Assembly: GCA_035353815.1 (NCBI GenBank)
Contig: DAOQAG010000009.1
Location: forward strand, 29,691 to 93,690
From: a bacterium
GTDB taxonomy: Bacteria > Zhuqueibacterota > Zhuqueibacteria > Residuimicrobiales > Residuimicrobiaceae
Length of the DNA stretch: 64,000 bases
Reading direction: 5' to 3'
The number at the start of each line of letters is the position of its first letter. The stretch's first letter is position 1. Position numbers and translations under genes: made by a program. Of the stretch, positions 1 through 64,000 are shown one piece after another. Below the pieces are notes generated by a model that was not told the DNA's origin, made no database searches, and saw only the letters and a list, made by a program, of their open reading frames with translations.

Positions 1-572
1 ATGGCATCCTCAATATCTATGAGGACGAAAACGCCTTCACGCTCAGGGATGGCCCGTACCGGACCCTGGAACGGCCGATGAGCCGGACCAATGACGGGCA
101 GACGACCAGCACCTTCCGTGAGCAGAGCTGCTACGAGAGCGTCCTCGGCAGCCGGGCCCGCTCCGGCGAGCAGCTGGCGATCTGGGAAGCAGTCTATGGA
201 CCGGTCGCTGCGGATGGCTATCCCCAGCCGCTCTGGGACCCCCGAACCGGCCGGATCGACCATGCGGTGGCCGAGTATATGCGAGAGCATGGCTATGATC
301 TGCGCTACTTTCTGGAAGAGCACTGGGCTGAACTGGGACCCAAGCTCAAGGGCAAGCTCCATATCTTCTGCGGCGATATGGACAACCTCTACCTCAACCT
401 TGGCGTCTATCTCTTGCAGGATTTTCTCGAAAAGAGCGATCACCCTCCCTACGCGGGCTCTTTTCAGTACGGCCGGCCGCTGAAGGGGCATGGCTGGCGC
501 CCGATGAACAATTACCAGCTGGTCCGCACGATGGGCGACTCGATCCTCCACCATCGCCCCGCCGGACACTAG
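1..572 (+). CDS. C-terminal fragment of a conserved hypothetical protein (gene starts upstream of the window)
   Basis: Frame 3 is open from position 3 to TAG at 570-572; track ORF 78..572 is only its ATG-limited part. Composition is balanced and non-repetitive (LHIFCGDMDNLYLNLGVYLLQDFLE, GRPLKGHGWRPM). A strong terminator hairpin follows. Family not recognised with certainty. Confidence 0.6.
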   Translation, partial: GILNIYEDENAFTLRDGPYRTLERPMSRTNDGQTTSTFREQSCYESVLGSRARSGEQLAIWEAVYGPVAADGYPQPLWDPRTGRIDHAVAEYMREHGYDLRYFLEEHWAELGPKLKGKLHIFCGDMDNLYLNLGVYLLQDFLEKSDHPPYAGSFQYGRPLKGHGWRPMNNYQLVRTMGDSILHHRPAGH

Positions 573-591
573 CCCGCCGCGAAACCATAAG

Positions 592-628
592 AAAAAGGTG
601 AAGATCAAGGATCTTCACCTTTTTTTTG
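592..628. terminator. bidirectional intrinsic terminator between convergent genes
   Basis: Perfect inverted repeat AAGGTGAAGATC (595-606) / GATCTTCACCTT (610-621), flanked by an A-run on the left and T7 on the right. It gives hairpin plus U-run on both strands. It lies between stop codons at 570-572 (+) and 648-650 (-). Confidence 0.75.
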
Positions 629-647
629 ACTACGCTTGATTCAGGAC

Positions 648-2240
648 TTAGCGGATATAGGTCATCTTGCGGATCGCCTTCTGGCTGCCGATCTGCAGGC
701 TGTAGTAATAGACGCCGCCCGCCACCAGGGCACCGGTGTCATCAGAGCCGTCCCAGATGCGGGTATAGGCCCCGGCCGCCTGCTTCTGATCCACCAGGGT
801 GCGCACTTTCTGGCCGAGCAGGTTGTAAATCGCCAGATGCACCTGCTGCGCCGACTGCGTCGTGTAGCTGATGCTCGTGCTGGGATTGAAGGGATTGGGA
901 TAATTCTGCTCCAGGGTGAACACCGCCGGAGCGATCGTCTGCGCTTTATTGGCGACACCGGTCTTCACCCAGGCCTCCCAGGCCGTCTTGCGGGCAGGGA
1001 ACCAGTTCAGGTCGCCGAGCGGAAATCCGCCCTCAGCCGCGGTGTAGGAGGCCTTGGTGGTCGGATAGGAGAAATCATAGGGCGGATTGGAGTAATCGAA
1101 ACCCACCTCATTGGCGCTGCCGCCCGAGCCGGGGACCGAATGGACCTTGGTGCTCATTTCAATGGACTTGCAGACCGGGGCTTTGGTGAAACCGGGATCC
1201 TCGCTGATCCAGGTGAGCGTATCGGCGCCAATAACCCTGGCGGAGAGGAAATCCAGGTTGACATAGCGATGCACGGTGTCCGCGTAGACGGTATAAACCG
1301 CGGGGTCGAGCCAGAAATTGTTGTTGACGGTCTTGATCTTTTGCGTCAGATTCAGCTTGGTCACGAAGGTATCCTGGACCAGCGGGCACAATTCGATCCG
1401 GCTCCATTCGTCGCGGTCTTCGAGAATCGACAGCCAGGCCGGATTCGAGTATTCCTTGATCCAGTAGCTGTCGTAGCCGATAAAGCCGGTCTGGATGACG
1501 AGGCTGTTGGTCATGGTGATGTCCGGGGATTCGCAGATGCGCAACGGGCAGGTCATGACATTGTAGATGGTGAGATGGTCCGCCTTGAAATAGCGCTCTT
1601 GCCCGCCAAAGCGGTTAAAGACCGTGTGGAAGAGGTTGTAGAAGGTCGAGTTGACGATCACGATCGAATCCGCAAAGGTCGAGCGTCCATCGATGAAGCG
1701 GCCGGTCTTGTTGCTCGTGCCGGAATTGTGATCGATGACGTCCGAGGCGAAGATGCTGCAGAAATTCTGGTTCATGAGGATCACGCGGGAGCTGATGCTG
1801 TCGAATTCGCAGTTCTTCACGGTAATCTTGACGCCCTGGGTGCCGGTCTCGATCAGGGTGCCGGCGCGGCTGCCGGCCGAGGTAACGCCGGAAAAGCTGA
1901 TGCCATCCAGGGTCAGTTTTTTAAAGGGCTTGTAGGGGGTGGCAAAGGAGCCGGATTCATCCACGAGAATCTTGACAAAGGGGCGGTCGAGAGTGGCATC
2001 GCCGGTCGCTTTGAGCGTCAGATTAAAATTGGCGGCAATTTGACCGAGGGTGAAATAGACCGCGCCGCGCTGCAAGCCATACTCGGTATATTTGCGCGCG
2101 CCGGTAGCGGTGGTATCGCCTTTGATCGTCGAGACCAGCTCGGTCAGGGCCGGCAGTTCGCGGTACTGCGCCGGCGCGATGGACGCAAAGGCCAGCAGAA
2201 ACATAATAAGGGCTAGAGAGATGGTACAAACTTTCTTCAT
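648..2240 (-). CDS. secreted parallel-beta-helix-like protein with T9SS type-A C-terminal sorting domain (candidate surface glycan-binding protein or lyase), copy 1
   Basis: ATG at 2240 with AAGGAG 6 nt upstream. Signal peptide MKKVCTISLALIMFLLAFASIAPAQ. Asn/Thr-ladder style repeats (VKNCEFD, VIDHNSG, GRFIDGR, IVNSTFYN, DHLTIYN, MTNSLV). C-terminus LEQNYPNPFNPSTSISY...GVYYYSLQIGSQKAIRKMTYIR matches the Por/T9SS sorting-tail pattern. Homologous to 36582..38198. Confidence 0.85.
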   Translation of the reverse strand: MKKVCTISLALIMFLLAFASIAPAQYRELPALTELVSTIKGDTTATGARKYTEYGLQRGAVYFTLGQIAANFNLTLKATGDATLDRPFVKILVDESGSFATPYKPFKKLTLDGISFSGVTSAGSRAGTLIETGTQGVKITVKNCEFDSISSRVILMNQNFCSIFASDVIDHNSGTSNKTGRFIDGRSTFADSIVIVNSTFYNLFHTVFNRFGGQERYFKADHLTIYNVMTCPLRICESPDITMTNSLVIQTGFIGYDSYWIKEYSNPAWLSILEDRDEWSRIELCPLVQDTFVTKLNLTQKIKTVNNNFWLDPAVYTVYADTVHRYVNLDFLSARVIGADTLTWISEDPGFTKAPVCKSIEMSTKVHSVPGSGGSANEVGFDYSNPPYDFSYPTTKASYTAAEGGFPLGDLNWFPARKTAWEAWVKTGVANKAQTIAPAVFTLEQNYPNPFNPSTSISYTTQSAQQVHLAIYNLLGQKVRTLVDQKQAAGAYTRIWDGSDDTGALVAGGVYYYSLQIGSQKAIRKMTYIR

Positions 2241-2565
2241 GAAATACTCCTTCTCGTTTTGCCGGGTCCTTTTTGGCGAGGGCCAACGGCGAATTCCGGA
2301 TGAATCCCCTGCTGTTGCCGCCTGAACTTCCCGTCTGACAGCGGTACAACCGCGGGCCGGGGCTGGGTCGTCCAGGCCGATGGGTGGCGGCTGCTGTCAG
2401 GCCGTGCGAACTCCTACCATGACTCGCGATTCCGTTCACTGCGCTACCCGCAGTGACTCATGATCCTCACCTCCTTCAGCTTGATTCTGTCCATGATCTG
2501 GATTTGACGCCCCATCTGGTTTTCACACCGTCTGATGCCGTCCGGGGTCAAGGACGGCCGTCTGT

Positions 2566-5463
2566 CTAAAACTCGTACTGAAATCCCAGATCGATGGTCC
2601 GGCCGTAGCGTTCCCGCCGGGTGAAGTACTTTTTATAGGGAATGTAGGATTTTTCTTCCTGGTCGGTCAGATTATTGAGCTGAGCGATGCATTTCATGCC
2701 CTTGAAGAGGCGCTGCTGCATGACCAGATCCCAACGCACAAAGTCATCATTGATGCCGTCGTTTTCCCTGGCCTGCGCGACCGATTGCAGGGAATTGCCC
2801 TGGTAGGTCATCGAAAGCCGGCCGGAGAATCCCTTTTTCTCGTAACCGAGGGTGAGATTGGCGATCTGATCCGCCTGACCGATCATTCGCCCGACCCGGG
2901 CGGTATCGAGTACAGTGGTCACGACATAGGGGGGGCGGGTGATATAGGAGGTCTTGAAAACCACATAGGGATAGCTGGTTTCCGAGTGGATCCGGGAGTA
3001 GTTGGCATAGAGGACAATGCCATCCAGCGGGCGCGGCAGGAACTTGAAATTGGTCTGCATTTCGAACTCGAATCCCTTGACGATGGATTCGTACGGCAAG
3101 TTTTCCGGGGTCGTCACCGTCCACCCTTTCAGATTGGAGAGATAGGGCGCGTAATACCCGGAGCGCTTCGGCGTGGTGCGGACATAGTCGATATTATCGA
3201 CGGTTTTATAGAACCCGCCCATGCTGAATAGGCCAAAGGTATTATAGAAGGAGAGATAGGCATCATAGTTATCCGCCGTCGTCTCCTTGAGCTGGGAATT
3301 CCCGTACTGCAGGGTGAGGAGGTCCCACTGGATCAGCTCATAGGGAATCAGATTGTAGAAATCGGGCCGGGTCAGGGAGCGGGTCGAGGCGAGGCGGAGG
3401 TCAAACCAGGAAGCGGGTTTGATGCGCAGCTGGAACATCGGCAGCCAGTTGCCATAGGTCCGCGAACCGAGGGTATCGTTGAACGCCGGCGCAATGCGCT
3501 TGCCGCCTTCGGATTGCAGCGGACTGAGCATCTTGCTGGCATAATCGGTGTTGGTATACTCATAGCGCACGCCGGGCATGAAGATGAGCAGATCCTTCCA
3601 CTTGAGTTCCGCCATGATATAGCCCGCGGTGATGGTTTCGCCGGCGTTATAGTCCTGCGCATCAATCTCCGGATGCGGCGTCTGATGATAGACGGTGTCG
3701 AAGGTGGTGGCGAACCAGTGGAGCTTGTCCAGGTCGATCACTTCATTGAAGGCATAATCCCCCTTGAGGAAATTCGCGTAGGCGCTTTGGGAAGGATCGA
3801 TAAAATTGGCCAGGGCGATATCCCCCTTATGGTTGCGCGCCTCTGTGAACATGCCGGGATTGGCGAGGTTGACGGGTACGGGCACATACCAGCGGGAACC
3901 GCCCCACTGCGAGACGTCCTTGCTGCGCTTGGCCGAATGGATCTTGCCCCCGAACTTGATATCGGCGGAGAGGGCCTTGCCGAGCTGCAGGGGGTACTTG
4001 ATATCCAGCTGACCGGTGGTGCTGTGGTCATCGGTCTGACGCTTCTCCTGCACCGTCCAGTTGAGCCAGGCCGCCACGGCATCATTCAGGGCGTAGCCGG
4101 GCACCCGCTGCGGATCGACGCTTTCGATCGGCATGGCGCTGGAAAAACCGCCGTCCTCCTCAAACTCGAATGCGACGTAATCGGGTACCTTCTCGGTCGT
4201 CTTGGAGTAGGAAGCACGCCAGTTCACCTCGGCTTTGCCAAAGGCGTGATTGCCCATCAAAGAATTGGTCCAGACGGTCACGGAAGGATCCTGCTCATTA
4301 TAATTGCGGAAATGGATATGGTTGGCGACCTCATAATCGTGCGAGATCGTCTGGATATCGCGGTCGGTGCGCCCCCAGAGACTGCTCAGGATGAGATCAT
4401 GGTTCTGGGCAATATGGTAATCCGCGGCCAGGTTCAGGCTGTAGCGGTCACGGGTCTCAAAATGATTGGTCAGGGCGATGGTGGAGGTGACATACTGCGG
4501 GAGATTGTTTTTCAGTCCGATCCAGCGATAGCTGCCGCTGAGGAGATTGGAGCCGCGGTCGGCGCGTTGCAGGCTGCCGGAGAGGACGACACCCAGGCGG
4601 GAAGTACCCTGCTCATCGCGCAAAAACCGGTTGCTGTAGGTGAGACTGCCTTTATAATTGCCATAATTATCGGCCAGCTGGTTATAGCCGCTGAAGAGGC
4701 GCGCCACCATATGGGCGCCTTCCGGGGCTTTCTTGGAGATAAAATTGATGCTGCCACCGATGGCGTCCCCATCCAGATCCGGACGCAGGGCTTTGTACAC
4801 TTCGATTCCGGCGAGCACATCGGGGGAGATCATCGAGAGGTCGACGGAACGGTCGTCCGTCGAAGCAGGCAGCCGTTCGCCATTGACGGTTACCGCACTG
4901 AATCGCGGCGACAGACCGCGCACGACGACCTTCTGCCCCTCCCCGGCATCGCGCTGAATGGCGATGCCCGGAAGACGCGAGAGCGACTCTGCAGCATTTT
5001 GGTCGGGCATCTCCTGGATCTTGTCCTTGGAGACGACATTGACGATGGTGTTGGAACGGATCTGCTGGTTGATGGCAGCCACCTGCCCCTCCATCTGGGC
5101 GGTGACCGTTACCGACTGCATCTTGATCGCCTCCAGCTCGAGCCTGACCTCGACCTGGGCCGTCTCGCCCGGCTTGATCTGCAGGGCCACTTCTTTCCCT
5201 TTATAGCCGATATAGGTGATGCGCAGGGCCTGGGCGCCGTCCGGAGCGCGCAGGATGCGAAAGCGGCCCTCGAGATCGGTAACGGCACCGAGCGTGGTCC
5301 CTTTGATGATGACATTGGCGCCGGGCAGGGGGTTGCCGCTGCTTTTATCCTTGACGATGCCGGTCAGGGTGGCATTTCCTGCGGAACCCAGGACGACCGG
5401 TGCGGCGCAGCAAAGGACCAGGATCAGAAGAATCAGAATTCGATAAAAGCCGGTTGATTTCAT
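2566..5463 (-). CDS. TonB-dependent receptor with N-terminal CarboxypepD_reg-like domain (carbohydrate-type TBDR), copy 1
   Basis: ATG at 5463 with GGAGG 5 nt upstream; the track ORF extension to 5700 is Arg/Cys-rich junk. Has a signal peptide, GIVKDKSSGNPLPGANVIIKGTTLGAVTDLEGRF (CarboxypepD_reg), and plug motifs (QNAAESLSRLPGIAIQRDAGEG, VVVRGLSPRF, AGIEVYKALRPDLDGDAIGGSINF). Large barrel ending in aromatic ...GFQYEF. Confidence 0.9.
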   Translation of the reverse strand: MKSTGFYRILILLILVLCCAAPVVLGSAGNATLTGIVKDKSSGNPLPGANVIIKGTTLGAVTDLEGRFRILRAPDGAQALRITYIGYKGKEVALQIKPGETAQVEVRLELEAIKMQSVTVTAQMEGQVAAINQQIRSNTIVNVVSKDKIQEMPDQNAAESLSRLPGIAIQRDAGEGQKVVVRGLSPRFSAVTVNGERLPASTDDRSVDLSMISPDVLAGIEVYKALRPDLDGDAIGGSINFISKKAPEGAHMVARLFSGYNQLADNYGNYKGSLTYSNRFLRDEQGTSRLGVVLSGSLQRADRGSNLLSGSYRWIGLKNNLPQYVTSTIALTNHFETRDRYSLNLAADYHIAQNHDLILSSLWGRTDRDIQTISHDYEVANHIHFRNYNEQDPSVTVWTNSLMGNHAFGKAEVNWRASYSKTTEKVPDYVAFEFEEDGGFSSAMPIESVDPQRVPGYALNDAVAAWLNWTVQEKRQTDDHSTTGQLDIKYPLQLGKALSADIKFGGKIHSAKRSKDVSQWGGSRWYVPVPVNLANPGMFTEARNHKGDIALANFIDPSQSAYANFLKGDYAFNEVIDLDKLHWFATTFDTVYHQTPHPEIDAQDYNAGETITAGYIMAELKWKDLLIFMPGVRYEYTNTDYASKMLSPLQSEGGKRIAPAFNDTLGSRTYGNWLPMFQLRIKPASWFDLRLASTRSLTRPDFYNLIPYELIQWDLLTLQYGNSQLKETTADNYDAYLSFYNTFGLFSMGGFYKTVDNIDYVRTTPKRSGYYAPYLSNLKGWTVTTPENLPYESIVKGFEFEMQTNFKFLPRPLDGIVLYANYSRIHSETSYPYVVFKTSYITRPPYVVTTVLDTARVGRMIGQADQIANLTLGYEKKGFSGRLSMTYQGNSLQSVAQARENDGINDDFVRWDLVMQQRLFKGMKCIAQLNNLTDQEEKSYIPYKKYFTRRERYGRTIDLGFQYEF

Positions 5464-5696
5464 CGACGCCTCCAACGGGGGTAAAAGGAGTGAACCCGAG
5501 TGCATTATTTCAGTTCCCCTTTTTTTCGCATGCATGTTACAATTTCCTCCCCTTCTTTGCATGTTCGAGCGTTCAAATCTTCGGTCTGCAGGTAAAAAAT
5601 CGAGCACAAACCGGCCGGGTCTTCGGGCCTGTCGCGAAAAACAGGCCCAAAGACAAACCGCCCGGCTGCAGGGAACCCTCCCTCTCCAGGAGCGGT

Positions 5697-8600
5697 TCAA
5701 TGCTCTTTTTTGGTGTGAAATTCCGAAGGGGATTGGCCAAAATGCTTCTTGAAGAGTTTGGTAAAGTGGGATGCATCCTTGAAGCCAACCTGATAGGCGA
5801 TCTGGGTGACGTTGAGGTCGGAATCCCGCAGCAGCTGTGCGCCGCGTTTCAGACGCATAACATGAATAAACTCCTGCACGGAGTAGCCGGTCAGCGTGCG
5901 CAATTTGTGGTAGAGGCTGACGCGGCTCATACCGATCTCCCTGCTGAATTCATCGACATTGAATTCCGCTTCGCCGAGATGCGCCTCGCTGACCGCCATC
6001 ACCCGGCGCAGGAACTTTTCATCCGCGGAGGTAATGGCGATTTCATTGGGCTGCACTACGATCTGCCGCCTGAACCGCGCCTGCAGCCGCATGCGCGAGA
6101 TCAGCAGATTATCGATGCGCGCCCGGAGCTCTTCCGCGCTGAAGGGTTTGGTGAGGTAGTCATCGGCGCCAGTCTCCAGCCCTTTCATCTTGGCCGGATG
6201 CGAGCTGCGCGCTGTCAGGAGAATGACCGGGATATGGCTGCAGCGTTCATCGCTCTTGATGCGCCGGCACAATTCCAGACCGTCCATTTCGGGCATCATC
6301 ACATCGCTGACAATGATATCGGGGAGGATGCGGGGGATCATTTCGCACGCGACAGCGCCATTCTCCGCTTCATAGATCCGGCCATCTTCTGCGAGTTCTT
6401 CGCGGATATAGCGGCGCATCTCACTGTTGTCCTCTACTAGCAAAATTTTGCGTCCCATTTCCCGTCCCGCCGCAGTGGCGATGCGGCCGGGGGCGGCGGG
6501 ATCCGCCAGCGCTGCGGCGTCAGCGGCGGCGCGGGCATCACCCGAAGGCCGTGCCGCGGGGCTGGCGGCGCCGGCATCTGCAGAAGGCGGCGGCGCGGCG
6601 CTGGCGGTGCAGGCGGCGACGGGCAGGAAGACCGTAAAGGTCGAGCCCCGGCCAAATTCGCTGTCGACACGAATCTCGCCGCCATGGAGTGCGACCAGTT
6701 CCCGGGTTAAGGCGAGGCCGACGCCCGTGCCGCCTCGCTGCATGCCGCGGGGATCCTCGATCTGGTAGAAGCGGTCAAAGACGTACTTTTGTTTGTTTTT
6801 CGGAATGCCGATGCCGCTGTCGGCGACCCGGATGGCCAGCCAGCCGCCCTGCTCCTGTTGGTGCGGCTGCCGCGTTTTCACGGTAGAGTTTGGTTCACGG
6901 CCCGCAGCATGATCGACCGTCAGCCGGATCGTGCCGCCAGCCGGCGTAAACTTGATGGCATTGGAGAGCAGGTTGAAAAGAATTTTTTCCATCTTTTCGG
7001 CGTCAAATTCCATGAACAGCACGGAGATCGCACTCTCGCAACGGAAATCGATGCCCTTTTCAGCGGCCATGGGATGGAGATCGGCAGCGCTCTTGTGGAT
7101 AACTTCGATCAGGTCCGCCCGCGTCGCAGTGAAGGTGAGCCGGCCCGCGGTCATCTTTTGGAAATCAAGGGACAAGGTGACCTGGCGCAGCAGGCGTGCG
7201 CAATTGGCCGAGATGATCTCGAGCCGGGGTTTGAGCCCGGCCTCGCCGCCAAGGGCTCGCTGCAGATGCGGCAACTGGCCCATGATCAGCGTCAGGGGCG
7301 TGCGGAATTCATGCGAGATGTTGGTGAAGAGGTTCTGGCGCGCATCGGAAAGCTCCTGAATCGTCCGGTTGCGGTGGTAGAGACGATAGACAAAACCGGC
7401 AATGATGACGAGAAAGGAGACCATCAGCGCGATAAACCAGCTTTGTTTCCATACCGGCGGGATGACATAAAAGGTGACGCGCGCCGGCTGGGTATCCAGG
7501 TTGAGATCGCGGTCACGCGCCCGGACCTCGAAGGAATGGTGGCCGTCGCCGACGGCGAGAAGGACCTCGCTGTTCTTGCTGCTGAACTCGGACCAGGGCT
7601 GGTCATCAAGCCGGCAGGAGTATTTGAGCTGCTGCCCGGGTGTATTCTCCCAGGGATCCAGGGCAGCCCAGGAGATCAGGACGTTCCCCGGCGGGGCGAT
7701 GCGATCCTGGGCATAGGTGATAACCGTTTCCGGTGGCAGCCCATCCGGCCGGTAGCGGATGGTGGTGAACTCACCGTCGCTGGCGTGCGGCGAATGGCGT
7801 ACGGCGCGCCGGTACCAGGTGCGCGAGACATGATTGATCCACAGGCTCCCGTCCGCTGTCCGGCGAAGGGTGCCGCCTTCATTGGTCATCCGGCGCACAT
7901 CGGGGAAGACGTTGGCCGACCAGCTTTGGCCGTCGAAATGACAGATATCCTGATCCGTCGCCACCCAGACATTGCTGTCGCTGCAGGCCAGGATGCTGAT
8001 GATGGTGTTGCTCGAGAGGCCGTTTTCGCTCGTGTAGCGGAGCCAGGCACCGTTGCGGGCGTTCCGGCAAAAGACCCCGTTGGAGCGTGTCCCCATCCAC
8101 AGGCTGTGTGCCGGCGAGGTGCTGATGCAGTCGATAAAATTCTCGACCAGGGCGCGCGGCCCGTTCACCGTGGTCCAGCGCCCGTCTGCCGGATCGAGGG
8201 TGAAGAGCCCGAGCTGGCCGACCCAGAGCAGGCTGTCCGGGCTTTCGCCAATCCCGTAGGTGCCGGAGAGTGGAAAATGATCATCGAAATAGTAAGAGTC
8301 GGCCTTGCGCTCCGCCCCTGCCGCCGCGGCGGGCCGCAGCCGGACCAGGCCGCCGCGGCAGCCCGGCAGGCGCGATTGTTCCATATCGACGTTGCCGCCG
8401 AACCAGAGCGAGCCGTCCATGGCTTCAAAGTGGGTGCGGTAATCAAGGCCCCAGGAGATCCTGGGGTGCTCCTGCAGATGCCAGCGCATACCGTCAAAGC
8501 GGGCGGTGGCGGCGACGCGATCATGGCTGCCCGCAGCCCAGAGCTCGCCGCCGCGGGTGAAGTAAAGGGCGCCGGGGGCATCCATCAGGCCGTCGCGCAC

Positions 8601-9848
8601 GTCAAAGGCAGTCCAGCGCGTCATCGCCGAATCGCAACGGACGGCCTGGCCCGCGGCGGAGAGGAACCAGCACTCGCCGCGCGGGCTCTCGGCTTCAAAG
8701 ATGAGTCCGCTCATGGTCTGCCACATCCGGGTGGCATAATCCAGGCGTTTGATCTCCGATCCCAGGCCGCCGATCCACAGGCTGCCGTCCCGGGTTTCAT
8801 AGAGGAACAGGCGGTTGGCCGGAATCGGCAGATCGGCGCTCTCATAGATCGACCAGCGCCCTTCCTTCAGGGCATAGAGAAACCCGAGTCCGCCCACCAG
8901 CAGGGTCCCGTGCTTCGATTCGAGCAGTCCGGTGTGCACATTGCTGCAGCCGAACATCCTTCCGAGGTCGACCTCATGCCAGCGTCCGGCCGCGAAAATA
9001 TTGACGCCGGTATGGCTCTGCTGGCTGACGACGAAGAGACGTCCATCCCGCGTTCGCAGGATCTGCGGAAATTCGCCGAGCGCAAAGCCCGGCGCGGTAT
9101 CCTGACGCCGCCAGACCGGAGCTGCGGCCGGCGCCGGACCGGCTGATTCGAGGGTGTAAATCTTGCCGTCGCGCAGACCGACCCACAGCCGCGCCGTGCT
9201 GTCGGCGAACAGGGCATAGACATCGAAGGAGGGCAAACGCTCGAGCCCCGCGCCGCGGCGTATCCCCGCACCGTCAGACTCCAGCGGGAAGACCCCCTCG
9301 GGGCGGAAGATGGCATAATGCTCACCGGCGATGCGCAGCAAGCCCTGGTGTGTGCCGATCCAGATGCTGCAGTCGGCGGTCTCGATGATGGGGTATTTGT
9401 TGTTGGGATAATCGAGGGTATCGGCAAAATCGAGATCGAGCGCCAGCGGCTGCCACGCCGCCCCCGGCCGGCAGCGGCTGATGCCCCGCGGCGTGCCGGC
9501 GAAGATGGTGCCGTCCTGCGCGGCGCAGAGGGCTACGACCGGTGTGGAGGGAAACCGCGGATCCACCGGCGCGGAGCTCCAGTTCATGCCATCATAACGG
9601 ATGACCCCGCTGGAAACGCCGAACCAGAGGGCGCCCGTGCGGTCCTCGACCATGCAGCGGCAGCCCTTGCCACTGAGCATGGCAAAGGTCTGCCAGCGGT
9701 AGGGCTCGACCAGGGGATCTTCATAGACCGGCTTGAAGGGAATGGCGCCGCGCGATCCGGGCGCCAGGAACAGCAGCGCGCCGGTCAGCGCCACCACGAA
9801 TCGCCGCAGCGATGCCGGAAAAACACTCCATTGATCAATGGTCGGCAT
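5697..9848 (-). CDS. hybrid two-component system regulator (periplasmic beta-propeller/Y_Y_Y sensor, histidine kinase, receiver, AraC-type HTH)
   Basis: 1383 aa. Contains an N-terminal signal/anchor, many propeller-type repeats (LWVGT, LWIGG, LWFGG), a Y_Y_Y-like segment (YSCRLDDQPWSEF...HSFEVRARD) and a TM (WFIALMVSFLVIIAGFVY). HisKA (ISHEFRTPLT), HATPase (GTGVGLALTRELVALHGGEIRV), REC (ILLVEDN...DVMMPEMDGLEL...ILLTA...GADDYLTKPF) and AraC HTH (IAYQVGFKDASHFTKLFKKHFG) follow. Confidence 0.92.
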   Translation of the reverse strand: MPTIDQWSVFPASLRRFVVALTGALLFLAPGSRGAIPFKPVYEDPLVEPYRWQTFAMLSGKGCRCMVEDRTGALWFGVSSGVIRYDGMNWSSAPVDPRFPSTPVVALCAAQDGTIFAGTPRGISRCRPGAAWQPLALDLDFADTLDYPNNKYPIIETADCSIWIGTHQGLLRIAGEHYAIFRPEGVFPLESDGAGIRRGAGLERLPSFDVYALFADSTARLWVGLRDGKIYTLESAGPAPAAAPVWRRQDTAPGFALGEFPQILRTRDGRLFVVSQQSHTGVNIFAAGRWHEVDLGRMFGCSNVHTGLLESKHGTLLVGGLGFLYALKEGRWSIYESADLPIPANRLFLYETRDGSLWIGGLGSEIKRLDYATRMWQTMSGLIFEAESPRGECWFLSAAGQAVRCDSAMTRWTAFDVRDGLMDAPGALYFTRGGELWAAGSHDRVAATARFDGMRWHLQEHPRISWGLDYRTHFEAMDGSLWFGGNVDMEQSRLPGCRGGLVRLRPAAAAGAERKADSYYFDDHFPLSGTYGIGESPDSLLWVGQLGLFTLDPADGRWTTVNGPRALVENFIDCISTSPAHSLWMGTRSNGVFCRNARNGAWLRYTSENGLSSNTIISILACSDSNVWVATDQDICHFDGQSWSANVFPDVRRMTNEGGTLRRTADGSLWINHVSRTWYRRAVRHSPHASDGEFTTIRYRPDGLPPETVITYAQDRIAPPGNVLISWAALDPWENTPGQQLKYSCRLDDQPWSEFSSKNSEVLLAVGDGHHSFEVRARDRDLNLDTQPARVTFYVIPPVWKQSWFIALMVSFLVIIAGFVYRLYHRNRTIQELSDARQNLFTNISHEFRTPLTLIMGQLPHLQRALGGEAGLKPRLEIISANCARLLRQVTLSLDFQKMTAGRLTFTATRADLIEVIHKSAADLHPMAAEKGIDFRCESAISVLFMEFDAEKMEKILFNLLSNAIKFTPAGGTIRLTVDHAAGREPNSTVKTRQPHQQEQGGWLAIRVADSGIGIPKNKQKYVFDRFYQIEDPRGMQRGGTGVGLALTRELVALHGGEIRVDSEFGRGSTFTVFLPVAACTASAAPPPSADAGAASPAARPSGDARAAADAAALADPAAPGRIATAAGREMGRKILLVEDNSEMRRYIREELAEDGRIYEAENGAVACEMIPRILPDIIVSDVMMPEMDGLELCRRIKSDERCSHIPVILLTARSSHPAKMKGLETGADDYLTKPFSAEELRARIDNLLISRMRLQARFRRQIVVQPNEIAITSADEKFLRRVMAVSEAHLGEAEFNVDEFSREIGMSRVSLYHKLRTLTGYSVQEFIHVMRLKRGAQLLRDSDLNVTQIAYQVGFKDASHFTKLFKKHFGQSPSEFHTKKEH

Positions 9849-10899
9849 GGTACGGCTTGGTCATATCAAACGAATCGGGATACGTGACGACAAACTGACG
9901 CGTGGTGTCCGCTGCCGGAACCCAGACATCCTTGTCGCGGTTGCACTCGTAGAGCTTGCGCACCCAGGTATCGAACTGGCGCTTGCCCTCGTGGAGGACA
10001 ATGACGCGGGCGCCGCGGCCGATATCACCATAGCACTGCCGGCCGCTGACATATCCGTAGGCCAGGCAGATGCCGTGCAGACAGCCGATATAATTGTTGC
10101 TGTGATCGTGGCCGGCGAAGAGACCCATCACATCGCCGCTCTCGAGCAGGGCGGCGTAGAGACCGGTATTGATGTCCGGCGAACAGACCTTTTCTCGCTG
10201 CAGCCCCACGGTCGTCTTCAAGCCGATGACCTCCTTGTATTCCGGCACGGGAATGTGCAGGAAGGCCAGTGCCGGAAGGGGCGTGCCGCCGTTCGCCGCG
10301 GTATACAGTCGGCTTTGGGCACGGTACCAGGCGATCTGGGAAAAATGCACCCATTCATATTCGCCGAGAGCAGATCCCTTGGGCCGCCCGGTGCCGGAAT
10401 CGAGGCCATAGAGAAGAGCGGCGGGCGCCTCCGTGCGGGAGGAGCGTATTTCGAGCACATAATTGCCATGGCGGTCGAGTGTGTCCGGACCATTCACCGT
10501 GAGGCAGCCGGGCCGGCCGGAGATGGCGGCGACGATCTCCGCGGGCGAGAGTTCGCCTTCCGGATCATGATTCCCGAGCACAACCGCCCAGGGGATCTGC
10601 GCGGCGGCGAGGAAACGGGCCACGGTCTCCCAGCCGCTGCGTCGATTCGCACCGGTGACGACATCTCCGGTGATGATGATCAGATCGGGCTTTTCGATCT
10701 CGAGCATCTTGCCCATCAGGACCAGTGCGCTATCGGAGCGATACGAATTGGCCTGAAAGTGGAGATCGGTGAACTGGACGATCTTGAAGTGGCCGTCGTG
10801 GAAACGCAGGGCGGCCGCGGGTGCGGACTCCTGCGCCCGCAGCGGTGCGAACGCCAGGAGGGCGGCAAGGAGGCAGGTGAAACGCGTGGACATGTTCAT
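9835..10899 (-). CDS. secreted calcineurin-like metallophosphoesterase
   Basis: Signal peptide MNMSTRFTCLLAALLAFAPLRAQ. Metallophosphatase motifs are present: VQFTDLH, ITGDVV, VLGNHD, FLHIP, GHDHSNNY. The start may be ATG 10899 or ATG 10893 (AAGGA upstream). The 3-prime end overlaps the HTCS start by 14 nt. Confidence 0.8.
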   Translation of the reverse strand: MNMSTRFTCLLAALLAFAPLRAQESAPAAALRFHDGHFKIVQFTDLHFQANSYRSDSALVLMGKMLEIEKPDLIIITGDVVTGANRRSGWETVARFLAAAQIPWAVVLGNHDPEGELSPAEIVAAISGRPGCLTVNGPDTLDRHGNYVLEIRSSRTEAPAALLYGLDSGTGRPKGSALGEYEWVHFSQIAWYRAQSRLYTAANGGTPLPALAFLHIPVPEYKEVIGLKTTVGLQREKVCSPDINTGLYAALLESGDVMGLFAGHDHSNNYIGCLHGICLAYGYVSGRQCYGDIGRGARVIVLHEGKRQFDTWVRKLYECNRDKDVWVPAADTTRQFVVTYPDSFDMTKPYHADH

Positions 10900-10952
10900 T
10901 TCCTTTTCATGGTTCCATCATCAGGGTGGTGCAGGCGTCGATGCGCGCCCGG

Positions 10953-11819
10953 TTAATGTACTGCGGCCCCGGCCTCGCCCCGCTGGGCATCCAGGAAGAG
11001 GGCCGCGGCCCCGAAGAGCGCCGCATGCGCCAGATCCGAAACCTCAAGGCGGAGGCGCTCCAGGGAGTGGGTATAGGCAAACGCGGTGAGCCCCTCCCGC
11101 AAAGCCTCGGCGAAAAATGCGTACGAGCGGCTGACCGAGCCGCCCAAGACGATGACCTCGGGGTCCAGGGCGTAGAGGACCATCTTGACCGCCTCGGCCA
11201 GATGGGCGCCGAACTCGGCAAAGAGGGCGAGGCTCTCGCTTTCACCGCAGGCGGCGGCCGCCGCGACCTCCTCGCCGCTGCGCCCATGCTGCCGCTGGAA
11301 GAACTGGCCGCAGCTGTAGTGTTCGAGGATCGTATCCTTGTAAGGAAGCATGCCGAACTCTCCGGCCCCGCAATTGGCACCGCTGTAGAGTCCGCCATTG
11401 GTAATGATCCCGGCACCGAGCCCGGTGCCGATGATGAGCCCGACCGCAGCGCGGCAGCCGCGGGCTTTGCCGAAATAGAGCTCCCCCACGGCAAAACAGT
11501 TGGCATCGTTGTTGACAAAGACCGGGAGGTTGAACCGCTGCTGCAGGATTTCCGCGAGATGCACCTGCCGCCAGCTCGGGATATTGACCACATCATAGAC
11601 AATACCGCGTTCGGTATCGACCAGTCCGGGCACGCCGATGCCGATGCCGGCCACTTCAGCGGAACACACCTCCGTGATGGTCTGGCAGAGCTCCTCGAGG
11701 ATCTCCTCCTCACCACCGCCGGGACGGACCCGTCGCGCGGCGGTGGCGGCCACGGCGCCATCGGCGATCCGGCCCGCCCGCATGTTGGTGCCGCCGAGAT
11801 CAACTCCGATGATCTGCAT
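10953..11819 (-). CDS. ROK-family sugar kinase (no N-terminal HTH; hexokinase of unknown specificity)
   Basis: IGVDLGGTNMRAG (phosphate-1), VNNDANCFAVGE, GLIIGTGLGAGII, GAGEFG. Length is 288 aa with no winged-helix extension. The start overlaps the upstream MFS gene by 20 nt. Confidence 0.82.
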   Translation of the reverse strand: MQIIGVDLGGTNMRAGRIADGAVAATAARRVRPGGGEEEILEELCQTITEVCSAEVAGIGIGVPGLVDTERGIVYDVVNIPSWRQVHLAEILQQRFNLPVFVNNDANCFAVGELYFGKARGCRAAVGLIIGTGLGAGIITNGGLYSGANCGAGEFGMLPYKDTILEHYSCGQFFQRQHGRSGEEVAAAAACGESESLALFAEFGAHLAEAVKMVLYALDPEVIVLGGSVSRSYAFFAEALREGLTAFAYTHSLERLRLEVSDLAHAALFGAAALFLDAQRGEAGAAVH

Positions 11820-13074
11820 GCTTTTTCTCCCGGCTTTGCGCCACGGTTTCGTTCTGGATCAGGGGTTTGGCCCAAAGTCCGACGCTGAGGATGTAGGCCA
11901 GGGTGATGTAGAGAAAGGTCATGCCGATGCGCAGGCCGAACCAGTCGCCGAGCCGGCCGATCACCAGTGGCAAAAGGGCGCCGCCAGCGATGCCGGTGCA
12001 GAGAATCCCGGAAAAACTGCCATGATGTTCCGAGACCGAATTGAGGGCCAGGGAAAAGATGATCGACCACATCACGGAGAGGCCAAAACCGAGAAGGGGA
12101 AAAGCATAACGCGCCAGCGAGACCGGGCCGAAAAGAGCCGCCGTCAGCAGCACCATCGCCGCCACGGTGAACCCGACCAGCACTGCGCGGCTGTCGAAGA
12201 GCTTGAGGAGCAGCAAACCGAGAAAGCAGCCGGCGGTCATCAGCCCCCAGAACCATGCTACGCTCGAAGCCCCGACGGTCTGGGGATCAAGGCCATGATA
12301 GGTTTGCAGAAATTTGGACATCCAGTTGGCGATCCCCTGCTCGGTGCCGACATAGGCAAATATGCCGATAAAGAAGAGGATCACGGTCTTTTGCTTGAAG
12401 AGGTGCACATGGGTCGCCCAGGCGCCGGCGCGTTCATCCTCCTTCCGGGTCACCTCCGGAAACCGGCTGGCCAGCATGACCAGCACCATGATCAGCGTCA
12501 CCGCCGCGATGACCCAATAGAGCGAGCTCCACGGCAGCTCGCGCGGCACCAGCCGGGCCAGCACGCCGGTAAATCCGCCCCCGGCTGCAGCGGCCGGGTC
12601 CGCCAGCGTCCGCACCATGTGGCTGTAGACAAAGGGACTGAGGAAAGAGGCGAGCCCGAAGATCAGCTGCGCCAGGACCGAATTGAAGGCAAAATGCTCC
12701 TCCCCCCCCGCGGCCCGCAGCAAGGGATTGATCGCCACCTGCAGCGTCGCCATGCCGGCGCCGAGCAGGAAAAGCGAGATCAGGGCGACGGAGTAGACGG
12801 GATGGAGCGCAAAAAGCAGCGCGCCGATGAAAGCCGAGATAAAGGCGGCGGTCATCACCCGTTTCTCGCGATAGCGTTCCAGCAGCATGCCCGAGGGAAT
12901 CGACATCACCCCGTAGGCAATGAAAAAGGCGAACGGCAGCAGTGCGACCATGGTCAGGCTCAGGTTAAAGCTGCTGATGATATCCGGGATCAGCGGACCG
13001 AGGATGTTGGTAAGAAAGGAGATAACAAAAAAGACCAGCATGACCAGACCGACGAGAAAGTAATTGCGCTTCAT
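11800..13074 (-). CDS. MFS sugar:H+ symporter, FucP/GluP (fucose/glucose-galactose) family
   Basis: ATG at 13074 (GAAGGAG upstream); the track extension to 13275 is non-membrane junk. About 12 hydrophobic segments. FucP-like N-terminus FFVISFLTNILGPLIPDIISSFNLS and GAGMATLQVAINPLL. Confidence 0.82.
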   Translation of the reverse strand: MKRNYFLVGLVMLVFFVISFLTNILGPLIPDIISSFNLSLTMVALLPFAFFIAYGVMSIPSGMLLERYREKRVMTAAFISAFIGALLFALHPVYSVALISLFLLGAGMATLQVAINPLLRAAGGEEHFAFNSVLAQLIFGLASFLSPFVYSHMVRTLADPAAAAGGGFTGVLARLVPRELPWSSLYWVIAAVTLIMVLVMLASRFPEVTRKEDERAGAWATHVHLFKQKTVILFFIGIFAYVGTEQGIANWMSKFLQTYHGLDPQTVGASSVAWFWGLMTAGCFLGLLLLKLFDSRAVLVGFTVAAMVLLTAALFGPVSLARYAFPLLGFGLSVMWSIIFSLALNSVSEHHGSFSGILCTGIAGGALLPLVIGRLGDWFGLRIGMTFLYITLAYILSVGLWAKPLIQNETVAQSREKKHADHRS

Positions 13075-13184
13075 AAAACCTCTCTTCTCCTTCACAGGGT
13101 ACAGGGGTATCTGAACAGTTCCGGCCGTCTGTTCTGTTCTGGCACCATTGAAAAAAGATCCAGCCTTCCCATGGTGCAGCGGTA

Positions 13185-14216
13185 TCAGAACAGTTCCGGT
13201 ATCAGGAGTGAAAAGATCAGCACCGCCATGCCCAGTACGAGCACGACGATCGTCTCCTCTTTGGCCCCCCGCCACTCCTTGAGAATAATCCCCCAGATGT
13301 TGCTGAACAGGATATTGAGCGACATCAGGATGCTCCAGGAGAAGGCCATCATCACGCTGCCTTCAACCAGAAAACTCTTTCCCAGCGCCAGTCCAAAAAA
13401 CTGCGAATACCAGAGCGCGCCGGCGAGGGCGGAGAAGAGCAGGTTGTTGGCGGCAGCCCCGCCCGGTCTTTGCAGATAATCCCGATAGCTCTTGTTTTTG
13501 ATGTTCTGCCACACGCAGTACAGGGCATTGGTCAGGAATCCACCCAGGGTGATCATGCAGATCCCGGGCAGCCCCGCCACCAGGCTCTTTGCGCCCGCAC
13601 CCAGGGCCGCGGCCTGGATCGGCTCGGCTGCCGCAAGGCCGAGGCTGAAGCAGGCGCTCATCACCCCCGCGAGGAGGGCGACGAGCAACCCCTTGCCGAG
13701 GGCAAAGTCCTTGACGGCGGCACGCTGCTGCTCTGCGGTCATGTTGCGGGCGCGCAGGCCTGCAGCGTAGCCGATCACGGCGATGCCGGCGATGGCCACA
13801 CTGACACCAGCCAGCAGCACCAGCCCCGCGCCGTGCAGCAGATCCCGCCCGGCCATCAACGCCGGAATCAGGGTGCCAAAGGCCGAACAGGTGCCCAGGG
13901 CAATGGACTGCCCGAGCGCGACCCCGAGATAACGCATGCTCAAGCCGAAGGTCAGCCCCCCGATGCCCCAAAGCGCGCCGAAAACGGCGGCCTGGAGCGC
14001 CGCACCGCTGCCGGCGGCGAGAATATCGCCCAGGGTGTGCCCGGCGGGAACGCCCAGCAGCGCCCCCAGCCAGGGAAAAACCAGCCAGGCGAAGAGGCCC
14101 TGGACGAGCCAAAAGCTCTCCCAGGCCCAGTTCTTCACTTTCCGGATGGGCACATACGAACTGCTCTGGCCCATGCTGCCGATGGCGATGATCAATAATC
14201 CGATGCAAGTCTTCAT
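13185..14216 (-). CDS. rhaT: L-rhamnose-proton symporter RhaT
   Basis: Close resemblance to the RhaT N-terminus (SYVPIRKVKNWAWESFWLVQGLFAWLVFPW) and its 10-TM layout, with size about 343 aa. Adjacent to rhaA/rhaB. The start is ambiguous: ATG 14216 is preferred by alignment with RhaT, and ATG 14243 is possible. Confidence 0.85.
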   Translation of the reverse strand: MKTCIGLLIIAIGSMGQSSSYVPIRKVKNWAWESFWLVQGLFAWLVFPWLGALLGVPAGHTLGDILAAGSGAALQAAVFGALWGIGGLTFGLSMRYLGVALGQSIALGTCSAFGTLIPALMAGRDLLHGAGLVLLAGVSVAIAGIAVIGYAAGLRARNMTAEQQRAAVKDFALGKGLLVALLAGVMSACFSLGLAAAEPIQAAALGAGAKSLVAGLPGICMITLGGFLTNALYCVWQNIKNKSYRDYLQRPGGAAANNLLFSALAGALWYSQFFGLALGKSFLVEGSVMMAFSWSILMSLNILFSNIWGIILKEWRGAKEETIVVLVLGMAVLIFSLLIPELF

Positions 14217-14282
14217 GATGGTCTGTCCGTGGTTAAGGTCCATGGCCGCGGCGCCGGAGGCCCGGCAAGCTTCGCAGCCCGG

Positions 14283-15545
14283 TCAGACGCGCCGGGAAAG
14301 TACCTCGTGCTCATAGCGCTGCACGGCGTCGATGAGGGCCGTGCCGGCGACGACGCCCTGGCTGGCGCAATAATAGGCATAGACGGCCGCCCATGGCAAC
14401 GCCTTCGACTCTTCCAGCAGGGCCAGGCGCTCAAAATTTTGCCCATGGGCCTCGAATTCCCGCAGCCGCTCGATCGGCTCGAGCAGGGCTTGGAGGAACG
14501 CTTTCTGGGTGGCCCGGACGCCGATGACATAGGCGCCGATGCGGTTGATCGAGGCATCGAAGTAATCGAGGCCGATATGGACGCGCTCCACGGCGTCGGC
14601 GCGAACGATTTCCTGGCCCAGGGCGAGCAGCTCATCATCGAGAATCACCACATGGTCGCTATCCCAGCGCACACCGCGCGAGACGTGGAGCATAACTTCC
14701 GGCAGGAAGAGCAGCAGGGCGGAGATCTTGTCCGAGACCACCTCGGTCGGATGGAAATGACCGGTATCGAGAGTGACAACTACCTTGTTGCGCACACCAT
14801 AGCCCATATAGAATTCGTGCGAGCCTACCGTGTAGCTTTCGCAGCCGATACCGAAGAGCTTGCTCTCGATGCAATCCTGCATCCAGGCGGCATTGGCTGG
14901 ATAGGCAAAGATCTGATCCAGGGAATCGCACAGGTTGCGGCGGTAAAGCAGGCGGTCGACGGTGAGATCCTTGCTGCCGTCGGGGATCCAGATGTTATGC
15001 ATGCATTTCGATCCCAACTGCCGGCCCATCTCCTCAGCGATCTTGCGACAGCGGATGACGTGTTCGATCCAGAAGGCGCGAATGGCGGGATCGCGATGGG
15101 AGAGGGTAAAGCCGTCCGCCGATTTCGCGTGCGAAAAGCAGGTGCAGTTAAAGTCCAGGGCATAGTTCCGGGCTTTGGCCCAGTCGATCCAGCTCTGGAA
15201 GTGGGCCGGTTCGATCTGGTCGCGGTCGATGCGCTGCCCGCCAAAGTCACCGTAAAAGGCATGGAGATTGACACGGTGCGGCCCCGGGATCAGGGCCATG
15301 GCGGCTTCGATGTCCGCGCGCAGTTCGCTGATGGTGCGCGCCTTGCCGGGATAATGACCCGTCGCCTGAATGCCGCCGCTGAGGCCGCCCTCCGGATTTT
15401 CGAATCCGGCGACATCGTCGGCCTGCCAGCAGTGCAGCGAGATGGGCAGGCGCTCCATCAGGGCGAGGGCGCGATGCACATCGACGCCGATGGTGGCATA
15501 CTGCGCGGCCGCCCCTGCAAATTCCTGTTCAATGTGTGGATTCAT
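14283..15545 (-). CDS. rhaA: L-rhamnose isomerase
   Basis: About 420 aa with characteristic RhaA sequence (ISLHCWQADDVAGFE, VNLHAFY, DFNCTCFSH, TLDTGHFHPTE, RGVRWDSDHVV). ATG at 15545 has GGAGA 9 nt upstream. The upstream 180 codons of track ORF 14283..16103 are out-of-gene. Overlaps the rhaB stop by 17 nt. Confidence 0.92.
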   Translation of the reverse strand: MNPHIEQEFAGAAAQYATIGVDVHRALALMERLPISLHCWQADDVAGFENPEGGLSGGIQATGHYPGKARTISELRADIEAAMALIPGPHRVNLHAFYGDFGGQRIDRDQIEPAHFQSWIDWAKARNYALDFNCTCFSHAKSADGFTLSHRDPAIRAFWIEHVIRCRKIAEEMGRQLGSKCMHNIWIPDGSKDLTVDRLLYRRNLCDSLDQIFAYPANAAWMQDCIESKLFGIGCESYTVGSHEFYMGYGVRNKVVVTLDTGHFHPTEVVSDKISALLLFLPEVMLHVSRGVRWDSDHVVILDDELLALGQEIVRADAVERVHIGLDYFDASINRIGAYVIGVRATQKAFLQALLEPIERLREFEAHGQNFERLALLEESKALPWAAVYAYYCASQGVVAGTALIDAVQRYEHEVLSRRV

Positions 15546-17046
15546 GTCGGGATTCTCCATTCCGTGTTGATTGCGTGATGACCTTGAGATAGCGTTCATA
15601 TGACCGGGTCCAGTCCTGCTGCTGTTCGGGCTGATAGTTCTGCACCGCCACCGCCGCGCGGATGCAGGCGCGCATGGCCTGACGGTCGGGAAAGAGTCCG
15701 GCACTGCGCGCCTGGACCATGATATTGCCGATGGCGGTGGCTTCGGAGGGGCCGGCCACGACCGGGATGCCGAGGGCATTGGCGGTGAACTGGTTAAGCA
15801 AGGCGTTCTGCGATCCGCCGCCGATGACATGGAGCCTGGTAATGGGAAATCCCGCCAGGTGGCGCAGGCTCTCGAAGACCTGCCGGTAGCGCAGGGCGAG
15901 GCTCTCGAAAATGGTGCGGGTGATCTCGCCCCGGCTTTGCGGCGCCGGCTGGCCGGTGCGCTCGCAAAAGTGGCGGATCGCTGCGACCATATCGGGCGGA
16001 TTGGCAAAACCGGCGTCATCCGGATCGATTGAGGCGGCGAACGGCGGCGCGGCTTCGGCTTCGGCAACCAGGCGAGGGTAGGCATTGGCATCGGCGTCCC
16101 CACCCCATTGTGCGCGGCAGCGCTCGAGCAGCCAGAGCCCGCAGATGTTTTTCAGGAAGCGGATCGTCCCGTCAATGCCGCCTTCATTGGTAAAATTGAG
16201 CGCAAAGCTCTCCTCATCGATAATGGGCGCCGGGCTTTCGATCCCCATCAGCGACCAGGTCCCCGAGCTCAGGTAGGCGAAATGGGCGTCGCTGGCCGGA
16301 ACCGCAGCTACCGCGGCGGCAGTATCATGCCCGGCGACCGCGATCACAGGCACCGGCCCCAGGCCGGTCTGTTTTTGCACTGCAGCGGTCAGGGTGCCGA
16401 TGACCTCCCCCGGCAGGAGCATCCGCCCGAAGCGGGATTCGTCCATCCCCAGTGCCTCCAGAAGGGTCCGGTCGAATGTTTTGCTGCGCGCATCGAGCAG
16501 CTGTGAGGTCGAGGCGATAGTATACTCAGCCGCCATTTCCCCGGTCAGCATATAGGAAAAGGCATCGGGCATAAAGAGCACCTTGGCTGCTGCGGCGAGC
16601 GCAGCGGAGTGGTGCGCGCGCATGGCGTGCAGCTGGAAGAGCGAGTTGAAATTCATGAACTGAATGCCGGTGGTGCGGTAAACCTCGTCCCGCGGAACGA
16701 TCCTGAAAAAGCTCTCCTGAGCGCCGGCGGTATGGGGATCGCGATAACTGTAGGGATTGCCGAGTAATTCACCGTTCGGCGCAAAGCAGACAAAATCGAC
16801 GCCCCAGGTATCGATGCCGATGGAGGTGATGGCGATCTGTCGCTCCGCAGCGAGGTGGAGCCCCTCAAGGATAGCCTGATAGAGGCCAAGAAAATCCCAG
16901 TAATAATGGCCGTTCGCGGTGATGATCTTGTTGGGAAAGCGGCTCAATTCCTGCAGCTCCAGCCTGCCCTCCCCAACCGATCCGAGGATGAGGCGCCCGC
17001 TGGTGGCGCCGAGATCCACGGCGATAAAGTTCCTGGCTGTTGTCAT
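15529..17046 (-). CDS. rhaB: rhamnulokinase (FGGY family)
   Basis: NFIAVDLGATSGRLILG, IGIDTWGVDF, SSGTWSLMG, HVIGGGSQNALLNQFTANALG. Length 505 aa. ATG at 17046 with AAGGA upstream. Confidence 0.9.
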   Translation of the reverse strand: MTTARNFIAVDLGATSGRLILGSVGEGRLELQELSRFPNKIITANGHYYWDFLGLYQAILEGLHLAAERQIAITSIGIDTWGVDFVCFAPNGELLGNPYSYRDPHTAGAQESFFRIVPRDEVYRTTGIQFMNFNSLFQLHAMRAHHSAALAAAAKVLFMPDAFSYMLTGEMAAEYTIASTSQLLDARSKTFDRTLLEALGMDESRFGRMLLPGEVIGTLTAAVQKQTGLGPVPVIAVAGHDTAAAVAAVPASDAHFAYLSSGTWSLMGIESPAPIIDEESFALNFTNEGGIDGTIRFLKNICGLWLLERCRAQWGGDADANAYPRLVAEAEAAPPFAASIDPDDAGFANPPDMVAAIRHFCERTGQPAPQSRGEITRTIFESLALRYRQVFESLRHLAGFPITRLHVIGGGSQNALLNQFTANALGIPVVAGPSEATAIGNIMVQARSAGLFPDRQAMRACIRAAVAVQNYQPEQQQDWTRSYERYLKVITQSTRNGESRHESTH

Positions 17047-17341
17047 GACCACACCATTCCTTCTGCGATATCGGGAGCACCCTCTCCCTGTCCTGCTGCA
17101 ACGATCCGTCCGCGCGGCCGCTCTTTTTTGCTTGATCGCGATGCCCTGAGGCACTAAATTGGCATGCTGCAACGAAAAGCGTCCAACCTCACCCTTAACT
17201 GTGCTGAAAAGGGATCACGATGCTGTGCGGTTTCCCGGTCCGGCTTGTCGCCCTCATAGCCGCCGCATCGCAGGGCCAGGGACCCCTCCTTCAGCGTGTG
17301 CACCGCAACCGAACCACAACCTTGCGCCGGGCCAAAAGAGA

Positions 17342-18010
17342 ATGAAAAACAAGCGCATCCTTCCTATCTTGATTCCGGCCACTGCATTGGCCACGCTGTT
17401 CCTTCCCCGGGCTGGGGCTGGCTGGCACGGGCTGATCTACTTCTTCAAACCGCTGACGACCGGGCTCATTTTGCTGCTGGCGTTGAGTCCGGGCTCCGCG
17501 GCGGGGCATCCCTGCCGCCGCCCGGTCGCCGTGGGCCTGCTCTTTTCGCTGACGGGCGATATCTTGCTCATGCTGCCCCGGCAGATCTTTATCGGCGGGC
17601 TGGCCGCCTTCTTCCTCGCTCACCTCTGCTATCTCCGCGCCTTCACGCGTGATGTGCCGTTCCTGCCGCGGCGATCGCCTCTGCTTCTGCTCATGCCGGC
17701 CCTGGCGGTTTTGCGGTTGATCTGGCCGGGAGTTCCCCTCGCCCTGCGCCTGCCGGTCCTGCTCTATCTGGCGGTCCTCTCTGCCCTGGCCGTACAGTGC
17801 TGCGGCCGCGCCTTGACGCTCCGGAACCGCTCGGGCAGGCTGGCGGCCGCCGGCGCCCTGCTGTTCTTCTGTTCCGACGCCCTGCTGGCCGTCAACCGGT
17901 TCGCCATGCCGCTCCCATCGGCCGGGCTGTGGATCCTGGGCACCTATTATCCAGCGCAGTGGCTCCTGGCCGCCGCGGTGCAGAGCGATCAGCCGGCTGC
18001 GGGCCAATGA
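17342..18010 (+). CDS. YhhN-family membrane protein (lysoplasmalogenase-like)
   Basis: Multi-TM 222-aa protein with YhhN motifs: FFKPLTTGLILLL, SLTGDILLML, FFLAHLCYLRAF, LLFFCSDALLAVNRF. ATG at 17342; the track extension from 17159 is non-membrane. Confidence 0.75.
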   Translation: MKNKRILPILIPATALATLFLPRAGAGWHGLIYFFKPLTTGLILLLALSPGSAAGHPCRRPVAVGLLFSLTGDILLMLPRQIFIGGLAAFFLAHLCYLRAFTRDVPFLPRRSPLLLLMPALAVLRLIWPGVPLALRLPVLLYLAVLSALAVQCCGRALTLRNRSGRLAAAGALLFFCSDALLAVNRFAMPLPSAGLWILGTYYPAQWLLAAAVQSDQPAAGQ

Positions 18011-18019
18011 GCGCTACCC

Positions 18020-18112
18020 TTTGCGCTGAAACCCCTTGTCCAGGATTTCATCTGGGCTGAAACCCCTTGCATCGGGTGCCATCTGTGCTGAAATCCTTGT
18101 ATCCGCAGCTGC
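18020..18112. repeat. three tandem 31-bp imperfect repeats (core GCTGAAAYCC(C)CTTG)
   Basis: Units are 18020-18050, 18051-18081 and 18082-18112. The core GCTGAAACCCCTTG occurs at 18025 and 18056, and GCTGAAATCCTTG at 18087. They lie in the convergent intergenic space between yhhN-like and ROK genes. Confidence 0.8.
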
Positions 18113-18189
18113 CGGGTCGGTCAACATCTTCTCCCCGGCCTTGAGGACCACGCAGAGAAATCCAGCTTCTTCCCCGCCGCCCGTCCGGA

Positions 18190-19158
18190 TTACATTCTCT
18201 CTTCGGCCTTGAGGGCCACACAGAGAGCGGCGAAATCGCCGATCTTTTCCCCCAGTGCCGCCGGGACGATATGGCAGACTGCGGCGGCGCCGGGCAGAGC
18301 TTCGGCCGCGATGATCCGACGCGCCGGCGCCAGGAGCAATTCGCCGAGACGCACGCCCATGCTGCCGATGAGGATCAGCTCGGGATTGAGCAGGTCGATG
18401 AGCAAGGCGAGCCCTTTGCCGAGGTAGCAGCCGCTCGTCTCGACCACCTTCAACGCGAGGAGGTCGCCGGCCAGGGCCCACTCGACCACATCCCTGCCGG
18501 TCACCTCGCCCGGCGCCTTGTAACGCGCGAGCATGGCCTCCCGCCCCGCCTCTTCGGCCAGACAGAGCAGCTCGATTGCCATCATCTGCGCCAGTCCGGT
18601 GCCGCTGCAAAAGCCCTCGAACGAACCCCGTTTGTGATAGCCGATGGGCCCATCCGCCTCGAGCCGGATATGACCGGCCTCGCCGCCGTAATCGTTGGTG
18701 CCGGTGAATAGCCGGCCATCCAGGATCAATCCCGCCCCCAGCCCCGTGCCGAAGGTGAGAAAAATCATGTTGCGGCAGCCCTTGCCGGCGCCGAAACGCC
18801 ACTCGGCGACCGCCCCGGCATTGGCGTCATTCTCCAGAAAAACCGGCAAGCCAAAGGTCTCGTGCAGGATATCGACGACGGGCACGTGGTCCCACCCCGG
18901 CAGATTGGGAGGCGCCAGGATCACTCCACGCTTGCTGTCCAGCGGACCGCCGCAGCTGATACCGATGGCGCGGGCCGGACGCTGCGTCAGGAATCCGGCG
19001 ACAATCGTTTTGATCCGCGCCAGCGTCTCTTCCCAGCCGCCGGCGCCCACGGCGGTCGCGAACTGTTCGCGCTGCACCAAATGACCGCCAGCCTCCATGC
19101 GCAGCACGGCCGATTTGGTGCCGCCGATGTCGATGCCGATATATTCGTGCTGTTCCAT
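18190..19158 (-). CDS. ROK-family sugar kinase (second copy, divergent)
   Basis: IGIDIGGTKSAV, LENDANAGAVAEW, FLTFGTGLGAGLIL, GGEAGHIRL. Length 322 aa with no HTH. ATG at 19158 with GGGAG upstream. Confidence 0.82.
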   Translation of the reverse strand: MEQHEYIGIDIGGTKSAVLRMEAGGHLVQREQFATAVGAGGWEETLARIKTIVAGFLTQRPARAIGISCGGPLDSKRGVILAPPNLPGWDHVPVVDILHETFGLPVFLENDANAGAVAEWRFGAGKGCRNMIFLTFGTGLGAGLILDGRLFTGTNDYGGEAGHIRLEADGPIGYHKRGSFEGFCSGTGLAQMMAIELLCLAEEAGREAMLARYKAPGEVTGRDVVEWALAGDLLALKVVETSGCYLGKGLALLIDLLNPELILIGSMGVRLGELLLAPARRIIAAEALPGAAAVCHIVPAALGEKIGDFAALCVALKAEERM

Positions 19159-19185
19159 AACCCGATCGCTCCCTTTGCCGGCGGC

Positions 19186-20436
19186 TCAGACCGCAACGAC
19201 AGGCTCGTTTTTGCCGGGCTTGTACCCGTTCAGGGCGTAGAAGAGAATAAAAAGATAGCATACCAGCGGCAGGATATAGGAGGCGTGCAAGCCCAGCACC
19301 GGCCAATCCGCCAGGACGCCTTGCAGGAGCGGCAGAACCGCCCCGCCGACCGGCGCCATGACGAGAATTCCCGAGGCCTTGATGGTATAATCGCCCAGGC
19401 CATCGATGGCCATGGCGAAGATATTGGACCACATGATGGAGTTACATAAACCGGTCAGCAGCATGGTCCACATCGCTACGCGACCCCGCGTCAGGATCGT
19501 CGCCCCGACCAACACAAAGGCGCCAACCGCGGCCCAGGCCAGAACCCGCGGAGCGCGCACCCGTTGCAGGATGGCCGAGCCGGCAAAGCGCCCGATCATC
19601 AGGCCCCCCCAGTAGAGGGGGATGTATTTGGCGGCGGTCTGCGCGGGCAGGCCGGCGATATACGGCTCGCCGAGAAAGCTGACGATGAAACTGCCGATCG
19701 ACACCTCCGCCCCGACATAGAGGGTCAGGGCGATCACGCCCAGGCGCAGCTGCCGGAAGCGCAGGACTTGGCCCGGGACCTTTTTATGGTCCGTGCTCAT
19801 GACCGCCGGCAAGTGGGCGAAGATGAAAAAGCCGGCCATGATGAAGGCCGCCACCGCCAGGCCGATATACGGCCCCTGCACGGAAGCCGCCTGGGCGGCA
19901 CTGCTGCTGTACTGACCGAGGATGAGATAGGCGCCGAAGAGCGGCGCAAGGGTCGTCGCAGCCGAATTGACCCCCTGGGCGAGATTGAGACGGCTGGAAG
20001 CGGTCTCAGGCGCCCCGAGGATGGAAACATAGGGATTGCCGACGACCTGTAGAAAGACATTGCCGGAGGCCATGACGAAAAGTCCGAAGAGGAAAAGCCC
20101 ATAGGAGATCAAGCTCGCGGCCGGCAGAAAGATCAGGCAGCCGATGCCTACGATCGCCAGCCCGAGGACGATGCCCTGCTTGTAGCCGATCCGGCCGATG
20201 ATCCGGCTGGCCGGGATCGCCATGGTAAAATAGGCGCCGAAATAGCAGAACTGGATCAGCATGGTCTGGGTGTAGTTCATGTTGAAGAGGCTTTTCAGGT
20301 GGGGGATCAGCACGTCGTTGAGAGAGACGATGGCGCCCCACATAAAAAAGAGCGAGGTCATCAACAGGAAAGCCGCTTTATACGGGTTCTTGCGTGCCGC
20401 ACGGGGGGCGGTGACAGGGGCAGTGGCGTGATTCAT
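19186..20436 (-). CDS. MFS sugar:H+ symporter, FucP/GluP family (second copy)
   Basis: ATG at 20434-20436 with AAGGA 9 nt upstream; the track start 20466 is a GTG. FucP/GluP-type motifs LFFMWGAIVSLNDVLIPHLKSLF and GNVFLQVVGNPYVSILG. 12-TM pattern. Confidence 0.82.
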   Translation of the reverse strand: MNHATAPVTAPRAARKNPYKAAFLLMTSLFFMWGAIVSLNDVLIPHLKSLFNMNYTQTMLIQFCYFGAYFTMAIPASRIIGRIGYKQGIVLGLAIVGIGCLIFLPAASLISYGLFLFGLFVMASGNVFLQVVGNPYVSILGAPETASSRLNLAQGVNSAATTLAPLFGAYLILGQYSSSAAQAASVQGPYIGLAVAAFIMAGFFIFAHLPAVMSTDHKKVPGQVLRFRQLRLGVIALTLYVGAEVSIGSFIVSFLGEPYIAGLPAQTAAKYIPLYWGGLMIGRFAGSAILQRVRAPRVLAWAAVGAFVLVGATILTRGRVAMWTMLLTGLCNSIMWSNIFAMAIDGLGDYTIKASGILVMAPVGGAVLPLLQGVLADWPVLGLHASYILPLVCYLFILFYALNGYKPGKNEPVVAV

Positions 20437-20535
20437 GTTCAATTCCTTTGCAGTGGGTTGCGGCACTGAAGCGGGCCGGATTCGCGCCGGCCGGGCCAGG
20501 GGCGGACGCGCAGCGGAAGCCCGCAGGGAGCGGAT

Positions 20536-22839
20536 TTACTCGCTCATGGAGAAAGGCCGGGATGTCCGGGCTTTGCCGTAGACCGGCGATGGCCGGCCGC
20601 TCATGGTGAATTCGATGCGGCCGCCTGCGGCGATATCGGCATGATTGAGATAGAGGTTGTCATAGATCCGGCCGTTCAGTTTCACCGCAGCGATGTAGGG
20701 CTGTTTTTCGCCGTTGTGGAGGCTCTGGATGACAAACTTGTTGCCGTTCGGCAGATGCAGTGTCGCCCGGGCAAAGCCAGGCGTGCCGATGACATATTGC
20801 GGTGTTCCGGGACACACCGGGTAAAAACCGAGTTTGGAAAAAATATACCAGGCGGACATTTGTCCCGAATCGTCATTGCCGCTCAGTCCGCCAGGTCCGG
20901 TGCCATATTCATCGTGCAGCACCTGCCGCACCAGCTCCTGGGTCCGGTCCGGCCGGCCGGAAAAGCAGTAGAGATAGGGGATCTGGTGGCAGGGTTCATT
21001 GCCGTGCCAGTACTGGCCGCTCGTGAACAGGGTATCGAGGCGGTCATTGAAACGGGATTCGCCGCCCATCAGCCCGATCAGCCCGGCGATATCGTGCGGC
21101 ACATACCAGGTGTAGTGCTGCGGGGTCCCCTCGGTGATATAGGGCATGCGCGCGGTCGGGACAAAGGCTTCCGCCCAGCGGCCGTCGGCATGGCGCCCGC
21201 GCACATACCCGGCCGCCGCATCGAATACCTTGCGGTAACCGAGGGCACGCCGGCTCAGGGTGTCATAGTCGGCGGTCTTGCCGAGCTGCCTGGCCACCTG
21301 GGCCAGGACAAAATCATCATAGCCGTATTCGAGGGTGCGCGATACCTGCTCGCCGTCGTGAAAGGCATAAGGGACGGGATCCTCGAGGGGGATAAAACCA
21401 TAGCGGCGGTAGGAGGCAAGGGCTCTGCGGCCCATCCCGTCCTTGTAGTCGCTGGAATCCCGCGGCGAATCGAAGGCGTTCCGCCGCATGCAGGCATAGG
21501 CCCGGTCGATGTCAAAGCCGCGGATGCCCTTGATCCAGGCGTCCCCGAGTACGGCGATGGCATGGTCGCCGATCATGGCCGAGGTATAGCTGCTCCACAT
21601 GGGAAAGATCGGCAGCCATCCCCCCTGTTCGGCCTTGAGCAACAGCGAACGCATCATATTGCTGCTTTTTTCCGGGAAGAGCAGGGTATAGAGGGGATGC
21701 AAGGCCCGATAGGTGTCCCACAAGGAAAAGTCATCATAATAGTCAAAACCCGCCGTCTTGTGGATCGTCGAGTCCGCGGCAAAGCCGGGATAGGAACCGT
21801 CGACGTCGCTGACGATGCGCGGCTGCTGCAGGCAGTGATAGAAGGCGGTATAGAATCGGGTCATCTCCGTGCTGCTCGCGCCCTCGATCTTGATGCGGCC
21901 GAGCAGGCGGTTCCATTCCTGGCGCAGGAGGCGGCGCGTCCGGGCGAAATCCCAGTCCGGGATCTCGGCCTCGAGGTTCCGGCGTGCCGCTGCGATGCTG
22001 GTGAAGGAGGTGCCCACGCGGGCCATGACCTTTTGGCCGGGCGCCGGGGCAAAGCTGACAAAGGCGCCCGCCTCCGGCTGCGCGTTGACACTGCTCTGGT
22101 GATAGCAGGGAACCTCCTGGGTATAGACGCCCCAGTTGGCAAAGGCGCGATCGAATTGAACGACAAAATAGCCGCTGATGCCGGCCGGTTTTCCTGTGCC
22201 TTGATAGATCCGGTGCACGGGATTATAGCCGGCGATCTCATTCCGCCCGGGATCGATGCGTACGTATCCGAGTCCCTCATCGCTGTTGGGCTGGAGGAGG
22301 ATATGCGCTGAATCGCCTCCGGCGAAGGTGAAAGAGAAGAGCCCGCATCGGGTGGTCGCAGTCATCTCCACCTCGATCCCATGCTCCTCGAGCAGGACAC
22401 GATAATAATCGGGCGCCGCGGTCTCCCGGGTGTGGCTGAAGCGGCTGGCGCGGGCCTCCGGGCGGAAGCGCAGCGCCCCCGCCAGGGGCATGATCGTAAA
22501 GCTGCCATAATCCTGGGTGCACGAGCCGCTGAGCCAGTGGGTGGCGCGAAATCCCTGGATTAGCGAGTCGGTGTAGTAATAGGGGGCGTGACATTTCGTC
22601 TCGGTGTCGCGGGTTTGCGGCGTCCAGTTGGTCATGCCGAAGGGCATGGTGACCGCCGGCACGACCTGGGCATAGGCCTCGAGCTTTTCCGAGTGGCGCA
22701 GGGCGCTTGGGGTCCTGGCCGGCCCGGTGCCGATCAGGGGGTCGACATGATCGATGAGGCTGCTGGCGCCATGCCTGGCGCAGCCGGCGGCCAGCAGGGC
22801 GGCCACAGAAAGCAATAGCAGAGACTGCAGTTTTCGCAT
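20536..22839 (-). CDS. GH92 alpha-mannosidase, lipoprotein
   Basis: Lipobox LLAAGC. GH92 hallmarks VDPLIGTG, PFGMTNWTPQT, GNEPCHQIPYLY, GLSGNDDSGQMSAWYIFSKLGFYPVCPG. Confidence 0.9.
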   Translation of the reverse strand: MRKLQSLLLLSVAALLAAGCARHGASSLIDHVDPLIGTGPARTPSALRHSEKLEAYAQVVPAVTMPFGMTNWTPQTRDTETKCHAPYYYTDSLIQGFRATHWLSGSCTQDYGSFTIMPLAGALRFRPEARASRFSHTRETAAPDYYRVLLEEHGIEVEMTATTRCGLFSFTFAGGDSAHILLQPNSDEGLGYVRIDPGRNEIAGYNPVHRIYQGTGKPAGISGYFVVQFDRAFANWGVYTQEVPCYHQSSVNAQPEAGAFVSFAPAPGQKVMARVGTSFTSIAAARRNLEAEIPDWDFARTRRLLRQEWNRLLGRIKIEGASSTEMTRFYTAFYHCLQQPRIVSDVDGSYPGFAADSTIHKTAGFDYYDDFSLWDTYRALHPLYTLLFPEKSSNMMRSLLLKAEQGGWLPIFPMWSSYTSAMIGDHAIAVLGDAWIKGIRGFDIDRAYACMRRNAFDSPRDSSDYKDGMGRRALASYRRYGFIPLEDPVPYAFHDGEQVSRTLEYGYDDFVLAQVARQLGKTADYDTLSRRALGYRKVFDAAAGYVRGRHADGRWAEAFVPTARMPYITEGTPQHYTWYVPHDIAGLIGLMGGESRFNDRLDTLFTSGQYWHGNEPCHQIPYLYCFSGRPDRTQELVRQVLHDEYGTGPGGLSGNDDSGQMSAWYIFSKLGFYPVCPGTPQYVIGTPGFARATLHLPNGNKFVIQSLHNGEKQPYIAAVKLNGRIYDNLYLNHADIAAGGRIEFTMSGRPSPVYGKARTSRPFSMSE

Positions 22840-22851
22840 GGATATTCTCGC

Positions 22852-25056
22852 CTAGTTCTGCGCGTTCAATAGCGGCAGCGGGCCCATTTCCAGCTCCAGG
22901 AGCCCGCCCTGCATCAGCGCGGCATGGGAGAACCAGAGTTTTCCGAGCTTCACGCCGTTGAGTTTGGCGCTCTGGATGTACTTGTTTTCCTGTGAATTAT
23001 GATGCGCCACGATACGGAATTCGCAGCCGTTATCCAGCTGGATGGTCACGCGGGAAAACTGCGGACTGGTGATGGTGTAAGCCGGAACTCCGGGGGTGAC
23101 CGGATAAAAGCCCATGGCGCTCAGAACCACAAAAGCCGACATGCCGCCGCCATCCTCATCACCGGGAATGCCAAAGACCGTGTCGTTGTACCAGGTATCG
23201 AGAAGAAAGCGGGTCCATTTCTGGGTCTTCCAGGGCGAACCGGTATAGTTAAATAGGTAGGGAATATGAAAACTGGGTTCATTGCCCATGGAGAACTGCC
23301 CGACCAGTCCGGTGGCATCGGGGAATTTCGCCCAGAAACGGTACTTGCTGCGGCCGAGGCCCTCGCGGAAGAGCTGGTCGAGGTGGGCCTCGAATGGCTT
23401 TGTGCCGCCGTGCAGGGCGATCAGATCGTCGATATCGTGCTGGACCTGCCAGATATAGGTCCAGCCGTTGTTTTCATCGTAATAATCGCGGCTGCCGTCG
23501 CTGCCGTCAAATTTCGGATCGATGTCGATCCAGCGGCCTTCGGCATCCCTGGGCATGAACATCATCTTTTCCGGCTGCCAGAGGTTGCGGTAATAGTGTG
23601 CGCGCAGCTTGTACGCCGCGGCCACCTCGGTGCGGCCGAGCTCCGCCGCCAGCTCGGAGACCGCCCAGTCATCGTAGCTGTGGCCGAGGGTGAGGGCCAC
23701 GGCCTGGCGCCGCTCAAAGGCATCGACCAGCGCGCAGCTCTCCGTCTCCCCGGGATGCAGGGCCGGATAATACCCGTGGGCGAGATAGAAATCGTCCAGT
23801 TCGCAGCGCGGGCCGTTGCGCCAGGGCACCATCGTCGCCTCTTCACTATTCTTGATCATGCCCGCCAGCGCGGTATCGGCGGAGAAGGAGCGGATGCCCT
23901 TGCGGTAGGCATCGAGAAAAACAATGGATGAATGGAAGCCGTTCATGCAAGGACGGTCGCCATAAATGACCGGAAAGGTGGGCACCCAGCCGCTCTGCTG
24001 ATACATGCGGACATAGGAGGCGAGCATATCGCCCTCCATGGCGGGATGGAGGATCATCCGCAGCGGATGATGGGCGAGATAGGTATCCCACGCCCAGTCA
24101 TCGACGTAAAAGGGACGCGCATCGGCATGGATGCGGTGGTCATAGCCGCTGTAATAGTGCCCCGATTCGCTGATGTTGACCATGCGTTCATGGCAGCGAT
24201 AGAGAGCGGTGTAAAAGCTGCGTTTCCAGGCCTCGGTGCCGCCGCTGACGCGGATGCGGTTGATCACCGCGGACCAGGCCGCCTTGCCGCGCGCGGCCAG
24301 CGCGGCAAAGGAGACCCCCTCGACCTCCTGCGCGAAATTGGCGCGCGCCTGCTCGGGGCTGATGAAGGAGATCGCATAACGAAATTCGAGCACCGCAGGG
24401 GCTTGCGGGCCGAAGCTGAGGCGCAGCCTCTCACCGCTGCCGGCATCGCTGGCGGGCGCGGTACTGAAACGTCCATAGAGATAGACTGTGACCTCATTAA
24501 AGATCTCGCGGCCGGTGATCGCCCCCTCCTGGTACTCCAGATGGGCGTCCGGGTAATAATGGCCGAAAAGCAGCTGCTTGTTGGTGGCCTGCGGAAAGGT
24601 GAACCGGAAGATCGCCGCGTGGGCGGCCACCGCGTACTCCGTCTTGACGCCCATTTCGATCAGGTTGGTCGCGTAGTACCAGGGGCGGTTGATCTCGAGA
24701 TCGGGGTCCCAGGTCATCCGCGCCGTCCAGGCGGACTCTTCCGCCGCGCCGACGGCCGGCTTGAGCGTAAATACCCTGGCGACGCGGTGCGAGATGACCG
24801 CCAGCGGAAAGCAGGAGATCTGATCGTCGAGATAGTCCCGCCGGTCCGGATAAAAGCGCAGCATCTGGTTGGGGAGCTGTACCGTCGGCCGCGTCGGTTC
24901 GAGCAGCTGGCCGACGTTGCCGATGGTCATGTCAATATAGTCCAGTCCATCCTTGCCCGCTGCCGCCGGCGCAGCGGCGGCGAGGGCCAGCAGCAGCGCC
25001 AGCGCGGCCGCGGCTGCACGGCTGAATGCCCCTCTCCCGATGATCTCTTTGCTCAT
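22852..25056 (-). CDS. GH92 alpha-mannosidase (second paralog)
   Basis: ATG at 25056; the track extension to 25320 lies inside the upstream gene region. Ala-rich signal peptide. GNEPSFHIPYLFNY, GIPGDEDGGGMSAFVVLSAMGFYPVTPG. Confidence 0.88.
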   Translation of the reverse strand: MSKEIIGRGAFSRAAAAALALLLALAAAAPAAAGKDGLDYIDMTIGNVGQLLEPTRPTVQLPNQMLRFYPDRRDYLDDQISCFPLAVISHRVARVFTLKPAVGAAEESAWTARMTWDPDLEINRPWYYATNLIEMGVKTEYAVAAHAAIFRFTFPQATNKQLLFGHYYPDAHLEYQEGAITGREIFNEVTVYLYGRFSTAPASDAGSGERLRLSFGPQAPAVLEFRYAISFISPEQARANFAQEVEGVSFAALAARGKAAWSAVINRIRVSGGTEAWKRSFYTALYRCHERMVNISESGHYYSGYDHRIHADARPFYVDDWAWDTYLAHHPLRMILHPAMEGDMLASYVRMYQQSGWVPTFPVIYGDRPCMNGFHSSIVFLDAYRKGIRSFSADTALAGMIKNSEEATMVPWRNGPRCELDDFYLAHGYYPALHPGETESCALVDAFERRQAVALTLGHSYDDWAVSELAAELGRTEVAAAYKLRAHYYRNLWQPEKMMFMPRDAEGRWIDIDPKFDGSDGSRDYYDENNGWTYIWQVQHDIDDLIALHGGTKPFEAHLDQLFREGLGRSKYRFWAKFPDATGLVGQFSMGNEPSFHIPYLFNYTGSPWKTQKWTRFLLDTWYNDTVFGIPGDEDGGGMSAFVVLSAMGFYPVTPGVPAYTITSPQFSRVTIQLDNGCEFRIVAHHNSQENKYIQSAKLNGVKLGKLWFSHAALMQGGLLELEMGPLPLLNAQN

Positions 25057-25147
25057 GGTCTGCACATCCCTTAATTCAAGTGTGATACCGATTTTGCCCG
25101 GCAACGGCCAGTCGCCGTCAATCCCCCTACATGCCTTGAATATCCCT

Positions 25148-26725
25148 CTATTCAAGGGTGATACCGCTACATCGGCCCGACTGCAGGAGCGGCGCCGATG
25201 CGCCGCCGCGGATTTTGAGTCCGGTGAACGCGGCACCGGCGACGTTATGGAGCACCATCGGCCACACCGCACCGGCGGCATCCAGCATGAGCGCGCTGCC
25301 CCGGATCTCCCGGCCGTCATCGCAGAGCAGGGCCGGGCGGAAATCGGGCCCGGCCGCCTTCAGGGTGAGGTTGTTCATGGTCAGCCCGGTGACGTGGCGC
25401 GCATAGAGGCCCCAGGCGGGCAGTTCGCCGAACATGGAAAATTCGGGATATTCGCCCGCCTCCTCCGGTACCGCCTCGAGCCTGGAAAGGGGCAGGCAGG
25501 CCAGCCCCTTGTTGGCGTGCCCCGGCGCGGTGATTTGAATATCCTCGAGCACCAGGTTTTCGATAGCCCGTCCGGGCAGGCCGGCGATGACGGCGGGGAA
25601 GGAGTTGTGAAAAAAGCTCGTCGGGGGACCGGGCAGATCGTAGCCGCGGTCAGGCGCGTCAAAGGGGACCTGAACCTCCATATCGCTGATCCTGACGTTG
25701 CGGAGGAAACCGGTCGAGTCGCCCGAGCGCTGCCCCAGCCGCAGGAAAAAGGCATTGCCGGTATTCCGGGCCCGGATGTGCCGGACGATGATGTTTTCGA
25801 TCCGGCCGCCATCCACCGTCTCGATGGCGATGGCCGAGCGATAGGTGTCGATCACCCGGATGTTTTCCACCGTGATGTTCCTGAACCCCCCCGTCGAGGC
25901 GGTACCGAATTTCACAGCGCTGGCGCTGCTGCGCACCGTGCAGTCGGCAATATAAATACTGTCGTTACAGGCCCCGGTGCGGTGGGATTTCAGACAAATG
26001 CCGTCGTCGGCCGAGTTGACATCGCACCCGGTGATACGCACATTGCGGCAGTCATCGATGTCGATGCCGTCGTTATTCCAGAAGGCTCTGCTGATGACGC
26101 GGAGATGCTCGAGGCGCAGGTTGCGGCAGAGGGAGTAGGTCTGGACCCAGCAGGAGGAGTTCCGCAGGGTGATGTCGCGCACCAGGACATCGCTGCAGCC
26201 GGTAAAATGGATCAGCTGCGGCCGCATCGATTCGCTCGGGCGTTTGCGTCGCTGGTTATAATTGGGATCGACGCGCGCACCACAGTGATGCAGACTGTCG
26301 GCATTGAGGGCCAGGGCCTGCCCCTGGCCGTCGATGGTGCCCGCGCCGGTGATGGCGATTCCTGCGGCATGGTCGGCGAGGATCAGGGCGTAATGGAGAT
26401 CGATCTTGCGATAGAGAAAGGGATCGGTGCTGCCGAGCACAGTCCCGCCGCGTTCGATGTGCAGGGTGACGCCGCTTTTCAGCTGGATGGTGCCGGAGAG
26501 AAACCGGCCGCGGGGGATAACGACCATGCCACCGCCTGCGGCCGCGGCGGAGTCGATAGCCGCCTGCAGTGCTGCCGTGCACAGGGTGAGGCCATCGCCG
26601 CGGGCGCCAAAGGCCTCCACGGGAAATCGCCGGCGCTCCTCCTTCGGGGCGGGAGCGGCGAGGGCCGGGAGGAGCGCGGCCAGAAGGAACAGGACCAGAA
26701 GGCACGCACGGCGAGGTCGGGTCAT
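25148..26725 (-). CDS. GH28-family glycoside hydrolase (polygalacturonase/rhamnogalacturonase-like beta-helix)
   Basis: ATG at 26725, one nt after the TAG of the upstream GH92 (TAGcATG). Signal peptide. FGARGDG, WNNDGIDIDDC, SADDGICLKS, AVKFGTAS, and parallel beta-helix periodicity. Confidence 0.8.
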   Translation of the reverse strand: MTRPRRACLLVLFLLAALLPALAAPAPKEERRRFPVEAFGARGDGLTLCTAALQAAIDSAAAAGGGMVVIPRGRFLSGTIQLKSGVTLHIERGGTVLGSTDPFLYRKIDLHYALILADHAAGIAITGAGTIDGQGQALALNADSLHHCGARVDPNYNQRRKRPSESMRPQLIHFTGCSDVLVRDITLRNSSCWVQTYSLCRNLRLEHLRVISRAFWNNDGIDIDDCRNVRITGCDVNSADDGICLKSHRTGACNDSIYIADCTVRSSASAVKFGTASTGGFRNITVENIRVIDTYRSAIAIETVDGGRIENIIVRHIRARNTGNAFFLRLGQRSGDSTGFLRNVRISDMEVQVPFDAPDRGYDLPGPPTSFFHNSFPAVIAGLPGRAIENLVLEDIQITAPGHANKGLACLPLSRLEAVPEEAGEYPEFSMFGELPAWGLYARHVTGLTMNNLTLKAAGPDFRPALLCDDGREIRGSALMLDAAGAVWPMVLHNVAGAAFTGLKIRGGASAPLLQSGRCSGITLE

Positions 26726-26726
26726 G

Positions 26727-29027
26727 CTAGCGGCCCTCACGCATGGCCGAGAGCGAATAGGGGGCATCGGCAGGGTCTGTGCCGCGCTGGAAATTGGGCT
26801 GTGCACTCATGGTGAAATCGATGCGGCCGCCCTGAATGATCTCCTCGTGGCGGAGATAATTGCGCGACAGGGATTTGCCGTTGAGCGCGGCGGACTCGAT
26901 GTAGACATGGTCGGGACGGTTGTTCCGCGCGGTGATCACCAGTGTTTTTCCATTCTCCAGATGGACGGTCATGCGCTCGAACAGCGGCGATCCCAGGGCG
27001 TATTCTCCGGTACCGGGGCAGACCGGATAAAACCCCATGGCCGAGAGGACATACCAGGCGGAGGTCTGGCCGTTATCCTCATCGCCGCAGAGCCCGTCGG
27101 GATCGGGGGTGTAGAGCAGATTCATCACCTCGCGCACATGCTGCTGCGCCTTCCAGGGGGCGCCGGCCCAGTCGTAGAGATAGATGGCATGCTGGATGGG
27201 CTGATTGCCGTGGGCATATTGTCCCATGCCGGCGATGACCATTTCGGTGATCTCGTGGATCTGCCGGCCGTAATAGGAGCAATCGAAGGTCGGCGGGACC
27301 GAAAAAACCGAATCGAGTTTGGCGACGAACGGCGCCCGTCCGCCCATGAGGTCGATCAGCCCCTGGGGATCGTGAAAGACCGACCAGGTGTAGTGCCAGG
27401 CGCAGCCCTCGGTGAAGGCATCGCCCCACTTGTCGGGGTGAAAGGGGATCTGGAACGAGCCGTTGCGGAGCCGGCCGCGCATGAAACGGGTGGCGGGATC
27501 GAAGAGATTGCGATAATTCAGGGCGCGCTGGTGGAAGCGTGCGATTTCATCGGCAGGCCGCACCAGGGCGCGGGCGAGCTGCATGATGGTGAAATCGTCG
27601 TAGCTGTACTCCAGCGTCCGGGCGACATTTTCGTTGACGCCGACGTCGTAGGGGATATAGCCGAGTTCATTGTAATAGTTCACGCCGAAGCGGCCGACCG
27701 AGCGCAGGGGTCCCTCCTGCGCAGAATTCTTGAAGATGGCCTTATAAAGAGTCGCGATATCGTAGCCACGGATGCCCTTGAGCCAGACGTCGGCGATGAT
27801 CGCCGCCGAGTTGGAGCCGATCATACAATTACGGTGGCCAGGACTGGCCCACTCCGGCAGCCAGCCGCTCTCCTCAAAGGTATGGACCAGGCCCTCCATG
27901 ACCTGGGCGACCAGCCCGGGCTGCATGATGGTCAGCAGCGGAAAGGCGGCCCGGAAGGTATCCCAGAAGCCGTTGTCGGTGTAGAGATAACCCGGCAGGA
28001 CGGCGCCGTTATAGGGACTGTAATGGACGACCCGCCCGTCCCGGTCGTATTCGAAAAAGCGCCGCGGGAAGAGCATGGTACGGTAAAGAGCGGTGTAAAA
28101 GGTACGCTGTTGCGCCTCGGTTCCACCGCTGACGGCGATCCGCCCCAGTCCCTTGTTCCAGACGGCCCGGGCCTTGGCCAGGGTTTGATCGAAGGAATCG
28201 CCGCCCACTTCGCGGGCGAGATTGAGCTCCGCCTGTTCCGGGCTGATGAAGGAGGAGGCCACGCGCAGATGGACGACCTGGCCGGCGCGGCTCTTGAAGC
28301 GCAGCAGGGCACCGACATGTTCGCCCTCCAGCTCGAGGCGGTCGGGGAAGAGCTGATCACCCGACCAGGTGGCCGCGGCAAGGGGCTCGACGTCGAAATA
28401 GATCACAAAGTACGAATGGAAATTGGCCGGAACGCCCCCTTCGTTATTGCGGCAGTAGCCGACGATCTTTTTCTCCGCCGGGATGATCTTGACGTACGAG
28501 CCCATATGAAAGGCGTCGATCAGCAGCGCTGCGCTGTCGGATTGGGGATAGCGAATCCTGAACTGGGCGCAGCGCTCGGTCGGGGTGATCTCGGTCCAGA
28601 GGTCATAGTCGCCCAGATAGACCTGGTAATAATAGGGCCGGGCGGTTTCGCGCTTGTGCGTGAACCACGAGGCGCGCTCCTCCTCGCCGAGGCGGAGGCG
28701 GCCCGTCTGCGGCAGGATGGCAAAGGCTCCGTAATCGCCGATCCACGGAGAGGGTTGATGCGTCTGTTTGAAGCCGACGATCCTGGCCGCGTCATAGGTG
28801 TATTGCCAGCCATCGCCCATCCGGCCGGTCTGCGGCGTCCAGAAATTCATGCCCCAGGGCAGGGCGATGGCCGGATAGGTGTTGCCGGTGGAAAGCTGCG
28901 GCGAAGAGTCGCTGCCCACCAGGGGATTGACCAGATCGGCATAGCCGGCATCCTGTGGATCGATCTCCTTGCTGCCGGCCACAGCTGCACCCAGCAGCAA
29001 GGCCAGGATGATCAGATGGTGCTTCAT
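26727..29027 (-). CDS. GH92 alpha-mannosidase (third paralog)
   Basis: ATG at 29027 with AAGGAG 6 nt upstream. Signal peptide MKHHLIILALLLGAAVAG. VNPLVGSD, PWGMNFWTPQT, GNQPIQHAIYLYDW, GDEDNGQTSAWYVLSAMGFYPVCPG. Confidence 0.9.
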   Translation of the reverse strand: MKHHLIILALLLGAAVAGSKEIDPQDAGYADLVNPLVGSDSSPQLSTGNTYPAIALPWGMNFWTPQTGRMGDGWQYTYDAARIVGFKQTHQPSPWIGDYGAFAILPQTGRLRLGEEERASWFTHKRETARPYYYQVYLGDYDLWTEITPTERCAQFRIRYPQSDSAALLIDAFHMGSYVKIIPAEKKIVGYCRNNEGGVPANFHSYFVIYFDVEPLAAATWSGDQLFPDRLELEGEHVGALLRFKSRAGQVVHLRVASSFISPEQAELNLAREVGGDSFDQTLAKARAVWNKGLGRIAVSGGTEAQQRTFYTALYRTMLFPRRFFEYDRDGRVVHYSPYNGAVLPGYLYTDNGFWDTFRAAFPLLTIMQPGLVAQVMEGLVHTFEESGWLPEWASPGHRNCMIGSNSAAIIADVWLKGIRGYDIATLYKAIFKNSAQEGPLRSVGRFGVNYYNELGYIPYDVGVNENVARTLEYSYDDFTIMQLARALVRPADEIARFHQRALNYRNLFDPATRFMRGRLRNGSFQIPFHPDKWGDAFTEGCAWHYTWSVFHDPQGLIDLMGGRAPFVAKLDSVFSVPPTFDCSYYGRQIHEITEMVIAGMGQYAHGNQPIQHAIYLYDWAGAPWKAQQHVREVMNLLYTPDPDGLCGDEDNGQTSAWYVLSAMGFYPVCPGTGEYALGSPLFERMTVHLENGKTLVITARNNRPDHVYIESAALNGKSLSRNYLRHEEIIQGGRIDFTMSAQPNFQRGTDPADAPYSLSAMREGR

Positions 29028-29058
29028 GCTCCACTCCTTGGCTACAAGTCCGCACATC

Positions 29059-29316
29059 TCATTTTTTTCGCCATGCCGCCGCGGCGATCCAGCGCAGGCT
29101 GTGAAAGAGCAGGCGCAGCGCCGCCGCGATCAGATAGAGTACCAGCGCCAGGGCCAGAACGAATGGCAGCTGCGTGACCAGCTCGCCCCAACCCGCCTGG
29201 TATTTGACGATGGCATAGCCGTTGGCCAGCAGGGCGATCCCCAGGGAGATGATGCTGTACCTGATCTCCCGCGTGATCGCCGCGCCGGTGATGGTGATAT
29301 CCCTGATCTTAAACAT
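29059..29316 (-). CDS. 85-aa two-TM membrane protein, unknown function, translationally coupled to the upstream oxidoreductase
   Basis: The ATG at 29314-29316 overlaps the last codons and TAA of the Gfo/Idh/MocA gene (ATGTTTAA, 8-nt overlap). Sequence is MFKIRDITITGAAITREIRYSIISLGIALLANGYAIVKYQAGWGELVTQLPFVLALALVLYLIAAALRLLFHSLRWIAAAAWRKK. It has two clear hydrophobic spans and positive charges at both termini. No family recognised. Confidence 0.55.
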   Translation of the reverse strand: MFKIRDITITGAAITREIRYSIISLGIALLANGYAIVKYQAGWGELVTQLPFVLALALVLYLIAAALRLLFHSLRWIAAAAWRKK

Positions 29317-30571
29317 GATAGCGTTCTTCCAGCTTGAGCCGCGCGCCGGTCCGGGCCGCCTCTTCGGCGAGCAGCGACCATACCGTGGCATAATAGGCCT
29401 GCCGGGTCAGCTCCTCGGGAGCCTGGCCGGCGCGGATATAGCCGACGAAGGCCTCCAGCTGCAACCGGGTCTCGTCCATCCGGTAGTTGCCGGTAATATA
29501 GCCGCCTTCAGAGCGGACGGCGGTCTCGGGCACCCAGCTGGCGCCACCGATGGGGATCGTGGCGAAGAGATCCTCCTCGAGATCATGGACGAGTCGGCGG
29601 ATCGCCGGCGGCGCCGGGGGCGTTTCGGCATAGATCTTGTTCACTTCCAGCTCGAGGGTGCCTCGACTGCCGAAGATCTGTTCTTCGACCCCGTAGTGCT
29701 TGTTGCTGTTGATGGAATCGTAGATGAACTGCGCATCGTCGGGATAGGTAAACAGAGCGGCTACATGATCGTAGACCTCGCGTTTTCCCTTCCAGTAGAT
29801 CAGTCCGCCGTTGGCGACGACAGAAACGGGCTGCATCCCTTTGATCCAGCTTGCCACCTGCAGTTGATGGGACATCAGCTCGGTAAAGAGGCCGGCGGAA
29901 TATTCAGTGTAGAGGCGCCAGTTGATCTTCCGTTCCAGATCCGGCCTGCCGGCTGGCACCGGCCGCCGCCAGTCGCTGTTGCGGTGCCAGTAGCCGCGGA
30001 TATGGGTAATCTGGCCGAGTTCGCCGCTGCGGATCTTTTTCATGGCATCCAGGTAGATGGGACTGAAGAGGCGCTGATGTCCCACCTGGAGAATCCGGCC
30101 GGTGCGGCGGTGCAGATCGTACATGGCCTTGCTGTCGTCGAGGGTCCGGGCCATGGATTTCTCGCAAAAGACCTGTTGGCCGGCCTGGAGCGCGTCGAGC
30201 GTGACCGGCGCATGGACATGCAGCGGTGTGGCGACGACAACCCCGTCCAGATCCGTCCGCTCCAGCAGCCGGCGGTAATCGCGATAACCCGCCGCCTTGC
30301 CCGCCGTCAGCTCGAGGGCGCGCTGATAGTTCGGCTCATAATTATCGCAGATCGCGGCAATCTCGACATTAAGCGGGAGGGCGAAGGCCTGAATATTTTG
30401 CAGCAGGGCGCTGCCGCGGTCCCCGACCCCGATGATCCCGAGACGCACGCGCTCCAGAGCGGAGGGCGCGGCGGCCTTGCCGCTGAAAACCTTGAGCCAG
30501 GGTGCCGACGCCAGCATCAGGCCCGAGCCGGCCCCGGTCATGATCCCCTTCATGAATTCTCTTCGCTTCAT
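29309..30571 (-). CDS. Tat-exported Gfo/Idh/MocA-family NAD(P)-dependent oxidoreductase
   Basis: Twin-arginine signal MKRREFMKGIMTGAGSGLMLASA. Rossmann motif LGIIGVGDRGS. EKSMA (EKP-like) motif. Length 420 aa. Start is 9 nt after the ApbE stop. Confidence 0.85.
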   Translation of the reverse strand: MKRREFMKGIMTGAGSGLMLASAPWLKVFSGKAAAPSALERVRLGIIGVGDRGSALLQNIQAFALPLNVEIAAICDNYEPNYQRALELTAGKAAGYRDYRRLLERTDLDGVVVATPLHVHAPVTLDALQAGQQVFCEKSMARTLDDSKAMYDLHRRTGRILQVGHQRLFSPIYLDAMKKIRSGELGQITHIRGYWHRNSDWRRPVPAGRPDLERKINWRLYTEYSAGLFTELMSHQLQVASWIKGMQPVSVVANGGLIYWKGKREVYDHVAALFTYPDDAQFIYDSINSNKHYGVEEQIFGSRGTLELEVNKIYAETPPAPPAIRRLVHDLEEDLFATIPIGGASWVPETAVRSEGGYITGNYRMDETRLQLEAFVGYIRAGQAPEELTRQAYYATVWSLLAEEAARTGARLKLEERYHV

Positions 30572-30580
30572 CGTCTCTGG

Positions 30581-31459
30581 TCACACCTCCACGCTTGCAG
30601 GTACAGGCGTCACGGTCGCCCGGGTGCCGCGGTACGAGATTCGCACCACCTCCACCCTCTCCTCCAGCTGGTCCAGAACAGCGCCGATCCTGTTCTCGTC
30701 GAGGACCAGAAAGGCCGTCGAGAGGATTTCAGCTTGCAGCGGCGAATTGCCGATGACACACGCAATCCCGGTTCCGGTGACCGGCGTTCCAGTGCAGGGA
30801 TCGATGACATGCGCCCGCTGCTCCAGCCGGCCATCATCCTCCACTCGATAGTTGCTGGAAGACGAGAGCGCCTGGTCGCAAAGGGCAAAGGAGCAGGCCG
30901 GGCGCTCCGGATGATAGAGATCCCGGATCCCGACCGGCCAGGCCGCGCCGTGCGGATGTGTGCCTTTGACCAGGATCGAGCTTTCGCCGAAACTGATGAA
31001 GGCGTGGGCGACGGGGGCCGCGCCGAGGAGCGGCCGGATCCGCTCGAGGGCATACCCCTTGCCGAATCCGCCCAGATCGAGGCGAATCCCGGCACGGGCA
31101 AAGGCGATGCTCCGTTTTTCCCGGTCGAGAACGATCTCGTGCAGATGCGAGGCGGCCGGGCCTGCGCCACCTTGACCAAGCGTGATATCGAAAGCTCCGC
31201 CGGTCAGCTCCGCATAGCACAAACAGGTATCCAGAATCGCAAAGAGCTCGTCATCGAGGGCGACGCCGCCCCGATGGGCGCTCCGGTTGATCCGGCTGAT
31301 GTCGCTGCCGGGCTGAAAGCGGCTCAAGCGGGACTCGACCCGGTCGACCTCGGCGCGGATCCGGCCGAAGAGCCGCTCGCACAGTTCCGCATCCGCGTGC
31401 GGCAGCACCACGTTGAGGCGGCTGCCCATCGCATGGCAGCTGTTATGATAAACGTGCAT
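30581..31459 (-). CDS. apbE: ApbE-family FAD:protein FMN transferase, apparently without signal peptide
   Basis: ATG at 31459 with GGGGGGAGGG upstream. ApbE-like motifs AMGSRLNVVL, SDISRINR, GGAFDIT, DLGGFGKGYALE, HVIDPCTG. An in-frame TGA at 31505-31507 limits any N-terminal extension to MLGRKAAASRGEG, which has no hydrophobic h-region or lipobox. Confidence 0.8.
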   Translation of the reverse strand: MHVYHNSCHAMGSRLNVVLPHADAELCERLFGRIRAEVDRVESRLSRFQPGSDISRINRSAHRGGVALDDELFAILDTCLCYAELTGGAFDITLGQGGAGPAASHLHEIVLDREKRSIAFARAGIRLDLGGFGKGYALERIRPLLGAAPVAHAFISFGESSILVKGTHPHGAAWPVGIRDLYHPERPACSFALCDQALSSSSNYRVEDDGRLEQRAHVIDPCTGTPVTGTGIACVIGNSPLQAEILSTAFLVLDENRIGAVLDQLEERVEVVRISYRGTRATVTPVPASVEV

Positions 31460-31577
31460 GCCCTCCCCCCTGCTCGCCGCCGCCTTCCGGCCAAGCATCC
31501 GGCCTCAGCCGAGCCGAGCCGATCCAGAGTGGCAGCAGACCGCCACCGCGGCCTGTTTGCGTCCAGTCCGGCATCGC

Positions 31578-34424
31578 TCAGGAGGCGACAGGCGTGATGT
31601 TCAACGTGCCGCGCTGGCCCGGCTCAACCGGGATCAGCAGGCTGAGGGTGCCCCGGGCCAACTCCCGGCACTCCAGGGGCTGCCCGTTCCAGGTGGCCCG
31701 ATAGTGGCGCCCGGGATCGAGGCAGGCGACCACGGCGGTCGTACGCTTCCGGCCGTAAAATTTCAGAGTGGCTGTATAGGAGCGGTTGTCCGCGCCGAAG
31801 GCCTGGCTCTCCACCCAGCCGTCGAGGCCGCAGGTGAAGGTACCGGGGCGGAAATAGGCGCTGTACCAGAGCAGCACCGGCGTCGACAATCCGCCGAATT
31901 CATGCCACCCGGCGCCGCGTCCGGTCTCGATGAGAAAATGCTCCATGCAGTTGTACGAATTCTCCACCTCTTTCTTCCAGAGATCCAGGCCGGTGCGGGC
32001 GATCTGAAAGGCGAAATCGGCGCGGCCGAGATCGAGCATCGTTTTCCAGAAGAACCACTGGTGTGCGATCCACACGGTGCCGTTCCAGTAGCCGTCCATG
32101 CGGTAATAGGGCGCGGACTGGTCGACGGCCGAGAGGCCGATCGGCGACCAGAGGTGCTGTGGCGACTCGAGGCGCTCGAGCAGGAGCCGCTCCTGTTCGG
32201 GCGTGCACGCGCCCGCCACCAGCGGGTAGGCGCCATCCATGCCCATATCATAATTGACCCGCTCCTCATAGCGCATCTGCTGCACGGGCCGGCCCTGGGC
32301 ATCGTGCATGACATAGGCGAAATAGCCGCTTTCCGGGTCCCAGGCGTATTTTTGCAGCGCCGCGGTCAAGCGCTTGATGTCGGCTTCGTACTGGCGTACA
32401 TCCGCCTCGAGTCCCAGCTGCCGGGCGGCCATCTCGAGGATCCGGGCGGTGCGGATGACCTGGGCCGTGGTGATCACCGGGGTCACCCCCGCTTCCAGCT
32501 TGCGGTCATGAACGTATTTCTGGGGGGGATAATCGTCCCAGCCGCCCGAGTTGTAAAAGTAATCCCAGGTCTTGAGCAGATGCGATTTCATGGCGGCGGT
32601 GGTCGAACTGCCCAGGCGGCCGGCGAGAAATTCGTGATACTGTTTGAGGCGGGGATAGAAATAGCGCAGCATCTCCATCGACTGGCTGCGCTGCCACAAT
32701 TCGAGGAAGAGGTAATGCTGCACCGGCACCGGGGTGCCATGGTGGAGAAAGGCCGATTGGGCGCCCGGGGGGGTGGTATAGGTATTGAGGCACTCGATCG
32801 CGCGCCGCTCGTCGAGCTGCAGCAGCCCCATGCCGATGAAACCCGAATCCCAGGTATAGAGGCAGTCCCACCAGCGGCCCGGGGTGTTGTGGCGGATGTA
32901 CTGGCCCTGGGTGTAGACCGGATAGACGACATTGCAGAGGGTGGTGGCGCTCATGCGCATCTGGCTGAAAAGGTAGGGATCGCCTTCGCCGGGGAAATCG
33001 AGATCGACCACGTGGGCGCGCGCACGGGCGTAGATCTCTTCGCCCCGGGCCGCCGTGGCGCTGTACTGCCGCAGCTTCATCTCGACCTCCTGGCGCGTGC
33101 CGCAGCAGACCATGCCATATAGGACGCGCCGGCTCTGCGGCGTGAGGTTGACGGGGCGCAGAAAGACATTGGTATACTCTTCGTCGCCGTCGATCGTAAA
33201 CTCGGTGGGGACGTGGTCGTTGACCATGCGTTTAAAGTAGGTATCGATGTCCCGGCCGCGCCATTCGCGCACCTGGGACATGGGGAAATCCCACGCCAGG
33301 CCGTAATAGAGGGCGGTGTCCGCATATTTGAGGAGGAGCGACTGCGGCACCGGCCCTGCCAGGCGTTCCGGCCGGGATTGCCATTTTTTTTCGCCGAAGG
33401 TCAGGCCGCCCGCCTCCGCGGCGCTGAGCAGGGCGAAGCCGTCGAGGTCGATGGCGGAGCCACCGCGGGCCAGCAGCGTCAGCTCATGGCGGCCCGGCAC
33501 CAGGGAACCGAGGGGAACCCGGCACAGCTGCATGCCAGCGCCGCCTGCGAGGGCCACCTCGCGGTCGAGGAGGCCGCCAAGATGAAAGCGGCTGCTCGAA
33601 TCGGCGGCGAGGCGATAGCGCAGGACGAGGAGGGCGTCACTCAGGGGCGTCGTGGTCGTAAAAGCATAGGTGACGTGGTCGCCGGCCTCCGCGCCAAAGC
33701 CGGCGCCGAGCGCCGTGCCGTTGACAAAACCATGGTCGCGAATCTCGCCGCGGAACTTGCCGTCGTAGCCAAGATTGTCCTGCGGCCGGGGATGGGCGAA
33801 TTCCATCTCGCGATACGGCAGGGCATCGATCCACACGCCGGAAGGCGGCAGCTGGACGGTGGCCAGGAGGATCGGCGTGTCGGGGCTGTACTCCCGGATC
33901 GAGGGGAAATGCATCGAGGCGAGGAAATGGATGGCGAGGTTCTGCTTATCACCCGTGTTGTTGACACATTCGATCCGGACCAGCCGGGCTTGAGGATCGA
34001 TCTCGGAATAGGAGATGTCGGTATAGACCCGGTCCTGCCACTCCAGTTCATGGCGGAAGCTGAAATATTCGAACTGCGGCGAGGCCTCCCAGGGGTGATA
34101 ATCGGATTCAAAAAAGACGTTCGGCAGGGCCACCTTGCGGCGGTACAGACCCGGAAAGACGCCGACGTCGAAGCGCAATCCCTGCTGGGCATCCGGGATG
34201 TGCGACAGCCCGATATATTTTTTGGTATAGGGCCCCCAGGCTGGCAGGCTGAGGTCATGGGTCTGGTTCAGGGCCGCAAAATCGGCGGCTGTCCATGAGA
34301 AGGGCGCGGCGGCGGCGCAGCTCAGGGCCGCAAAATCGGCGGCTCTCCATGAGGTGGGCACAACGGCAGCGCAGCTCAGGGCCATCATCCAGAGGAGGAG
34401 GGGGAATTTGCGTGGAGCGGGCAT
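31578..34424 (-). CDS. large (alpha/alpha)6-barrel glycoside hydrolase, GH63-like / MGH1-like (family assignment tentative)
   Basis: ATG at 34424 with AAGGA upstream. Signal or lipoprotein-like N-terminus. The C-terminal half carries clan GH-G style motifs (TWDYFYNSGGWDDYPPQ, DMGMDGAYPL, WSPIGLSAVDQSAPYYRMDGYWNGTVWIAHQWFFW). The N-terminal half looks beta-sandwich-like. Confidence 0.6.
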   Translation of the reverse strand: MPAPRKFPLLLWMMALSCAAVVPTSWRAADFAALSCAAAAPFSWTAADFAALNQTHDLSLPAWGPYTKKYIGLSHIPDAQQGLRFDVGVFPGLYRRKVALPNVFFESDYHPWEASPQFEYFSFRHELEWQDRVYTDISYSEIDPQARLVRIECVNNTGDKQNLAIHFLASMHFPSIREYSPDTPILLATVQLPPSGVWIDALPYREMEFAHPRPQDNLGYDGKFRGEIRDHGFVNGTALGAGFGAEAGDHVTYAFTTTTPLSDALLVLRYRLAADSSSRFHLGGLLDREVALAGGAGMQLCRVPLGSLVPGRHELTLLARGGSAIDLDGFALLSAAEAGGLTFGEKKWQSRPERLAGPVPQSLLLKYADTALYYGLAWDFPMSQVREWRGRDIDTYFKRMVNDHVPTEFTIDGDEEYTNVFLRPVNLTPQSRRVLYGMVCCGTRQEVEMKLRQYSATAARGEEIYARARAHVVDLDFPGEGDPYLFSQMRMSATTLCNVVYPVYTQGQYIRHNTPGRWWDCLYTWDSGFIGMGLLQLDERRAIECLNTYTTPPGAQSAFLHHGTPVPVQHYLFLELWQRSQSMEMLRYFYPRLKQYHEFLAGRLGSSTTAAMKSHLLKTWDYFYNSGGWDDYPPQKYVHDRKLEAGVTPVITTAQVIRTARILEMAARQLGLEADVRQYEADIKRLTAALQKYAWDPESGYFAYVMHDAQGRPVQQMRYEERVNYDMGMDGAYPLVAGACTPEQERLLLERLESPQHLWSPIGLSAVDQSAPYYRMDGYWNGTVWIAHQWFFWKTMLDLGRADFAFQIARTGLDLWKKEVENSYNCMEHFLIETGRGAGWHEFGGLSTPVLLWYSAYFRPGTFTCGLDGWVESQAFGADNRSYTATLKFYGRKRTTAVVACLDPGRHYRATWNGQPLECRELARGTLSLLIPVEPGQRGTLNITPVAS
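34269..34383. repeat. 54-bp tandem duplication (2.1 copies) inside the 5-prime end of the GH63-like gene
   Basis: Units 34269-34322 and 34323-34376 share 47/54 identical positions by hand count, and a third unit starts CAGGGCC at 34377. They encode ALSCAAVVPTSWRAADFA / ALSCAAAAPFSWTAADFA / AL. Confidence 0.9.
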
Positions 34425-34492
34425 GTGGCATGTTCCTTTCTGGCCGCGCGGAGTACTCCGCTGGATCCGGGGTTCTGCAGAGGGCGGCTGGT

Positions 34493-36412
34493 CTAGTGCT
34501 CGGTCCGGGTCATGCTTGCGAAATGGAGGGTAAGGGCATGACCCTGATACTCGAAATGGATCTCTTCGGGCTGGCGCCGGGCGCGGACATAATCGCTTTC
34601 ATAGCGCGGATAGTTCAGGTCCCGGATCTGGCCGTCAACGCTGAATTCCCCTGCATAGGTCAAAGATAGTGTTTTTTTGCCGCAACTAAAAGTCAGTTTG
34701 TGCTTCTGCCAGCTCACCTCCGCTGCATGCATGCGGCGGCAGAATTCACTGAAGGGTTCCTCGGCTGCGCGGCCCATGACGCAGATCCAGTAGCATTCGC
34801 GGCCCGCCTGGATCCACTCGACCAGGCCGTTTTGACGCAGCGGCACAGCCGTAAAAAAGGCCAGCCAGGCTTGCCCGTGGCGGGCTAGCAGCAGGTTGCC
34901 CTCCTGCCGCACCTCCTCGAAGCGCGCGGCGGGCAGATAGAGATGGGTATAGGGAATCACGGGCCGCTGCAGCAGTCCGGACCGTTCCGGCAGCAGATAA
35001 ATCGACAGATTGATATTCTCTTCCTGGACGGAATGGGGCAGGCAGCCGTTCCCCACCCATGTGCTGGGCGGCGGGATGCCTGCCGCGCTCTCCCCCGGCA
35101 GGATCTGCGGATGATTGTGAAAGAGGGCCAGGTCCGGCGCCAGGGTGGCACCGAAGATATGTTCCTGATGGCCGAAGGTGCCCGGGTGATAGGCTTGCGT
35201 CGTATAGAGGCTATAGTCGGGCGTGCGATAGGTATAGGTATTGGCCCGCAGCAGAGCGGTGCCGTTGGTCTGCGGGTTCAGGTGCCGGCTCAGGACGGGG
35301 TTAAGATGAAAGAGCCGCAGCGCAGTAAAGTTGAGCCAGCGGAACGGGTATAAAAATTCGTTGGTGAAAAGCGCATTGCGCTCGACCCAGGCCAGAGAGT
35401 TGTCAATAACCTCGGGATTGGAAAAGGCCGCCATCCCCCATTGCATCATGATCTGCCGATCCTCCGCGCCGATCAGTCCCGCCGCAGCCAGCTCATCGAG
35501 ATCCAGCCCCTGGGAGGCTTTGATGATCCGCGGCACCGGGTCCCTGCCGATCTCAAGCAGGACCTGCGGCACCCGATAGTTCTCGAGATCGAAAAAGTTG
35601 ATATCCATTCCAGTGGCCGGGCCCTGGGGGGCGGCATCCGTGAAAAGCGAGCGGGTAATCCGGCTGGTGGCTACCGCGGTGGCGGTCTTGCCATTTTCAT
35701 AGGCGCGGCCGCTGCTGGTGACGAACTGGCCCTGCCAGGATTGCGAAGCCAGGTCATAGAGGAGCAGATCAAGGATCATCCGGCTCCTGGCGACGATCTC
35801 CTGATCATTGCAGAAATCGATCAGATTGCACAGGGGGGCGATATCCTGCACATAGTAGGTATTGGAAAAGTACTCGCTGAAGCCGTAGCGCCAGCGCAGG
35901 TCGAGCCAGGCCAGAATCCGTTTTCGGGCCCGGACCATGTGTTCGCTGTCGCTGAGATCGGCATTGCTGAAAAAGGTCTGCGAATAATATTGCCCGGCCA
36001 GGTACTCCGCCGCGGCGAAGAGGATCTGGTGGTTTTCGCTCCAGAAGCACATACCGTCCTGCCCCGGTTCGTCCATCCCGTAGCGGAAGGCGGTGAGGGA
36101 ACGCTTGATCTCCGCGTGCATCGCGGGCGTGAGCAGTGCGGAGTGCGTATAGAGAATCCGCAGCAGGGACTGCAGGCGAAAATCGGCGCAGTCGTAGCGG
36201 CGGTCGATATAGTGACAGATCGCCTGGATCTCCTCCAGGCTGACCGCCTGGCCGTGATCCAGGTTCCAGAGTACCTTGTTCTCGGGAGTAGCCGCCGGAG
36301 CGGCGGGCAGGGCGGGAATGATCGGCATGCGTTCATTACGGACAAATTCGCCAAGCGTATAGCAAGAGAGAGCGACGAGCACGAGGAGCAGGATATGGCG
36401 GATTGTCTTCAT
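34493..36412 (-). CDS. uncharacterised exported protein (639 aa); possibly a polysaccharide-lyase-like toroid + beta-sandwich enzyme
   Basis: ATG at 36412. N-terminal signal/anchor MKTIRHILLLVLVALSCYTLG. Composition looks like a real protein throughout (CFWSENHQILFAAAEYLAGQYY, WRYGFSEYFSNTYYVQD, TFGHQEHIFGATL). Sits between the T9SS protein and the GH63-like gene. I cannot place the family. Confidence 0.7.
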   Translation of the reverse strand: MKTIRHILLLVLVALSCYTLGEFVRNERMPIIPALPAAPAATPENKVLWNLDHGQAVSLEEIQAICHYIDRRYDCADFRLQSLLRILYTHSALLTPAMHAEIKRSLTAFRYGMDEPGQDGMCFWSENHQILFAAAEYLAGQYYSQTFFSNADLSDSEHMVRARKRILAWLDLRWRYGFSEYFSNTYYVQDIAPLCNLIDFCNDQEIVARSRMILDLLLYDLASQSWQGQFVTSSGRAYENGKTATAVATSRITRSLFTDAAPQGPATGMDINFFDLENYRVPQVLLEIGRDPVPRIIKASQGLDLDELAAAGLIGAEDRQIMMQWGMAAFSNPEVIDNSLAWVERNALFTNEFLYPFRWLNFTALRLFHLNPVLSRHLNPQTNGTALLRANTYTYRTPDYSLYTTQAYHPGTFGHQEHIFGATLAPDLALFHNHPQILPGESAAGIPPPSTWVGNGCLPHSVQEENINLSIYLLPERSGLLQRPVIPYTHLYLPAARFEEVRQEGNLLLARHGQAWLAFFTAVPLRQNGLVEWIQAGRECYWICVMGRAAEEPFSEFCRRMHAAEVSWQKHKLTFSCGKKTLSLTYAGEFSVDGQIRDLNYPRYESDYVRARRQPEEIHFEYQGHALTLHFASMTRTEH

Positions 36413-36488
36413 GGATTCAGGATACCGTTGGTTGAGTGGCGTGCCGTCAGGGACGCGAGCGCGGCCGCGAGGTGCCACCACCGTGGAG

Positions 36489-36523
36489 TAAAAAGAGAGG
36501 CGCCGCTCATGCAGCCGACGCCT
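36489..36523 (-). terminator. possible (partial) intrinsic terminator after the T9SS-tailed protein gene
   Basis: On the minus strand the sequence is AGGCGTC-12 nt loop-GGCGCCT (7-bp stem with one G-U) followed by CTCTTTTTAC. It lies 60-90 nt downstream of stop 36582 and 77 nt upstream of the next start. Confidence 0.4.
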
Positions 36524-36581
36524 GTCCAGGGACCATTACACGGGGTGATACCGGATACGTATTTACGATTAGGAAAATAAT

Positions 36582-38198
36582 TTATTTGATCAGCGCCATC
36601 TTTTTAACCATCCGGCTCCCGCTCTGCGACAGCTCATAGAAATAGGTGCCGGAGGGGAGATTGCGTCCGTTGAAAATCGCCTGATAACGGCCGGCCGGCT
36701 GGACGGTGTTGACCAGAGTCGCGACCTCGTGCCCGCTGATGTCATAGATCCTGAGCATGACCTTGCCACGGGCTTCGAGGGTGTAGTGGATGACCGTCAT
36801 CGGATTGAAGGGATTGGGGTAGTTCTGGCCGAGGCTGAATTGTTCCGGATTGACACCGTTCTGCTCGACGCCGGTGATCGTCGAATTCCAGTTGGTGTCG
36901 CCGACGGGCAGCCGGTCCGAACCGACAAACGCCGGATTGCTGGTCGCATAGGAGCAATCGAGGGAATCGGACCAGAAATCGCGGGTATGACGATCCATAT
37001 CATACTCCGCGGTGGTGCTCGCAGCGATCTCGATCGGATTGGCATAGTACCAGTTATAGAGCGCGTACATGAACTTGGGGGCATTCTTCAGGGTCACTTC
37101 AGCATTGACATACGCCTGGGCCGAATCGGCGCCCATCAGTCCGCGGATGCGCTTGCTCAGAACCGGAGCTTCGACCACACCGTGATTCGCCCACACATCC
37201 TTGATGGCCTGTTCGGTATAGAACACATTGTGGTGAATCTCAAATTTGGGGGTGATCCCCTCATTGGGCTCGTCGCTGATTTCATACATCATCGGGTTAG
37301 CAGCGGCATCGACTTCGCCGTGGAGATCGAATTCAGCCCGGCGCCACTGATCGGTCGTGCTGAAGCCGAAAGCCATCGGGTTGATAAAGAGGTTGTTGGT
37401 CATCTTGAGGCCGGCCGCGCCGATATCGCCGACGTGGAACATGCCGAAGGCGCCCAGCCAGTGCATGAAGGTGCAGTGATCGAATTCCATATACTGCACG
37501 AAATTCTGCTTCTTGCTGGCATCGCGGTGACGGATGACGCGGTCACAGCCGTTGATCAGGGTGCAGTTGCGCACGATCAGGCTGTCGGTGGCGCCATCGC
37601 GGAAATCAATAAAACGGCCGTTGCCGAGGTTGTCGGCGGAGACCTGGCCCATGTTGGCGATCACCGTATTGGTGACTTTGACCAGGCGGGCACCGCTGTT
37701 GGAACGGATGGTGACCTGTCCGCAGTTGTTGAGGATACAGCCGTCCACGACCAGGACCTTGCCCGGCGCTGCAGCGCGCAGGAGCTGTCCGCCCATGCGC
37801 ACCAGAGGATCGGGAACTCCGGTATCGGCATTGGGACCCATGCCATCAAAGTAGATGTTATACAGATAGCAGTCATTGCTGGCGTTGAGCAAACGGGCGC
37901 CCAGGCTGCCGTCGGCCTGAGGATAGGCCACGACGCGGGGCATGGAGCCGCTCCCCGTCTCAGCCTTCAGCACCAGGGGATAGCCGATATTCTCGATATA
38001 GCCCTGGACGAAGTAGGTGGCGCCACGCTGCAGGACGTAAACGGAATCGGCCCGCTTGCCGTTGCTGAGGGTATCCGCGTTGATCAGATTATTGATAAAG
38101 CCGGCATTGGGATCCAGCACCTTGTCCGCAAATGCCGGGGCTGCGACGATCGCCAACAACATCATGATAACCAGGATGTAGCTCATTCTCGATTTCAT
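36582..38198 (-). CDS. secreted parallel-beta-helix-like protein with T9SS type-A C-terminal sorting domain, copy 2
   Basis: ATG at 38198 with GGAGGA 6 nt upstream. Signal peptide MKSRMSYILVIMMLLAIVAAPAFA. Beta-helix-like repeats (VVDGCILNNCG, VTNTVIANMG, GRFIDFRDGATDSLIVRNCTLINGC, EFDHCTF, MTNNLFIN). CTD is GQNYPNPFNPMTVIHY...GTYFYELSQSGSRMVKKMALIK. Confidence 0.87.
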   Translation of the reverse strand: MKSRMSYILVIMMLLAIVAAPAFADKVLDPNAGFINNLINADTLSNGKRADSVYVLQRGATYFVQGYIENIGYPLVLKAETGSGSMPRVVAYPQADGSLGARLLNASNDCYLYNIYFDGMGPNADTGVPDPLVRMGGQLLRAAAPGKVLVVDGCILNNCGQVTIRSNSGARLVKVTNTVIANMGQVSADNLGNGRFIDFRDGATDSLIVRNCTLINGCDRVIRHRDASKKQNFVQYMEFDHCTFMHWLGAFGMFHVGDIGAAGLKMTNNLFINPMAFGFSTTDQWRRAEFDLHGEVDAAANPMMYEISDEPNEGITPKFEIHHNVFYTEQAIKDVWANHGVVEAPVLSKRIRGLMGADSAQAYVNAEVTLKNAPKFMYALYNWYYANPIEIAASTTAEYDMDRHTRDFWSDSLDCSYATSNPAFVGSDRLPVGDTNWNSTITGVEQNGVNPEQFSLGQNYPNPFNPMTVIHYTLEARGKVMLRIYDISGHEVATLVNTVQPAGRYQAIFNGRNLPSGTYFYELSQSGSRMVKKMALIK

Positions 38199-38317
38199 TA
38201 CGTTTCCTCCGATGAAAGATTCTCCTACCGTAGTTTTGCAGAACAAAGAACCGCTCGCGAGACGTTCACCTCCTTGGCTTGGCAGAATGCCGCCCCGGCA
38301 TCTCCGCAGTGTACGGG

Positions 38318-41239
38318 TTAAAAGGTCATGCGCAAGCCCAGATCTCCGGTCATGCCGTTGATCGAGCCGCCCATATCAAGATGACGAAACGATGCATAGT
38401 TGCCTTCAATGACGTTGGTCAGGTTATTGACATTCATAAAGACCGCAAGGTGGTTGGTGATCTGCTGCTTGAGCGAAATGTCCCAACGATTGAAGCTCTT
38501 CTGATACTGATCCAGACGCTCCGACTGGCTGATGTAGGAGAGATAGGGCCCCTGGAAATAGACCGAGACGCGTCCGGAAAAACCGCCGATATCATAGCCG
38601 ACCGCAAGATTGCCCATATAATTGGTCTGCCCGGTCAGCGGCCTCTTGGTAAAATAATAGACCGGGGTCTGCTTGGGCGGGAAGGTGGTGGTGATATCGA
38701 GTTTGAACCGCGGATAGATCGTCTCCGACCAGATGCGCGAATAATTGCCGTTGACGATGATATTCTTCAGCAGACCGGGGAGAAATCCGAGATGGGTCTG
38801 CACTTCGAGCTCATATCCCCAGACCTTGGTGTCGGAGGTATTGACCGGCTCGCTCAGGGTGTATTGATTGAACGGACCATATTTCATCGGCAGCCCGATG
38901 CTTTTGGCATGGCTGTTGCCGGTGACGCGCACATCGTAGAGCCAGTAGAACATATCGTCGATCTCTTTGTAAAAGCCGGCCAGCGTGAGCAATCCGTACC
39001 GGGTCGAATAAAAGGACATGTTGGCGTCGTAATTGCGGGAGATGGCGGTTTTCAATTTGGGATTACGCCGTTCGATCACCCCCTCCTGGCGGTCGATGTA
39101 CAGGGCCGGCAGCCGCATCTGGAAATCGGGCCGGGCCAGAGCGCTGGTCACCGCGAAACGGATATCCCACCATTTGAAAGGCCGGATCCGCAGGTGGGCG
39201 CTGGGCAGCCAGAAGCCGTTCCGGAAGGTGGCAGTGCTGTCGGTGATGATGCCATGTTGCGCTTCGAACTGGCCGACGATTTCAGGGGCATATTTGGCGG
39301 TATAGGAGTTGTTTTCCTCTTCATAGCGGACACCGGCGATCAGGGTGAGAAACTGGCGCCAGCTCAGTTTGGTCATCATATAGCTCGAAGTGACATTCTC
39401 CTCGACCGAGTATTTATAGCGGTTGCTCTCGAGCAGATAGTTATATTCTTCGCGCATGCCGTCGAGGCTGATGCCGTTCTTGTTGAAATTGTACCATTGC
39501 CGCACCCGATCGGCATCGATCAGGGGATAAAGCCGGTATTCGCCATGAATCATGCGCGAGGAATAGGGCGGTCCTGAGAGAAAGTCGGTGAGGAGGCCGG
39601 TGTAGGGCGAATCCTCCCAATAGGTGCCCGTCCAGTCCTTGAGGACCTTTTCGCCCTGGTCGTTGAGGGTGTAGGCCTGGGTCGTGCGCAGCCAGTAGGG
39701 CCCCATCCACATATCGGCATCGCGGTGGCGGTCCTTGTTGCGATATTTGACTCCCGCCTTGATAAAACCGGCCAGACTGGAACTGAGGTGGAAGGATTTT
39801 TCCAGGTCCAGCTTGGCGACCAGGTTCTGGTCGTCGTTGGCGCTCTGGGTAAAATAATCGCGATCCAGCCCGGCCTTGTTAAAATTGTTTTGGGCATACG
39901 GAATCAGATACTTGCCGGGCATGCGCAGGGTATCGCGGCTGCCCACCGTGCGCATCCCCGAAACCATCGTCGTGGGCTCGTAGAAGCGCATTTGATGTTC
40001 GAAGGGCATCTCGCTCTGAGTTTTGGCATAGGCCAGTGACCAGTCCAGATCGAAGCCAAGGAGATGGTTTTCGCCGAGCAGGGAGCTGTTCATGGTCTTG
40101 ATGGTCATGTCGCGCACCGTCGCCTCGTAGCGCACGTCCGCACCGACCGGGTAGGTGCGGCCATAATCATTGGTATTGCGCGTGGTCTGGCTGTAGACGT
40201 TGATCTGTTTGATGTTGCCGCCGTCGGGGGTGTTATAGTCGAACGAGATTTCACCGCCGCTGCGTTTGCGGGTCTCCTCGATGTAACTGACCTTGAGGTT
40301 GGCGATGCGGTAATCCAGATTGGGGGGAATTTCCCAGGAGTCGATGAAGGTCTCGCTGCTGCGGTCCCGCTGCGAGGCGGAGGCCATGGCGCGCAGGCCG
40401 AGCTTGTTGCCGAAAAATCGGTTGCTGTAGCGGCCGCTAAAGTCGTATTGCTTGAAGGAGTTTTTCAGGTCGTTATAGCTCCCCACGGCATCGATCTGGA
40501 AGGCCTGGCCGGGCTCGGCCTTTCCGGTGATGAGATTCACCGTACCGGCGATGGCATCGGCATCCTTGTCCGGGGTGAGGGCCTTGTAGACCTCGATCCC
40601 CGCCAGGGCATTCTGCGACATCATGCTCAGATCGACGTCGCGGTTTTCGCTGTTGGTGGCCGGAATTTCGATGCCGTTGAGCGTGATCGTGGCGAATTTG
40701 GCATCGAGGCCGCGGATCAGGACTTTTTGCGCCTCGCCGCCGGAGCGCTGCACCGCGACACCGGGGAGCCGGCCGACGGCTTCGGCGGCGTTGGCATCGG
40801 GCAATTCCTGAATGCGTTCCTGCGACACCACATTGACGATCTGATCCGAGGCGATCTGCTGGTTGATCGCGGCCATCTGGCCTTCTCGCTGCGCCGTGAC
40901 CGTGACCTCTTTCATCGAGACCATCGCGTAATGCATCTGGATGTTCAGATTCAGTTTCTGCGCTTTGCTGAGGGAGATGGTCTTTTCGAAGCGGTCATAA
41001 CCGACGTAGGTGGCGGTCAGGACGAAGGAGCCCTCCGGGGCATTGGTAATACTGTACTTGCCATCCAGATCAGAGATGGTGCCGATGGCCGTCCCCTTGA
41101 GAAAGATATTGGCGCCCGGCAGCACTGTGCCGGTCGAACCATCCACCACTTTGCCCTGAATCTGACCGGCCCAGGCGGCCGCCTGTGTGATGAGCAGGAT
41201 CAGGACGGTGAGGAGAGCAGGAAGTTTTTTCAAGGTCAT
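38318..41239 (-). CDS. TonB-dependent receptor with CarboxypepD_reg-like domain, copy 2
   Basis: ATG at 41239 with AAGGAG 6 nt upstream; the track start 41242 is GTG. Signal peptide. GKVVDGSTGTVLPGANIFLKGTAIGTISDLDGKY. Plug motifs (ANAAEAVGRLPGVAVQRSGGEA, VLIRGLDAKF, AGIEVYKALTPDKDADAIAGTVNL). C-terminal ...GDLGLRMTF. Confidence 0.9.
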   Translation of the reverse strand: MTLKKLPALLTVLILLITQAAAWAGQIQGKVVDGSTGTVLPGANIFLKGTAIGTISDLDGKYSITNAPEGSFVLTATYVGYDRFEKTISLSKAQKLNLNIQMHYAMVSMKEVTVTAQREGQMAAINQQIASDQIVNVVSQERIQELPDANAAEAVGRLPGVAVQRSGGEAQKVLIRGLDAKFATITLNGIEIPATNSENRDVDLSMMSQNALAGIEVYKALTPDKDADAIAGTVNLITGKAEPGQAFQIDAVGSYNDLKNSFKQYDFSGRYSNRFFGNKLGLRAMASASQRDRSSETFIDSWEIPPNLDYRIANLKVSYIEETRKRSGGEISFDYNTPDGGNIKQINVYSQTTRNTNDYGRTYPVGADVRYEATVRDMTIKTMNSSLLGENHLLGFDLDWSLAYAKTQSEMPFEHQMRFYEPTTMVSGMRTVGSRDTLRMPGKYLIPYAQNNFNKAGLDRDYFTQSANDDQNLVAKLDLEKSFHLSSSLAGFIKAGVKYRNKDRHRDADMWMGPYWLRTTQAYTLNDQGEKVLKDWTGTYWEDSPYTGLLTDFLSGPPYSSRMIHGEYRLYPLIDADRVRQWYNFNKNGISLDGMREEYNYLLESNRYKYSVEENVTSSYMMTKLSWRQFLTLIAGVRYEEENNSYTAKYAPEIVGQFEAQHGIITDSTATFRNGFWLPSAHLRIRPFKWWDIRFAVTSALARPDFQMRLPALYIDRQEGVIERRNPKLKTAISRNYDANMSFYSTRYGLLTLAGFYKEIDDMFYWLYDVRVTGNSHAKSIGLPMKYGPFNQYTLSEPVNTSDTKVWGYELEVQTHLGFLPGLLKNIIVNGNYSRIWSETIYPRFKLDITTTFPPKQTPVYYFTKRPLTGQTNYMGNLAVGYDIGGFSGRVSVYFQGPYLSYISQSERLDQYQKSFNRWDISLKQQITNHLAVFMNVNNLTNVIEGNYASFRHLDMGGSINGMTGDLGLRMTF

Positions 41240-41344
41240 CACAACTCCTTTTGTTTTTTAAGGCACGGTGCCGGGGTATTTCCGGAATGCAGCCTGTAAA
41301 TCCCAGCAGGTGGAAGCGGATACCCGTGCTGAAAGGGACCCCGC

Positions 41345-41373
41345 ATAATAAGAACCGAAAAATTAGGCCGCAA
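41345..41373 (-). promoter_or_regulatory. candidate sigma70-type promoter for the TBDR-led array
   Basis: Minus strand reads TTGCGG - 17 nt - TATTAT (plus-strand CCGCAA at 41368-41373, ATAATA at 41345-41350). It sits in the AT-rich divergent region about 100 nt upstream of the TBDR ATG. Sequence match only. Confidence 0.4.
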
Positions 41374-41573
41374 GTAAATTAACGGTTAACCGAAAACGTA
41401 TTTTCGCATCTCAAAAATAATCTTGTTGTTTTTCGATATTTTGATTACCTTGTTTAACAAATGTTAATCGGGAGATTTATTACCATTTCCCGAACACTCT
41501 CCCTCCCCGATGGATCTCCCTGCAGGAATACAGGACAGGGGATCCGCAAGGCTCGCAGACGTCGCCCATACCG

Positions 41574-42851
41574 ATGAACAAGAACCACCTGAATATCCAG
41601 AAAGAGCTGGAAAAAAGCCTGTTCCAGAGCGAGGCCATACGCAACTCGCGGAACACCCAGCTTCTGTTGACCTATCTGCTGCAGTGCCAGGATAAAGGCA
41701 TCGTTCCGAAAGAGACGATGATCGCCCGCGAGGTCTTTGGCAAAGACCAGCATTTTAATCCGGGTGAAGACCCTCTGGTCCGGGTTCATATTCACAATCT
41801 GCGTAAAAAGCTGGAAGAGTATTACCGGGAGGAAGGGCGGAAAGACCGGTACCGGCTGGAGATTCCCAAGGGGCAGTATGTCATCCACATCATCGATCAG
41901 ACCGAGAGCAAGCAGATCGGTACCTGGATCCGCGCGCACACCGGATGGCTGCAGGTTTATCCCCTGTTGTTGGTGCTGATGACCTGCATCGCTTCAGGAC
42001 TGCTGATCTACGCCGTAAGCCTGCATAAGGAAGTGAAGAAATACCGCTGTGTCGATATCGATGATGCGATCTGGGGTGATTTTCTCAAGTCCCGCAACGA
42101 GACCATGATCGTCTGCGGCGATCACTTTTTCTACAATATCAACATCAACTACCAGAATCGTTCGGTCCATATCCGCGACACCTGGATCAACTCCGCGGAA
42201 GACATGAAATATCTGATCTTTCCGGACAACACCACCACCGCCCAGCCTTCCGATCAAACCTATTTTCCCTTCGGCACGGTGTGGTCGCTTCCGAGCATCG
42301 TCAAGCTGCTGAATTCTTCGCCGCGGCAGATCGTTCTGCGCAGTTCATCGCAGTTGACTCCCAATGTTATCGAAGAACAGAATGTGGTCTATATCGGCAA
42401 TATCAAATCCCTCGGGATCCTGCAGCATTACATCGAGCAGGCCCATCTCGCCTATGATATCCGCCAGCGCATCCTGTACCACTTCTCCCCCGCTGACACC
42501 CTGCGCTTCAACGCCGAAGCCAACGAGGATGTCTATCACACCGATTACGCCTTCATCATCAAGTATGAAGGTCCGCGCGGCAATGCCATCCTGATCACGG
42601 CCGGATTTTTCACCATCGGGCTCAAGGAAGCCTGCCGTTACCTCACCGAACCGGAACTCCTGCCGCAGCTCGAGCAGCTGCTCATCACCTCCTGCGGCCG
42701 TGTCCCGAAAAACTTTCTGGTGGTGCTCAAGGTTTCCGGAATCCGGCAAGCGATCATCGAATCCAGATTCGCCCTGGTCGAAGCGCTGACGCCGGTCAAC
42801 TCGCCGGCGCCGCACTCCGCCGCCAATCCGCTTCTTAGTCCAGTTCCTTGA
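41574..42851 (+). CDS. membrane-bound one-component regulator: N-terminal OmpR/CadC-type winged helix, one TM, about 270-aa extracytoplasmic domain of unknown family
   Basis: The N-terminus fits the Trans_reg_C pattern ([75 protein letters not shown]). The TM is [26 protein letters not shown]. The rest is not recognised. The upstream in-frame region is closed by TGA at 41442-41444 and has no other ATG/GTG. Visibly lower GC than its neighbours. Confidence 0.75.
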
Positions 42852-44223
42852 TCTTGATGTTTCTAAAAAAGACCTGGCAGCCATGGTCCTGGAGCAGGAT
42901 GTGGCCTTCCGCCGCTTCACCAAAGTTCGGCCAGATGGCATATTTGCTGCGGGCGACCAGGGCGCGCCACATCTGGGTGCCGCGCTGATATTCGACCTGC
43001 TTGATGCCGTTGAGATAGTGGCACACCTTCTGGCCGCGGACCACGATCCGGGCCCGGTTCCAGTCGTATTTGTTGACGCGCTTGGCGGTATTTTCGTCGG
43101 GGGCATAGAGCCGAGCCTCGGCCGGGATCAGATCGTAGAGCGAAGCGAGAGTCCGGTTGCCGGCGGTACCCAGTTTGGCATCGGGATGGAGATCATCGTC
43201 CAGGATCTGGAACTCGCAGCCGATGGCCGATCCCGCGCCCTTGTTGGTCTGGGTATCGACGAAATACTTGATGCCGCTGTTGGCCCCGGCCGTCATCCGG
43301 AAATCGGCCTCGAGCTCAAAATCGGCATATTGCTTCACCGTGACGATATCGCCGCCGTTGCGCGCCTCTTCGCCGCCGCTTTCGGCTACTATGAGCATGC
43401 CGTTCTCGATGCTCCAACCGCCTTCCGGGAAGCGGTCAAGCTTGGCGCCCCGCCAGCCGGCCGTGGTCTTGCCATCCCAAAGCAGCTGCCAGCCCTCGGC
43501 GATCTCGCGCGGTGTGAGCTGGTTGGTGAGATAACTGCTCTGCGGAATGGCGTTGGTGACCGGCGTACGCAGCGCGGCCAGATTCTCCGTCAGGATGCGA
43601 AGGTTGCGCCAGGCGATGGTCTTGCCCGCCAGGCTCGAATCGTTGCCGATGCTATGCACCTGGAGGGCGATGAAGCCGGCGGGCGTCAGGTCATCGACGA
43701 TATCGGCGGTGGGAAAGCCGTTGAGCCAGACGCGGATCGAGGTGCCAACCGCTTCGACACGAAACTGGTTCCATTCCCCTGGCTTGAAGGCCGCCTTGGC
43801 GGCGGGATTGCATTCGAGGTTGTAAAGCCAGCCGCGACGGGCTTCATCATAGAGGCCGCCGCTCCAGGCACGCGGCGAGGGATCGAGCTCGACCTGGAGA
43901 CCATGGACGCGGCCCTTTTGCACCTCCGGCAGGCTCAGACTGCGAATCTGCACCCCGGAGTTCAGTCCGGCATCGATACGGCATTCATACTCGAGAATGA
44001 AATCACCATAGAGGGTGCGGGTGGCCAGAAAGGTGTTGGGGGTATTCAGTTTGCTGATGCCGACAATGGCGCCATCGCGCACCACAAATGGCGCATCGCC
44101 ATTGAGCACCCGCCACTCCTTCAGGTTCTTGCCATTGAACAGGTTCACCCAGAGATCTTTCCCCGCCGCAGCGGAGGCCAGCGCAAGAAGAGACATGGCT
44201 ATCACCCAAAATTTGCTTCTCAT
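42835..44223 (-). CDS. secreted protein with two tandem DUF1080 (3-keto-disaccharide hydrolase-like, concanavalin-fold) domains
   Basis: Signal peptide [21 protein letters not shown]. The DUF1080 pattern occurs twice. First: [22 protein letters not shown]...[24 protein letters not shown]...IALQVH. Second: [24 protein letters not shown]...[23 protein letters not shown]...[20 protein letters not shown]. Confidence 0.85.
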
Positions 44224-44271
44224 TATCTGCCCTTTTCCATTAAGTGGTTCATACGCTCCCCGGCCGGTTGA

Positions 44272-45594
44272 TCAATCGATCGACAGCTCCCACCCCTTGG
44301 CATACTCGCGTTTGCACAAGCCCCGCGCCTTTTTATTGCCGCGGACCTGCCCGGTCGCCGGATCGAGATCGAGGGTCTCGTTCAGTTTCCAGGCGATATT
44401 CGCGAGCTGCAGGATCGTCACGCTCTTGTTGCCCTCAGCGATCGGTGAATTCAGCGGCGTCCCCTTGCGGATGGCGTCGATGAAATTACGAAAATGGATG
44501 TTGGTCAGTTCATCACGGCTGAGCAGGTCCTGAGAAGTGCTGGCCGTCGGCAGCCGAAATTGCTCGAGCAGCGTGTCATTGTGCGAATAGACCTCGTAGC
44601 TGTCGCGGTCCAGCACCACCGTGCCCTCGGTGCCATGGATCGCTGCACCACGGTCACGATTGTAATACTTCTTGCCCTGGCAGCTCAGGCCCTCCCAGGT
44701 GATCATGGCGTCGGGATATTCAAAGCTGGTGACGAGGGTATCATAAAATTCCCAGTCGTCCTTAAAATGGTAGCGGCCGCCGCTGGCGGTGACGCGCAGG
44801 GGGAGATCGACCCCCAGAGCCCAGCGGCAGATATCCACCTCATGGGTGCCGTTGTTGAGGGTTTCGCCGGTGCCCCATTGCCAGAACCAGTGCCAGTTGT
44901 AGGGGTGAATATTGTCCTTGTACGGCCGCCGCGGCGCCGGCCCCTGCCACAACTCCCAATTCAGAGAGGCGGGTACCGGCACCACCTTGCCAACGCCGAT
45001 CGATTTGCGGACATTGCTGTACCAGGCCTTGCCAAAATAGGGCCGGCCGATCAGACCCGCATGGATCCTGGCGATGATCTCCTGGCTGTGCGCCGAGGAA
45101 CGCTGCTGGTTGCCCATCTGCACCAGCTTGCCGTATTTCTTCTGCGCCGCGACAAGGAGCTCGCCTTCATGGGGATTATGGCTGCAGGGCTTTTCGACAT
45201 AAACATGTTTCCCGGCTTGCAGTCCCATGATGGCCATCGGGGCGTGCCAGTGCTCCGGGGTGGCGATGGTGATGGCATCGACATCGCGGGACTCGAGGAT
45301 ACGGCGAAAGTCCTCGACCCGGGCGGGGGCGGCGCCAGTGGCTTGCTCCGCCGCCGCGGCGAATTTATCCAGCTCCACGGCGTCGACATCGCAGACATGG
45401 GTGACCGCGGCGTTGTCGCCGAAGCGCACGCCGTCGAGATGGGCATAGGCCCGGCCGTGCAGCCCGATGATGGCAAAATTAAGGCGGTCGTTGGCCCCGA
45501 TGATCCGGCTGTAGCTTTTAGCGCTCGCTCCGAAGGCCAGGCCGGCAGCCCCCATGGCGGAAAGCTTGAGGAAATCCCTGCGTGACTGTTCCAT
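44272..45594 (-). CDS. Tat-exported Gfo/Idh/MocA-family oxidoreductase (second, divergent copy)
   Basis: Twin-arginine signal MEQSRRDFLKLSAMGAAGLAFGASA. Rossmann motif FAIIGLHGRAYAH. EKPCSHN motif. ATG at 45594 with GAGG upstream. Confidence 0.87.
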   Translation of the reverse strand: MEQSRRDFLKLSAMGAAGLAFGASAKSYSRIIGANDRLNFAIIGLHGRAYAHLDGVRFGDNAAVTHVCDVDAVELDKFAAAAEQATGAAPARVEDFRRILESRDVDAITIATPEHWHAPMAIMGLQAGKHVYVEKPCSHNPHEGELLVAAQKKYGKLVQMGNQQRSSAHSQEIIARIHAGLIGRPYFGKAWYSNVRKSIGVGKVVPVPASLNWELWQGPAPRRPYKDNIHPYNWHWFWQWGTGETLNNGTHEVDICRWALGVDLPLRVTASGGRYHFKDDWEFYDTLVTSFEYPDAMITWEGLSCQGKKYYNRDRGAAIHGTEGTVVLDRDSYEVYSHNDTLLEQFRLPTASTSQDLLSRDELTNIHFRNFIDAIRKGTPLNSPIAEGNKSVTILQLANIAWKLNETLDLDPATGQVRGNKKARGLCKREYAKGWELSID

Positions 45595-45714
45595 GCTGAC
45601 GAACCTCTATGTTTGATCCATGGCGGTGTTGTGATCCTGGAACGCGGCGAAGCGGATGCCGGGATGCGGCGGCCCGTCACAATCCAGATGCTGGAATCCG
45701 CTGATGACGCCCGC

Positions 45715-48462
45715 TCAGGGCCGCGGCCAATCCCACTCCAGCTGATACGTTCCCGATCCCAGGGTGACCCGGACAACGCCCTCCTGCTCTTCCGCCGAGA
45801 GCACCCCCTCGGCCGTGCGCAGAGGACGGCGGCCCTCGGTAACGGCTGCCAGTACAGCGCGCGGCAGTGTCGCCAGGGCGGTGGTATTGGGCGGCACGCT
45901 CAGGGAGAGGTGCATCCGTCCCTGGCTGATCTCCCAGCCGCAGGCCACCGTTCCATAAAGCGAGTTGAGTTCGGCGCGGGCATGCGTCAATCCGCCGCCC
46001 GGATGGGGCTGGAAGAGAATATGCTTGTATCCCGGCTGCGCCGGATCGATCTCAATGCCGGCGACCCACCGGTAGAGCCAGTCGCCGATGGCGCCATAGG
46101 CGTAGTGATTGAAGGAATTCATGCCGGGATCCTGGAAGGAGCCGTTCCGCTTGATGCCATCCCAGCGCTCCCAGATGGTGGTGGCGCCGCGGGTGACCGG
46201 ATAGAGCCAGGAGGGGTACTCCTTGCGATTGAGGAGCATAAAGGCTTCATCCGGATAGCCGAAATCGCTGAGGACGGGACAGATCAGCGGCGCGCCGACA
46301 AAGCCGGTGGTGATGTGGCCGAAGCGGCGTACATCCTCCGCCAGCCGTCTGGCCGCGGCCGGCCGCTGCTCCGGCGGCAGGAGATCGAAGGCCAGGGCGA
46401 GGCAGTACGCGGTCTGGGTATTGGAGGCCAGCCGGCCGTTGGCGGTGACGAATTCCCGGTTAAAGGCCGCGGTGGCCTTCTCCCTGATCCGGGCCAGGGT
46501 TTCAGCTTCCTCTACCTTGCCCAGCAGCCGGGCGGCGCGCTCGGTCACTGCCGTAGAACGGATGAAATAGGCCTGGCAGACGAGATCCTTGTCGGTGGTG
46601 GCGCCGGGATAATCGGAGCGGGTCGTGGCGAAGGCGAGCCAGTCGCCAAAGGTGTAATCGCGGTTCCAGAGATAGCTCTCCCCGGCGCGCGCTGTCATAT
46701 AATCGACCCAGGCCCTCATGCTGGGATATTGCTGTTCGAGGATATGCAGATCGCCGTAACAGAGATAGACGGTCCAGGGGACGATGACCGCGGCGTCGGC
46801 CCAGGCTGCGGCGGCCACATTGGCGGTGGGATTCTGCTTGTCGAGGACATTGGGGATCACATGGGGAACCGCGCCGCTGGGCTTTTGGTCCAGCGCCAGA
46901 TCCTGGAGCCATTTGGTGTAGAACGCGGCGATCTCGCCGTTGAAGCAGGCGGTGCGGGCGAAGACCTGGGCATCGCCGGTCCAGCCGAGGCGCTCATTGC
47001 GCTGCGGGCAATCGGTGGGCACATCGACGAAATTGCCCTTCTGGCTCCACTGGATGTTATGCTGCAGTTGGTTGATCAGGGAATCCGAACAGGTAAAGTT
47101 GCCGGCAGGGGCATAATCGGAATGGATGACTATGCCGGTCACCATGTCGGGGCGCAATTCTCCGGGGCAGCCCTCGACGTGGAGATAACGAAAGCCGTGG
47201 AAGGTGAAGCGTGGTTCCCAGATCTCTTCACCGCGGCCGTTGAGGATGTATTCATCGCGCTGCTGGGCATCGCGCAGATTGTCGAGATAGACATTGCCGG
47301 CCTGGTCGAGCACCTCAAAATGGGTCAAGCGGATGCGCTGGCCGCTGGCGCCGGTGGTTTTAAGGCGCACCCAGCCGGTAAAGATTTGGCCAAAATCGGC
47401 GACGACCTCCCCCTTGGGGGTGGTGAAGATGCGCTGGGGGCGGATTTCGCCGATACGGCGCACCGGCAACCCCGCCGGCGCGACCAGGTGGACCGTGGCG
47501 GCGGGCAGAACCCGGACTCCGGACCACCCGGTATCGTCATACCCGGGCGAACTCCATCCCTTCTTTTCCAGCCGGCTGTCATAGCGCTCGCCGTTATAAA
47601 TGTCCGAGGCGAGCAAGGGCCCGGTCGAAGAGCGCCATTTGTCGTCGGTGGTGATCCATTCGCTGCTGCCATCCGCATAGAGGACATGGATCTGCGCCAG
47701 CAGGGCCAGGGTCTTGCCATAGGTATTGCGCTGCCCGTTGAAGGCCAGGTTGCCGCGGTACCAGCCATCGCCGAGGAGGACGCCGGCGGCATTGGCGCCG
47801 GGCTTGAGCATGGCCGTCACGTCCCAGGTCTGATACTGCAGGCGGTGATCGAAGGAGGTCCACCCCGGCGTGAGGACCTGGTCGCCGACCTTGGCGCCAT
47901 TCAGTTCCAGTTCGTAGAGCCCACGGCTGGTCACATAGGCGCGCGCGGCCACAATGCCATTTTTAAGGAGGAATGCACGGCGGAGCATGGGACAGGGCAT
48001 CGATTGGGTGGAATCCTCGGCCAGATCAGGCTCGATCCAGGCGGCCTTCCAGTCCGATGGCTCCAGTACTCCCATCTCCCAGCAGGCGACGCTGCTCCAG
48101 GGGGATGGCCGGCCCTTCTGGTCCCAAATGCGGACCTGCCAGCAGCAGCGTATCCCCGAGGTCAGGGGCGCACCGGCATAGGGAATGTGGATCGAGGCCG
48201 CCGTGGATACTTTGCCGGAATCCCAGAGCAGCGGCGCGCCTTTTTTCAGGGCAGCAGGATCCGCGGCGACCCGGATTTGATAGGCGCTTTGCAGCGTGCC
48301 GCGGCCGGCTGCGGCTATTTTCCAGCTCAGACGCGGCTGCCGGATATCCAGACCGATAGGATCGGTCTTGTATTCGGTCCGCAGGTCGGTCACCGTCACC
48401 GCAGCTCGGGCCAAGAGCGGCACTACCGCGAGAAGCAGCCATAGCAGGGGGATATTCTTCAT
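45715..48462 (-). CDS. GH78 alpha-L-rhamnosidase
   Basis: ATG at 48462 with GGAG 8 nt upstream. Signal peptide MKNIPLLWLLLAVVPLLARA. Typical bacterial rhamnosidase N-terminus (VTDLRTEYKTDPIGLDIRQPRLSWK...SAYQIRVA) and (alpha/alpha)6 region (DCPQRNERLGWTGDAQVF). Confidence 0.9.
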   Translation of the reverse strand: MKNIPLLWLLLAVVPLLARAAVTVTDLRTEYKTDPIGLDIRQPRLSWKIAAAGRGTLQSAYQIRVAADPAALKKGAPLLWDSGKVSTAASIHIPYAGAPLTSGIRCCWQVRIWDQKGRPSPWSSVACWEMGVLEPSDWKAAWIEPDLAEDSTQSMPCPMLRRAFLLKNGIVAARAYVTSRGLYELELNGAKVGDQVLTPGWTSFDHRLQYQTWDVTAMLKPGANAAGVLLGDGWYRGNLAFNGQRNTYGKTLALLAQIHVLYADGSSEWITTDDKWRSSTGPLLASDIYNGERYDSRLEKKGWSSPGYDDTGWSGVRVLPAATVHLVAPAGLPVRRIGEIRPQRIFTTPKGEVVADFGQIFTGWVRLKTTGASGQRIRLTHFEVLDQAGNVYLDNLRDAQQRDEYILNGRGEEIWEPRFTFHGFRYLHVEGCPGELRPDMVTGIVIHSDYAPAGNFTCSDSLINQLQHNIQWSQKGNFVDVPTDCPQRNERLGWTGDAQVFARTACFNGEIAAFYTKWLQDLALDQKPSGAVPHVIPNVLDKQNPTANVAAAAWADAAVIVPWTVYLCYGDLHILEQQYPSMRAWVDYMTARAGESYLWNRDYTFGDWLAFATTRSDYPGATTDKDLVCQAYFIRSTAVTERAARLLGKVEEAETLARIREKATAAFNREFVTANGRLASNTQTAYCLALAFDLLPPEQRPAAARRLAEDVRRFGHITTGFVGAPLICPVLSDFGYPDEAFMLLNRKEYPSWLYPVTRGATTIWERWDGIKRNGSFQDPGMNSFNHYAYGAIGDWLYRWVAGIEIDPAQPGYKHILFQPHPGGGLTHARAELNSLYGTVACGWEISQGRMHLSLSVPPNTTALATLPRAVLAAVTEGRRPLRTAEGVLSAEEQEGVVRVTLGSGTYQLEWDWPRP

Positions 48463-48541
48463 CGCCAACTCCATTCTGGGGGAAAATCGTTTACACGTGG
48501 GGCAAACAGGCAGCATTCAGGGCAAAATGGTCTAATTGGGT

Positions 48542-48570
48542 AGTATACTAAAAGTTATGATTCAAGGCAA
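48542..48570 (-). promoter_or_regulatory. candidate sigma70-type promoter for the GH78 gene
   Basis: Minus strand reads TTGCCT - 17 nt - TATACT (plus-strand AGGCAA 48565-48570, AGTATA 48542-48547). It lies in an AT-rich gap directly after a strong hairpin. Confidence 0.4.
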
Positions 48571-48611
48571 GAATAATTCTCGCGCAGGCCCTGATTCAAC
48601 CGGAATAATTT

Positions 48612-48648
48612 AGCGCCGCGCCTCCCGGCAGCCGGGAGGCGCGGCGCT
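48612..48648 (-). terminator. strong GC hairpin, probable terminator of the 584-aa gene
   Basis: GCGCCGCGCCTCCCGG (48613-48628) and CCGGGAGGCGCGGCGC (48632-48647) are perfect 16-nt inverted repeats, 9 nt after the stop at 48657. The minus-strand tail AAAUUAUUCC is only a weak U tract. Confidence 0.55.
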
Positions 48649-48656
48649 GCCGCCGG

Positions 48657-50411
48657 TCACGGCCCGGAATAGATCCAGTTGAAGCGTCCGCCGGGGGCGG
48701 CATCCCCGTTGATGTACCAGTCGAGGGGATCCGAGGTATCCTGCATGTTGTCCGACCACTTGAATTCCAGATCCAGCGCCTCCGCAAACCCGGCGATGGC
48801 GCTGCGCGGCACGGTGATCATCAGTTTATCGCCCCGAAGGGCATAGGGCACCAGCTGCTGATCCTGCCACAGGCCGCTGGCGAAGCGCTGCAGCCGCTCA
48901 CCACCGGTGACGCGATAGTCATACCCCTTCCATCCCGTGGTGCCGTTCCGGTCCGCGTCGATGTAGAGGCACATCCAGCCTTCGCCGGTGTTCGGCGTGA
49001 TATCCGAGACCGTTTGCGCGAAGAAAAAGAGCTGCTCCTGGTCACGGGCGATTTTCATCAGATGCAGGTCGTTTCTTCCGGTGGTGTTGGTATACACGGT
49101 GACCGGCCTGGATTGCGCGCCCCGCCAGTTTCTCGGCTGCGTATCCCCGGTGTAATCCCGGTATACCGGGGCAACATCGTCCCAATCCGCCCACTCCCGG
49201 ATGGTCTTGCGCGCTCCGGGCCGGGGATTGGCCTCGATCCCCTTGAAGCGTCTGATATTCTGGACCAGTTGCATATAATAGTTATCCTTCAGGCCGGCGG
49301 TCCGCGTCGGTTCGATATCGCGGCTGTATTCCGGGCTCGCCTGATCGCAAAACCAGGAGTGCTCCGGATTGCCGTCCTTGCTGGTCCAGCGGCCGGCGGT
49401 CCATTCATTCCACCCCGTCACAAAAACAAATTCCGGATCTTCCCTGAGCGCAACTTCCCACTGCTCCTGAAAGTTGTAGCCATAGGGGAGATCGGTCTCC
49501 GGATTCCCCGCCTGGCCGTTGTGATAGCTTCGCCCCCAATTGTCCTTGTTGCCATAAAAGGCCGAGCCGCCCATGCCCGCTTTCGGGTTCGGATGCTGCG
49601 CGACAGAGACGTTGATGATCTCCTTTTCGCCATGATAGTTGAAATGCGCGCGCTGCGGCCGGGTGAATTCGATCCACGGCCAGCTGTTGGTCTTGTATTT
49701 TTCATTCGGCCATTGCGATTCCCGCCAGGTGAAACTCTCCTCGCAGTCAAAGCCGACCGCTTCGGGGACCAGACCGATGATGAGGGGCAAGCCATCGAGT
49801 TTGAACCAGCACTGCGGATGATAGTATCTGGCACCCTCCATATAGAAATATTCATAGGCCTCTTCCATACGCACGCCCGAGTCGGTATGGGTGTAAAAAA
49901 CGATTTTGGGGGGATTCTTGCCCTGGGCGCGGACCGCATCCATAGCCCGCATCAACAGATCGGCCCTCTCGGGGTAGACCGAGCCGTTGGTCGCATCGAT
50001 CACCAGAATATCGACACCGGCATCCGTCAGCAGCTGCACGCTGCGTAGCGTGACCCAGTAATCGTCGGCGCGGTAATAGCCATAGACGGGCTCCCCCCAG
50101 TAGTACGCCGGGCAGGGTCCGCCGGGATAATAGACCGGCGTTCCCCAATACGGATGGTCATAATCCTCAAGCACCTCCGGGTGCTGCGGGACGATCTGGC
50201 TCAGATCCCAATACTCCTCCGCCGTCCCGTCGCCATGGGTGAGAAAATAGAACAGGGCGACCTGTTTGCCCGCGCGGGGATTACCCACCGCATCGTTCTG
50301 CGACAAGGTCCGGCCCAGATCGTCCGTGCCCGCCAGGGGCTGGGCATACAGCCCTGGGCTGCCGGACAATGCGAGCAACAGCAGCAGGATCATGCTCGTC
50401 AACTGTTTCAA
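48657..50411 (-). CDS. secreted putative glycoside hydrolase (TIM-barrel 'GH-like' N-domain + C-terminal beta-sandwich), family unresolved
   Basis: The start is probably TTG at 50409-50411, with GGGAGG 6 nt upstream; the first ATG is 6 codons later and 24 nt from the SD. Signal peptide (M)KQLTSMILLLLLALSGSPGLYAQ. Motifs LFYFLTHG, YYRADDYWV, LLTDAGVDILVIDATNG, FVTGWNEWTAG. Confidence 0.7.
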   Translation of the reverse strand: MKQLTSMILLLLLALSGSPGLYAQPLAGTDDLGRTLSQNDAVGNPRAGKQVALFYFLTHGDGTAEEYWDLSQIVPQHPEVLEDYDHPYWGTPVYYPGGPCPAYYWGEPVYGYYRADDYWVTLRSVQLLTDAGVDILVIDATNGSVYPERADLLMRAMDAVRAQGKNPPKIVFYTHTDSGVRMEEAYEYFYMEGARYYHPQCWFKLDGLPLIIGLVPEAVGFDCEESFTWRESQWPNEKYKTNSWPWIEFTRPQRAHFNYHGEKEIINVSVAQHPNPKAGMGGSAFYGNKDNWGRSYHNGQAGNPETDLPYGYNFQEQWEVALREDPEFVFVTGWNEWTAGRWTSKDGNPEHSWFCDQASPEYSRDIEPTRTAGLKDNYYMQLVQNIRRFKGIEANPRPGARKTIREWADWDDVAPVYRDYTGDTQPRNWRGAQSRPVTVYTNTTGRNDLHLMKIARDQEQLFFFAQTVSDITPNTGEGWMCLYIDADRNGTTGWKGYDYRVTGGERLQRFASGLWQDQQLVPYALRGDKLMITVPRSAIAGFAEALDLEFKWSDNMQDTSDPLDWYINGDAAPGGRFNWIYSGP

Positions 50412-50453
50412 ATGGTACCTCCCTGAGAGTAGGCCTCTTGAGTTCTGCGGCAG

Positions 50454-51872
50454 CTAATCGACGGTGATGGCGGATGTATTGATCTGCCGGATCAGGGGTT
50501 CCTCCCCCTGCGGCGGGTCTGCTTTAAGATGGTGGATGCGCACATCGTGGGCATCCTCGAGGAAAATCGCCGAACGCATGTCCGGCTGCAGCAATTCGAA
50601 CTGAACATTATCCAGCACGATATTCCGGGCATGACGGATATACAGCCCATACCCGGGCAGACTGTCGCCGAACATCCTGTTTTCCGGATAGCCCTTTTCA
50701 TTCTCGATGACGTCACGCGTGGCCTGTTCGAGATTGCCGCCGCCGGTGACGGAGACCATGAAATCCCTGAGGGTGACATTTTCGACAAAGGCGCCCGGAA
50801 CCGCCGTGATCGAACTGGAAATCTGGCTGCAGCTTTTCGCGGCCACATTGCTGATGAGGATGTTTTTCAACGCACCGACGGGAGGCGTGCGCTTGCCCAC
50901 CTTGATGAAGAGGGGCGTCTGCACGCCATCCATGGTGATGTTGGTGATCGTGACGCGCTCCATCACGCCGCCGTCGACGATCTCGAGCGCAATTCCGGCG
51001 ATTCCGGTGATCGGATCGGTGACGCCAATGATCCTTTTGTCCCAGTTGGTGAGATGGTCATCCAAGGCCGTTCCCATGGTGATGTTGCTGATCGCGATAT
51101 TCCTGAAACCGGTGCGGCTGGCGGTGCCGAATTTGATAAAATTGCGGTTGGTCCGCAAAACGCAGTTGGTTACGACCACATTTTCACAAAAAGAGTCGCC
51201 ATCGCTCTTGAGGCAGATAGCGTCGTCATCGCACTGGATGTTGCAGTCGGATACGATGATATCCTTGCCGTCGATATCGATCCCGTCATTATTATAATTG
51301 GTCAGGGAATGGATCCGTAGGCCCTGCACCCGGACGCTTTCGCTGGCCAGCAGCCGGAGTGTCCAGCGCGCCGCGTTGATCAGGTTCACATCCCGGATGC
51401 GGATGTTCCGGCTGTTCTGCACCAGTACCACGAAGGGACGGCCCGGAGCTTCGTTTTTAACGGTGAACCGGTCGCCTCGGCCATCCAGGGTGCCTTCTCC
51501 TGTCAGAGAGGCGTTGTTCACCCGGTACATGGCCAGCAGACACTGCGCATGTGGCCCCGCTGCGGGAAAGTCTTTCTGGTCGATGCTCGACTGGAGCACG
51601 GCGCCCTTCTCCAGATTGAGGGTCACATCGTCCCTCATCTCCAGCATACCGGTGACGAAGGTGCCTTGCGGCACGGTGACCGTCCCGCCGCCCGCCGTGC
51701 TGCAGTGATCGATGGTCTTCTGGATCGCCCGGGTATTGAGGGTTCGGCCGTCGCCTTTGGCGCCATAGCGGAGAACATCGTAATCCCGGGCGCAAGCGGT
51801 TAGTGGCACCAGCCCCCTTGCCGCGAGGAGAATCCCCAGTACGGCGGCTGCTCTTTGCACACTGTTCATCAT
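50454..51872 (-). CDS. GH28-family glycoside hydrolase (second copy)
   Basis: ATG at 51872 with AGGAG upstream. Signal peptide. YGAKGDG, NYNNDGIDIDG, CDDDAICLKS, IKFGTAS. Confidence 0.82.
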   Translation of the reverse strand: MMNSVQRAAAVLGILLAARGLVPLTACARDYDVLRYGAKGDGRTLNTRAIQKTIDHCSTAGGGTVTVPQGTFVTGMLEMRDDVTLNLEKGAVLQSSIDQKDFPAAGPHAQCLLAMYRVNNASLTGEGTLDGRGDRFTVKNEAPGRPFVVLVQNSRNIRIRDVNLINAARWTLRLLASESVRVQGLRIHSLTNYNNDGIDIDGKDIIVSDCNIQCDDDAICLKSDGDSFCENVVVTNCVLRTNRNFIKFGTASRTGFRNIAISNITMGTALDDHLTNWDKRIIGVTDPITGIAGIALEIVDGGVMERVTITNITMDGVQTPLFIKVGKRTPPVGALKNILISNVAAKSCSQISSSITAVPGAFVENVTLRDFMVSVTGGGNLEQATRDVIENEKGYPENRMFGDSLPGYGLYIRHARNIVLDNVQFELLQPDMRSAIFLEDAHDVRIHHLKADPPQGEEPLIRQINTSAITVD

Positions 51873-52039
51873 CTTACGTTGCTCCTGTCTCGATAACTAT
51901 CATGATTCTGTAGCCATGACGTGCAGTTCATCCGGTGAAGCGGGGAAGAATGCGGCGGTTTGCAGGAAAACATCACGCTCGTTGAAATCTGGATAACTTC
52001 GCCAATCGTGGAAACAAAATCAAGCAAATATTGCAGCCA

Positions 52040-52210
52040 GGCCCGCGGATCGGTCCGGAGCGGGCACAAAACCAGGCCCATACAGGATCTCCGCCTGGCC
52101 AAAAGCCGGCCGAGACGGGCCTGAGCTCGCGCGGAGACCGGCCCGCAAAGGATCTCCGCCAGGCTACAACTCAATCAGCGGCCCGAAACGGGCCTGCGCG
52201 CGCACAAAGG
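52040..52210. repeat. about 65-bp imperfect tandem repeats (2 full + 1 shortened unit) in the divergent GH28 / PfkB control region
   Basis: GGCCCATACAGGATCTCCGCCTGGCC... begins at 52075 and GGCCCGCAAAGGATCTCCGCCAGGCT... at 52140. Both contain ...GACGGGCCTG(A)GC(TC)GCGCG. A shortened unit (GGCCCGCGGATCGGTCCGG...GCACAAAACCA) lies at 52040-52074. Confidence 0.7.
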
Positions 52211-52212
52211 AC

Positions 52213-52241
52213 TTGACCTGCACCCAATAATACGCTATTTT
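52213..52241 (+). promoter_or_regulatory. candidate sigma70-type promoter for the PfkB/GH140-like operon
   Basis: TTGACC (52213-52218) - 17 nt - TATTTT (52236-52241), about 60 nt upstream of the ATG at 52305. It directly abuts the last tandem repeat unit. Confidence 0.45.
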
Positions 52242-52304
52242 AGGCACGCTAATGATACAAGGAAATCCTTATTTTCCGCTCCCCCTATCCCCAAGGATGC
52301 TGTG

Positions 52305-53372
52305 ATGGATACTGGTCAGAATGAAATTGCCGCGATACTGGAAAAGATCCACGCGGTCAAAATACTCCTCTATGGCGATTTTTGCCTGGATGTGTACTGG
52401 ACGCTCGATCCGCGCGGTTCGGAGATTTCCGTGGAAACCGGATTGCAGGCGCTGGCAGCAGGCAACCAGAACTACTCTCTGGGTGGTGCCGCCAATGTCG
52501 CGGCCAATCTGGCTGCGTTGAACCCCCGGCAGATCAGAATCACCGGTGTCGCCGGGGACGATATTTTTGGACGCGAAATGATCGCACAGCTGAGTCGGAT
52601 CGGCGTCGATATCAGCGGACTGGTCCTGCAAAACGGTTCCTTCGAGACCTATGCCTTCTGCAAGCTTATTCTCGAAGGCAACGAGCAGCCCAGAATCGAT
52701 TTCGGCCGCTACAACCGAAGAACTCTGGAGGCCGATGCCAGGGTTCTCGAGTATTTGCAGCGGGAATCCCGGGAAGTGGATGTCATCCTCATCAATCAGC
52801 AGATCCCCGAGAGCATCACCAACCGCTCCTTCATTGACGGCATCAACCGCCTGGTCAGGGAGCTGCCGGACAAGATGTTTATCGTCGATTCCCGTCATCA
52901 TGCAGCTGATTTTGAAGGGGTCGCGCTGAAAACCAACCAGGTCGAAGCGGCCCTCCTCTGCGGGGTCAAAGCAGCGCCCGGTGCCCGATTCGAGGCGGAG
53001 AAGGTCCGAAGCTTTGCCCGAACCCTCTACGCTAGGAATCAAAGACCCTGCTTCATCAGCCGCGGCCGGCACGGGATCATCGCCTGTGACGCCGCGGGCA
53101 TCCACGAAATTCCCGGGCTGCGATTCCGGAAAAAACTCGACACCGTCGGCGCCGGTGATACAACCTTGAGCGCCATCGCCTGCGCCCTCGCCGCGGGCGT
53201 CGACACCCCGCAAGCCATCGCCCTGGCCAACTTCGCTGCAGGCGTCACCGTACAAAAGCTCTTTCAGACCGGGACGGCGAGCCCGGAGGAAATCCTCGCC
53301 CTCTGCGCCGATCCCCATTACCTCGCTCTCCCGGAACTGGACGGGAATACCACCTCTCACTGGACATCATAA
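52305..53372 (+). CDS. PfkB/ribokinase-family carbohydrate kinase
   Basis: ATG at 52305 with AAGGA 7 nt upstream; the track start 52302 is GTG. LLYGDFCLDVYW, SLGGAANVAANLA, and the C-terminal PfkB signature DTVGAGDTTLSAIACALAAG. The opposite-strand ORF 52269..53360 has no such motifs. Confidence 0.85.
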   Translation: MDTGQNEIAAILEKIHAVKILLYGDFCLDVYWTLDPRGSEISVETGLQALAAGNQNYSLGGAANVAANLAALNPRQIRITGVAGDDIFGREMIAQLSRIGVDISGLVLQNGSFETYAFCKLILEGNEQPRIDFGRYNRRTLEADARVLEYLQRESREVDVILINQQIPESITNRSFIDGINRLVRELPDKMFIVDSRHHAADFEGVALKTNQVEAALLCGVKAAPGARFEAEKVRSFARTLYARNQRPCFISRGRHGIIACDAAGIHEIPGLRFRKKLDTVGAGDTTLSAIACALAAGVDTPQAIALANFAAGVTVQKLFQTGTASPEEILALCADPHYLALPELDGNTTSHWTS

Positions 53373-53387
53373 CCGGGTAAAAACAGC

Positions 53388-55001
53388 ATGACGATCAAGG
53401 GTAAACACGGCCTCCTGGGAATAGTCTTGCTCGCTTCCCTGGGCCGGACACAAACGACGGTTGAAGTGTGGCAGCAGACGGAGCTGACCTTTCACAGCAG
53501 CAAGACCTATTCCTCCCCCCTGCTGGAGGTTGACCTTATGGGGTTATTCATCAGCGACTCCGGCGACACCCTGCGGCGTCCCGCGTTCTGGGACGGCGAG
53601 GGCCAATGGAAAATCCGCTTCGCCCCGACCCGATGCGGGATCTGGCAGTATACCCTCGCCGGCCGCGAGGTGGGGGATTTTACCGGACCCGCAGCCGGCA
53701 CCCTCCAGGCCGTGCCGTACTGCGGTTCCCTGGAAACCGGCCGCAACGGCTTTTTGAAAATCTCGTCCGACCACCGCCGCTTCACCTATGACAACGGCAG
53801 GCCCTTCTTCTATCTGGCCGATACCCACTGGTTCCTGCCCCTGGAGAAATGGGAGGAGTGCAACGCTCCGGATTGCACCTCGCAGTTCAAATTCATGGTG
53901 GATGAACGCGCCCGGCAGGGTTTTACGGTCTATCAGGTGCAGACGAATGGAAAAAAAATGGTCTCCGACAGCGTCACCAGCGTGGATCTGGAGGCCTTTC
54001 GGGATCTCGACCGCAAGTTTGACTATCTCGCCTCCCGGGGATTTGTGATCAATACCTCGATCGGCTCGGCGCACAGTTTTGCCCTGGTGCTGGGTATCCA
54101 CGGTGCCGAGCGTCTTGCCAAATACTGGGTCGCCCGCTATGGGGCCTACCCGGTCCTGTGGATGACCGCTCAGGAGGTCGATCTTGACCACAACCGCTAC
54201 ATTGAAATCTGGAAGGCCGCCGCTCGGACCATCGCGGCCTTCGATGACTACCATCATCCGCACAGCGCTCACTTGTGGGATAATTCCAATCCAGCACGGT
54301 TTGACCGTGAGGAGTGGCACACCTTCCATATGATCCAGGGCGGGCATATCATATGGGGCGGTGGCACGCAGGTGAAGGCCTTCTATGAACACTACTTCGA
54401 ACATCAGCCGATCAAACCGATGCTCGAATCAGAAGCCAATTATGAGGGGCTCGGCAAGGAAAGACAATGCACCACCACGGATATCCGCAATGCCGCCTAT
54501 AAATCGATCCTGTGCGGCAGTCCGGGGTTTGGCTATGGCGTGCAGGGAATCTGGCAGGATTGCTATACACCCGCTGAGTGCGGCTGTTGCATGGAATGGG
54601 GCACTCAATCCTGGTTGGATGCGCTCTGCGCACCGGGGGGAGAGCAGATGCGCCATTTGCGCGAGTTTTTCGCCTCTCTGGCCTGGGAACGGCTCGTGCC
54701 GCGCTTTGATGACCCGGCGTGGATCGAGATAGCGGGCACCTCTGCCCGGGAGCGGGAAAAGGCCGTTCTCGCGACCGTCACTAACCAGATCTATCTCCTC
54801 TACCTCTACTCGGACCAAGAGCTTCCAGTCATGCTCAAGGGGCTCGATCCAGGCCGCACCTACCAGGCGCTCTGGTTTGATCCGCGCCAGGGAAAGTATC
54901 TAAAAGCTGCGGCAGCTCTACTCGGCGGATCGAGCAACTGGCGCGTGCCGGCGAAACCGACGCCTGACGATTATCTGCTGGTCCTCTCCACGCTCCCGTA
55001 A
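53388..55001 (+). CDS. DUF4038-type glycoside hydrolase, GH140-like (with N-terminal DUF5060-like beta-sandwich)
   Basis: Signal peptide. RPAFWDGEGQWKIRFAPTRCGIWQY (DUF5060-like). NGRPFFYLADTHWFL, YPVLWMTAQEVD, MLESEANYEG (DUF4038-like TIM barrel). C-terminal beta-sandwich. Confidence 0.7.
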   Translation: MTIKGKHGLLGIVLLASLGRTQTTVEVWQQTELTFHSSKTYSSPLLEVDLMGLFISDSGDTLRRPAFWDGEGQWKIRFAPTRCGIWQYTLAGREVGDFTGPAAGTLQAVPYCGSLETGRNGFLKISSDHRRFTYDNGRPFFYLADTHWFLPLEKWEECNAPDCTSQFKFMVDERARQGFTVYQVQTNGKKMVSDSVTSVDLEAFRDLDRKFDYLASRGFVINTSIGSAHSFALVLGIHGAERLAKYWVARYGAYPVLWMTAQEVDLDHNRYIEIWKAAARTIAAFDDYHHPHSAHLWDNSNPARFDREEWHTFHMIQGGHIIWGGGTQVKAFYEHYFEHQPIKPMLESEANYEGLGKERQCTTTDIRNAAYKSILCGSPGFGYGVQGIWQDCYTPAECGCCMEWGTQSWLDALCAPGGEQMRHLREFFASLAWERLVPRFDDPAWIEIAGTSAREREKAVLATVTNQIYLLYLYSDQELPVMLKGLDPGRTYQALWFDPRQGKYLKAAAALLGGSSNWRVPAKPTPDDYLLVLSTLP

Positions 55002-55024
55002 CCCGTGCCACGGGCCGGCTGCGG

Positions 55025-56161
55025 TTATTGGGGCCAATCGCCGGATCCATGGGCGAATTTCAGGCAGGCCGGAGCGGTCGTCGCGAACGTGCACGGCATG
55101 GGCCGCGGCAGGCCGTTCTTCCCGTCGAGCGCAAAGAGTGCCAGATTATCCGAGCGCTGGTTGGCGACGAGCAGATATCGCCCGGTAGGATCGATGGCAA
55201 AATTGCGCGGCCAATCCCCGCCGCAGGGGGTGTGGCCGGCGAGCGTGAGCCGGCCGTCCCGGCCGACGCGAAAGGTGACGATGGAATTGTGGCCGCGGTT
55301 GGTGCCATAGAGGAACTTGCCGCTTTTGCCGAAGTGGAGATCAGCACAGTAATTCACGCCGGAAAATCCCGCGGGCATAGTGCTGAGAGTCTGGATCTCC
55401 CGCAGCAGCCCGGAGGCGGCAACGGCAAAAACGGTGAGGGTCGAGTTGCGTTCGTTGATCACATAAAGGGCCGAGCCCTTGCGATTAAAGACGAAATGGC
55501 GTGGACCGGCGCCCTTGGCCAGGGCGACCTCGCCGTCCGCGACCGCGTGCAGTTTGCCGGTCACATGGTCCAGGTTGAAGATCGAGATGCGGTCCAGTCC
55601 GAGGTCGGTGACATAGATATTCCTGCCGTCCGGCCCGGGCAAGATCATGTGGGCACGGGAGGTGCTCCCCGGAGGTCCCTGAAAGAGCAGGGTGTCGGTG
55701 ACCGCCGCCGGCAGGCCGCGGGCATCGAGGCGGACGACAGCGACCGAACCGCCGCCATAATTGGCCACCAGGAGATAATCCCCTGCCGGCGTCAGCGAGA
55801 TCTGGCAAGGGCCGCCGTTCGCCACGGCCAGTTCACCCGCCTTGCGGAGCGCACCTGTGGCCGGGTCGATGGCGAGCGTGGTGATCCCGCCCGCCTTGTG
55901 CCCCGCAAAGTCATCGACCTCATTGAGCGCATAGAGCAGGCCGTGTTGGGGGTTGAGGCAGAGAAAGGAGGGATTGGCGCCGGCCTCCACCGCGGCGACC
56001 AGGCGGAACCAGCCCGCACCGGGATCGAATTCGACGATCTGCACGCCGCCCTCGCCGGTGCCGGTGTACTTGCCGACGTAAAATCGGGCACTGCGGCTGC
56101 CCGCCAAAAGCGGAGAGACGATCATCATGATGCCACAGATCATGCAGATGGTTGTTTTCAT
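55025..56161 (-). CDS. exported 7-bladed beta-propeller lactonase (6-phosphogluconolactonase-like family)
   Basis: ATG at 56161 with GGGAG 8 nt upstream. Signal peptide MKTTICMICGIMMIVSPLLAG. Lactonase-propeller motifs (GANPSFLCLNPQHGLLYALNE, LLVANYGGGSVAV, PRHFVFNRKGSALYVINE, LLVANQRSDNLALF). Confidence 0.8.
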   Translation of the reverse strand: MKTTICMICGIMMIVSPLLAGSRSARFYVGKYTGTGEGGVQIVEFDPGAGWFRLVAAVEAGANPSFLCLNPQHGLLYALNEVDDFAGHKAGGITTLAIDPATGALRKAGELAVANGGPCQISLTPAGDYLLVANYGGGSVAVVRLDARGLPAAVTDTLLFQGPPGSTSRAHMILPGPDGRNIYVTDLGLDRISIFNLDHVTGKLHAVADGEVALAKGAGPRHFVFNRKGSALYVINERNSTLTVFAVAASGLLREIQTLSTMPAGFSGVNYCADLHFGKSGKFLYGTNRGHNSIVTFRVGRDGRLTLAGHTPCGGDWPRNFAIDPTGRYLLVANQRSDNLALFALDGKNGLPRPMPCTFATTAPACLKFAHGSGDWPQ

Positions 56162-56299
56162 ATCAAGCTCCCTGCACTCACTTTTCCGGTTATTTTTCCA
56201 TTTTCCTGTGCCGCCAAATTAGCCATTCGCCCGCTGAAAAACAAGCGCAATTCATCGCACGCGGCGGCCCCACCACACCCGCCAGCGCATGAAAAGAAC

Positions 56300-56328
56300 T
56301 TGCCAATTTCACGCTAAAAGCGTAGAAT
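56300..56328 (+). promoter_or_regulatory. candidate sigma70-type promoter for the GH2 - unknown - GH3 operon
   Basis: TTGCCA (56300-56305) - 17 nt - TAGAAT (56323-56328), about 35 nt upstream of the GH2 ATG (AGGAGA RBS at 56355). Confidence 0.55.
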
Positions 56329-56364
56329 ATAACGCAACAACTCGAGCCACTGACAGGAGATAAA

Positions 56365-59130
56365 ATGAGGAGAGGATCCATGCTTCCCCCCTTGCGGGAT
56401 GTGCTCTGGCTGATTCTGGCCGTTCTGTTCGCGGTGATCGCCGCCCCGCCGCAGGCTGCAGCGGACGCCGCGGGAAAGACGCGGCAGCGCATCTCTCTCA
56501 ATGCCGGCTGGAAATTCTTCAAGTATGATCAGGCCGGCCCGGCCGACTCACTGATCTATGATGTGCGACCGCCGGTCCGGAATTATGCCGATGGTCAGCC
56601 GGCCGACACCCGCCCCGGCGCGGCGGAAGAGCTCCACGCCGCCGGGCAGGTGCTTAAACCCTGGGTCCTGCCGACCGGCAATGAATTCCTCCCGGACAGT
56701 ACCCGGCATTTTATCCGTCCCCCAGGCGACCCGGGGAGCCGCTTTCCCTTCGTGCAAAAAGAGTTCGATGATCGGGCCTGGGAAGAGGTGAATCTGCCGC
56801 ATGACTGGGCCATCGCCGGGCCCTTCGTCCAGGGCGACGATAACGAAATCGGCGGCGGCATGGGGCGCCTGCCCAGTCCGGGCGTGGCCTGGTATCGTAA
56901 AAAGCTCGCTATACCGGCAAGCGATGCGGGGTGCTCCATCTTTCTCGATGTCGATGGTGCGATGTCCTATGCCATGGTCTGGGTGAACGGCCACCTCGCC
57001 GGCGGCTGGCCCTATGGCTATACCTCCTGGCGCCTCGACCTGACCCCCTGGCTGGTGCCGGGGGCCATCAACCAGCTGGCCATCCGCCTGGACAATCCCC
57101 CCGCTTCATCGCGCTGGTATCCGGGGGGCGGCCTCTATCGTAATGTCTGGCTCACCACGACCCGATCCGTCCATATCGCCTACTGCGGCACCTTTCTCAC
57201 CGCCCGTGCGGTCTCCCCCGCTGCCGCCACCCTCGATCTGCAAACCACGCTCGAGAATGATGCACGCGAAGAGGTCAGCGTCCGGGCCGTCACCCGGATC
57301 TATGCCCGCAACCGCCGCGGCACGATCGCCGGCAAGGCGGTGGCCAGCTTCCCGCCTGTCACGGCCCGGATCGCCGCGAGCGGCCGCCTCCGCCTCGACA
57401 CCTCGCTCGTCCTCCGCCATCCCCGGCTCTGGGGCCCGCCACCGCAGCAAGCTCCCAACCTCTATATCGCCGTAACCAGCGTGGAGCAGGAGGGCCGGAC
57501 CGTGGACCGCTACGAAACGCCCTTCGGCATCCGCGCCGTGCGCTTCGATCCGGACTCCGGCCTCTTTGTCAATGACCAGCCCGTCCGCATCCAGGGCGTC
57601 AACCAGCACCACGATCTCGGCGCCCTCGGTGCTGCCTTCCATACCCGGGCGGCCGAGCGGCAGCTCGAGATCCTCCGGGAAATGGGCTGCAACGCCATCC
57701 GCATGTCCCACAATCCGCCCGCTCCGGAGCTGCTCGAGCTGACCGACCGGATGGGATTTCTCGTCCTCGACGAGGCCTTCGACACCTGGGAGCTCAAAAA
57801 AAATCCGCTCGATTTTCACCTCATTTTTGCCGACTGGCACGAACAGGACCTGCGCGCCATGGTCCGCCGCGACCGCAACCATCCCTCGGTGATCCTCTGG
57901 AGCATCGGCAACGAGGTCGGCGAACAGTATACCGGCGCGCAGGGCGCGGCGCTGGCGCGGAGACTGCGCAAGATGGTGCGGGAGGAGGATCCCACCCGGC
58001 CCGTCACCTGCGCGATGAACTGGGCCAAACCCGATATGCCCCTGCCGGCCGAGCTCGACCTGATCGGCGTCAACTATCAAGGCGAGGGCATCCGCCAGGC
58101 CCCCGAATTCGCGGGGACGGACCGCATCCGCACCGCGCCGCAATACCCGGCCTTTCACCAGGCCTTTCCTGAAAAGGTGGTGCTCAGCACCGAGACCGCC
58201 TCGACGCTCAGCAGCCGCGGCGTCTACCTCTTTCCGGTCTCCAGCGAGCTCAGCGCGCCGGTCCGGGACGGCCGTGGCGGCGACCCCGGCTCGCGCCAGG
58301 TCAGCGCCTATGAACTCTATGCTGTCGATTTCGGCGCGAGCGTCGACAAGGTCTTCGGCTCGCTCGACCGCCATCCCTTTGTCGCGGGCGAGTTTGTCTG
58401 GACCGGATGGGACTATCTCGGGGAGCCGACGCCCTATTACGAATCCAGAAGCTCCTACTCCGGCATCATCGATCTGGCCGGATTCCGCAAGGACCGCTTT
58501 TACCTTTACCAGTCCCGTTGGCAGCCGCAGCTGCCCATGGTCCATATCCTGCCGCACTGGAGCTGGCCGGAACGCCTGGGCCAGATTACCCCGGTGCACA
58601 TTTTCACCTCCGGCGATGAAGTGGAGCTCTTCCTCAACGGCCGATCGCTCGGACGCAAACACCTTGGCCCCAATGAATACCGGCTGCGCTGGGACGAGGT
58701 GACTTACACTCCGGGAGAACTGAAAGCAGTGGCCTATAAAAATGGCAAGGAGGTGGCAACCGAGCGCGTCCGCACCACCGGCGCAGCCGCGCGCCTGGAA
58801 GCGCAGGCGGACCGGACCCGGATCGCTGCGGACGGCGAGGATCTGGCCTTCGTCACTGTGCGGGTCACCGACGCTGCGGGGCTCACCGTGCCGCGCGCCG
58901 GCAATCTGGTCCGTTTCACGGTCACCGGGCCCGGCGAGATCGCCGCCACCGACAACGGCGATCCGACCGACATGGTGCCCTTTCCCGCCGCAGAACGCAC
59001 GGCCTTCAGCGGTCTGGTGCTGGCCATCGTGCGTTCCCGGGCGGGCGCATCCGGCACGATCGTGCTTCAGGCGAGTTCGCCGGGGCTGAAGACTACACAG
59101 GTGGTCATCACAAGCGCAGCGAAAAATTAA
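56365..59130 (+). CDS. GH2-family glycoside hydrolase (beta-galactosidase/beta-glucuronidase-like)
   Basis: Signal peptide. LNAGWKF, NLPHDWAIAGPF, GVNQHHDLGALG, NAIRMSHNPPAPELLELTDRMGFLVLDE, WSIGNE. C-terminal Ig-like/DUF4982-like region. The alternative start is ATG 56380. Confidence 0.88.
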   Translation: MRRGSMLPPLRDVLWLILAVLFAVIAAPPQAAADAAGKTRQRISLNAGWKFFKYDQAGPADSLIYDVRPPVRNYADGQPADTRPGAAEELHAAGQVLKPWVLPTGNEFLPDSTRHFIRPPGDPGSRFPFVQKEFDDRAWEEVNLPHDWAIAGPFVQGDDNEIGGGMGRLPSPGVAWYRKKLAIPASDAGCSIFLDVDGAMSYAMVWVNGHLAGGWPYGYTSWRLDLTPWLVPGAINQLAIRLDNPPASSRWYPGGGLYRNVWLTTTRSVHIAYCGTFLTARAVSPAAATLDLQTTLENDAREEVSVRAVTRIYARNRRGTIAGKAVASFPPVTARIAASGRLRLDTSLVLRHPRLWGPPPQQAPNLYIAVTSVEQEGRTVDRYETPFGIRAVRFDPDSGLFVNDQPVRIQGVNQHHDLGALGAAFHTRAAERQLEILREMGCNAIRMSHNPPAPELLELTDRMGFLVLDEAFDTWELKKNPLDFHLIFADWHEQDLRAMVRRDRNHPSVILWSIGNEVGEQYTGAQGAALARRLRKMVREEDPTRPVTCAMNWAKPDMPLPAELDLIGVNYQGEGIRQAPEFAGTDRIRTAPQYPAFHQAFPEKVVLSTETASTLSSRGVYLFPVSSELSAPVRDGRGGDPGSRQVSAYELYAVDFGASVDKVFGSLDRHPFVAGEFVWTGWDYLGEPTPYYESRSSYSGIIDLAGFRKDRFYLYQSRWQPQLPMVHILPHWSWPERLGQITPVHIFTSGDEVELFLNGRSLGRKHLGPNEYRLRWDEVTYTPGELKAVAYKNGKEVATERVRTTGAAARLEAQADRTRIAADGEDLAFVTVRVTDAAGLTVPRAGNLVRFTVTGPGEIAATDNGDPTDMVPFPAAERTAFSGLVLAIVRSRAGASGTIVLQASSPGLKTTQVVITSAAKN

Positions 59131-59148
59131 CGGAGCCCTGACCCCTCT

Positions 59149-60057
59149 ATGCGCCTGTTTGCACTCCCCGTCCTTGTGTTGATCACCGCAGCACCCCTGC
59201 TTGCAGAGCAGCCCGCAGAGCTGGCGGCCGATAATGGCATATTGAAAGTCAAACTGGATTTGACGCGCGGCGGCGCGATCTGCTACCTCTCCCCTTCCGG
59301 CAGCGAGAGGAATCTGGTCAATATTTTTGATGAAGGAAGATACATCCAGCAATCCTACTATGCCGGTAAGGCCCTGGACCGCAAGGCGGAAGGGCAATCG
59401 CCGAAATGGTCCCCCTGGTGCTGGAATCCGATTCAGGTCGGCGATGAATTCCGGAACCGGGCGAAAATTCTCGAGTACCGGCATGACGGGGATTCACTTT
59501 TCGTCAAATGCATTCCGATGCAATGGGACATGAACAACCGCCCCGCTGAGGCTGAAATGGAACAACGGGTCCTGTTGATCGGCAATGTCCTGCAGGTCCG
59601 CTGCAAACTGGTCTGCCATAGAACCGATACGGTCTATGGGGAAGGCGAGCTGGTCGACCAGGAACTGCCGGCCGTGTATCCGATCTCCGCCCTTTACCGG
59701 TTGTATGCCTATCTCGGGCAAAAACCCTTCACCCTTGATACGCTCTCGGCGCTCAAGGTCAACTATCTGCAGGAAGGTTTTTGGGGGAGGTATCCGGCGG
59801 TCGGCGAACACTGGATGGCCTTTGTCGATGCGCAGGGCTGGGGAATGGGCGTCTATAACGCGCACTGCAGCGAATTCCTCGCGGGCATCGCTGGCCAGGC
59901 CGGCGGTGAAGCAACGTCCGGGGCGACATCCTATATTGCGCCGCTGCGGAAGGAGGCGCTGGGCAGGCGTTCCGTTTATGACTATGAGTATGCGATTATC
60001 GTTGGCCAGGTGGACGAAATACGGCAGCGAGTCTATCAACTGCACCGGCGTCCATGA
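59149..60057 (+). CDS. secreted hypothetical protein (302 aa), unknown family
   Basis: Signal peptide MRLFALPVLVLITAAPLLAE. Globular-looking sequence (WSPWCWNPIQVGDEF, MQWDMNNRP, ELPAVYPISALY). Placed 18 nt after GH2 and about 150 nt before GH3. Confidence 0.65.
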   Translation: MRLFALPVLVLITAAPLLAEQPAELAADNGILKVKLDLTRGGAICYLSPSGSERNLVNIFDEGRYIQQSYYAGKALDRKAEGQSPKWSPWCWNPIQVGDEFRNRAKILEYRHDGDSLFVKCIPMQWDMNNRPAEAEMEQRVLLIGNVLQVRCKLVCHRTDTVYGEGELVDQELPAVYPISALYRLYAYLGQKPFTLDTLSALKVNYLQEGFWGRYPAVGEHWMAFVDAQGWGMGVYNAHCSEFLAGIAGQAGGEATSGATSYIAPLRKEALGRRSVYDYEYAIIVGQVDEIRQRVYQLHRRP

Positions 60058-60204
60058 GCAGACGAGCGTGCGGTTTCAGATTTTTTTCCTGAAGCAGGCG
60101 AAGCGGCGTATCACACCGCTGGCAGCGTACATTCGCGCTGCTCCGGGGGGAAAAGGCGCTGAAGGGATTTGGATAGCGATATTCAAGAACATCAGGGAGC
60201 AGGA

Positions 60205-62703
60205 ATGAAACGAATAGTCGTCTGGATCTTGGGTGGGTTGTGCACCCTGGTGTATGCGCAATCCACGGAACTGTATCGAGACCCTGCCGCGCCGGTCGAA
60301 GAACGTGTGGAGGATCTTCTCAGCCGCATGACTCTGGCGGAAAAAATCGCGCTGATCGGCGGCACCGGGACCACCACCCGCGCCAACGAGCGGCTCGGCA
60401 TCCCCGAGCTGAGAATGACCGACGGCACCGCCGGCGTTCAACTCGACCGGGCCCCCTCCATGGCCTTCCCGGCACCGATCGCGCTGGCCGCGACCTGGAA
60501 TCCGGATCTGGTGCGTCGCGCGGGCCGCGGCATGGGGCGGGAGGTCAAAGGCCATGGCCGGCATGTGCTGCTCGCGCCCTGTGTCAATATCGCCCGCATG
60601 CCGATGAGCGGCCGGAATTTTGAAGCCTATGGCGAGGACCCCTTTCTGGCTGCGCGGATGGCGGTGGCCGCCGTCCAGGGCATTCAGGAGGAAGGCGTAG
60701 CCGCTACGGTCAAACACTTCGCCGCCAACAACCAGGAGAGCGAGCGGATGTTCGTGGATGTGGCCGTCAGCCGCCGCGCCCTGCAAGAGATCTATTTCCC
60801 CGCTTTCAAGGCGGCGGTCCGGGAAGCCGGTGCCGGGTGCGTAATGAGTTCCTACAACAAGGTCAACGGCCGTTTTGCCAGCGAAAATGAGTACCTCCTC
60901 AAAGAGATCCTCAGGGATGAATGGGGCTTCCGGGGCGTCATCATGAGCGACTGGGGAGCGACGCATTCCGCGATTCCAACCGCGCGCGGCGAGCTTGATA
61001 TCGAGATGCCCACCGGGGTCTTTATGAATATGGATTCGCTGCAGGCCCCCATCGCCGATGGCCGTGTACCGCTCGCGGCCATCGAGCAAAAGGCCCGCCA
61101 TATCCTGACCCTGATCTTCAAACTCGGACTCTTCGACCATCCTCCACTCGCCAGGAACCCGACCCTGATCAACACTCCCGAAAACCGGCAGATCGCTTAT
61201 GAGGCTGCGCTCGCCGGTATGGTTCTGCTCAAGAATGAGCGGAACATCCTGCCGCTCAACCCGAAGCGGGTCAAGACCATCGCCGTCATCGGACCTAACG
61301 CCAGGGTGGCGCGGACCGGCGGAGGCGGCAGCTCGGAGGTCAATGACCTCACCCCGGTTACCTTGCTCGACGGCCTGAAAAGCCGCCTGCCCGAGGTCCA
61401 TTTCGAATTTGCCCAGGGCGCCATCCTGGATAATACGACCGAGATCGATCCCATCGCGGCGAAAAATCTCTTTACCGATCGATCCGGAAAACAGCAAGGC
61501 CTGAACGCCGAGTACTTTAACAACATCGACCTCGTCGGCCGCCCCATCCTCCAGCGAATCGACCGGGAGATCCATTTCACCTGGGATGAGAACGGGCCAG
61601 GTTCGGGCGTCGCCAGGGATCATTATTCGGTCCGCTGGAGCGGCTATATCAAAATGGATGCCACCGCGGAATACATCCTGGCCATCGTCGGCGACGATGG
61701 CATGCGCCTCTGGCTGGATGATCAGCTCCTGCTGGACGCCTGGTACCCCCATGGCGCCATGAAACGGGCGGCGGCGGTCCGCCTGCAGAAAGGGCGCTAT
61801 TATCAGGTCCGGTTCGAACTCTACGAAAAGGCGGGCGGGGCGGTCGCCACCCTCGGCTGGGACATCGCTCGCGAGGCCCTCTACCGGGAAGCAGCAGCGA
61901 CAGCGCGCAAGGCCGATTGCGTCATTCTGGCCGTCGGCACCACCAGCGCACTCGAAACCGAGGGCAGGGACCGTCCCGATCTGGTTCTGCCCAACGGCCA
62001 GGATCAATTGATCGAACGCGTGGCGGCCGTCAACAAGAACGTCATTGTCGTCCTCACCGCCGGCAGCCCCGTCCTGATGGATCGCTGGATCGGCCAGGTG
62101 CCCGGTCTCCTTGATACCTGGTTCCCCGGCACCGAGGGCGGACATGCCATCGTCGATATCCTCGTGGGAAACGCCAATCCCTCGGGAAAGCTGCCCATGA
62201 CCTTTCCGCACCGCTGGGAGGAGTGCTCCGCCTATCGCACCTACAACCGCTTCAAGGAGAGAAGCTATTATGCGGATGATATCTATGTCGGTTACCGGCA
62301 TTTTGACAAATATCATCTCACTCCGCTCTTCCCCTTCGGCTTTGGGCTCTCCTACACCAGGTTTGCCTATTCCGATCTCCACGTCACCCGGGAGGGCGAC
62401 CACTTTACGGTCACCTTCGCCATCAGAAATACCGGCACAACCCGGGGCGAAGAGACAGCCCAATTATACGTTGGCGCAGGCCAATCCAGTATGGACAAGC
62501 CGGAGAAAGAGCTGAAGGGATTCGCCAAGGTCCGGCTCGACCCTGGTGAAGAAAAGCAGGTCAAGCTGCTGCTGACCAGGGAGGCCTTTGCCTGGTACAG
62601 CGAACAATTCAATGCCTGGCAAGTCGATCCGGGCCTCTACCGGATCAGCATCGGGGCCTCTTCGCGCGATTTCCGGCTCGAGGCCGAACTCAACCTGGAA
62701 TAA
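60205..62703 (+). CDS. GH3 beta-glucosidase-type hydrolase with inserted PA14 domain
   Basis: ATG at 60205 with GGGAGCAGGA upstream. Signal peptide. LTLAEKIALIGG, KHFAANNQE, GVIMSDWGA (nucleophile region). PA14 segment GLNAEYFNN...YSVRWSGYI...DDGMRLWLDDQLLLD. C-terminal Fn3-like domain. Confidence 0.9.
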   Translation: MKRIVVWILGGLCTLVYAQSTELYRDPAAPVEERVEDLLSRMTLAEKIALIGGTGTTTRANERLGIPELRMTDGTAGVQLDRAPSMAFPAPIALAATWNPDLVRRAGRGMGREVKGHGRHVLLAPCVNIARMPMSGRNFEAYGEDPFLAARMAVAAVQGIQEEGVAATVKHFAANNQESERMFVDVAVSRRALQEIYFPAFKAAVREAGAGCVMSSYNKVNGRFASENEYLLKEILRDEWGFRGVIMSDWGATHSAIPTARGELDIEMPTGVFMNMDSLQAPIADGRVPLAAIEQKARHILTLIFKLGLFDHPPLARNPTLINTPENRQIAYEAALAGMVLLKNERNILPLNPKRVKTIAVIGPNARVARTGGGGSSEVNDLTPVTLLDGLKSRLPEVHFEFAQGAILDNTTEIDPIAAKNLFTDRSGKQQGLNAEYFNNIDLVGRPILQRIDREIHFTWDENGPGSGVARDHYSVRWSGYIKMDATAEYILAIVGDDGMRLWLDDQLLLDAWYPHGAMKRAAAVRLQKGRYYQVRFELYEKAGGAVATLGWDIAREALYREAAATARKADCVILAVGTTSALETEGRDRPDLVLPNGQDQLIERVAAVNKNVIVVLTAGSPVLMDRWIGQVPGLLDTWFPGTEGGHAIVDILVGNANPSGKLPMTFPHRWEECSAYRTYNRFKERSYYADDIYVGYRHFDKYHLTPLFPFGFGLSYTRFAYSDLHVTREGDHFTVTFAIRNTGTTRGEETAQLYVGAGQSSMDKPEKELKGFAKVRLDPGEEKQVKLLLTREAFAWYSEQFNAWQVDPGLYRISIGASSRDFRLEAELNLE

Positions 62704-62900
62704 CGCCTCGCGATTGCGCCGCGACAGGCAAGTGCGCTCACGCACACGGCGCGACGGCCATCTGGATCGCATACGCCGCGGCCGGCAAGGTTCCGGTGAC
62801 ATCTGCTCGCCGCGCGTCAGGCAGTGGCGGAAAGCGCCTCTTCCCAGCGCCACGGGGCCAAAGACGCTGCAAACCTCCGGCGAATCTGCAAAGAAAAGGT

Positions 62901-62929
62901 TTGACTTTAAGCCGGCTTTGGTTTATATT
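62901..62929 (+). promoter_or_regulatory. near-consensus sigma70-type promoter upstream of the ilvB leader
   Basis: TTGACT (62901-62906) - 17 nt - TATATT (62924-62929) in a locally AT-rich patch. The leader ORF ATG follows about 30 nt after the predicted start site. Confidence 0.55.
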
Positions 62930-62967
62930 ATATTAAGTAACCTATTCATTGATTTCGCAGGACGCTG

Positions 62968-63129
62968 ATGAACTCTTCGCACCACATCGCCTGGGCGAAC
63001 CTTTATGATTCCGGTCATAAAGGCCATGGTGCATTGCGTTCTTTCCTCGCTTTATCCGTCCACTCCCTGCGGGCCATCGCTATTCTGCATCTCATTCTTA
63101 TTAACCTCTTGCTTCTGATTATCTACTAA
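62968..63129 (+). promoter_or_regulatory. candidate branched-chain amino acid leader peptide ORF (53 codons) upstream of ilvB
   Basis: ATG at 62968 (AGGA 5 nt upstream) to TAA at 63127-63129. Peptide is [53 protein letters not shown]. 13 of the last 18 residues are Ile/Leu, mostly encoded by AT-rich codons (ATT, CTT, TTG) that are otherwise uncommon here. It ends 145 nt before ilvB. Confidence 0.45.
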
Positions 63130-63274
63130 ATCAGGGCTGCAAGAGGACAACCGCGAATCTCATCCACACCATCCCCAATTCGTATCACCCGCGAATACCT
63201 CTGCAGCCATAGGCTCATCATGGCTTGATGCCGCCTTGTTTCCGGCGGCAGCCCCCAGCAGAAGGAACCCCATC

Positions 63275-64000
63275 ATGACCGGCGCAGAGATGATCATTCA
63301 CGCCTTAAGGCAGGAGGGCGTCCGTGCCCTCTTCGGGTATCCCGGCGGCATGGTGATCGATATTTTCGATCAACTCTACCGGTCAGGTTTTCCCTTCTAT
63401 CTCACCCGGCATGAGCAAGGTGCGGTGCATGCCGCCGACGGATTCGCCCGCGCCTCGGGTGAGGTGGGGGTTTGCCTCGCCACCTCCGGACCCGGCGCCA
63501 CCAATCTCGTCACCGGGCTGGCCACCGCTTACATGGATTCGATCCCCCTGGTGGCGATCACCGGTCAGGTGCCGACCCACCTGATCGGCAACGACGCCTT
63601 TCAGGAGGCCGATATGCTCGGCATCACCCGATCGATCACCAAGCATAATTATCTGGTCAAGGAGGTCGATGAGCTGCCCGGCCTGCTCAAACGGGCCTTC
63701 TATATCGCCCGCAGCGGCCGGCCGGGACCGGTGCTCATCGACATCCCCAAGGATATTCAGCAGGCCTCGACCAACGAGCCCTATCCCGATCAGGTCGCGA
63801 TCCGCAGTTACAAGCCGACCATCAACGGCCACCTGCCGCAGATCCAGAAGGCGGCCGCCCGCATCAACCGCTCCGAACGGCCGGTCCTCTTCGCCGGCGG
63901 CGGGGTCCTCTCCAGCGGCGCCAGCGCTGAACTGGAGAAACTCGCCCGCACGCTCCAGGCCCCGGTGACCACCAGCCTGATGGGCCTCGGGGCCTTCCCC
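63275..64000 (+). CDS. ilvB: acetolactate synthase (acetohydroxyacid synthase) large subunit, N-terminal 242 codons; continues past the window end
   Basis: ATG at 63275 with GAAGGA upstream; the frame is open to the window end, so it is absent from the ORF track. [94 protein letters not shown]. This is the classic ThDP-enzyme AHAS N-domain. Confidence 0.92.

Follow-up and report, generated by a model that had tools for sequence, protein, structure and literature searches.

ApbE-type flavin transferases (PF02424), including V. cholerae ApbE, T. pallidum Ftp and L. monocytogenes FmnB, have so far been surveyed almost entirely as extracytoplasmic enzymes. In the main genomic census, for example, clusters were retained only if ApbE or a known target domain carried a signal peptide (PMC8238504). 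Cytosolic ApbEs also exist: the second ApbE of K. pneumoniae, whose partner, a soluble NADH:fumarate reductase, is encoded nearby, is signal-less and cytoplasmic, and signal-less ApbE domains of the cytoplasmic type are fused to fumarate reductase in trypanosomatids (PMC12052999). The known targets of these cytoplasmic enzymes remain in the cytoplasm or glycosome; they have an FMN_bind domain with the canonical motif D-x-x-[S/T]-G-A-T.

Two further groups of periplasmic sugar-oxidizing systems are relevant here. Zymomonas glucose-fructose oxidoreductase and BT2158, the glycoside 3-dehydrogenase of B. thetaiotaomicron, are Gfo-type enzymes with a twin-arginine signal; export of cofactor-loaded Gfo by the Tat system is reported by Halbig 1999, as cited in PMC8121099, and electron disposal by the Tat-exported BT2158 has explicitly been described as an open question (PMC8121099). 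Membrane-linked glucoside 3-dehydrogenases of the LacABC type instead consist of an FAD-dependent GMC enzyme, a cytochrome c and a small subunit that bears the Tat signal. Our literature search returned no paper connecting ApbE with Gfo/Idh/MocA proteins or with the 3-keto pathway.

The window analyzed here, a 64-kb stretch of bacterial DNA, contains a three-gene cassette that links a signal-less ApbE to a Tat-signal NAD-dependent sugar dehydrogenase of the 3-keto-glycoside pathway, termed GFO-B, and to a small membrane protein (Table 1). Owing to its signal-peptide filter, the census would have dropped such a cassette (PMC8238504). The tight packing described in an earlier note is present in the sequence, with a gap of 9 nt between the ApbE stop and the GFO-B ATG and an overlap of 8 nt between GFO-B and the small ORF. 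Pfam matches likewise bear out its placement of the cassette between a GH63-like gene and GH92, GH28 and GH92 genes. The "GH63/GH92 operon" named there is a true description of the window but an incidental one, as the cassettes of relatives occupy many different glycan loci. The locus was seen only in DNA metagenome runs (activated sludge, sediment) and in no RNA run. The best explanation of the cassette is that it encodes a periplasmic, membrane-associated NAD-dependent sugar/glycoside dehydrogenase together with a dedicated cytoplasmic maturation enzyme.

Table 1. Positions of the cassette, its parts and related genes within the window.
Feature	Position	Strand	Remarks
ApbE homologue	30581-31459	-	292 aa; PF02424
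GFO-B, Tat-signal Gfo/Idh/MocA NAD-dependent sugar dehydrogenase	29309-30571	-	420 aa
Twin-arginine signal region of GFO-B	30503-30571	-	MKRREFMKGIMTGAGSGLMLASA, then conserved P-W
GFO-B loop P340-I-G-G-A-S345-W-V-P-E349	29525-29554	-	Ser345 codon 29537-29539
Small 2-TM membrane protein ORF	29059-29316	-	85 aa; two hydrophobic helices
GH63-like/MGH1-like glycoside hydrolase, upstream neighbour	31578-34424	-	PF22422 E 1.5e-29, PF03200 E 5e-10
GH92 alpha-mannosidase-family gene, downstream neighbour	26727-29057	-	PF07971 E 6e-174
GH28, downstream of cassette	about 25148-26806		Pfam search of window ORFs
Second GH92, downstream of cassette	22852-25320		Pfam search of window ORFs
GFO-A, second Tat-signal Gfo/Idh/MocA, distantly BT2158-like	44272-45594	-	Pfam GFO_IDH_MocA, C2 domain, TAT_signal
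Tandem DUF1080 3-keto-disaccharide hydrolase-family protein	42835-44223	-	PF06439, two stretches, E 2e-85

The ApbE homologue matches PF02424 over profile positions 1-265 of 266 (E 3e-44; 151.9 bits against a cut-off of 25.6), and a profile of its clade matches PDB ApbEs at E 4e-37, the PDB matches being ApbE, Ftp and FmnB. Its AF2 model (pLDDT 93) has the same full-domain fold as these three enzymes, at TM about 0.8 (Foldseek 0.74-0.81), and it shares with PF02424 transferases the motifs G-x-G-K-G-Y, S-x-S-x-N, H-[VI]-I-[DN]-P and x-L-S-T-A. Compared with V. cholerae S241/H257/D285, the window protein has the Ser, His217, Lys134 and Ser247-Thr248, with the Asp replaced by Glu244. Unlike in ApbE/Ftp/FmnB, all 118 clade members have this Glu where the Asp-Ser-His triad has its Asp, a catalytic or Mg-binding residue; in the same clade K134, S199, N203, S247 and T248 are invariant and S201 is found in 117/118. 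The protein further differs in having G-E-S where G-G-[DN] is usual. His217, which the window protein has, occurs in 55 of 75 sequences (the window and 74 loci); in 18 of the 75, an Ignavibacteria subclade, this proposed general base is Asn or Ser, which counts against flavinylation of GFO-B. On the point raised earlier of whether the FAD-binding and catalytic residues are there at all, alignment and AF2/Foldseek modeling indicate that the clade has a complete ApbE fold with its catalytic apparatus largely kept.

The signal peptide and lipobox Cys that characterize extracytoplasmic ApbE, Ftp and FmnB are absent from the window ApbE. The ATG at 31459, the end coordinate given in the earlier note, lies 13 codons inside an alternative ATG at 31498; it is preceded by a strong Shine-Dalgarno sequence (GGGGGAGGG), and the first beta-strand of the model begins at residue 4. 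Since the 13 residues added by the upstream ATG (MLGRKAAASRGEG) are not hydrophobic, neither start yields a signal peptide or lipobox. The assertion that the protein lacks both is therefore sound for either start, but the TGA two codons upstream on which it was based belongs to ATG 31498, not to ATG 31459. In most of 69 clade relatives, an in-frame stop occurs at most 20 codons before the conserved YHNSFFAMGT. The clade is systematically signal-less, which counts in favor of cytoplasmic flavinylation of GFO-B.

GFO-B is a genuine member of the Gfo/Idh/MocA dehydrogenases, and its twin-arginine signal is conserved. It carries the Pfam GFO_IDH_MocA N and C3/C domains (PF01408, E 6e-19; PF22725, E 7e-17), with the Rossmann G-x-G-x-x-G, the E-K-P-type motif and the C-terminal alpha/beta domain of the family; GVGDRG, C75-D76, E137-K138 and H235 are invariant among its relatives. 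The best Foldseek matches of its AF2 model (pLDDT 83) are levoglucosan dehydrogenase, DgpA and scyllo-inositol dehydrogenase (E about 1e-20). GFO-B does not group with GH109: its sole match there, to 6t2b, is confined to the N-terminal Rossmann domain (residues 25-234, E 4e-11), and many dehydrogenases rank above it. Against the BT_2158 family NF058561 it scores 75.5 bits over residues 3-221 only, far below the equivalog cut-off of 750. The N-terminus MKRREFMKG, in which K-R-R-E-F-M-K is followed by GIMTGAGSGLMLASA, agrees with a family consensus of RREFLKK, a short h-region and ALAS-MPW; conservation reaches at least 90% at R4 and F6, and P24 and W25 never vary. This pattern corresponds to the twin-arginine motif ([S/T]-R-R-x-F-L-K in the general form), h-region and A-x-A site of Tat substrates, and export is predicted on this basis; the clear twin-arginine signal previously ascribed to it is confirmed, with the RREFLK motif kept across the family.

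Like Zymomonas Gfo and BT2158, GFO-B combines this signal with a Rossmann plus alpha/beta Gfo fold, would presumably be exported with tightly bound NAD(P), and occurs alongside a DUF1080 3-keto-disaccharide hydrolase in a setting of periplasmic sugar oxidation. Unlike those two enzymes, it possesses an extra conserved loop (residues 339-356) and is almost always accompanied by an ApbE and a 2-TM partner, which they are without. It differs from the known targets of cytoplasmic ApbEs in its predicted Tat export, its Gfo/Idh/MocA fold and its lack of an FMN_bind domain and motif. As with the LacABC type, we propose that GFO-B is assembled in the cytoplasm, exported by Tat and feeds electrons to the respiratory chain; in contrast to that type, it is an NAD-dependent Gfo with no cytochrome, and its 2-TM membrane partner is cofactor-less. 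A gene pair for a GMC dehydrogenase and its Tat-signal small subunit lies near the cassette in one relative (L003).

For the small ORF, a word-indexed homologue search retrieved only one near-identical protein; an exhaustive HMMER search revealed a family of 106 short representatives with the consensus MKDIxIxGxxIxRE..N.YAI..Y.T.W.EL.[ST]Q. It matches no Pfam family, and a likeness to NuoK (E 0.002; 18 bits, where the cut-off is 101) was put down to an artefact of hydrophobic helices. With K+R counts of 4.1 for the N-terminus, 0.9 for the loop and 3.7 for the C-terminus, the protein is predicted to have both ends in the cytoplasm (N-in/C-in) and a conserved periplasmic loop, in which Ser/Thr48 is invariant. 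It has no conserved His or Cys and hence no obvious cofactor site, which counts against the flavinylation of GFO-B. Judging from the overlap of the two reading frames, it is translationally coupled to GFO-B, and this coupling and its topology make it a plausible membrane link for the dehydrogenase.

GFO-B has relatives in 390 species genomes, the majority from glycan-degrading Bacteroidota, Ignavibacteriota and Balneolales. Of 72 informative loci, 68 have ApbE immediately upstream of GFO-B, and at least 67 of 80 loci have the small ORF after it. Starting from ApbE instead, 53 of 62 metagenome loci of the ApbE clade have GFO-B as the next gene downstream. This synteny spans Ignavibacteriota, Bacteroidota and Balneolales, with single Chlorobiota and Neomarinimicrobiota MAGs, and the same three-gene order appears in three independent contexts. 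The triad thus proved syntenic in relatives from several phyla, a check that the earlier note had proposed. A point against flavinylation of GFO-B is the locus of the closest relative (L005), which has GFO-B and the small ORF with no adjacent ApbE; a minority of clade ApbEs adjoin cytoplasmic, Tat-less GFO-type genes (L128). ApbE also evolves much faster, with at most 49% identity to clade relatives versus 69% for GFO-B. The three genes very probably form a functional unit.

In relatives, the commonest neighbors of the cassette are a 3-keto-disaccharide hydrolase and a BT2158-like Tat-GFO (GFO-A). At least 37 of 80 loci show the order 3-keto-disaccharide hydrolase, GFO-A, ApbE, GFO-B and small protein, with the DUF1080 hydrolase usually the first gene of the unit and GFO-A usually directly upstream of ApbE. 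GFO-A matches NCBIfam BT_2158_fam at E 5e-44 (150.7 bits), below the 750-bit cut-off. The recurrence of this five-gene unit ties the cassette to periplasmic 3-keto-glycoside breakdown.

The canonical acceptor motif D-x-x-[S/T]-G-A-[S/T] is absent from all six frames of the window and from 120 GFO-B orthologues and 50 GFO-A sequences; among all ORFs of 80 loci, it was found in one unrelated ORF only, and the conserved neighbors are without it. The lack of a canonical [S/T]GA[S/T] in the oxidoreductase, already remarked upon, accordingly extends over 120 orthologues, and this absence from the window and from conserved neighbors, which sets the window ApbE apart from ApbE/Ftp/FmnB, counts against flavinylation of GFO-B. 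Two near-motifs had been overlooked, G-G-A-S at GFO-B residues 342-345 and T-G-A-A in the small ORF. The former lies in the clade-specific loop region, missing from GFO-A of the same window. Across the 120 orthologues, G343 and W346 never vary, and position 345 is occupied by Ser (78) or Thr (42); among the 80 genome loci, [ST]W is present in all 78 that cover the loop and G-G-A-[S/T] in 68. Residues 344-352 have pLDDT below 50, predicting a flexible loop. In mutagenesis of the canonical motif, the D was dispensable and the G and A tolerated substitution (PMC12052999). This tolerance, the [S/T]W invariance, the flexibility and the clade specificity speak for the loop as an acceptor. Conversely, about 10 loci have NS, SS, DS or GS in place of the G-A before Ser/Thr; most of these retain ApbE, and the variation counts against flavinylation. 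The P-I-G-G-A-[S/T]-W-x-P-E loop could be a non-canonical acceptor or, just as well, a substrate lid, and it is somewhat unlikely that flavinylation falls on Ser345 in particular.

Two candidate correlations between the loop and ApbE were considered. ApbE and G-G-A are both missing from L067 and L078, two loci with a T-[KN]-S-S-W variant of the loop, but L070 carries this variant together with an adjacent ApbE, so that no clean correlation exists. The Asn type of ApbE represents one Ignavibacteria lineage, and the His type pairs equally with loop Ser and Thr; the full table of loci gave no independent covariation of the ApbE active site with the GFO-B loop, a result that counts against flavinylation.

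From these features we infer, as nearly an even prospect, that the cytoplasmic ApbE flavinylates GFO-B before Tat export. ApbE would attach FMN, derived from FAD, to the folded, NAD-loaded GFO-B, most likely at Ser/Thr345, which is invariant and lies in the flexible G-G-A-[S/T]-W loop, and the doubly loaded enzyme would then be exported by the Tat system, so that tightly bound NAD(P) and tethered FMN would both cross the membrane. In the periplasm, GFO-B would dock on the small subunit, perhaps via (S/M)PWLK, its conserved mature N-terminus, and the W-x-E-L-x-[S/T]-Q loop, and the tethered FMN could connect NAD(H) on the enzyme with the quinone pool of the membrane by shuttling electrons. The 3-keto-glycoside pathway would thereby gain an electron outlet or cofactor reset. 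In favor of flavinylation are the synteny, the largely kept catalytic apparatus of ApbE, and the precedents of cytosolic ApbEs and of Tat export of cofactor-loaded Gfo, together with the question of electron disposal posed by BT2158. To our knowledge, no flavin pocket has been described in Gfo-type enzymes, which counts against the proposal. Taken whole, a non-canonically flavinylated, Tat-exported Gfo/Idh/MocA enzyme with NAD(P), tethered FMN, a 2-TM partner and quinone-coupled glycoside oxidation, constituting both a new ApbE substrate class and a new type of periplasmic dehydrogenase, is rather unlikely.

Chance can be set aside as an explanation of the gene order. An ApbE acting as general flavin transferase for Nqr/Rnf and lying next to GFO-B by coincidence is barely credible: no support was found and the window holds no Nqr or Rnf genes, the adjacency recurs in both genome and metagenome loci of several phyla with unrelated flanks, and the signal needed for flavinylation of Nqr/Rnf is missing from the clade. 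The synteny counts refute this reading, which the earlier note had listed as a risk. Flavinylation of the small protein on its cytoplasmic N-terminal tail (D-I-T-I-T-G-A-A-I-T) is very improbable as well. The tail in the window resembles the canonical motif and is predicted to lie on the same side of the membrane as ApbE; its acceptor position, however, is Ala, homologues read MKDIVITKKQ or MKDIVVSEKT, the tail has no conserved Ser/Thr, and [ST]GA[ST] occurs in 1 of 106 members, so that the family alignment largely refutes it.

A role for the ApbE-like protein as a dedicated cytoplasmic chaperone or cofactor-proofreading factor resembling redox-enzyme maturation proteins, or as a nucleotide- or FAD-handling enzyme for the Tat substrate, with no flavin transfer and with the S/T-W loop as a substrate lid, is unlikely but has more in its favor. 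Dedicated chaperones are typically encoded beside their own Tat substrates, no canonical acceptor motif was found anywhere, the loop G-A varies in loci that keep ApbE, and the ApbE His is lost in 18/75 and the Asp changed to Glu throughout the clade. Yet the FAD/Mg site is retained (K134, the Ser cluster, E244-x-x-S-T), the confident model closely resembles active transferases, and a purely binding role would not need strictly conserved active-site residues; moreover, we know of no ApbE-family member with a chaperone function. It is less likely again that ApbE hitch-hikes through the Tat system on folded GFO-B and works in the periplasm on GFO-B, on the small-protein loop (Ser/Thr48) or on some other protein of the envelope. 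Gene coupling is tight with a Tat signal on one product only, such transport is established for other Tat complexes (e.g., GMC dehydrogenases with a Tat-signal small subunit, the pair in L003), the small protein offers an invariant Ser/Thr in its predicted periplasmic loop, and known bacterial ApbEs are mostly extracytoplasmic. Against this, the donor FAD is cytoplasmic, leaving no obvious gain from exporting the transferase, ApbE outpaces GFO-B in evolution to a degree unusual for a stoichiometric partner, and some clade ApbEs adjoin cytoplasmic Tat-less GFO-type genes.

The cassette offers a concrete candidate for the missing electron route of periplasmic enzymes such as BT2158 (PMC8121099). 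The complete scheme, with FMN tethered to GFO-B and quinone coupling, would if true explain electron disposal by Tat-exported NAD-dependent glycoside dehydrogenases; it would also broaden the ApbE recognition motif, which is relevant to flavin-tagging applications. If no flavinylation takes place, the cassette still defines an uncharacterized three-component periplasmic dehydrogenase system. As a minor point of annotation, the GH92 gene immediately downstream likely starts at ATG 29027, where a Shine-Dalgarno sequence and a signal peptide are predicted.

The ApbE homologue, the Tat-signal Gfo/Idh/MocA oxidoreductase GFO-B and the small two-helix ORF form a compact cassette, with 9 nt separating ApbE from the GFO-B start and the final 8 nt of GFO-B overlapping the start of the small ORF. 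GFO-B orthologues with 50-69% identity are plentiful in Ignavibacteria, Melioribacteraceae, Bacteroidota and Balneolaceae. All three arbitrarily picked contigs carried ApbE, GFO-B and an ORF of 77-89 aa, and the surrounding glycan genes differed from contig to contig (GH106/AXE1/rhamnose catabolism, or 3-keto-disaccharide hydrolase/GMC dehydrogenase). A scan with one genome per species detected GFO-B relatives in 390 genomes, and synteny was counted in the best 80 loci, including those of cultured Prolixibacter, Marinilabilia, Anaerophaga, Maribellus, Roseimarinus and Saccharicrinis. ApbE was found in 75 of these 80 loci and lay directly upstream of GFO-B in 68 of the 72 with sufficient flanking DNA; the small ORF followed GFO-B in at least 67 of 80. 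In a reverse scan of metagenomes with the ApbE clade as query, 53 of the 62 informative loci had GFO-B as the next gene downstream. Therefore, the adjacency of the three genes, which the earlier note had suggested searching for in other genomes, is a selected trait that spans phyla. That ApbE merely happens to adjoin GFO-B is effectively ruled out by this conservation in genomes and metagenomes alike.

Coordinates of the cassette and of other features in the window
Feature	Position	Strand	Description
ApbE homologue	31459 to 30581	minus	292 aa; Pfam ApbE E 3e-44, full domain
GFO-B	30571 (start) to 29309	minus	420 aa; N-terminus MKRREFMKG; Pfam GFO_IDH_MocA N- and C-domains
Small ORF	29316 (start) to 29059	minus	85 aa; two hydrophobic helices; no Pfam match
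Tandem-DUF1080 3-keto-disaccharide hydrolase	42835-44223	minus	beside GH78; 13 kb from cassette
GFO-A, second Tat-signal Gfo/Idh/MocA	44272-45594	minus	distantly BT2158-like; 13 kb from cassette
GH78 rhamnosidase	45715-48516	minus	GFO-A and hydrolase just downstream
Receptor/beta-helix pair	648-5700		CarboxypepD_reg-type TonB-dependent receptor, then beta-helix protein
Receptor/beta-helix pair	36582-41242	minus	CarboxypepD_reg-type TonB-dependent receptor, then beta-helix protein
Hybrid two-component regulator (HTCS)	5697-9848		AraC output
L-rhamnose isomerase ORF	14283-16103	minus	RhaA domain spans only residues 191-605
ORF	34493-36481	minus	662 aa; no Pfam/NCBIfam match
ORF	48657-50411	minus	584 aa; no Pfam/NCBIfam match
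ORF	59149-60057	plus	302 aa; no Pfam/NCBIfam match
Shadow ORF	29222-31597	plus	791 aa; antisense
Shadow ORF	26427-29177	plus	916 aa; antisense

The window is a single large glycan-utilisation region that holds two TonB-dependent receptors, two beta-helix proteins with T9SS tails, a hybrid two-component regulator, GH2, GH3, GH78, an apiosidase-like gene, RhaA, a ROK kinase and an MFS gene; its genes include none for Nqr, Rnf or FMN_bind. Pfam confirmed the neighbours first proposed for the cassette: upstream lies a gene of GH63/MGH1-like type, and the genes downstream are GH92, GH28, GH92 and another GH92. The GH63/GH92 operon in which the earlier note placed the cassette is an incidental setting; the usual partners in relatives are a 3-keto-disaccharide hydrolase and GFO-A. 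The wider layout seen most often, in 37 or more of the 80 loci, is a five-gene unit comprising, in order, the tandem-DUF1080 hydrolase, the BT2158-like Tat protein GFO-A, ApbE, GFO-B and the small protein. Since GFO-A and the hydrolase usually lie directly upstream of ApbE in relatives, the unit is split here. BT2157/BT2158 of B. thetaiotaomicron are the pair responsible for 3-keto-glycoside catabolism in the periplasm, and the authors state that they had not identified the partner that re-oxidises the NAD(P) which the Tat-exported enzyme binds tightly (PMC8121099). From the five-gene context and this precedent, the cassette is therefore part of oxidative, 3-keto-type glycan breakdown.

A profile of the ApbE clade matched every solved ApbE/Ftp/FmnB across the entire domain (E 1e-21 to 4e-37), and the AF2 model (pLDDT 93) gave Foldseek TM values of 0.74-0.81 against T. 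pallidum Ftp, V. cholerae ApbE and FmnB. The ATG at 31459 is preceded by a strong Shine-Dalgarno sequence, GGGGGAGGG, and the alternative in-frame ATG at 31498 would contribute only MLGRKAAASRGEG. As the earlier note held, neither start leaves space for a signal peptide or lipobox; the in-frame TGA that it placed two codons upstream is correct for ATG 31498 and not for ATG 31459. The first beta-strand begins about 4 residues in. Among 69 relatives, an in-frame stop mostly occurs 20 or fewer codons upstream of the conserved YHNSFFAMGT, and the few longer upstream frames examined had no obvious hydrophobic signal segment. Judged by sequence, the clade is systematically signal-less and would hence be cytoplasmic; that ApbE instead hitch-hikes through the Tat system appears decidedly unlikely.

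Invariant residues of the clade include Lys134 (G-x-G-K-G-Y), a Ser cluster with Asn203 (one cluster member, S201, being nearly invariant at 117/118), Ser247-Thr248 and Glu244, which throughout the clade stands where the published Asp-Ser-His triad has its Asp. His217, the residue proposed as general base, is found in the window ApbE; of 75 sequences (the window and 74 loci), 55 have it. FAD-binding and catalytic residues, whose loss would have spoken against the original proposal, are thus largely present, with Asp replaced by Glu and a variable His. Residue 217 (window codon 30809-30811) is Asn or Ser throughout the Ignavibacteria/Melioribacter lineage (K-x-N-V-I-N-P), which retains the cassette and the Ser of the GFO-B loop.

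The canonical acceptor motif, D-x-x-[S/T]-G-A-[S/T], had not been found in the oxidoreductase, and it is likewise absent from 120 GFO-B orthologues, the second Tat-GFO family, every conserved neighbour across 80 loci and the six frames of the 64-kb window. The small protein's D-I-T-I-T-G-A-A was considered as an acceptor and rejected as fortuitous, since sequences of the MKDIVITKKQ type take its place in homologues and [ST]GA[ST] occurs in only 1 of 106 family members, making this protein a very improbable ApbE target. GFO-B itself contains a striking clade-specific element at residues 340-349, P-I-G-G-A-[S/T]-W-[VI]-P-E, which shares G-A-[S/T] with the core of the ApbE motif. G343 and W346 never vary in the 120 orthologues, 78 of which have Ser and 42 Thr at position 345; across 80 loci, [S/T]-W is present in 78 of the 78 that cover the loop and G-G-A-[S/T] in 68. 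The AF2 model (pLDDT 83) has an ordinary Gfo fold, like levoglucosan dehydrogenase, DgpA and scyllo-inositol dehydrogenase, with residues 344-352 as an unstructured loop (pLDDT <50) that has no counterpart by sequence in solved Gfo structures or in the window's other Tat-GFO. Published mutagenesis showed that the motif can do without its Asp and accepts substitutions of G and A (PMC12052999). Nonetheless, because variants, G-N-S-S-W and T-N-S-S-W among them, also occur beside an ApbE, covariation of the loop with the ApbE active site gave no independent signal, and a sugar-binding lid would also look like a flexible S/T-W-x-P-E loop, Ser345 is a candidate flavinylation site rather than a finding. 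The corresponding alternative, in which ApbE has a non-transferase maturation role and the loop is a substrate lid, seems unlikely.

An exhaustive HMMER search collected about 106 short proteins (75-90 aa) in the small-protein family, with the consensus MKDIxIxGxxIxRE, TM1, N.YAI..Y.T.W.EL.[ST]Q, TM2 and a basic tail. K+R counts of 4.1 at the N-terminus, 0.9 in the loop and 3.7 at the C-terminus predict that both ends are cytoplasmic and the W-x-E-L-x-[S/T]-Q loop periplasmic. The family has no conserved His or Cys, so the protein would act as an anchor or adaptor and not carry a cofactor. In GFO-B, an invariant P-W directly follows the predicted signal cleavage site (ALA|S-M-P-W-L-K) and is a plausible docking peptide.

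Modification of folded GFO-B by a cytoplasmic ApbE prior to Tat export is the best-supported reading, though a tentative one. The analysis itself shows the family memberships, the signal-less ApbE, the Tat motif and the synteny, as well as a loop that is conserved and predicted to be flexible, and the predicted topology of the small protein. We infer that FMN would be attached in the cytoplasm, most likely at Ser/Thr345, that exported GFO-B would bind the 2-TM subunit, and that electrons would pass by way of the tethered flavin between the bound NAD(H) and quinones of the membrane pool. The fuller proposal, in which flavinylation at the non-canonical loop couples periplasmic glycoside oxidation to that pool, is possible but doubtful. 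Cytosolic ApbEs are already known, with targets that have the canonical motif and remain intracellular (PMC12052999); they share the lack of export, but unlike those targets GFO-B has a Tat signal and no canonical motif. Thus, what is new is the pairing of a cytosolic ApbE with a Tat-exported Gfo enzyme, each kind being known. Our literature search found no description of the cassette, and the main flavinylation census dropped clusters in which neither ApbE nor a known target domain had a signal peptide (PMC8238504).

A minority of the ApbE clade lacks GFO-B downstream (L103, L125 and L128 from soda-lake metagenomes, and L129). The layouts are LacI, Tat-less GFO, ApbE, cupin and a ~450-aa ORF, or a position ahead of an NPGHFHA-motif lipoprotein; in the soda-lake exceptions, ApbE lies beside a cytoplasmic GFO-type gene and cupin, and the clade may have other GFO-type partners. 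The closest GFO-B relative (69%), in the Bacteroidota MAG locus L005, keeps the small ORF and an intact G-G-A-S-W loop, yet has no ApbE in the 4 kb upstream. L067 and L078 likewise lack ApbE and adjoin hexuronate genes (SDR, UxuA-like, UxaC-like). ApbE is frameshifted in L001 (5117-5999) and L003/L004 (5116-5989), with three pieces in a Melioribacteraceae MAG and two in a Balneolaceae MAG and a Logan assembly; these could be assembly errors or true pseudogenisation.

Elsewhere in the window, the two receptor/beta-helix pairs are similar, both beta-helix proteins ending in a T9SS C-terminal sorting domain, and no SusD-like gene was noted. The three ORFs without domain matches sit within the glycan locus. 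The antisense shadow ORFs, among others, overlap genuine minus-strand genes and were rejected as artefacts of the 61% G+C content, their GC3 being below that of real genes. Given the extent of its RhaA domain, the L-rhamnose isomerase ORF probably starts ~190 codons downstream of the first listed start.

Follow-up and report, generated by a model that had tools for sequence, protein, structure and literature searches.

We propose that two adjacent genes on the reverse strand of the window (the whole 64-kb stretch of DNA analysed here) form a two-part outer-membrane import unit for a nutrient, most likely a glycan. The first encodes a TonB-dependent receptor (receptor 1, 38318..41239) and the second a β-helix protein with a type IX secretion system (T9SS) C-terminal sorting domain (CTD; partner 1, 36582..38198), which would serve as a T9SS-delivered glycan-capture subunit. 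We put the probability of this reading at about 0.5. The original prediction had placed such a protein in a capture or first-cut role beside a SusD-independent receptor. Its T9SS β-helix cargo, its non-SusC receptor and the conservation of the unit all stand, whereas the idea that the architecture is SusD-less in general does not. Our literature search found no paper describing a receptor paired with a T9SS β-helix protein, in keeping with the initial view that this is not a characterized system.

Receptor 1 (973 aa) has the expected layout of a signal peptide, a CarboxypepD_reg-like N-terminal extension (approximately residues 27–105), a plug and a barrel, with a TonB-box-like EVTVTAQ at approximately residues 111–117. 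The Pfam matches are to CarbopepD_reg_2 (83 bits), Plug (60 bits) and TonB_dep_Rec_b-barrel (99 bits). Receptor 1 and its paralogue receptor 2 (see below) belong to the NCBIfam family TIGR01782 (TonB-Xanth-Caul) over profile positions 3–868 of 868 (372.9 and 392.9 bits, cut-off 310), but score far below the cut-off of 368 for SusC/RagA (TIGR04056; 73.6 and 80.3 bits), and the TIGR04056 alignment is confined to the N-terminal ∼150–165 residues (27–192 in receptor 1). The best Foldseek matches of the AF2 model of receptor 1 (pLDDT 86) are the classical TonB-dependent transporters PhuR, HasR, PfeA, TbpA and XusA, and SusC is absent from the top 50. Receptor 1 is not a SusC. HasR, TbpA and XusA each work with an extracellular partner protein of their own, which we count in favour of a capture partner.

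Partner 1 (538 aa; stop codon 36582..36584) begins with a signal peptide (residues 1–24, 38127..38198), MKSRMSYILVIMMLLAIVAAPAFA, which would be cleaved between AFA and the D of the following DK; residues 2–18 are helical in the AF2 model, with low pLDDT. The signal is of the SPI type and has no cysteine, and partner 1 is therefore predicted not to be a lipoprotein. The N-domain (residues 25–438, 36885..38126) is modelled as a right-handed parallel β-helix with rungs from approximately residue 26 to 280 and a helical subdomain at 284–412 (mean pLDDT of the whole model 85), and ends in a conserved YxxxxxxxxGxxxxPVGDxNW motif. The Pfam Beta_helix match reaches 18 bits, under its threshold. A disordered linker (residues 439–454, 36837..36884; pLDDT < 50) leads to the type-A CTD (residues 455–538, 36585..36836). 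Failure of this domain against T9SS-tail HMMs had been named in advance as a ground for rejection; it clears both cut-offs, with 34.1 bits for PF18962 (Por_Secre_tail, GA 27) and 35.0 bits for TIGR04183 (cut-off 23). In the model it is a terminal β-sandwich (456–536) that matches two solved CTDs, that of mirolase (8qb1) and that of RemA as seen in the T9SS translocon (8gl6_D). With a Sec signal, a CTD above both cut-offs and a sandwich following a linker, partner 1 is predicted to be a true T9SS type-A cargo built on a β-helix core, as had been read from the sequence originally, and we count these features in favour of a T9SS-delivered capture partner.

The N-domain belongs to an unnamed family, for which the profile search finds ∼475 clusters at 50% identity (E ≤ 1e-30). 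Its members at present go under no other label than ‘T9SS type A sorting domain-containing protein’. PF18962 is found in all 43 aligned members and a CTD in 119 of 150 profile-search representatives, most of the remainder being fragments. Lipobox-like N-termini occur in 3 of 146 members, and a word-indexed search with the N-domain alone returned no CTD-less or lipoprotein relatives. The similarity to DUF4957 (PF16318) stays below the gathering score of 30.8 bits (17.2 bits for partner 1, and 19.5 bits) but reaches E ≤ 0.01 in 11 of the 43 members (best 4e-5), which makes remote homology plausible. The domain is also found duplicated in tandem and in fusion with Laminin_G_3, behaviour that appears more typical of a binding module.

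The pairing of the two genes departs strongly from chance. In the fetched loci, 13 of the 14 distinct family members have a co-oriented receptor ORF whose end lies within ∼160 nt upstream of them; among other CTD proteins, taken from comparable genomes, this is true of 1 in 97 (Fisher p = 6e-15). The control proteins came from a scan of a genome collection seeded on the generic CTD motif NYPNPFNP, which yielded mostly unrelated CTD proteins; only L005–L007, L068 and L074 of the loci fetched from related genomes were family members in that scan, and the remainder was reused as the control. The fetched loci hold 139 non-family CTD ORFs altogether. A metagenome scan with a five-sequence alignment of the N-domain found six loci. 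The association holds equally from the other side: five of five receptor homologues, selected purely for their likeness to the receptor (from Draconibacterium, KSB1, a Bacteroidota MAG and two further genomes), are followed ∼40–90 nt downstream by a CTD-bearing family member (N-domain E 1e-119 to 1e-234). Receptor and partner also diverge together (Pearson r = 0.96, Mantel p ∼2e-4, 17 distinct pairs), and adjacency persists down to 25% partner identity. Lack of conservation in relatives had been named at the outset as speaking against the idea; in the loci compared here the pair recurs across Ignavibacteria, KSB1 and some Bacteroidia (among them Draconibacterium), and the two genes are, in these sequences, a conserved, reciprocal and co-diverging unit.

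The window itself holds a second such unit, as had been noticed, at 648..5463 on the reverse strand. Receptor 2 (2566..5463, 965 aa) is 33% identical to receptor 1 (BLASTP E 1e-160), and partner 2 (648..2240, 530 aa) has the same layout as partner 1, to which it is 26% identical by BLASTP (E 4e-35; 24% in the co-divergence comparison), the BLASTP alignment covering the motif quoted originally as evidence of homology. Partner 2 matches the N-domain profile with E 1e-118. Its CTD scores 31.6 bits with TIGR04183, 26.5 bits with PF18962 (0.5 under GA) and 37.5 bits with FlgD_ig. By sequence, the two pairs are old paralogues that have diverged as units.

The absence of SusD needs to be read with care. 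No window ORF of 150 aa or longer has a Pfam or NCBIfam match to SusD/RagB, in agreement with the original prediction. Nor do the orphan ORFs conceal one, since they gave no SusD match even at E ≤ 5. The gene downstream of receptor 1, where a susD/ragB gene was sought, is that of the β-helix CTD protein. A TIGR01782-type receptor needs no SusD, however, and its absence is therefore expected rather than remarkable. Moreover, ‘SusD-less’ describes the window and close relatives but not the module, because in three more distant relatives, probably Bacteroidia (receptor 41–43% identical), the pair lies directly downstream of FecR-SusC-SusD.

The nearest parallel for the partner comes from Bacteroides, where β-helix SGBPs (BT1026, BT1030 and the predicted BT4112) likewise lie beside TonB-dependent transporters in glycan loci, the genetic setting that partner 1 shares. 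BT1026 and BT1030, of the B. thetaiotaomicron RG-II PUL, are reported to be β-helix SGBPs that bind RG-II and the homogalacturonan backbone for import (bioRxiv 10.64898/2026.03.13.711244), and BT1026 adjoins the receptor BT1025 (PMC10434189). RefSeq annotates BT1026 as DUF4957, and we count this binder, together with the weak DUF4957 similarity of our family, in favour of glycan binding; that the similarity lies under the Pfam threshold counts against it. Partner 1 differs in having an SPI signal and a T9SS CTD, whereas BT1026 and BT1030 are presumably lipid-anchored. The Bacteroides proteins also accompany a canonical SusC/SusD, in contrast to the non-SusC receptor and lack of SusD in the window, and BT1026 is encoded upstream of its susC while partner 1 is encoded downstream of its receptor.

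In its organization the module recalls SusC/SusD (RagA/RagB): the transporter gene comes first and that of its extracellular partner second, the two duplicate and diverge as a unit and head CAZyme loci under HTCS or ECF/anti-sigma control, and the receptor has the same CarboxypepD_reg-like N-terminal extension. The parts differ, since the barrel is TIGR01782-type and nearer to PhuR, HasR and PfeA than to SusC, and SusD is a helical TPR-like lipoprotein whereas the partner is a β-helix with a T9SS CTD. Receptors of the same HMM subfamily serve SusD-independent glycan uptake in the CAZyme (CUT) loci of Xanthomonas, Caulobacter and marine Gammaproteobacteria; to our knowledge these have neither the CarboxypepD_reg extension nor an adjacent T9SS partner, and we know of no T9SS in those phyla. 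HasR-HasA, TbpA-TbpB and XusA-XusB provide examples of a classical 22-strand transporter that receives its substrate from a dedicated protein, secreted or on the surface, but their substrates are heme, iron or siderophores and the partners have unrelated folds and are T1SS-exported or lipoproteins. The P. gingivalis pair IhtA/IhtB was considered as a precedent for a receptor with T9SS cargo and set aside; reviews call IhtB a lipoprotein and state no T9SS export.

In the mechanism that we favour, the receptor would act as a classical TIGR01782-type TonB-dependent transporter with a SusC-like N-terminal extension. The partner would be exported by Sec and then by the T9SS, its CTD would be removed and the protein would probably become attached to the cell surface, T9SS anchoring thereby taking the place of the lipid that tethers SusD and the SGBPs. 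The β-helix domain may bind polymer as BT1026 and BT1030 do in Bacteroides and may pass it to the cognate receptor by physical contact; we infer the anchoring, the glycan binding, the hand-over and the contact alike. The flanking CAZymes vary from locus to locus (GH92/GH63/GH28 in the window, GH2/GH30/GH51 in Melioribacter, and elsewhere sulfatases and GH88, GH28/CE8/UxaE, or GH67), which suggests a generic accessory role for the partner. A more far-reaching version, to which we attach only tentative belief, is that receptor and T9SS-anchored β-helix protein make a stable outer-membrane complex. This would be a third independent route to an extracellular capture subunit, besides lipoproteins (SusD, TbpB, XusB) and secreted hemophores. 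It would be in wide use across the FCB group (Ignavibacteria, KSB1, Calditrichia and part of the Bacteroidia), and the partner would represent a new protein family, as yet without annotation, that comprises several hundred or more clusters at 50% identity.

The partner might instead be an enzyme, a T9SS-exported β-helix lyase or hydrolase of a new family that makes the first cut at the surface, with the receptor importing the oligosaccharides and any binding being incidental. The best Foldseek match of the N-domain is indeed an enzyme, the PL6 alginate lyase BcAlyPL6 (7dmk; E 2e-6, TMq 0.43, 13% identity), followed by weaker matches to PL9 rhamnogalacturonan lyase and PL3 pectate lyase, and this counts against the capture reading. 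So does a cluster of charged residues (D198/R200/D205/R220/R223/H241) that sits on successive rungs, is kept in 86–96% of 129 diverse representatives regardless of locus context, and is present in both copies of L089, the only tandem-duplicate protein for which both were tabulated; on sequence conservation it resembles an active site, or a site for one common ligand, more than binding sites tuned to individual substrates. L094 and L096 encode GH88, whose substrates are lyase products, with no annotated lyase in view, and many T9SS cargoes are enzymes (PMC3534657). However, partner 1 has no Pfam or NCBIfam match to PL, pectate-lyase or GH families, and a search of the PDB with the family profile gave nothing significant (best E = 0.11). 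The kinship to PL6 lyases is structural, without a family match at sequence level, and the genomic setting points to an accessory function, not to a lyase specific for one substrate. The Melioribacter subclade lacks the charged cluster, which is half missing in partner 2, yet both keep their receptors; the same observation weakens the idea that the cluster is a receptor-docking surface. Loci with GH92 or with GH2/GH30/GH51 suggest neutral glycans, which lyases would not cleave. Strict adjacency and the close co-divergence with a transporter are not normal for PUL enzymes, the tandem duplicates and the lectin fusion would better suit a binding module, and BT1026, to whose DUF4957 annotation the family is weakly similar, is reported as a glycan binder. 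We regard the enzymatic reading as less likely than capture on balance.

Not all T9SS type-A cargo stays on the cell, some of it being released, and this counts against surface capture. The partner could accordingly be a soluble ‘glycanophore’, freed after removal of the CTD and docking transiently to the receptor as the hemophore HasA does to HasR. HasR is among the top structural matches of receptor 1, soluble secretion of type-A CTD cargo is possible in some Bacteroidota, and a specific docking partner would fit both adjacency and co-divergence; yet a diffusible polymer carrier of ∼45 kDa would be costly, and activity in Melioribacter is reported to be cell-associated as a rule (PMC3534657), which leaves this an improbable explanation. 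Nor do we give much credence to the two genes being co-regulated neighbours without direct functional coupling, or to the unit importing something other than glycans. TIGR01782-type receptors work alone in Proteobacteria, and some pairs adjoin amino-acid dehydrogenase, ribosomal, rotamase or lipase genes (L001, L091, L096). Two of these (L001, L091) lie outside any CAZyme cluster, so that the pair does not always belong to one and its substrate need not always be a glycan. On the other hand, CAZymes are present in most paired loci with readable context, the reciprocal adjacency holds even between strongly diverged partners, and co-divergence that includes old within-genome paralogues is hard to explain for uncoupled genes.

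PUL prediction, and thinking on glycan uptake in the FCB group more widely, are keyed to the susC/susD tandem, a key that misses this module with its apparently T9SS-delivered capture subunit and non-SusC receptor. If the capture reading is correct, it would explain selfish-style polymer uptake in SusD-poor lineages (Ignavibacteria, KSB1, Calditrichia) and would give the T9SS a direct role in nutrient import beyond enzyme export. It would also name a domain family that now has only a generic label, and would supply a two-gene marker for glycan loci in metagenomes, namely a TIGR01782-type receptor with a CarboxypepD_reg extension next to an N-domain/CTD protein. The CAZymes of Melioribacter roseus carry Por domains (PMC3534657). 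This organism is culturable and carries the pair (MROS_0982 and the receptor upstream of it), and the hypothesis is therefore directly testable.

The 119-nt spacer between receptor 1 and partner 1 (38199..38317, reverse strand) contains, as described originally, a GGAGG ribosome-binding site (38206..38210) 7 nt 5' of the partner 1 ATG. No terminator-like site was called in it, and this is consistent with co-transcription of the two genes. The hairpin and U-run noted 3' of partner 1 are present ∼55–90 nt beyond its stop codon (36492..36527, reverse strand; GGCGUCGGCUGCAUGAGCGGCGCC, then UCUCUUUUU), although the hairpin is modest (fold z-score −0.35) and a weak candidate terminator. Terminator and promoter scans of the region gave site counts not above shuffles, and the operon structure therefore remains inferred.

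At least 13 co-directional genes follow (36481 down to 13185, reverse strand; Pfam), where 11 had been counted before: an orphan lipoprotein-like ORF (34493..36481), which is not conserved beside the pair in other loci, GH63-like, ApbE, GFO oxidoreductase, GH92, GH28-like, GH92, GH92, MFS, ROK, RhaB, RhaA and RhaT. None of the proteins of this array carries a T9SS CTD, and the window contains no T9SS machinery genes. Pair 2 has directly upstream of it a hybrid two-component system (5697..9848, reverse strand) with Reg_prop repeats, HisKA, HATPase, receiver and AraC HTH domains by Pfam, which would set its expression. For pair 1 the candidate is a divergent gene on the forward strand (41574..42851, 425 aa) whose product has an N-terminal winged helix, one TM segment and a C-terminal domain without family assignment, and which may act as a membrane-bound regulator. 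Its Trans_reg_C match is weak (E 1.5e-5, below GA), but homologues occupy the same divergent position upstream of the receptor gene in L001 (E 1e-132), L005, L006 and L094. The window also carries RG-II-type genes (GH78, GH28-like and a GH140-like apiosidase domain), a content that it shares with the BT1026/BT1030 PUL.

Receptor 1 (38318..41239, minus strand; 973 aa) is a TonB-dependent receptor with the domains first assigned to it, a CarbopepD_reg_2 N-terminal extension, Plug and barrel by Pfam. It scores 373 bits against the NCBIfam model TIGR01782 (TonB-Xanth-Caul; cut-off 310) and 74 bits against the SusC/RagA model TIGR04056 (cut-off 368), where the match is confined to the extension and the first part of the plug. 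The AlphaFold2 model (pLDDT 86) shows a classical plug-in-barrel transporter, closest in structure to PhuR, HasR (with hemophore), PfeA, TbpA (with TbpB) and Bacteroides thetaiotaomicron XusA (with the lipoprotein XusB), and there are no SusC homologues among the top 50 structural matches. Receptor 1 therefore joins a SusC-style N-terminal extension to a non-SusC barrel. SusD/RagB models matched none of the window ORFs of ≥150 aa, even at E ≤ 5 for family-less ORFs, in agreement with the original observation; given the non-SusC barrel, this absence is expected.

Partner 1 (36582..38198, minus strand; 538 aa) lies 119 nt beyond the receptor gene and has its own ribosome-binding site, as had been noted (GGAGG, 7 nt 5' of the ATG). 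The protein has an SPI-type signal peptide (AFA-D, no cysteine), and its C-terminal sorting domain (CTD) exceeds both type-A T9SS thresholds (PF18962, 34.1 bits against 27; TIGR04183, 35 bits against 23). An AlphaFold2 model built from 43 family members (mean pLDDT 85) shows the anticipated parallel beta-helix, which is right-handed (residues ∼26-280), followed by a helical subdomain (284-412), a disordered linker (439-454) and a C-terminal beta-sandwich (456-536). In Foldseek searches of the PDB, only the PL6 alginate lyase BcAlyPL6 matched strongly over its full length (E 2e-6, TMq 0.43, 13% identity); PL9 rhamnogalacturonan lyase, PL3 pectate lyase and phage tailspikes were lesser ones. The terminal domain resembles T9SS CTDs, including the translocon-bound RemA CTD. 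No sequence-level match of the partner was found in the PDB, and the Pfam matches of partner 1 to Beta_helix and DUF4957 are both sub-threshold. All 43 family members carry Por_Secre_tail, with weak DUF4957 matches in 11 and weak Beta_helix matches in seven.

The two-gene unit recurs in the window, as had been noted: partner 2 (648..2240) and receptor 2 (2566..5463), both on the minus strand, share 26% (E 4e-35) and 33% (E 1e-160) identity with their counterparts, and the two pairs are old paralogues. The two partners are the only CTD-bearing proteins of the window.

Homologues of the partner are all ∼510-600 aa long and come from Ignavibacteria and Bacteroidota MAGs; they include Melioribacter roseus MROS_0982 (25% identity), and their fullest existing name is 'T9SS type A sorting domain-containing protein'. 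A CarboxypepD_reg receptor lies directly 5' of all five diverse homologues looked up. We then scanned every fetched locus with N-domain (beta-helix plus helical subdomain) and CTD HMMs and for receptors, counting as adjacent a same-strand receptor ORF ending ≤ ∼160 nt upstream of the partner. Adjacency held for 18/19 evaluable family members (13/14 distinct), compared with 1/97 non-family CTD proteins from the same kinds of genomes (Fisher p = 6e-15). Among distinct family members only a Calditrichia ORF (L074) departs from this. The one non-family CTD protein found directly after a TonB-dependent receptor (L043 245-6267; 1047 aa; MAG labelled Chitinophagaceae) may be a very distant family member or an analogous partner. 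In the reverse direction, five receptor homologues (41-43% identity) were taken from a receptor similarity search by name or contig size only; in each case the gene ∼40-90 nt beyond encodes both an N-domain (E 1e-119 to 1e-234) and a CTD. Partner and receptor pairwise identities correlate closely (r = 0.96, Mantel p ∼2e-4, 17 distinct pairs), and pair 1 is nearer to probable Bacteroidia pairs (L097, L099, L100) than to pair 2. A soft sign of co-location is that a further 14 partner clusters and receptor clusters agree in the length of their longest contig. Over these few dozen loci, sequence comparison indicates a conserved, reciprocal and co-evolving pairing. In locus L096 (3757-6883) the receptor 5' of the partner P0115 is split into two gene calls of 325 and 701 aa, which may reflect a frameshift or assembly error.

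The 'SusD-less' description holds for the window and fails as a general trait. Three canonical-SusD genomes, one named Draconibacterium, have the order FecR, SusC, SusD, TIGR01782-like receptor, T9SS beta-helix partner (L097 1040-11810; L099 1039-11848; L100 722-11311); we have therefore corrected this framing, and the module can be a stand-alone unit or an addition to SusC/SusD. Each of these loci thus combines two transporters whose partners differ in kind; only in L100 does the SusC have an STN match. Divergent from pair 1, 41574..42851 (plus strand) encodes a protein with a weakly matched OmpR/CadC-type winged helix, one TM segment and a family-less C-domain. A conserved, divergent ∼410-430-aa membrane protein occupies this position in five loci (the window, L001 3447-4718, L005, L006 and L094 2613-3836), so pair 1 belongs to a three-gene module, of which this protein is a candidate one-component sensor. 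Other regulators are a hybrid two-component system in L098 and directly 5' of pair 2 (5697..9848, minus strand), and ECF sigma with FecR in L091. Flanking CAZymes vary widely and are missing from a few loci: the window has GH92/GH63/GH28/GH78 with rhamnose catabolism, and other pair loci have GH2/GH30/GH51, sulfatases with GH88, GH3/GH28/CE8/UxaE, or GH67.

We suggest, with a probability of roughly 0.5, that the partner is a putative capture (SGBP-like) protein. Physically coupled partners typically show such strict adjacency and co-divergence, the N-domain occurs in tandem copies and in fusion with a lectin-like domain, and the module is present in neutral-glycan loci. Capture is also consistent with BT1026 and BT1030, reported to bind RG-II and homogalacturonan with Ka ∼2-5 x 10^5 M-1 and described as the beta-helix SGBPs in the RG-II PUL (2026 preprint, bioRxiv 10.64898/2026.03.13.711244). 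BT1026 is a DUF4957 protein in RefSeq and adjoins BT1025, annotated 'TonB-dependent receptor' (PMC10434189). That the partner instead makes the first enzymatic cut seems less likely, even with a lyase as the nearest solved fold to the N-domain and with D198, R200, D205, R220, R223 and H241 kept in 86-96% of 129 diverse representatives: this cluster is missing in the Melioribacter subclade and partly missing in partner 2, both of which keep their receptors. It is therefore neither a universal active site nor a universal docking surface.

No account of a TonB-dependent receptor with a T9SS-exported beta-helix partner turned up in full-text literature searches, in line with the earlier remark that the architecture is not known as a characterised system; SusCDE and Por-tagged CAZymes do appear in the genome paper on M. 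roseus, and the pair does not (PMC3534657). The components and logic of the pair are already known. The novelty lies in the predicted T9SS delivery, in the use of a non-SusC receptor, in an N-domain family that has no name and in how broadly the pairing is conserved. An N-domain-only profile run against 1.84 billion representative proteins matched 475 clusters at E ≤ 1e-30, rising to 866 at E ≤ 1e-10. Among the best 150 matches, 119 end in a CTD, the remainder are mostly fragments, and lipobox-like N-termini are essentially absent. Tandem two-N-domain proteins occur in Ignavibacteria-like metagenomes and probable Bacteroidia, one variant is fused to Laminin_G_3, and single copies lie within giant 2900-3600-aa proteins (tandem or giant: L087 4596-7554, L088, L089, L097 9041-11807, L099 9028-11845; P0264, P0273, P0276, P0291, P0300).

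A modest hairpin and U-run follow the partner 1 stop, and the array beyond has at least 13 co-directional genes (orphan ORF, GH63-like protein, ApbE, GFO oxidoreductase, three GH92, GH28-like protein, MFS, ROK, RhaB, RhaA, RhaT). With receptor, partner, array, second pair and SusD absence all verified, the underlying observation is confirmed. Window DNA is 61% GC, and the best relatives are Ignavibacteria and Bacteroidota MAGs (50-70% identity). RhaT/RhaA/RhaB, a GH78 rhamnosidase, GH28-like proteins and a GH140-like 'Apiosidase' domain (13185..17172, 45715..48516, 50454..51872, 53388..55001) would lend this locus the character of a complex-pectin (RG-II-like) one, beside the three GH92 and the GH63-like enzyme. 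Within the glycan locus, five sizeable ORFs, two with signal peptides, have no Pfam/NCBIfam match even at E ≤ 5 and could encode CAZymes or binding proteins not yet described: 34493..36481, 48657..50411, 52269..53360 and 60076..62463 (minus strand) and 59149..60057 (plus strand). The 34493 ORF, directly after partner 1 (likely start 36409; lipobox-like LVALSC), was not found conserved beside the pair in other loci. A double 3-keto-disaccharide-hydrolase-domain protein adjoins a TAT-signal GFO/IDH/MocA oxidoreductase (42835..44223 and 44272..45594, minus strand), which suggests that glycosides are cleaved oxidatively (3-keto) in the periplasm; another GFO oxidoreductase lies with ApbE at 29309..31498.
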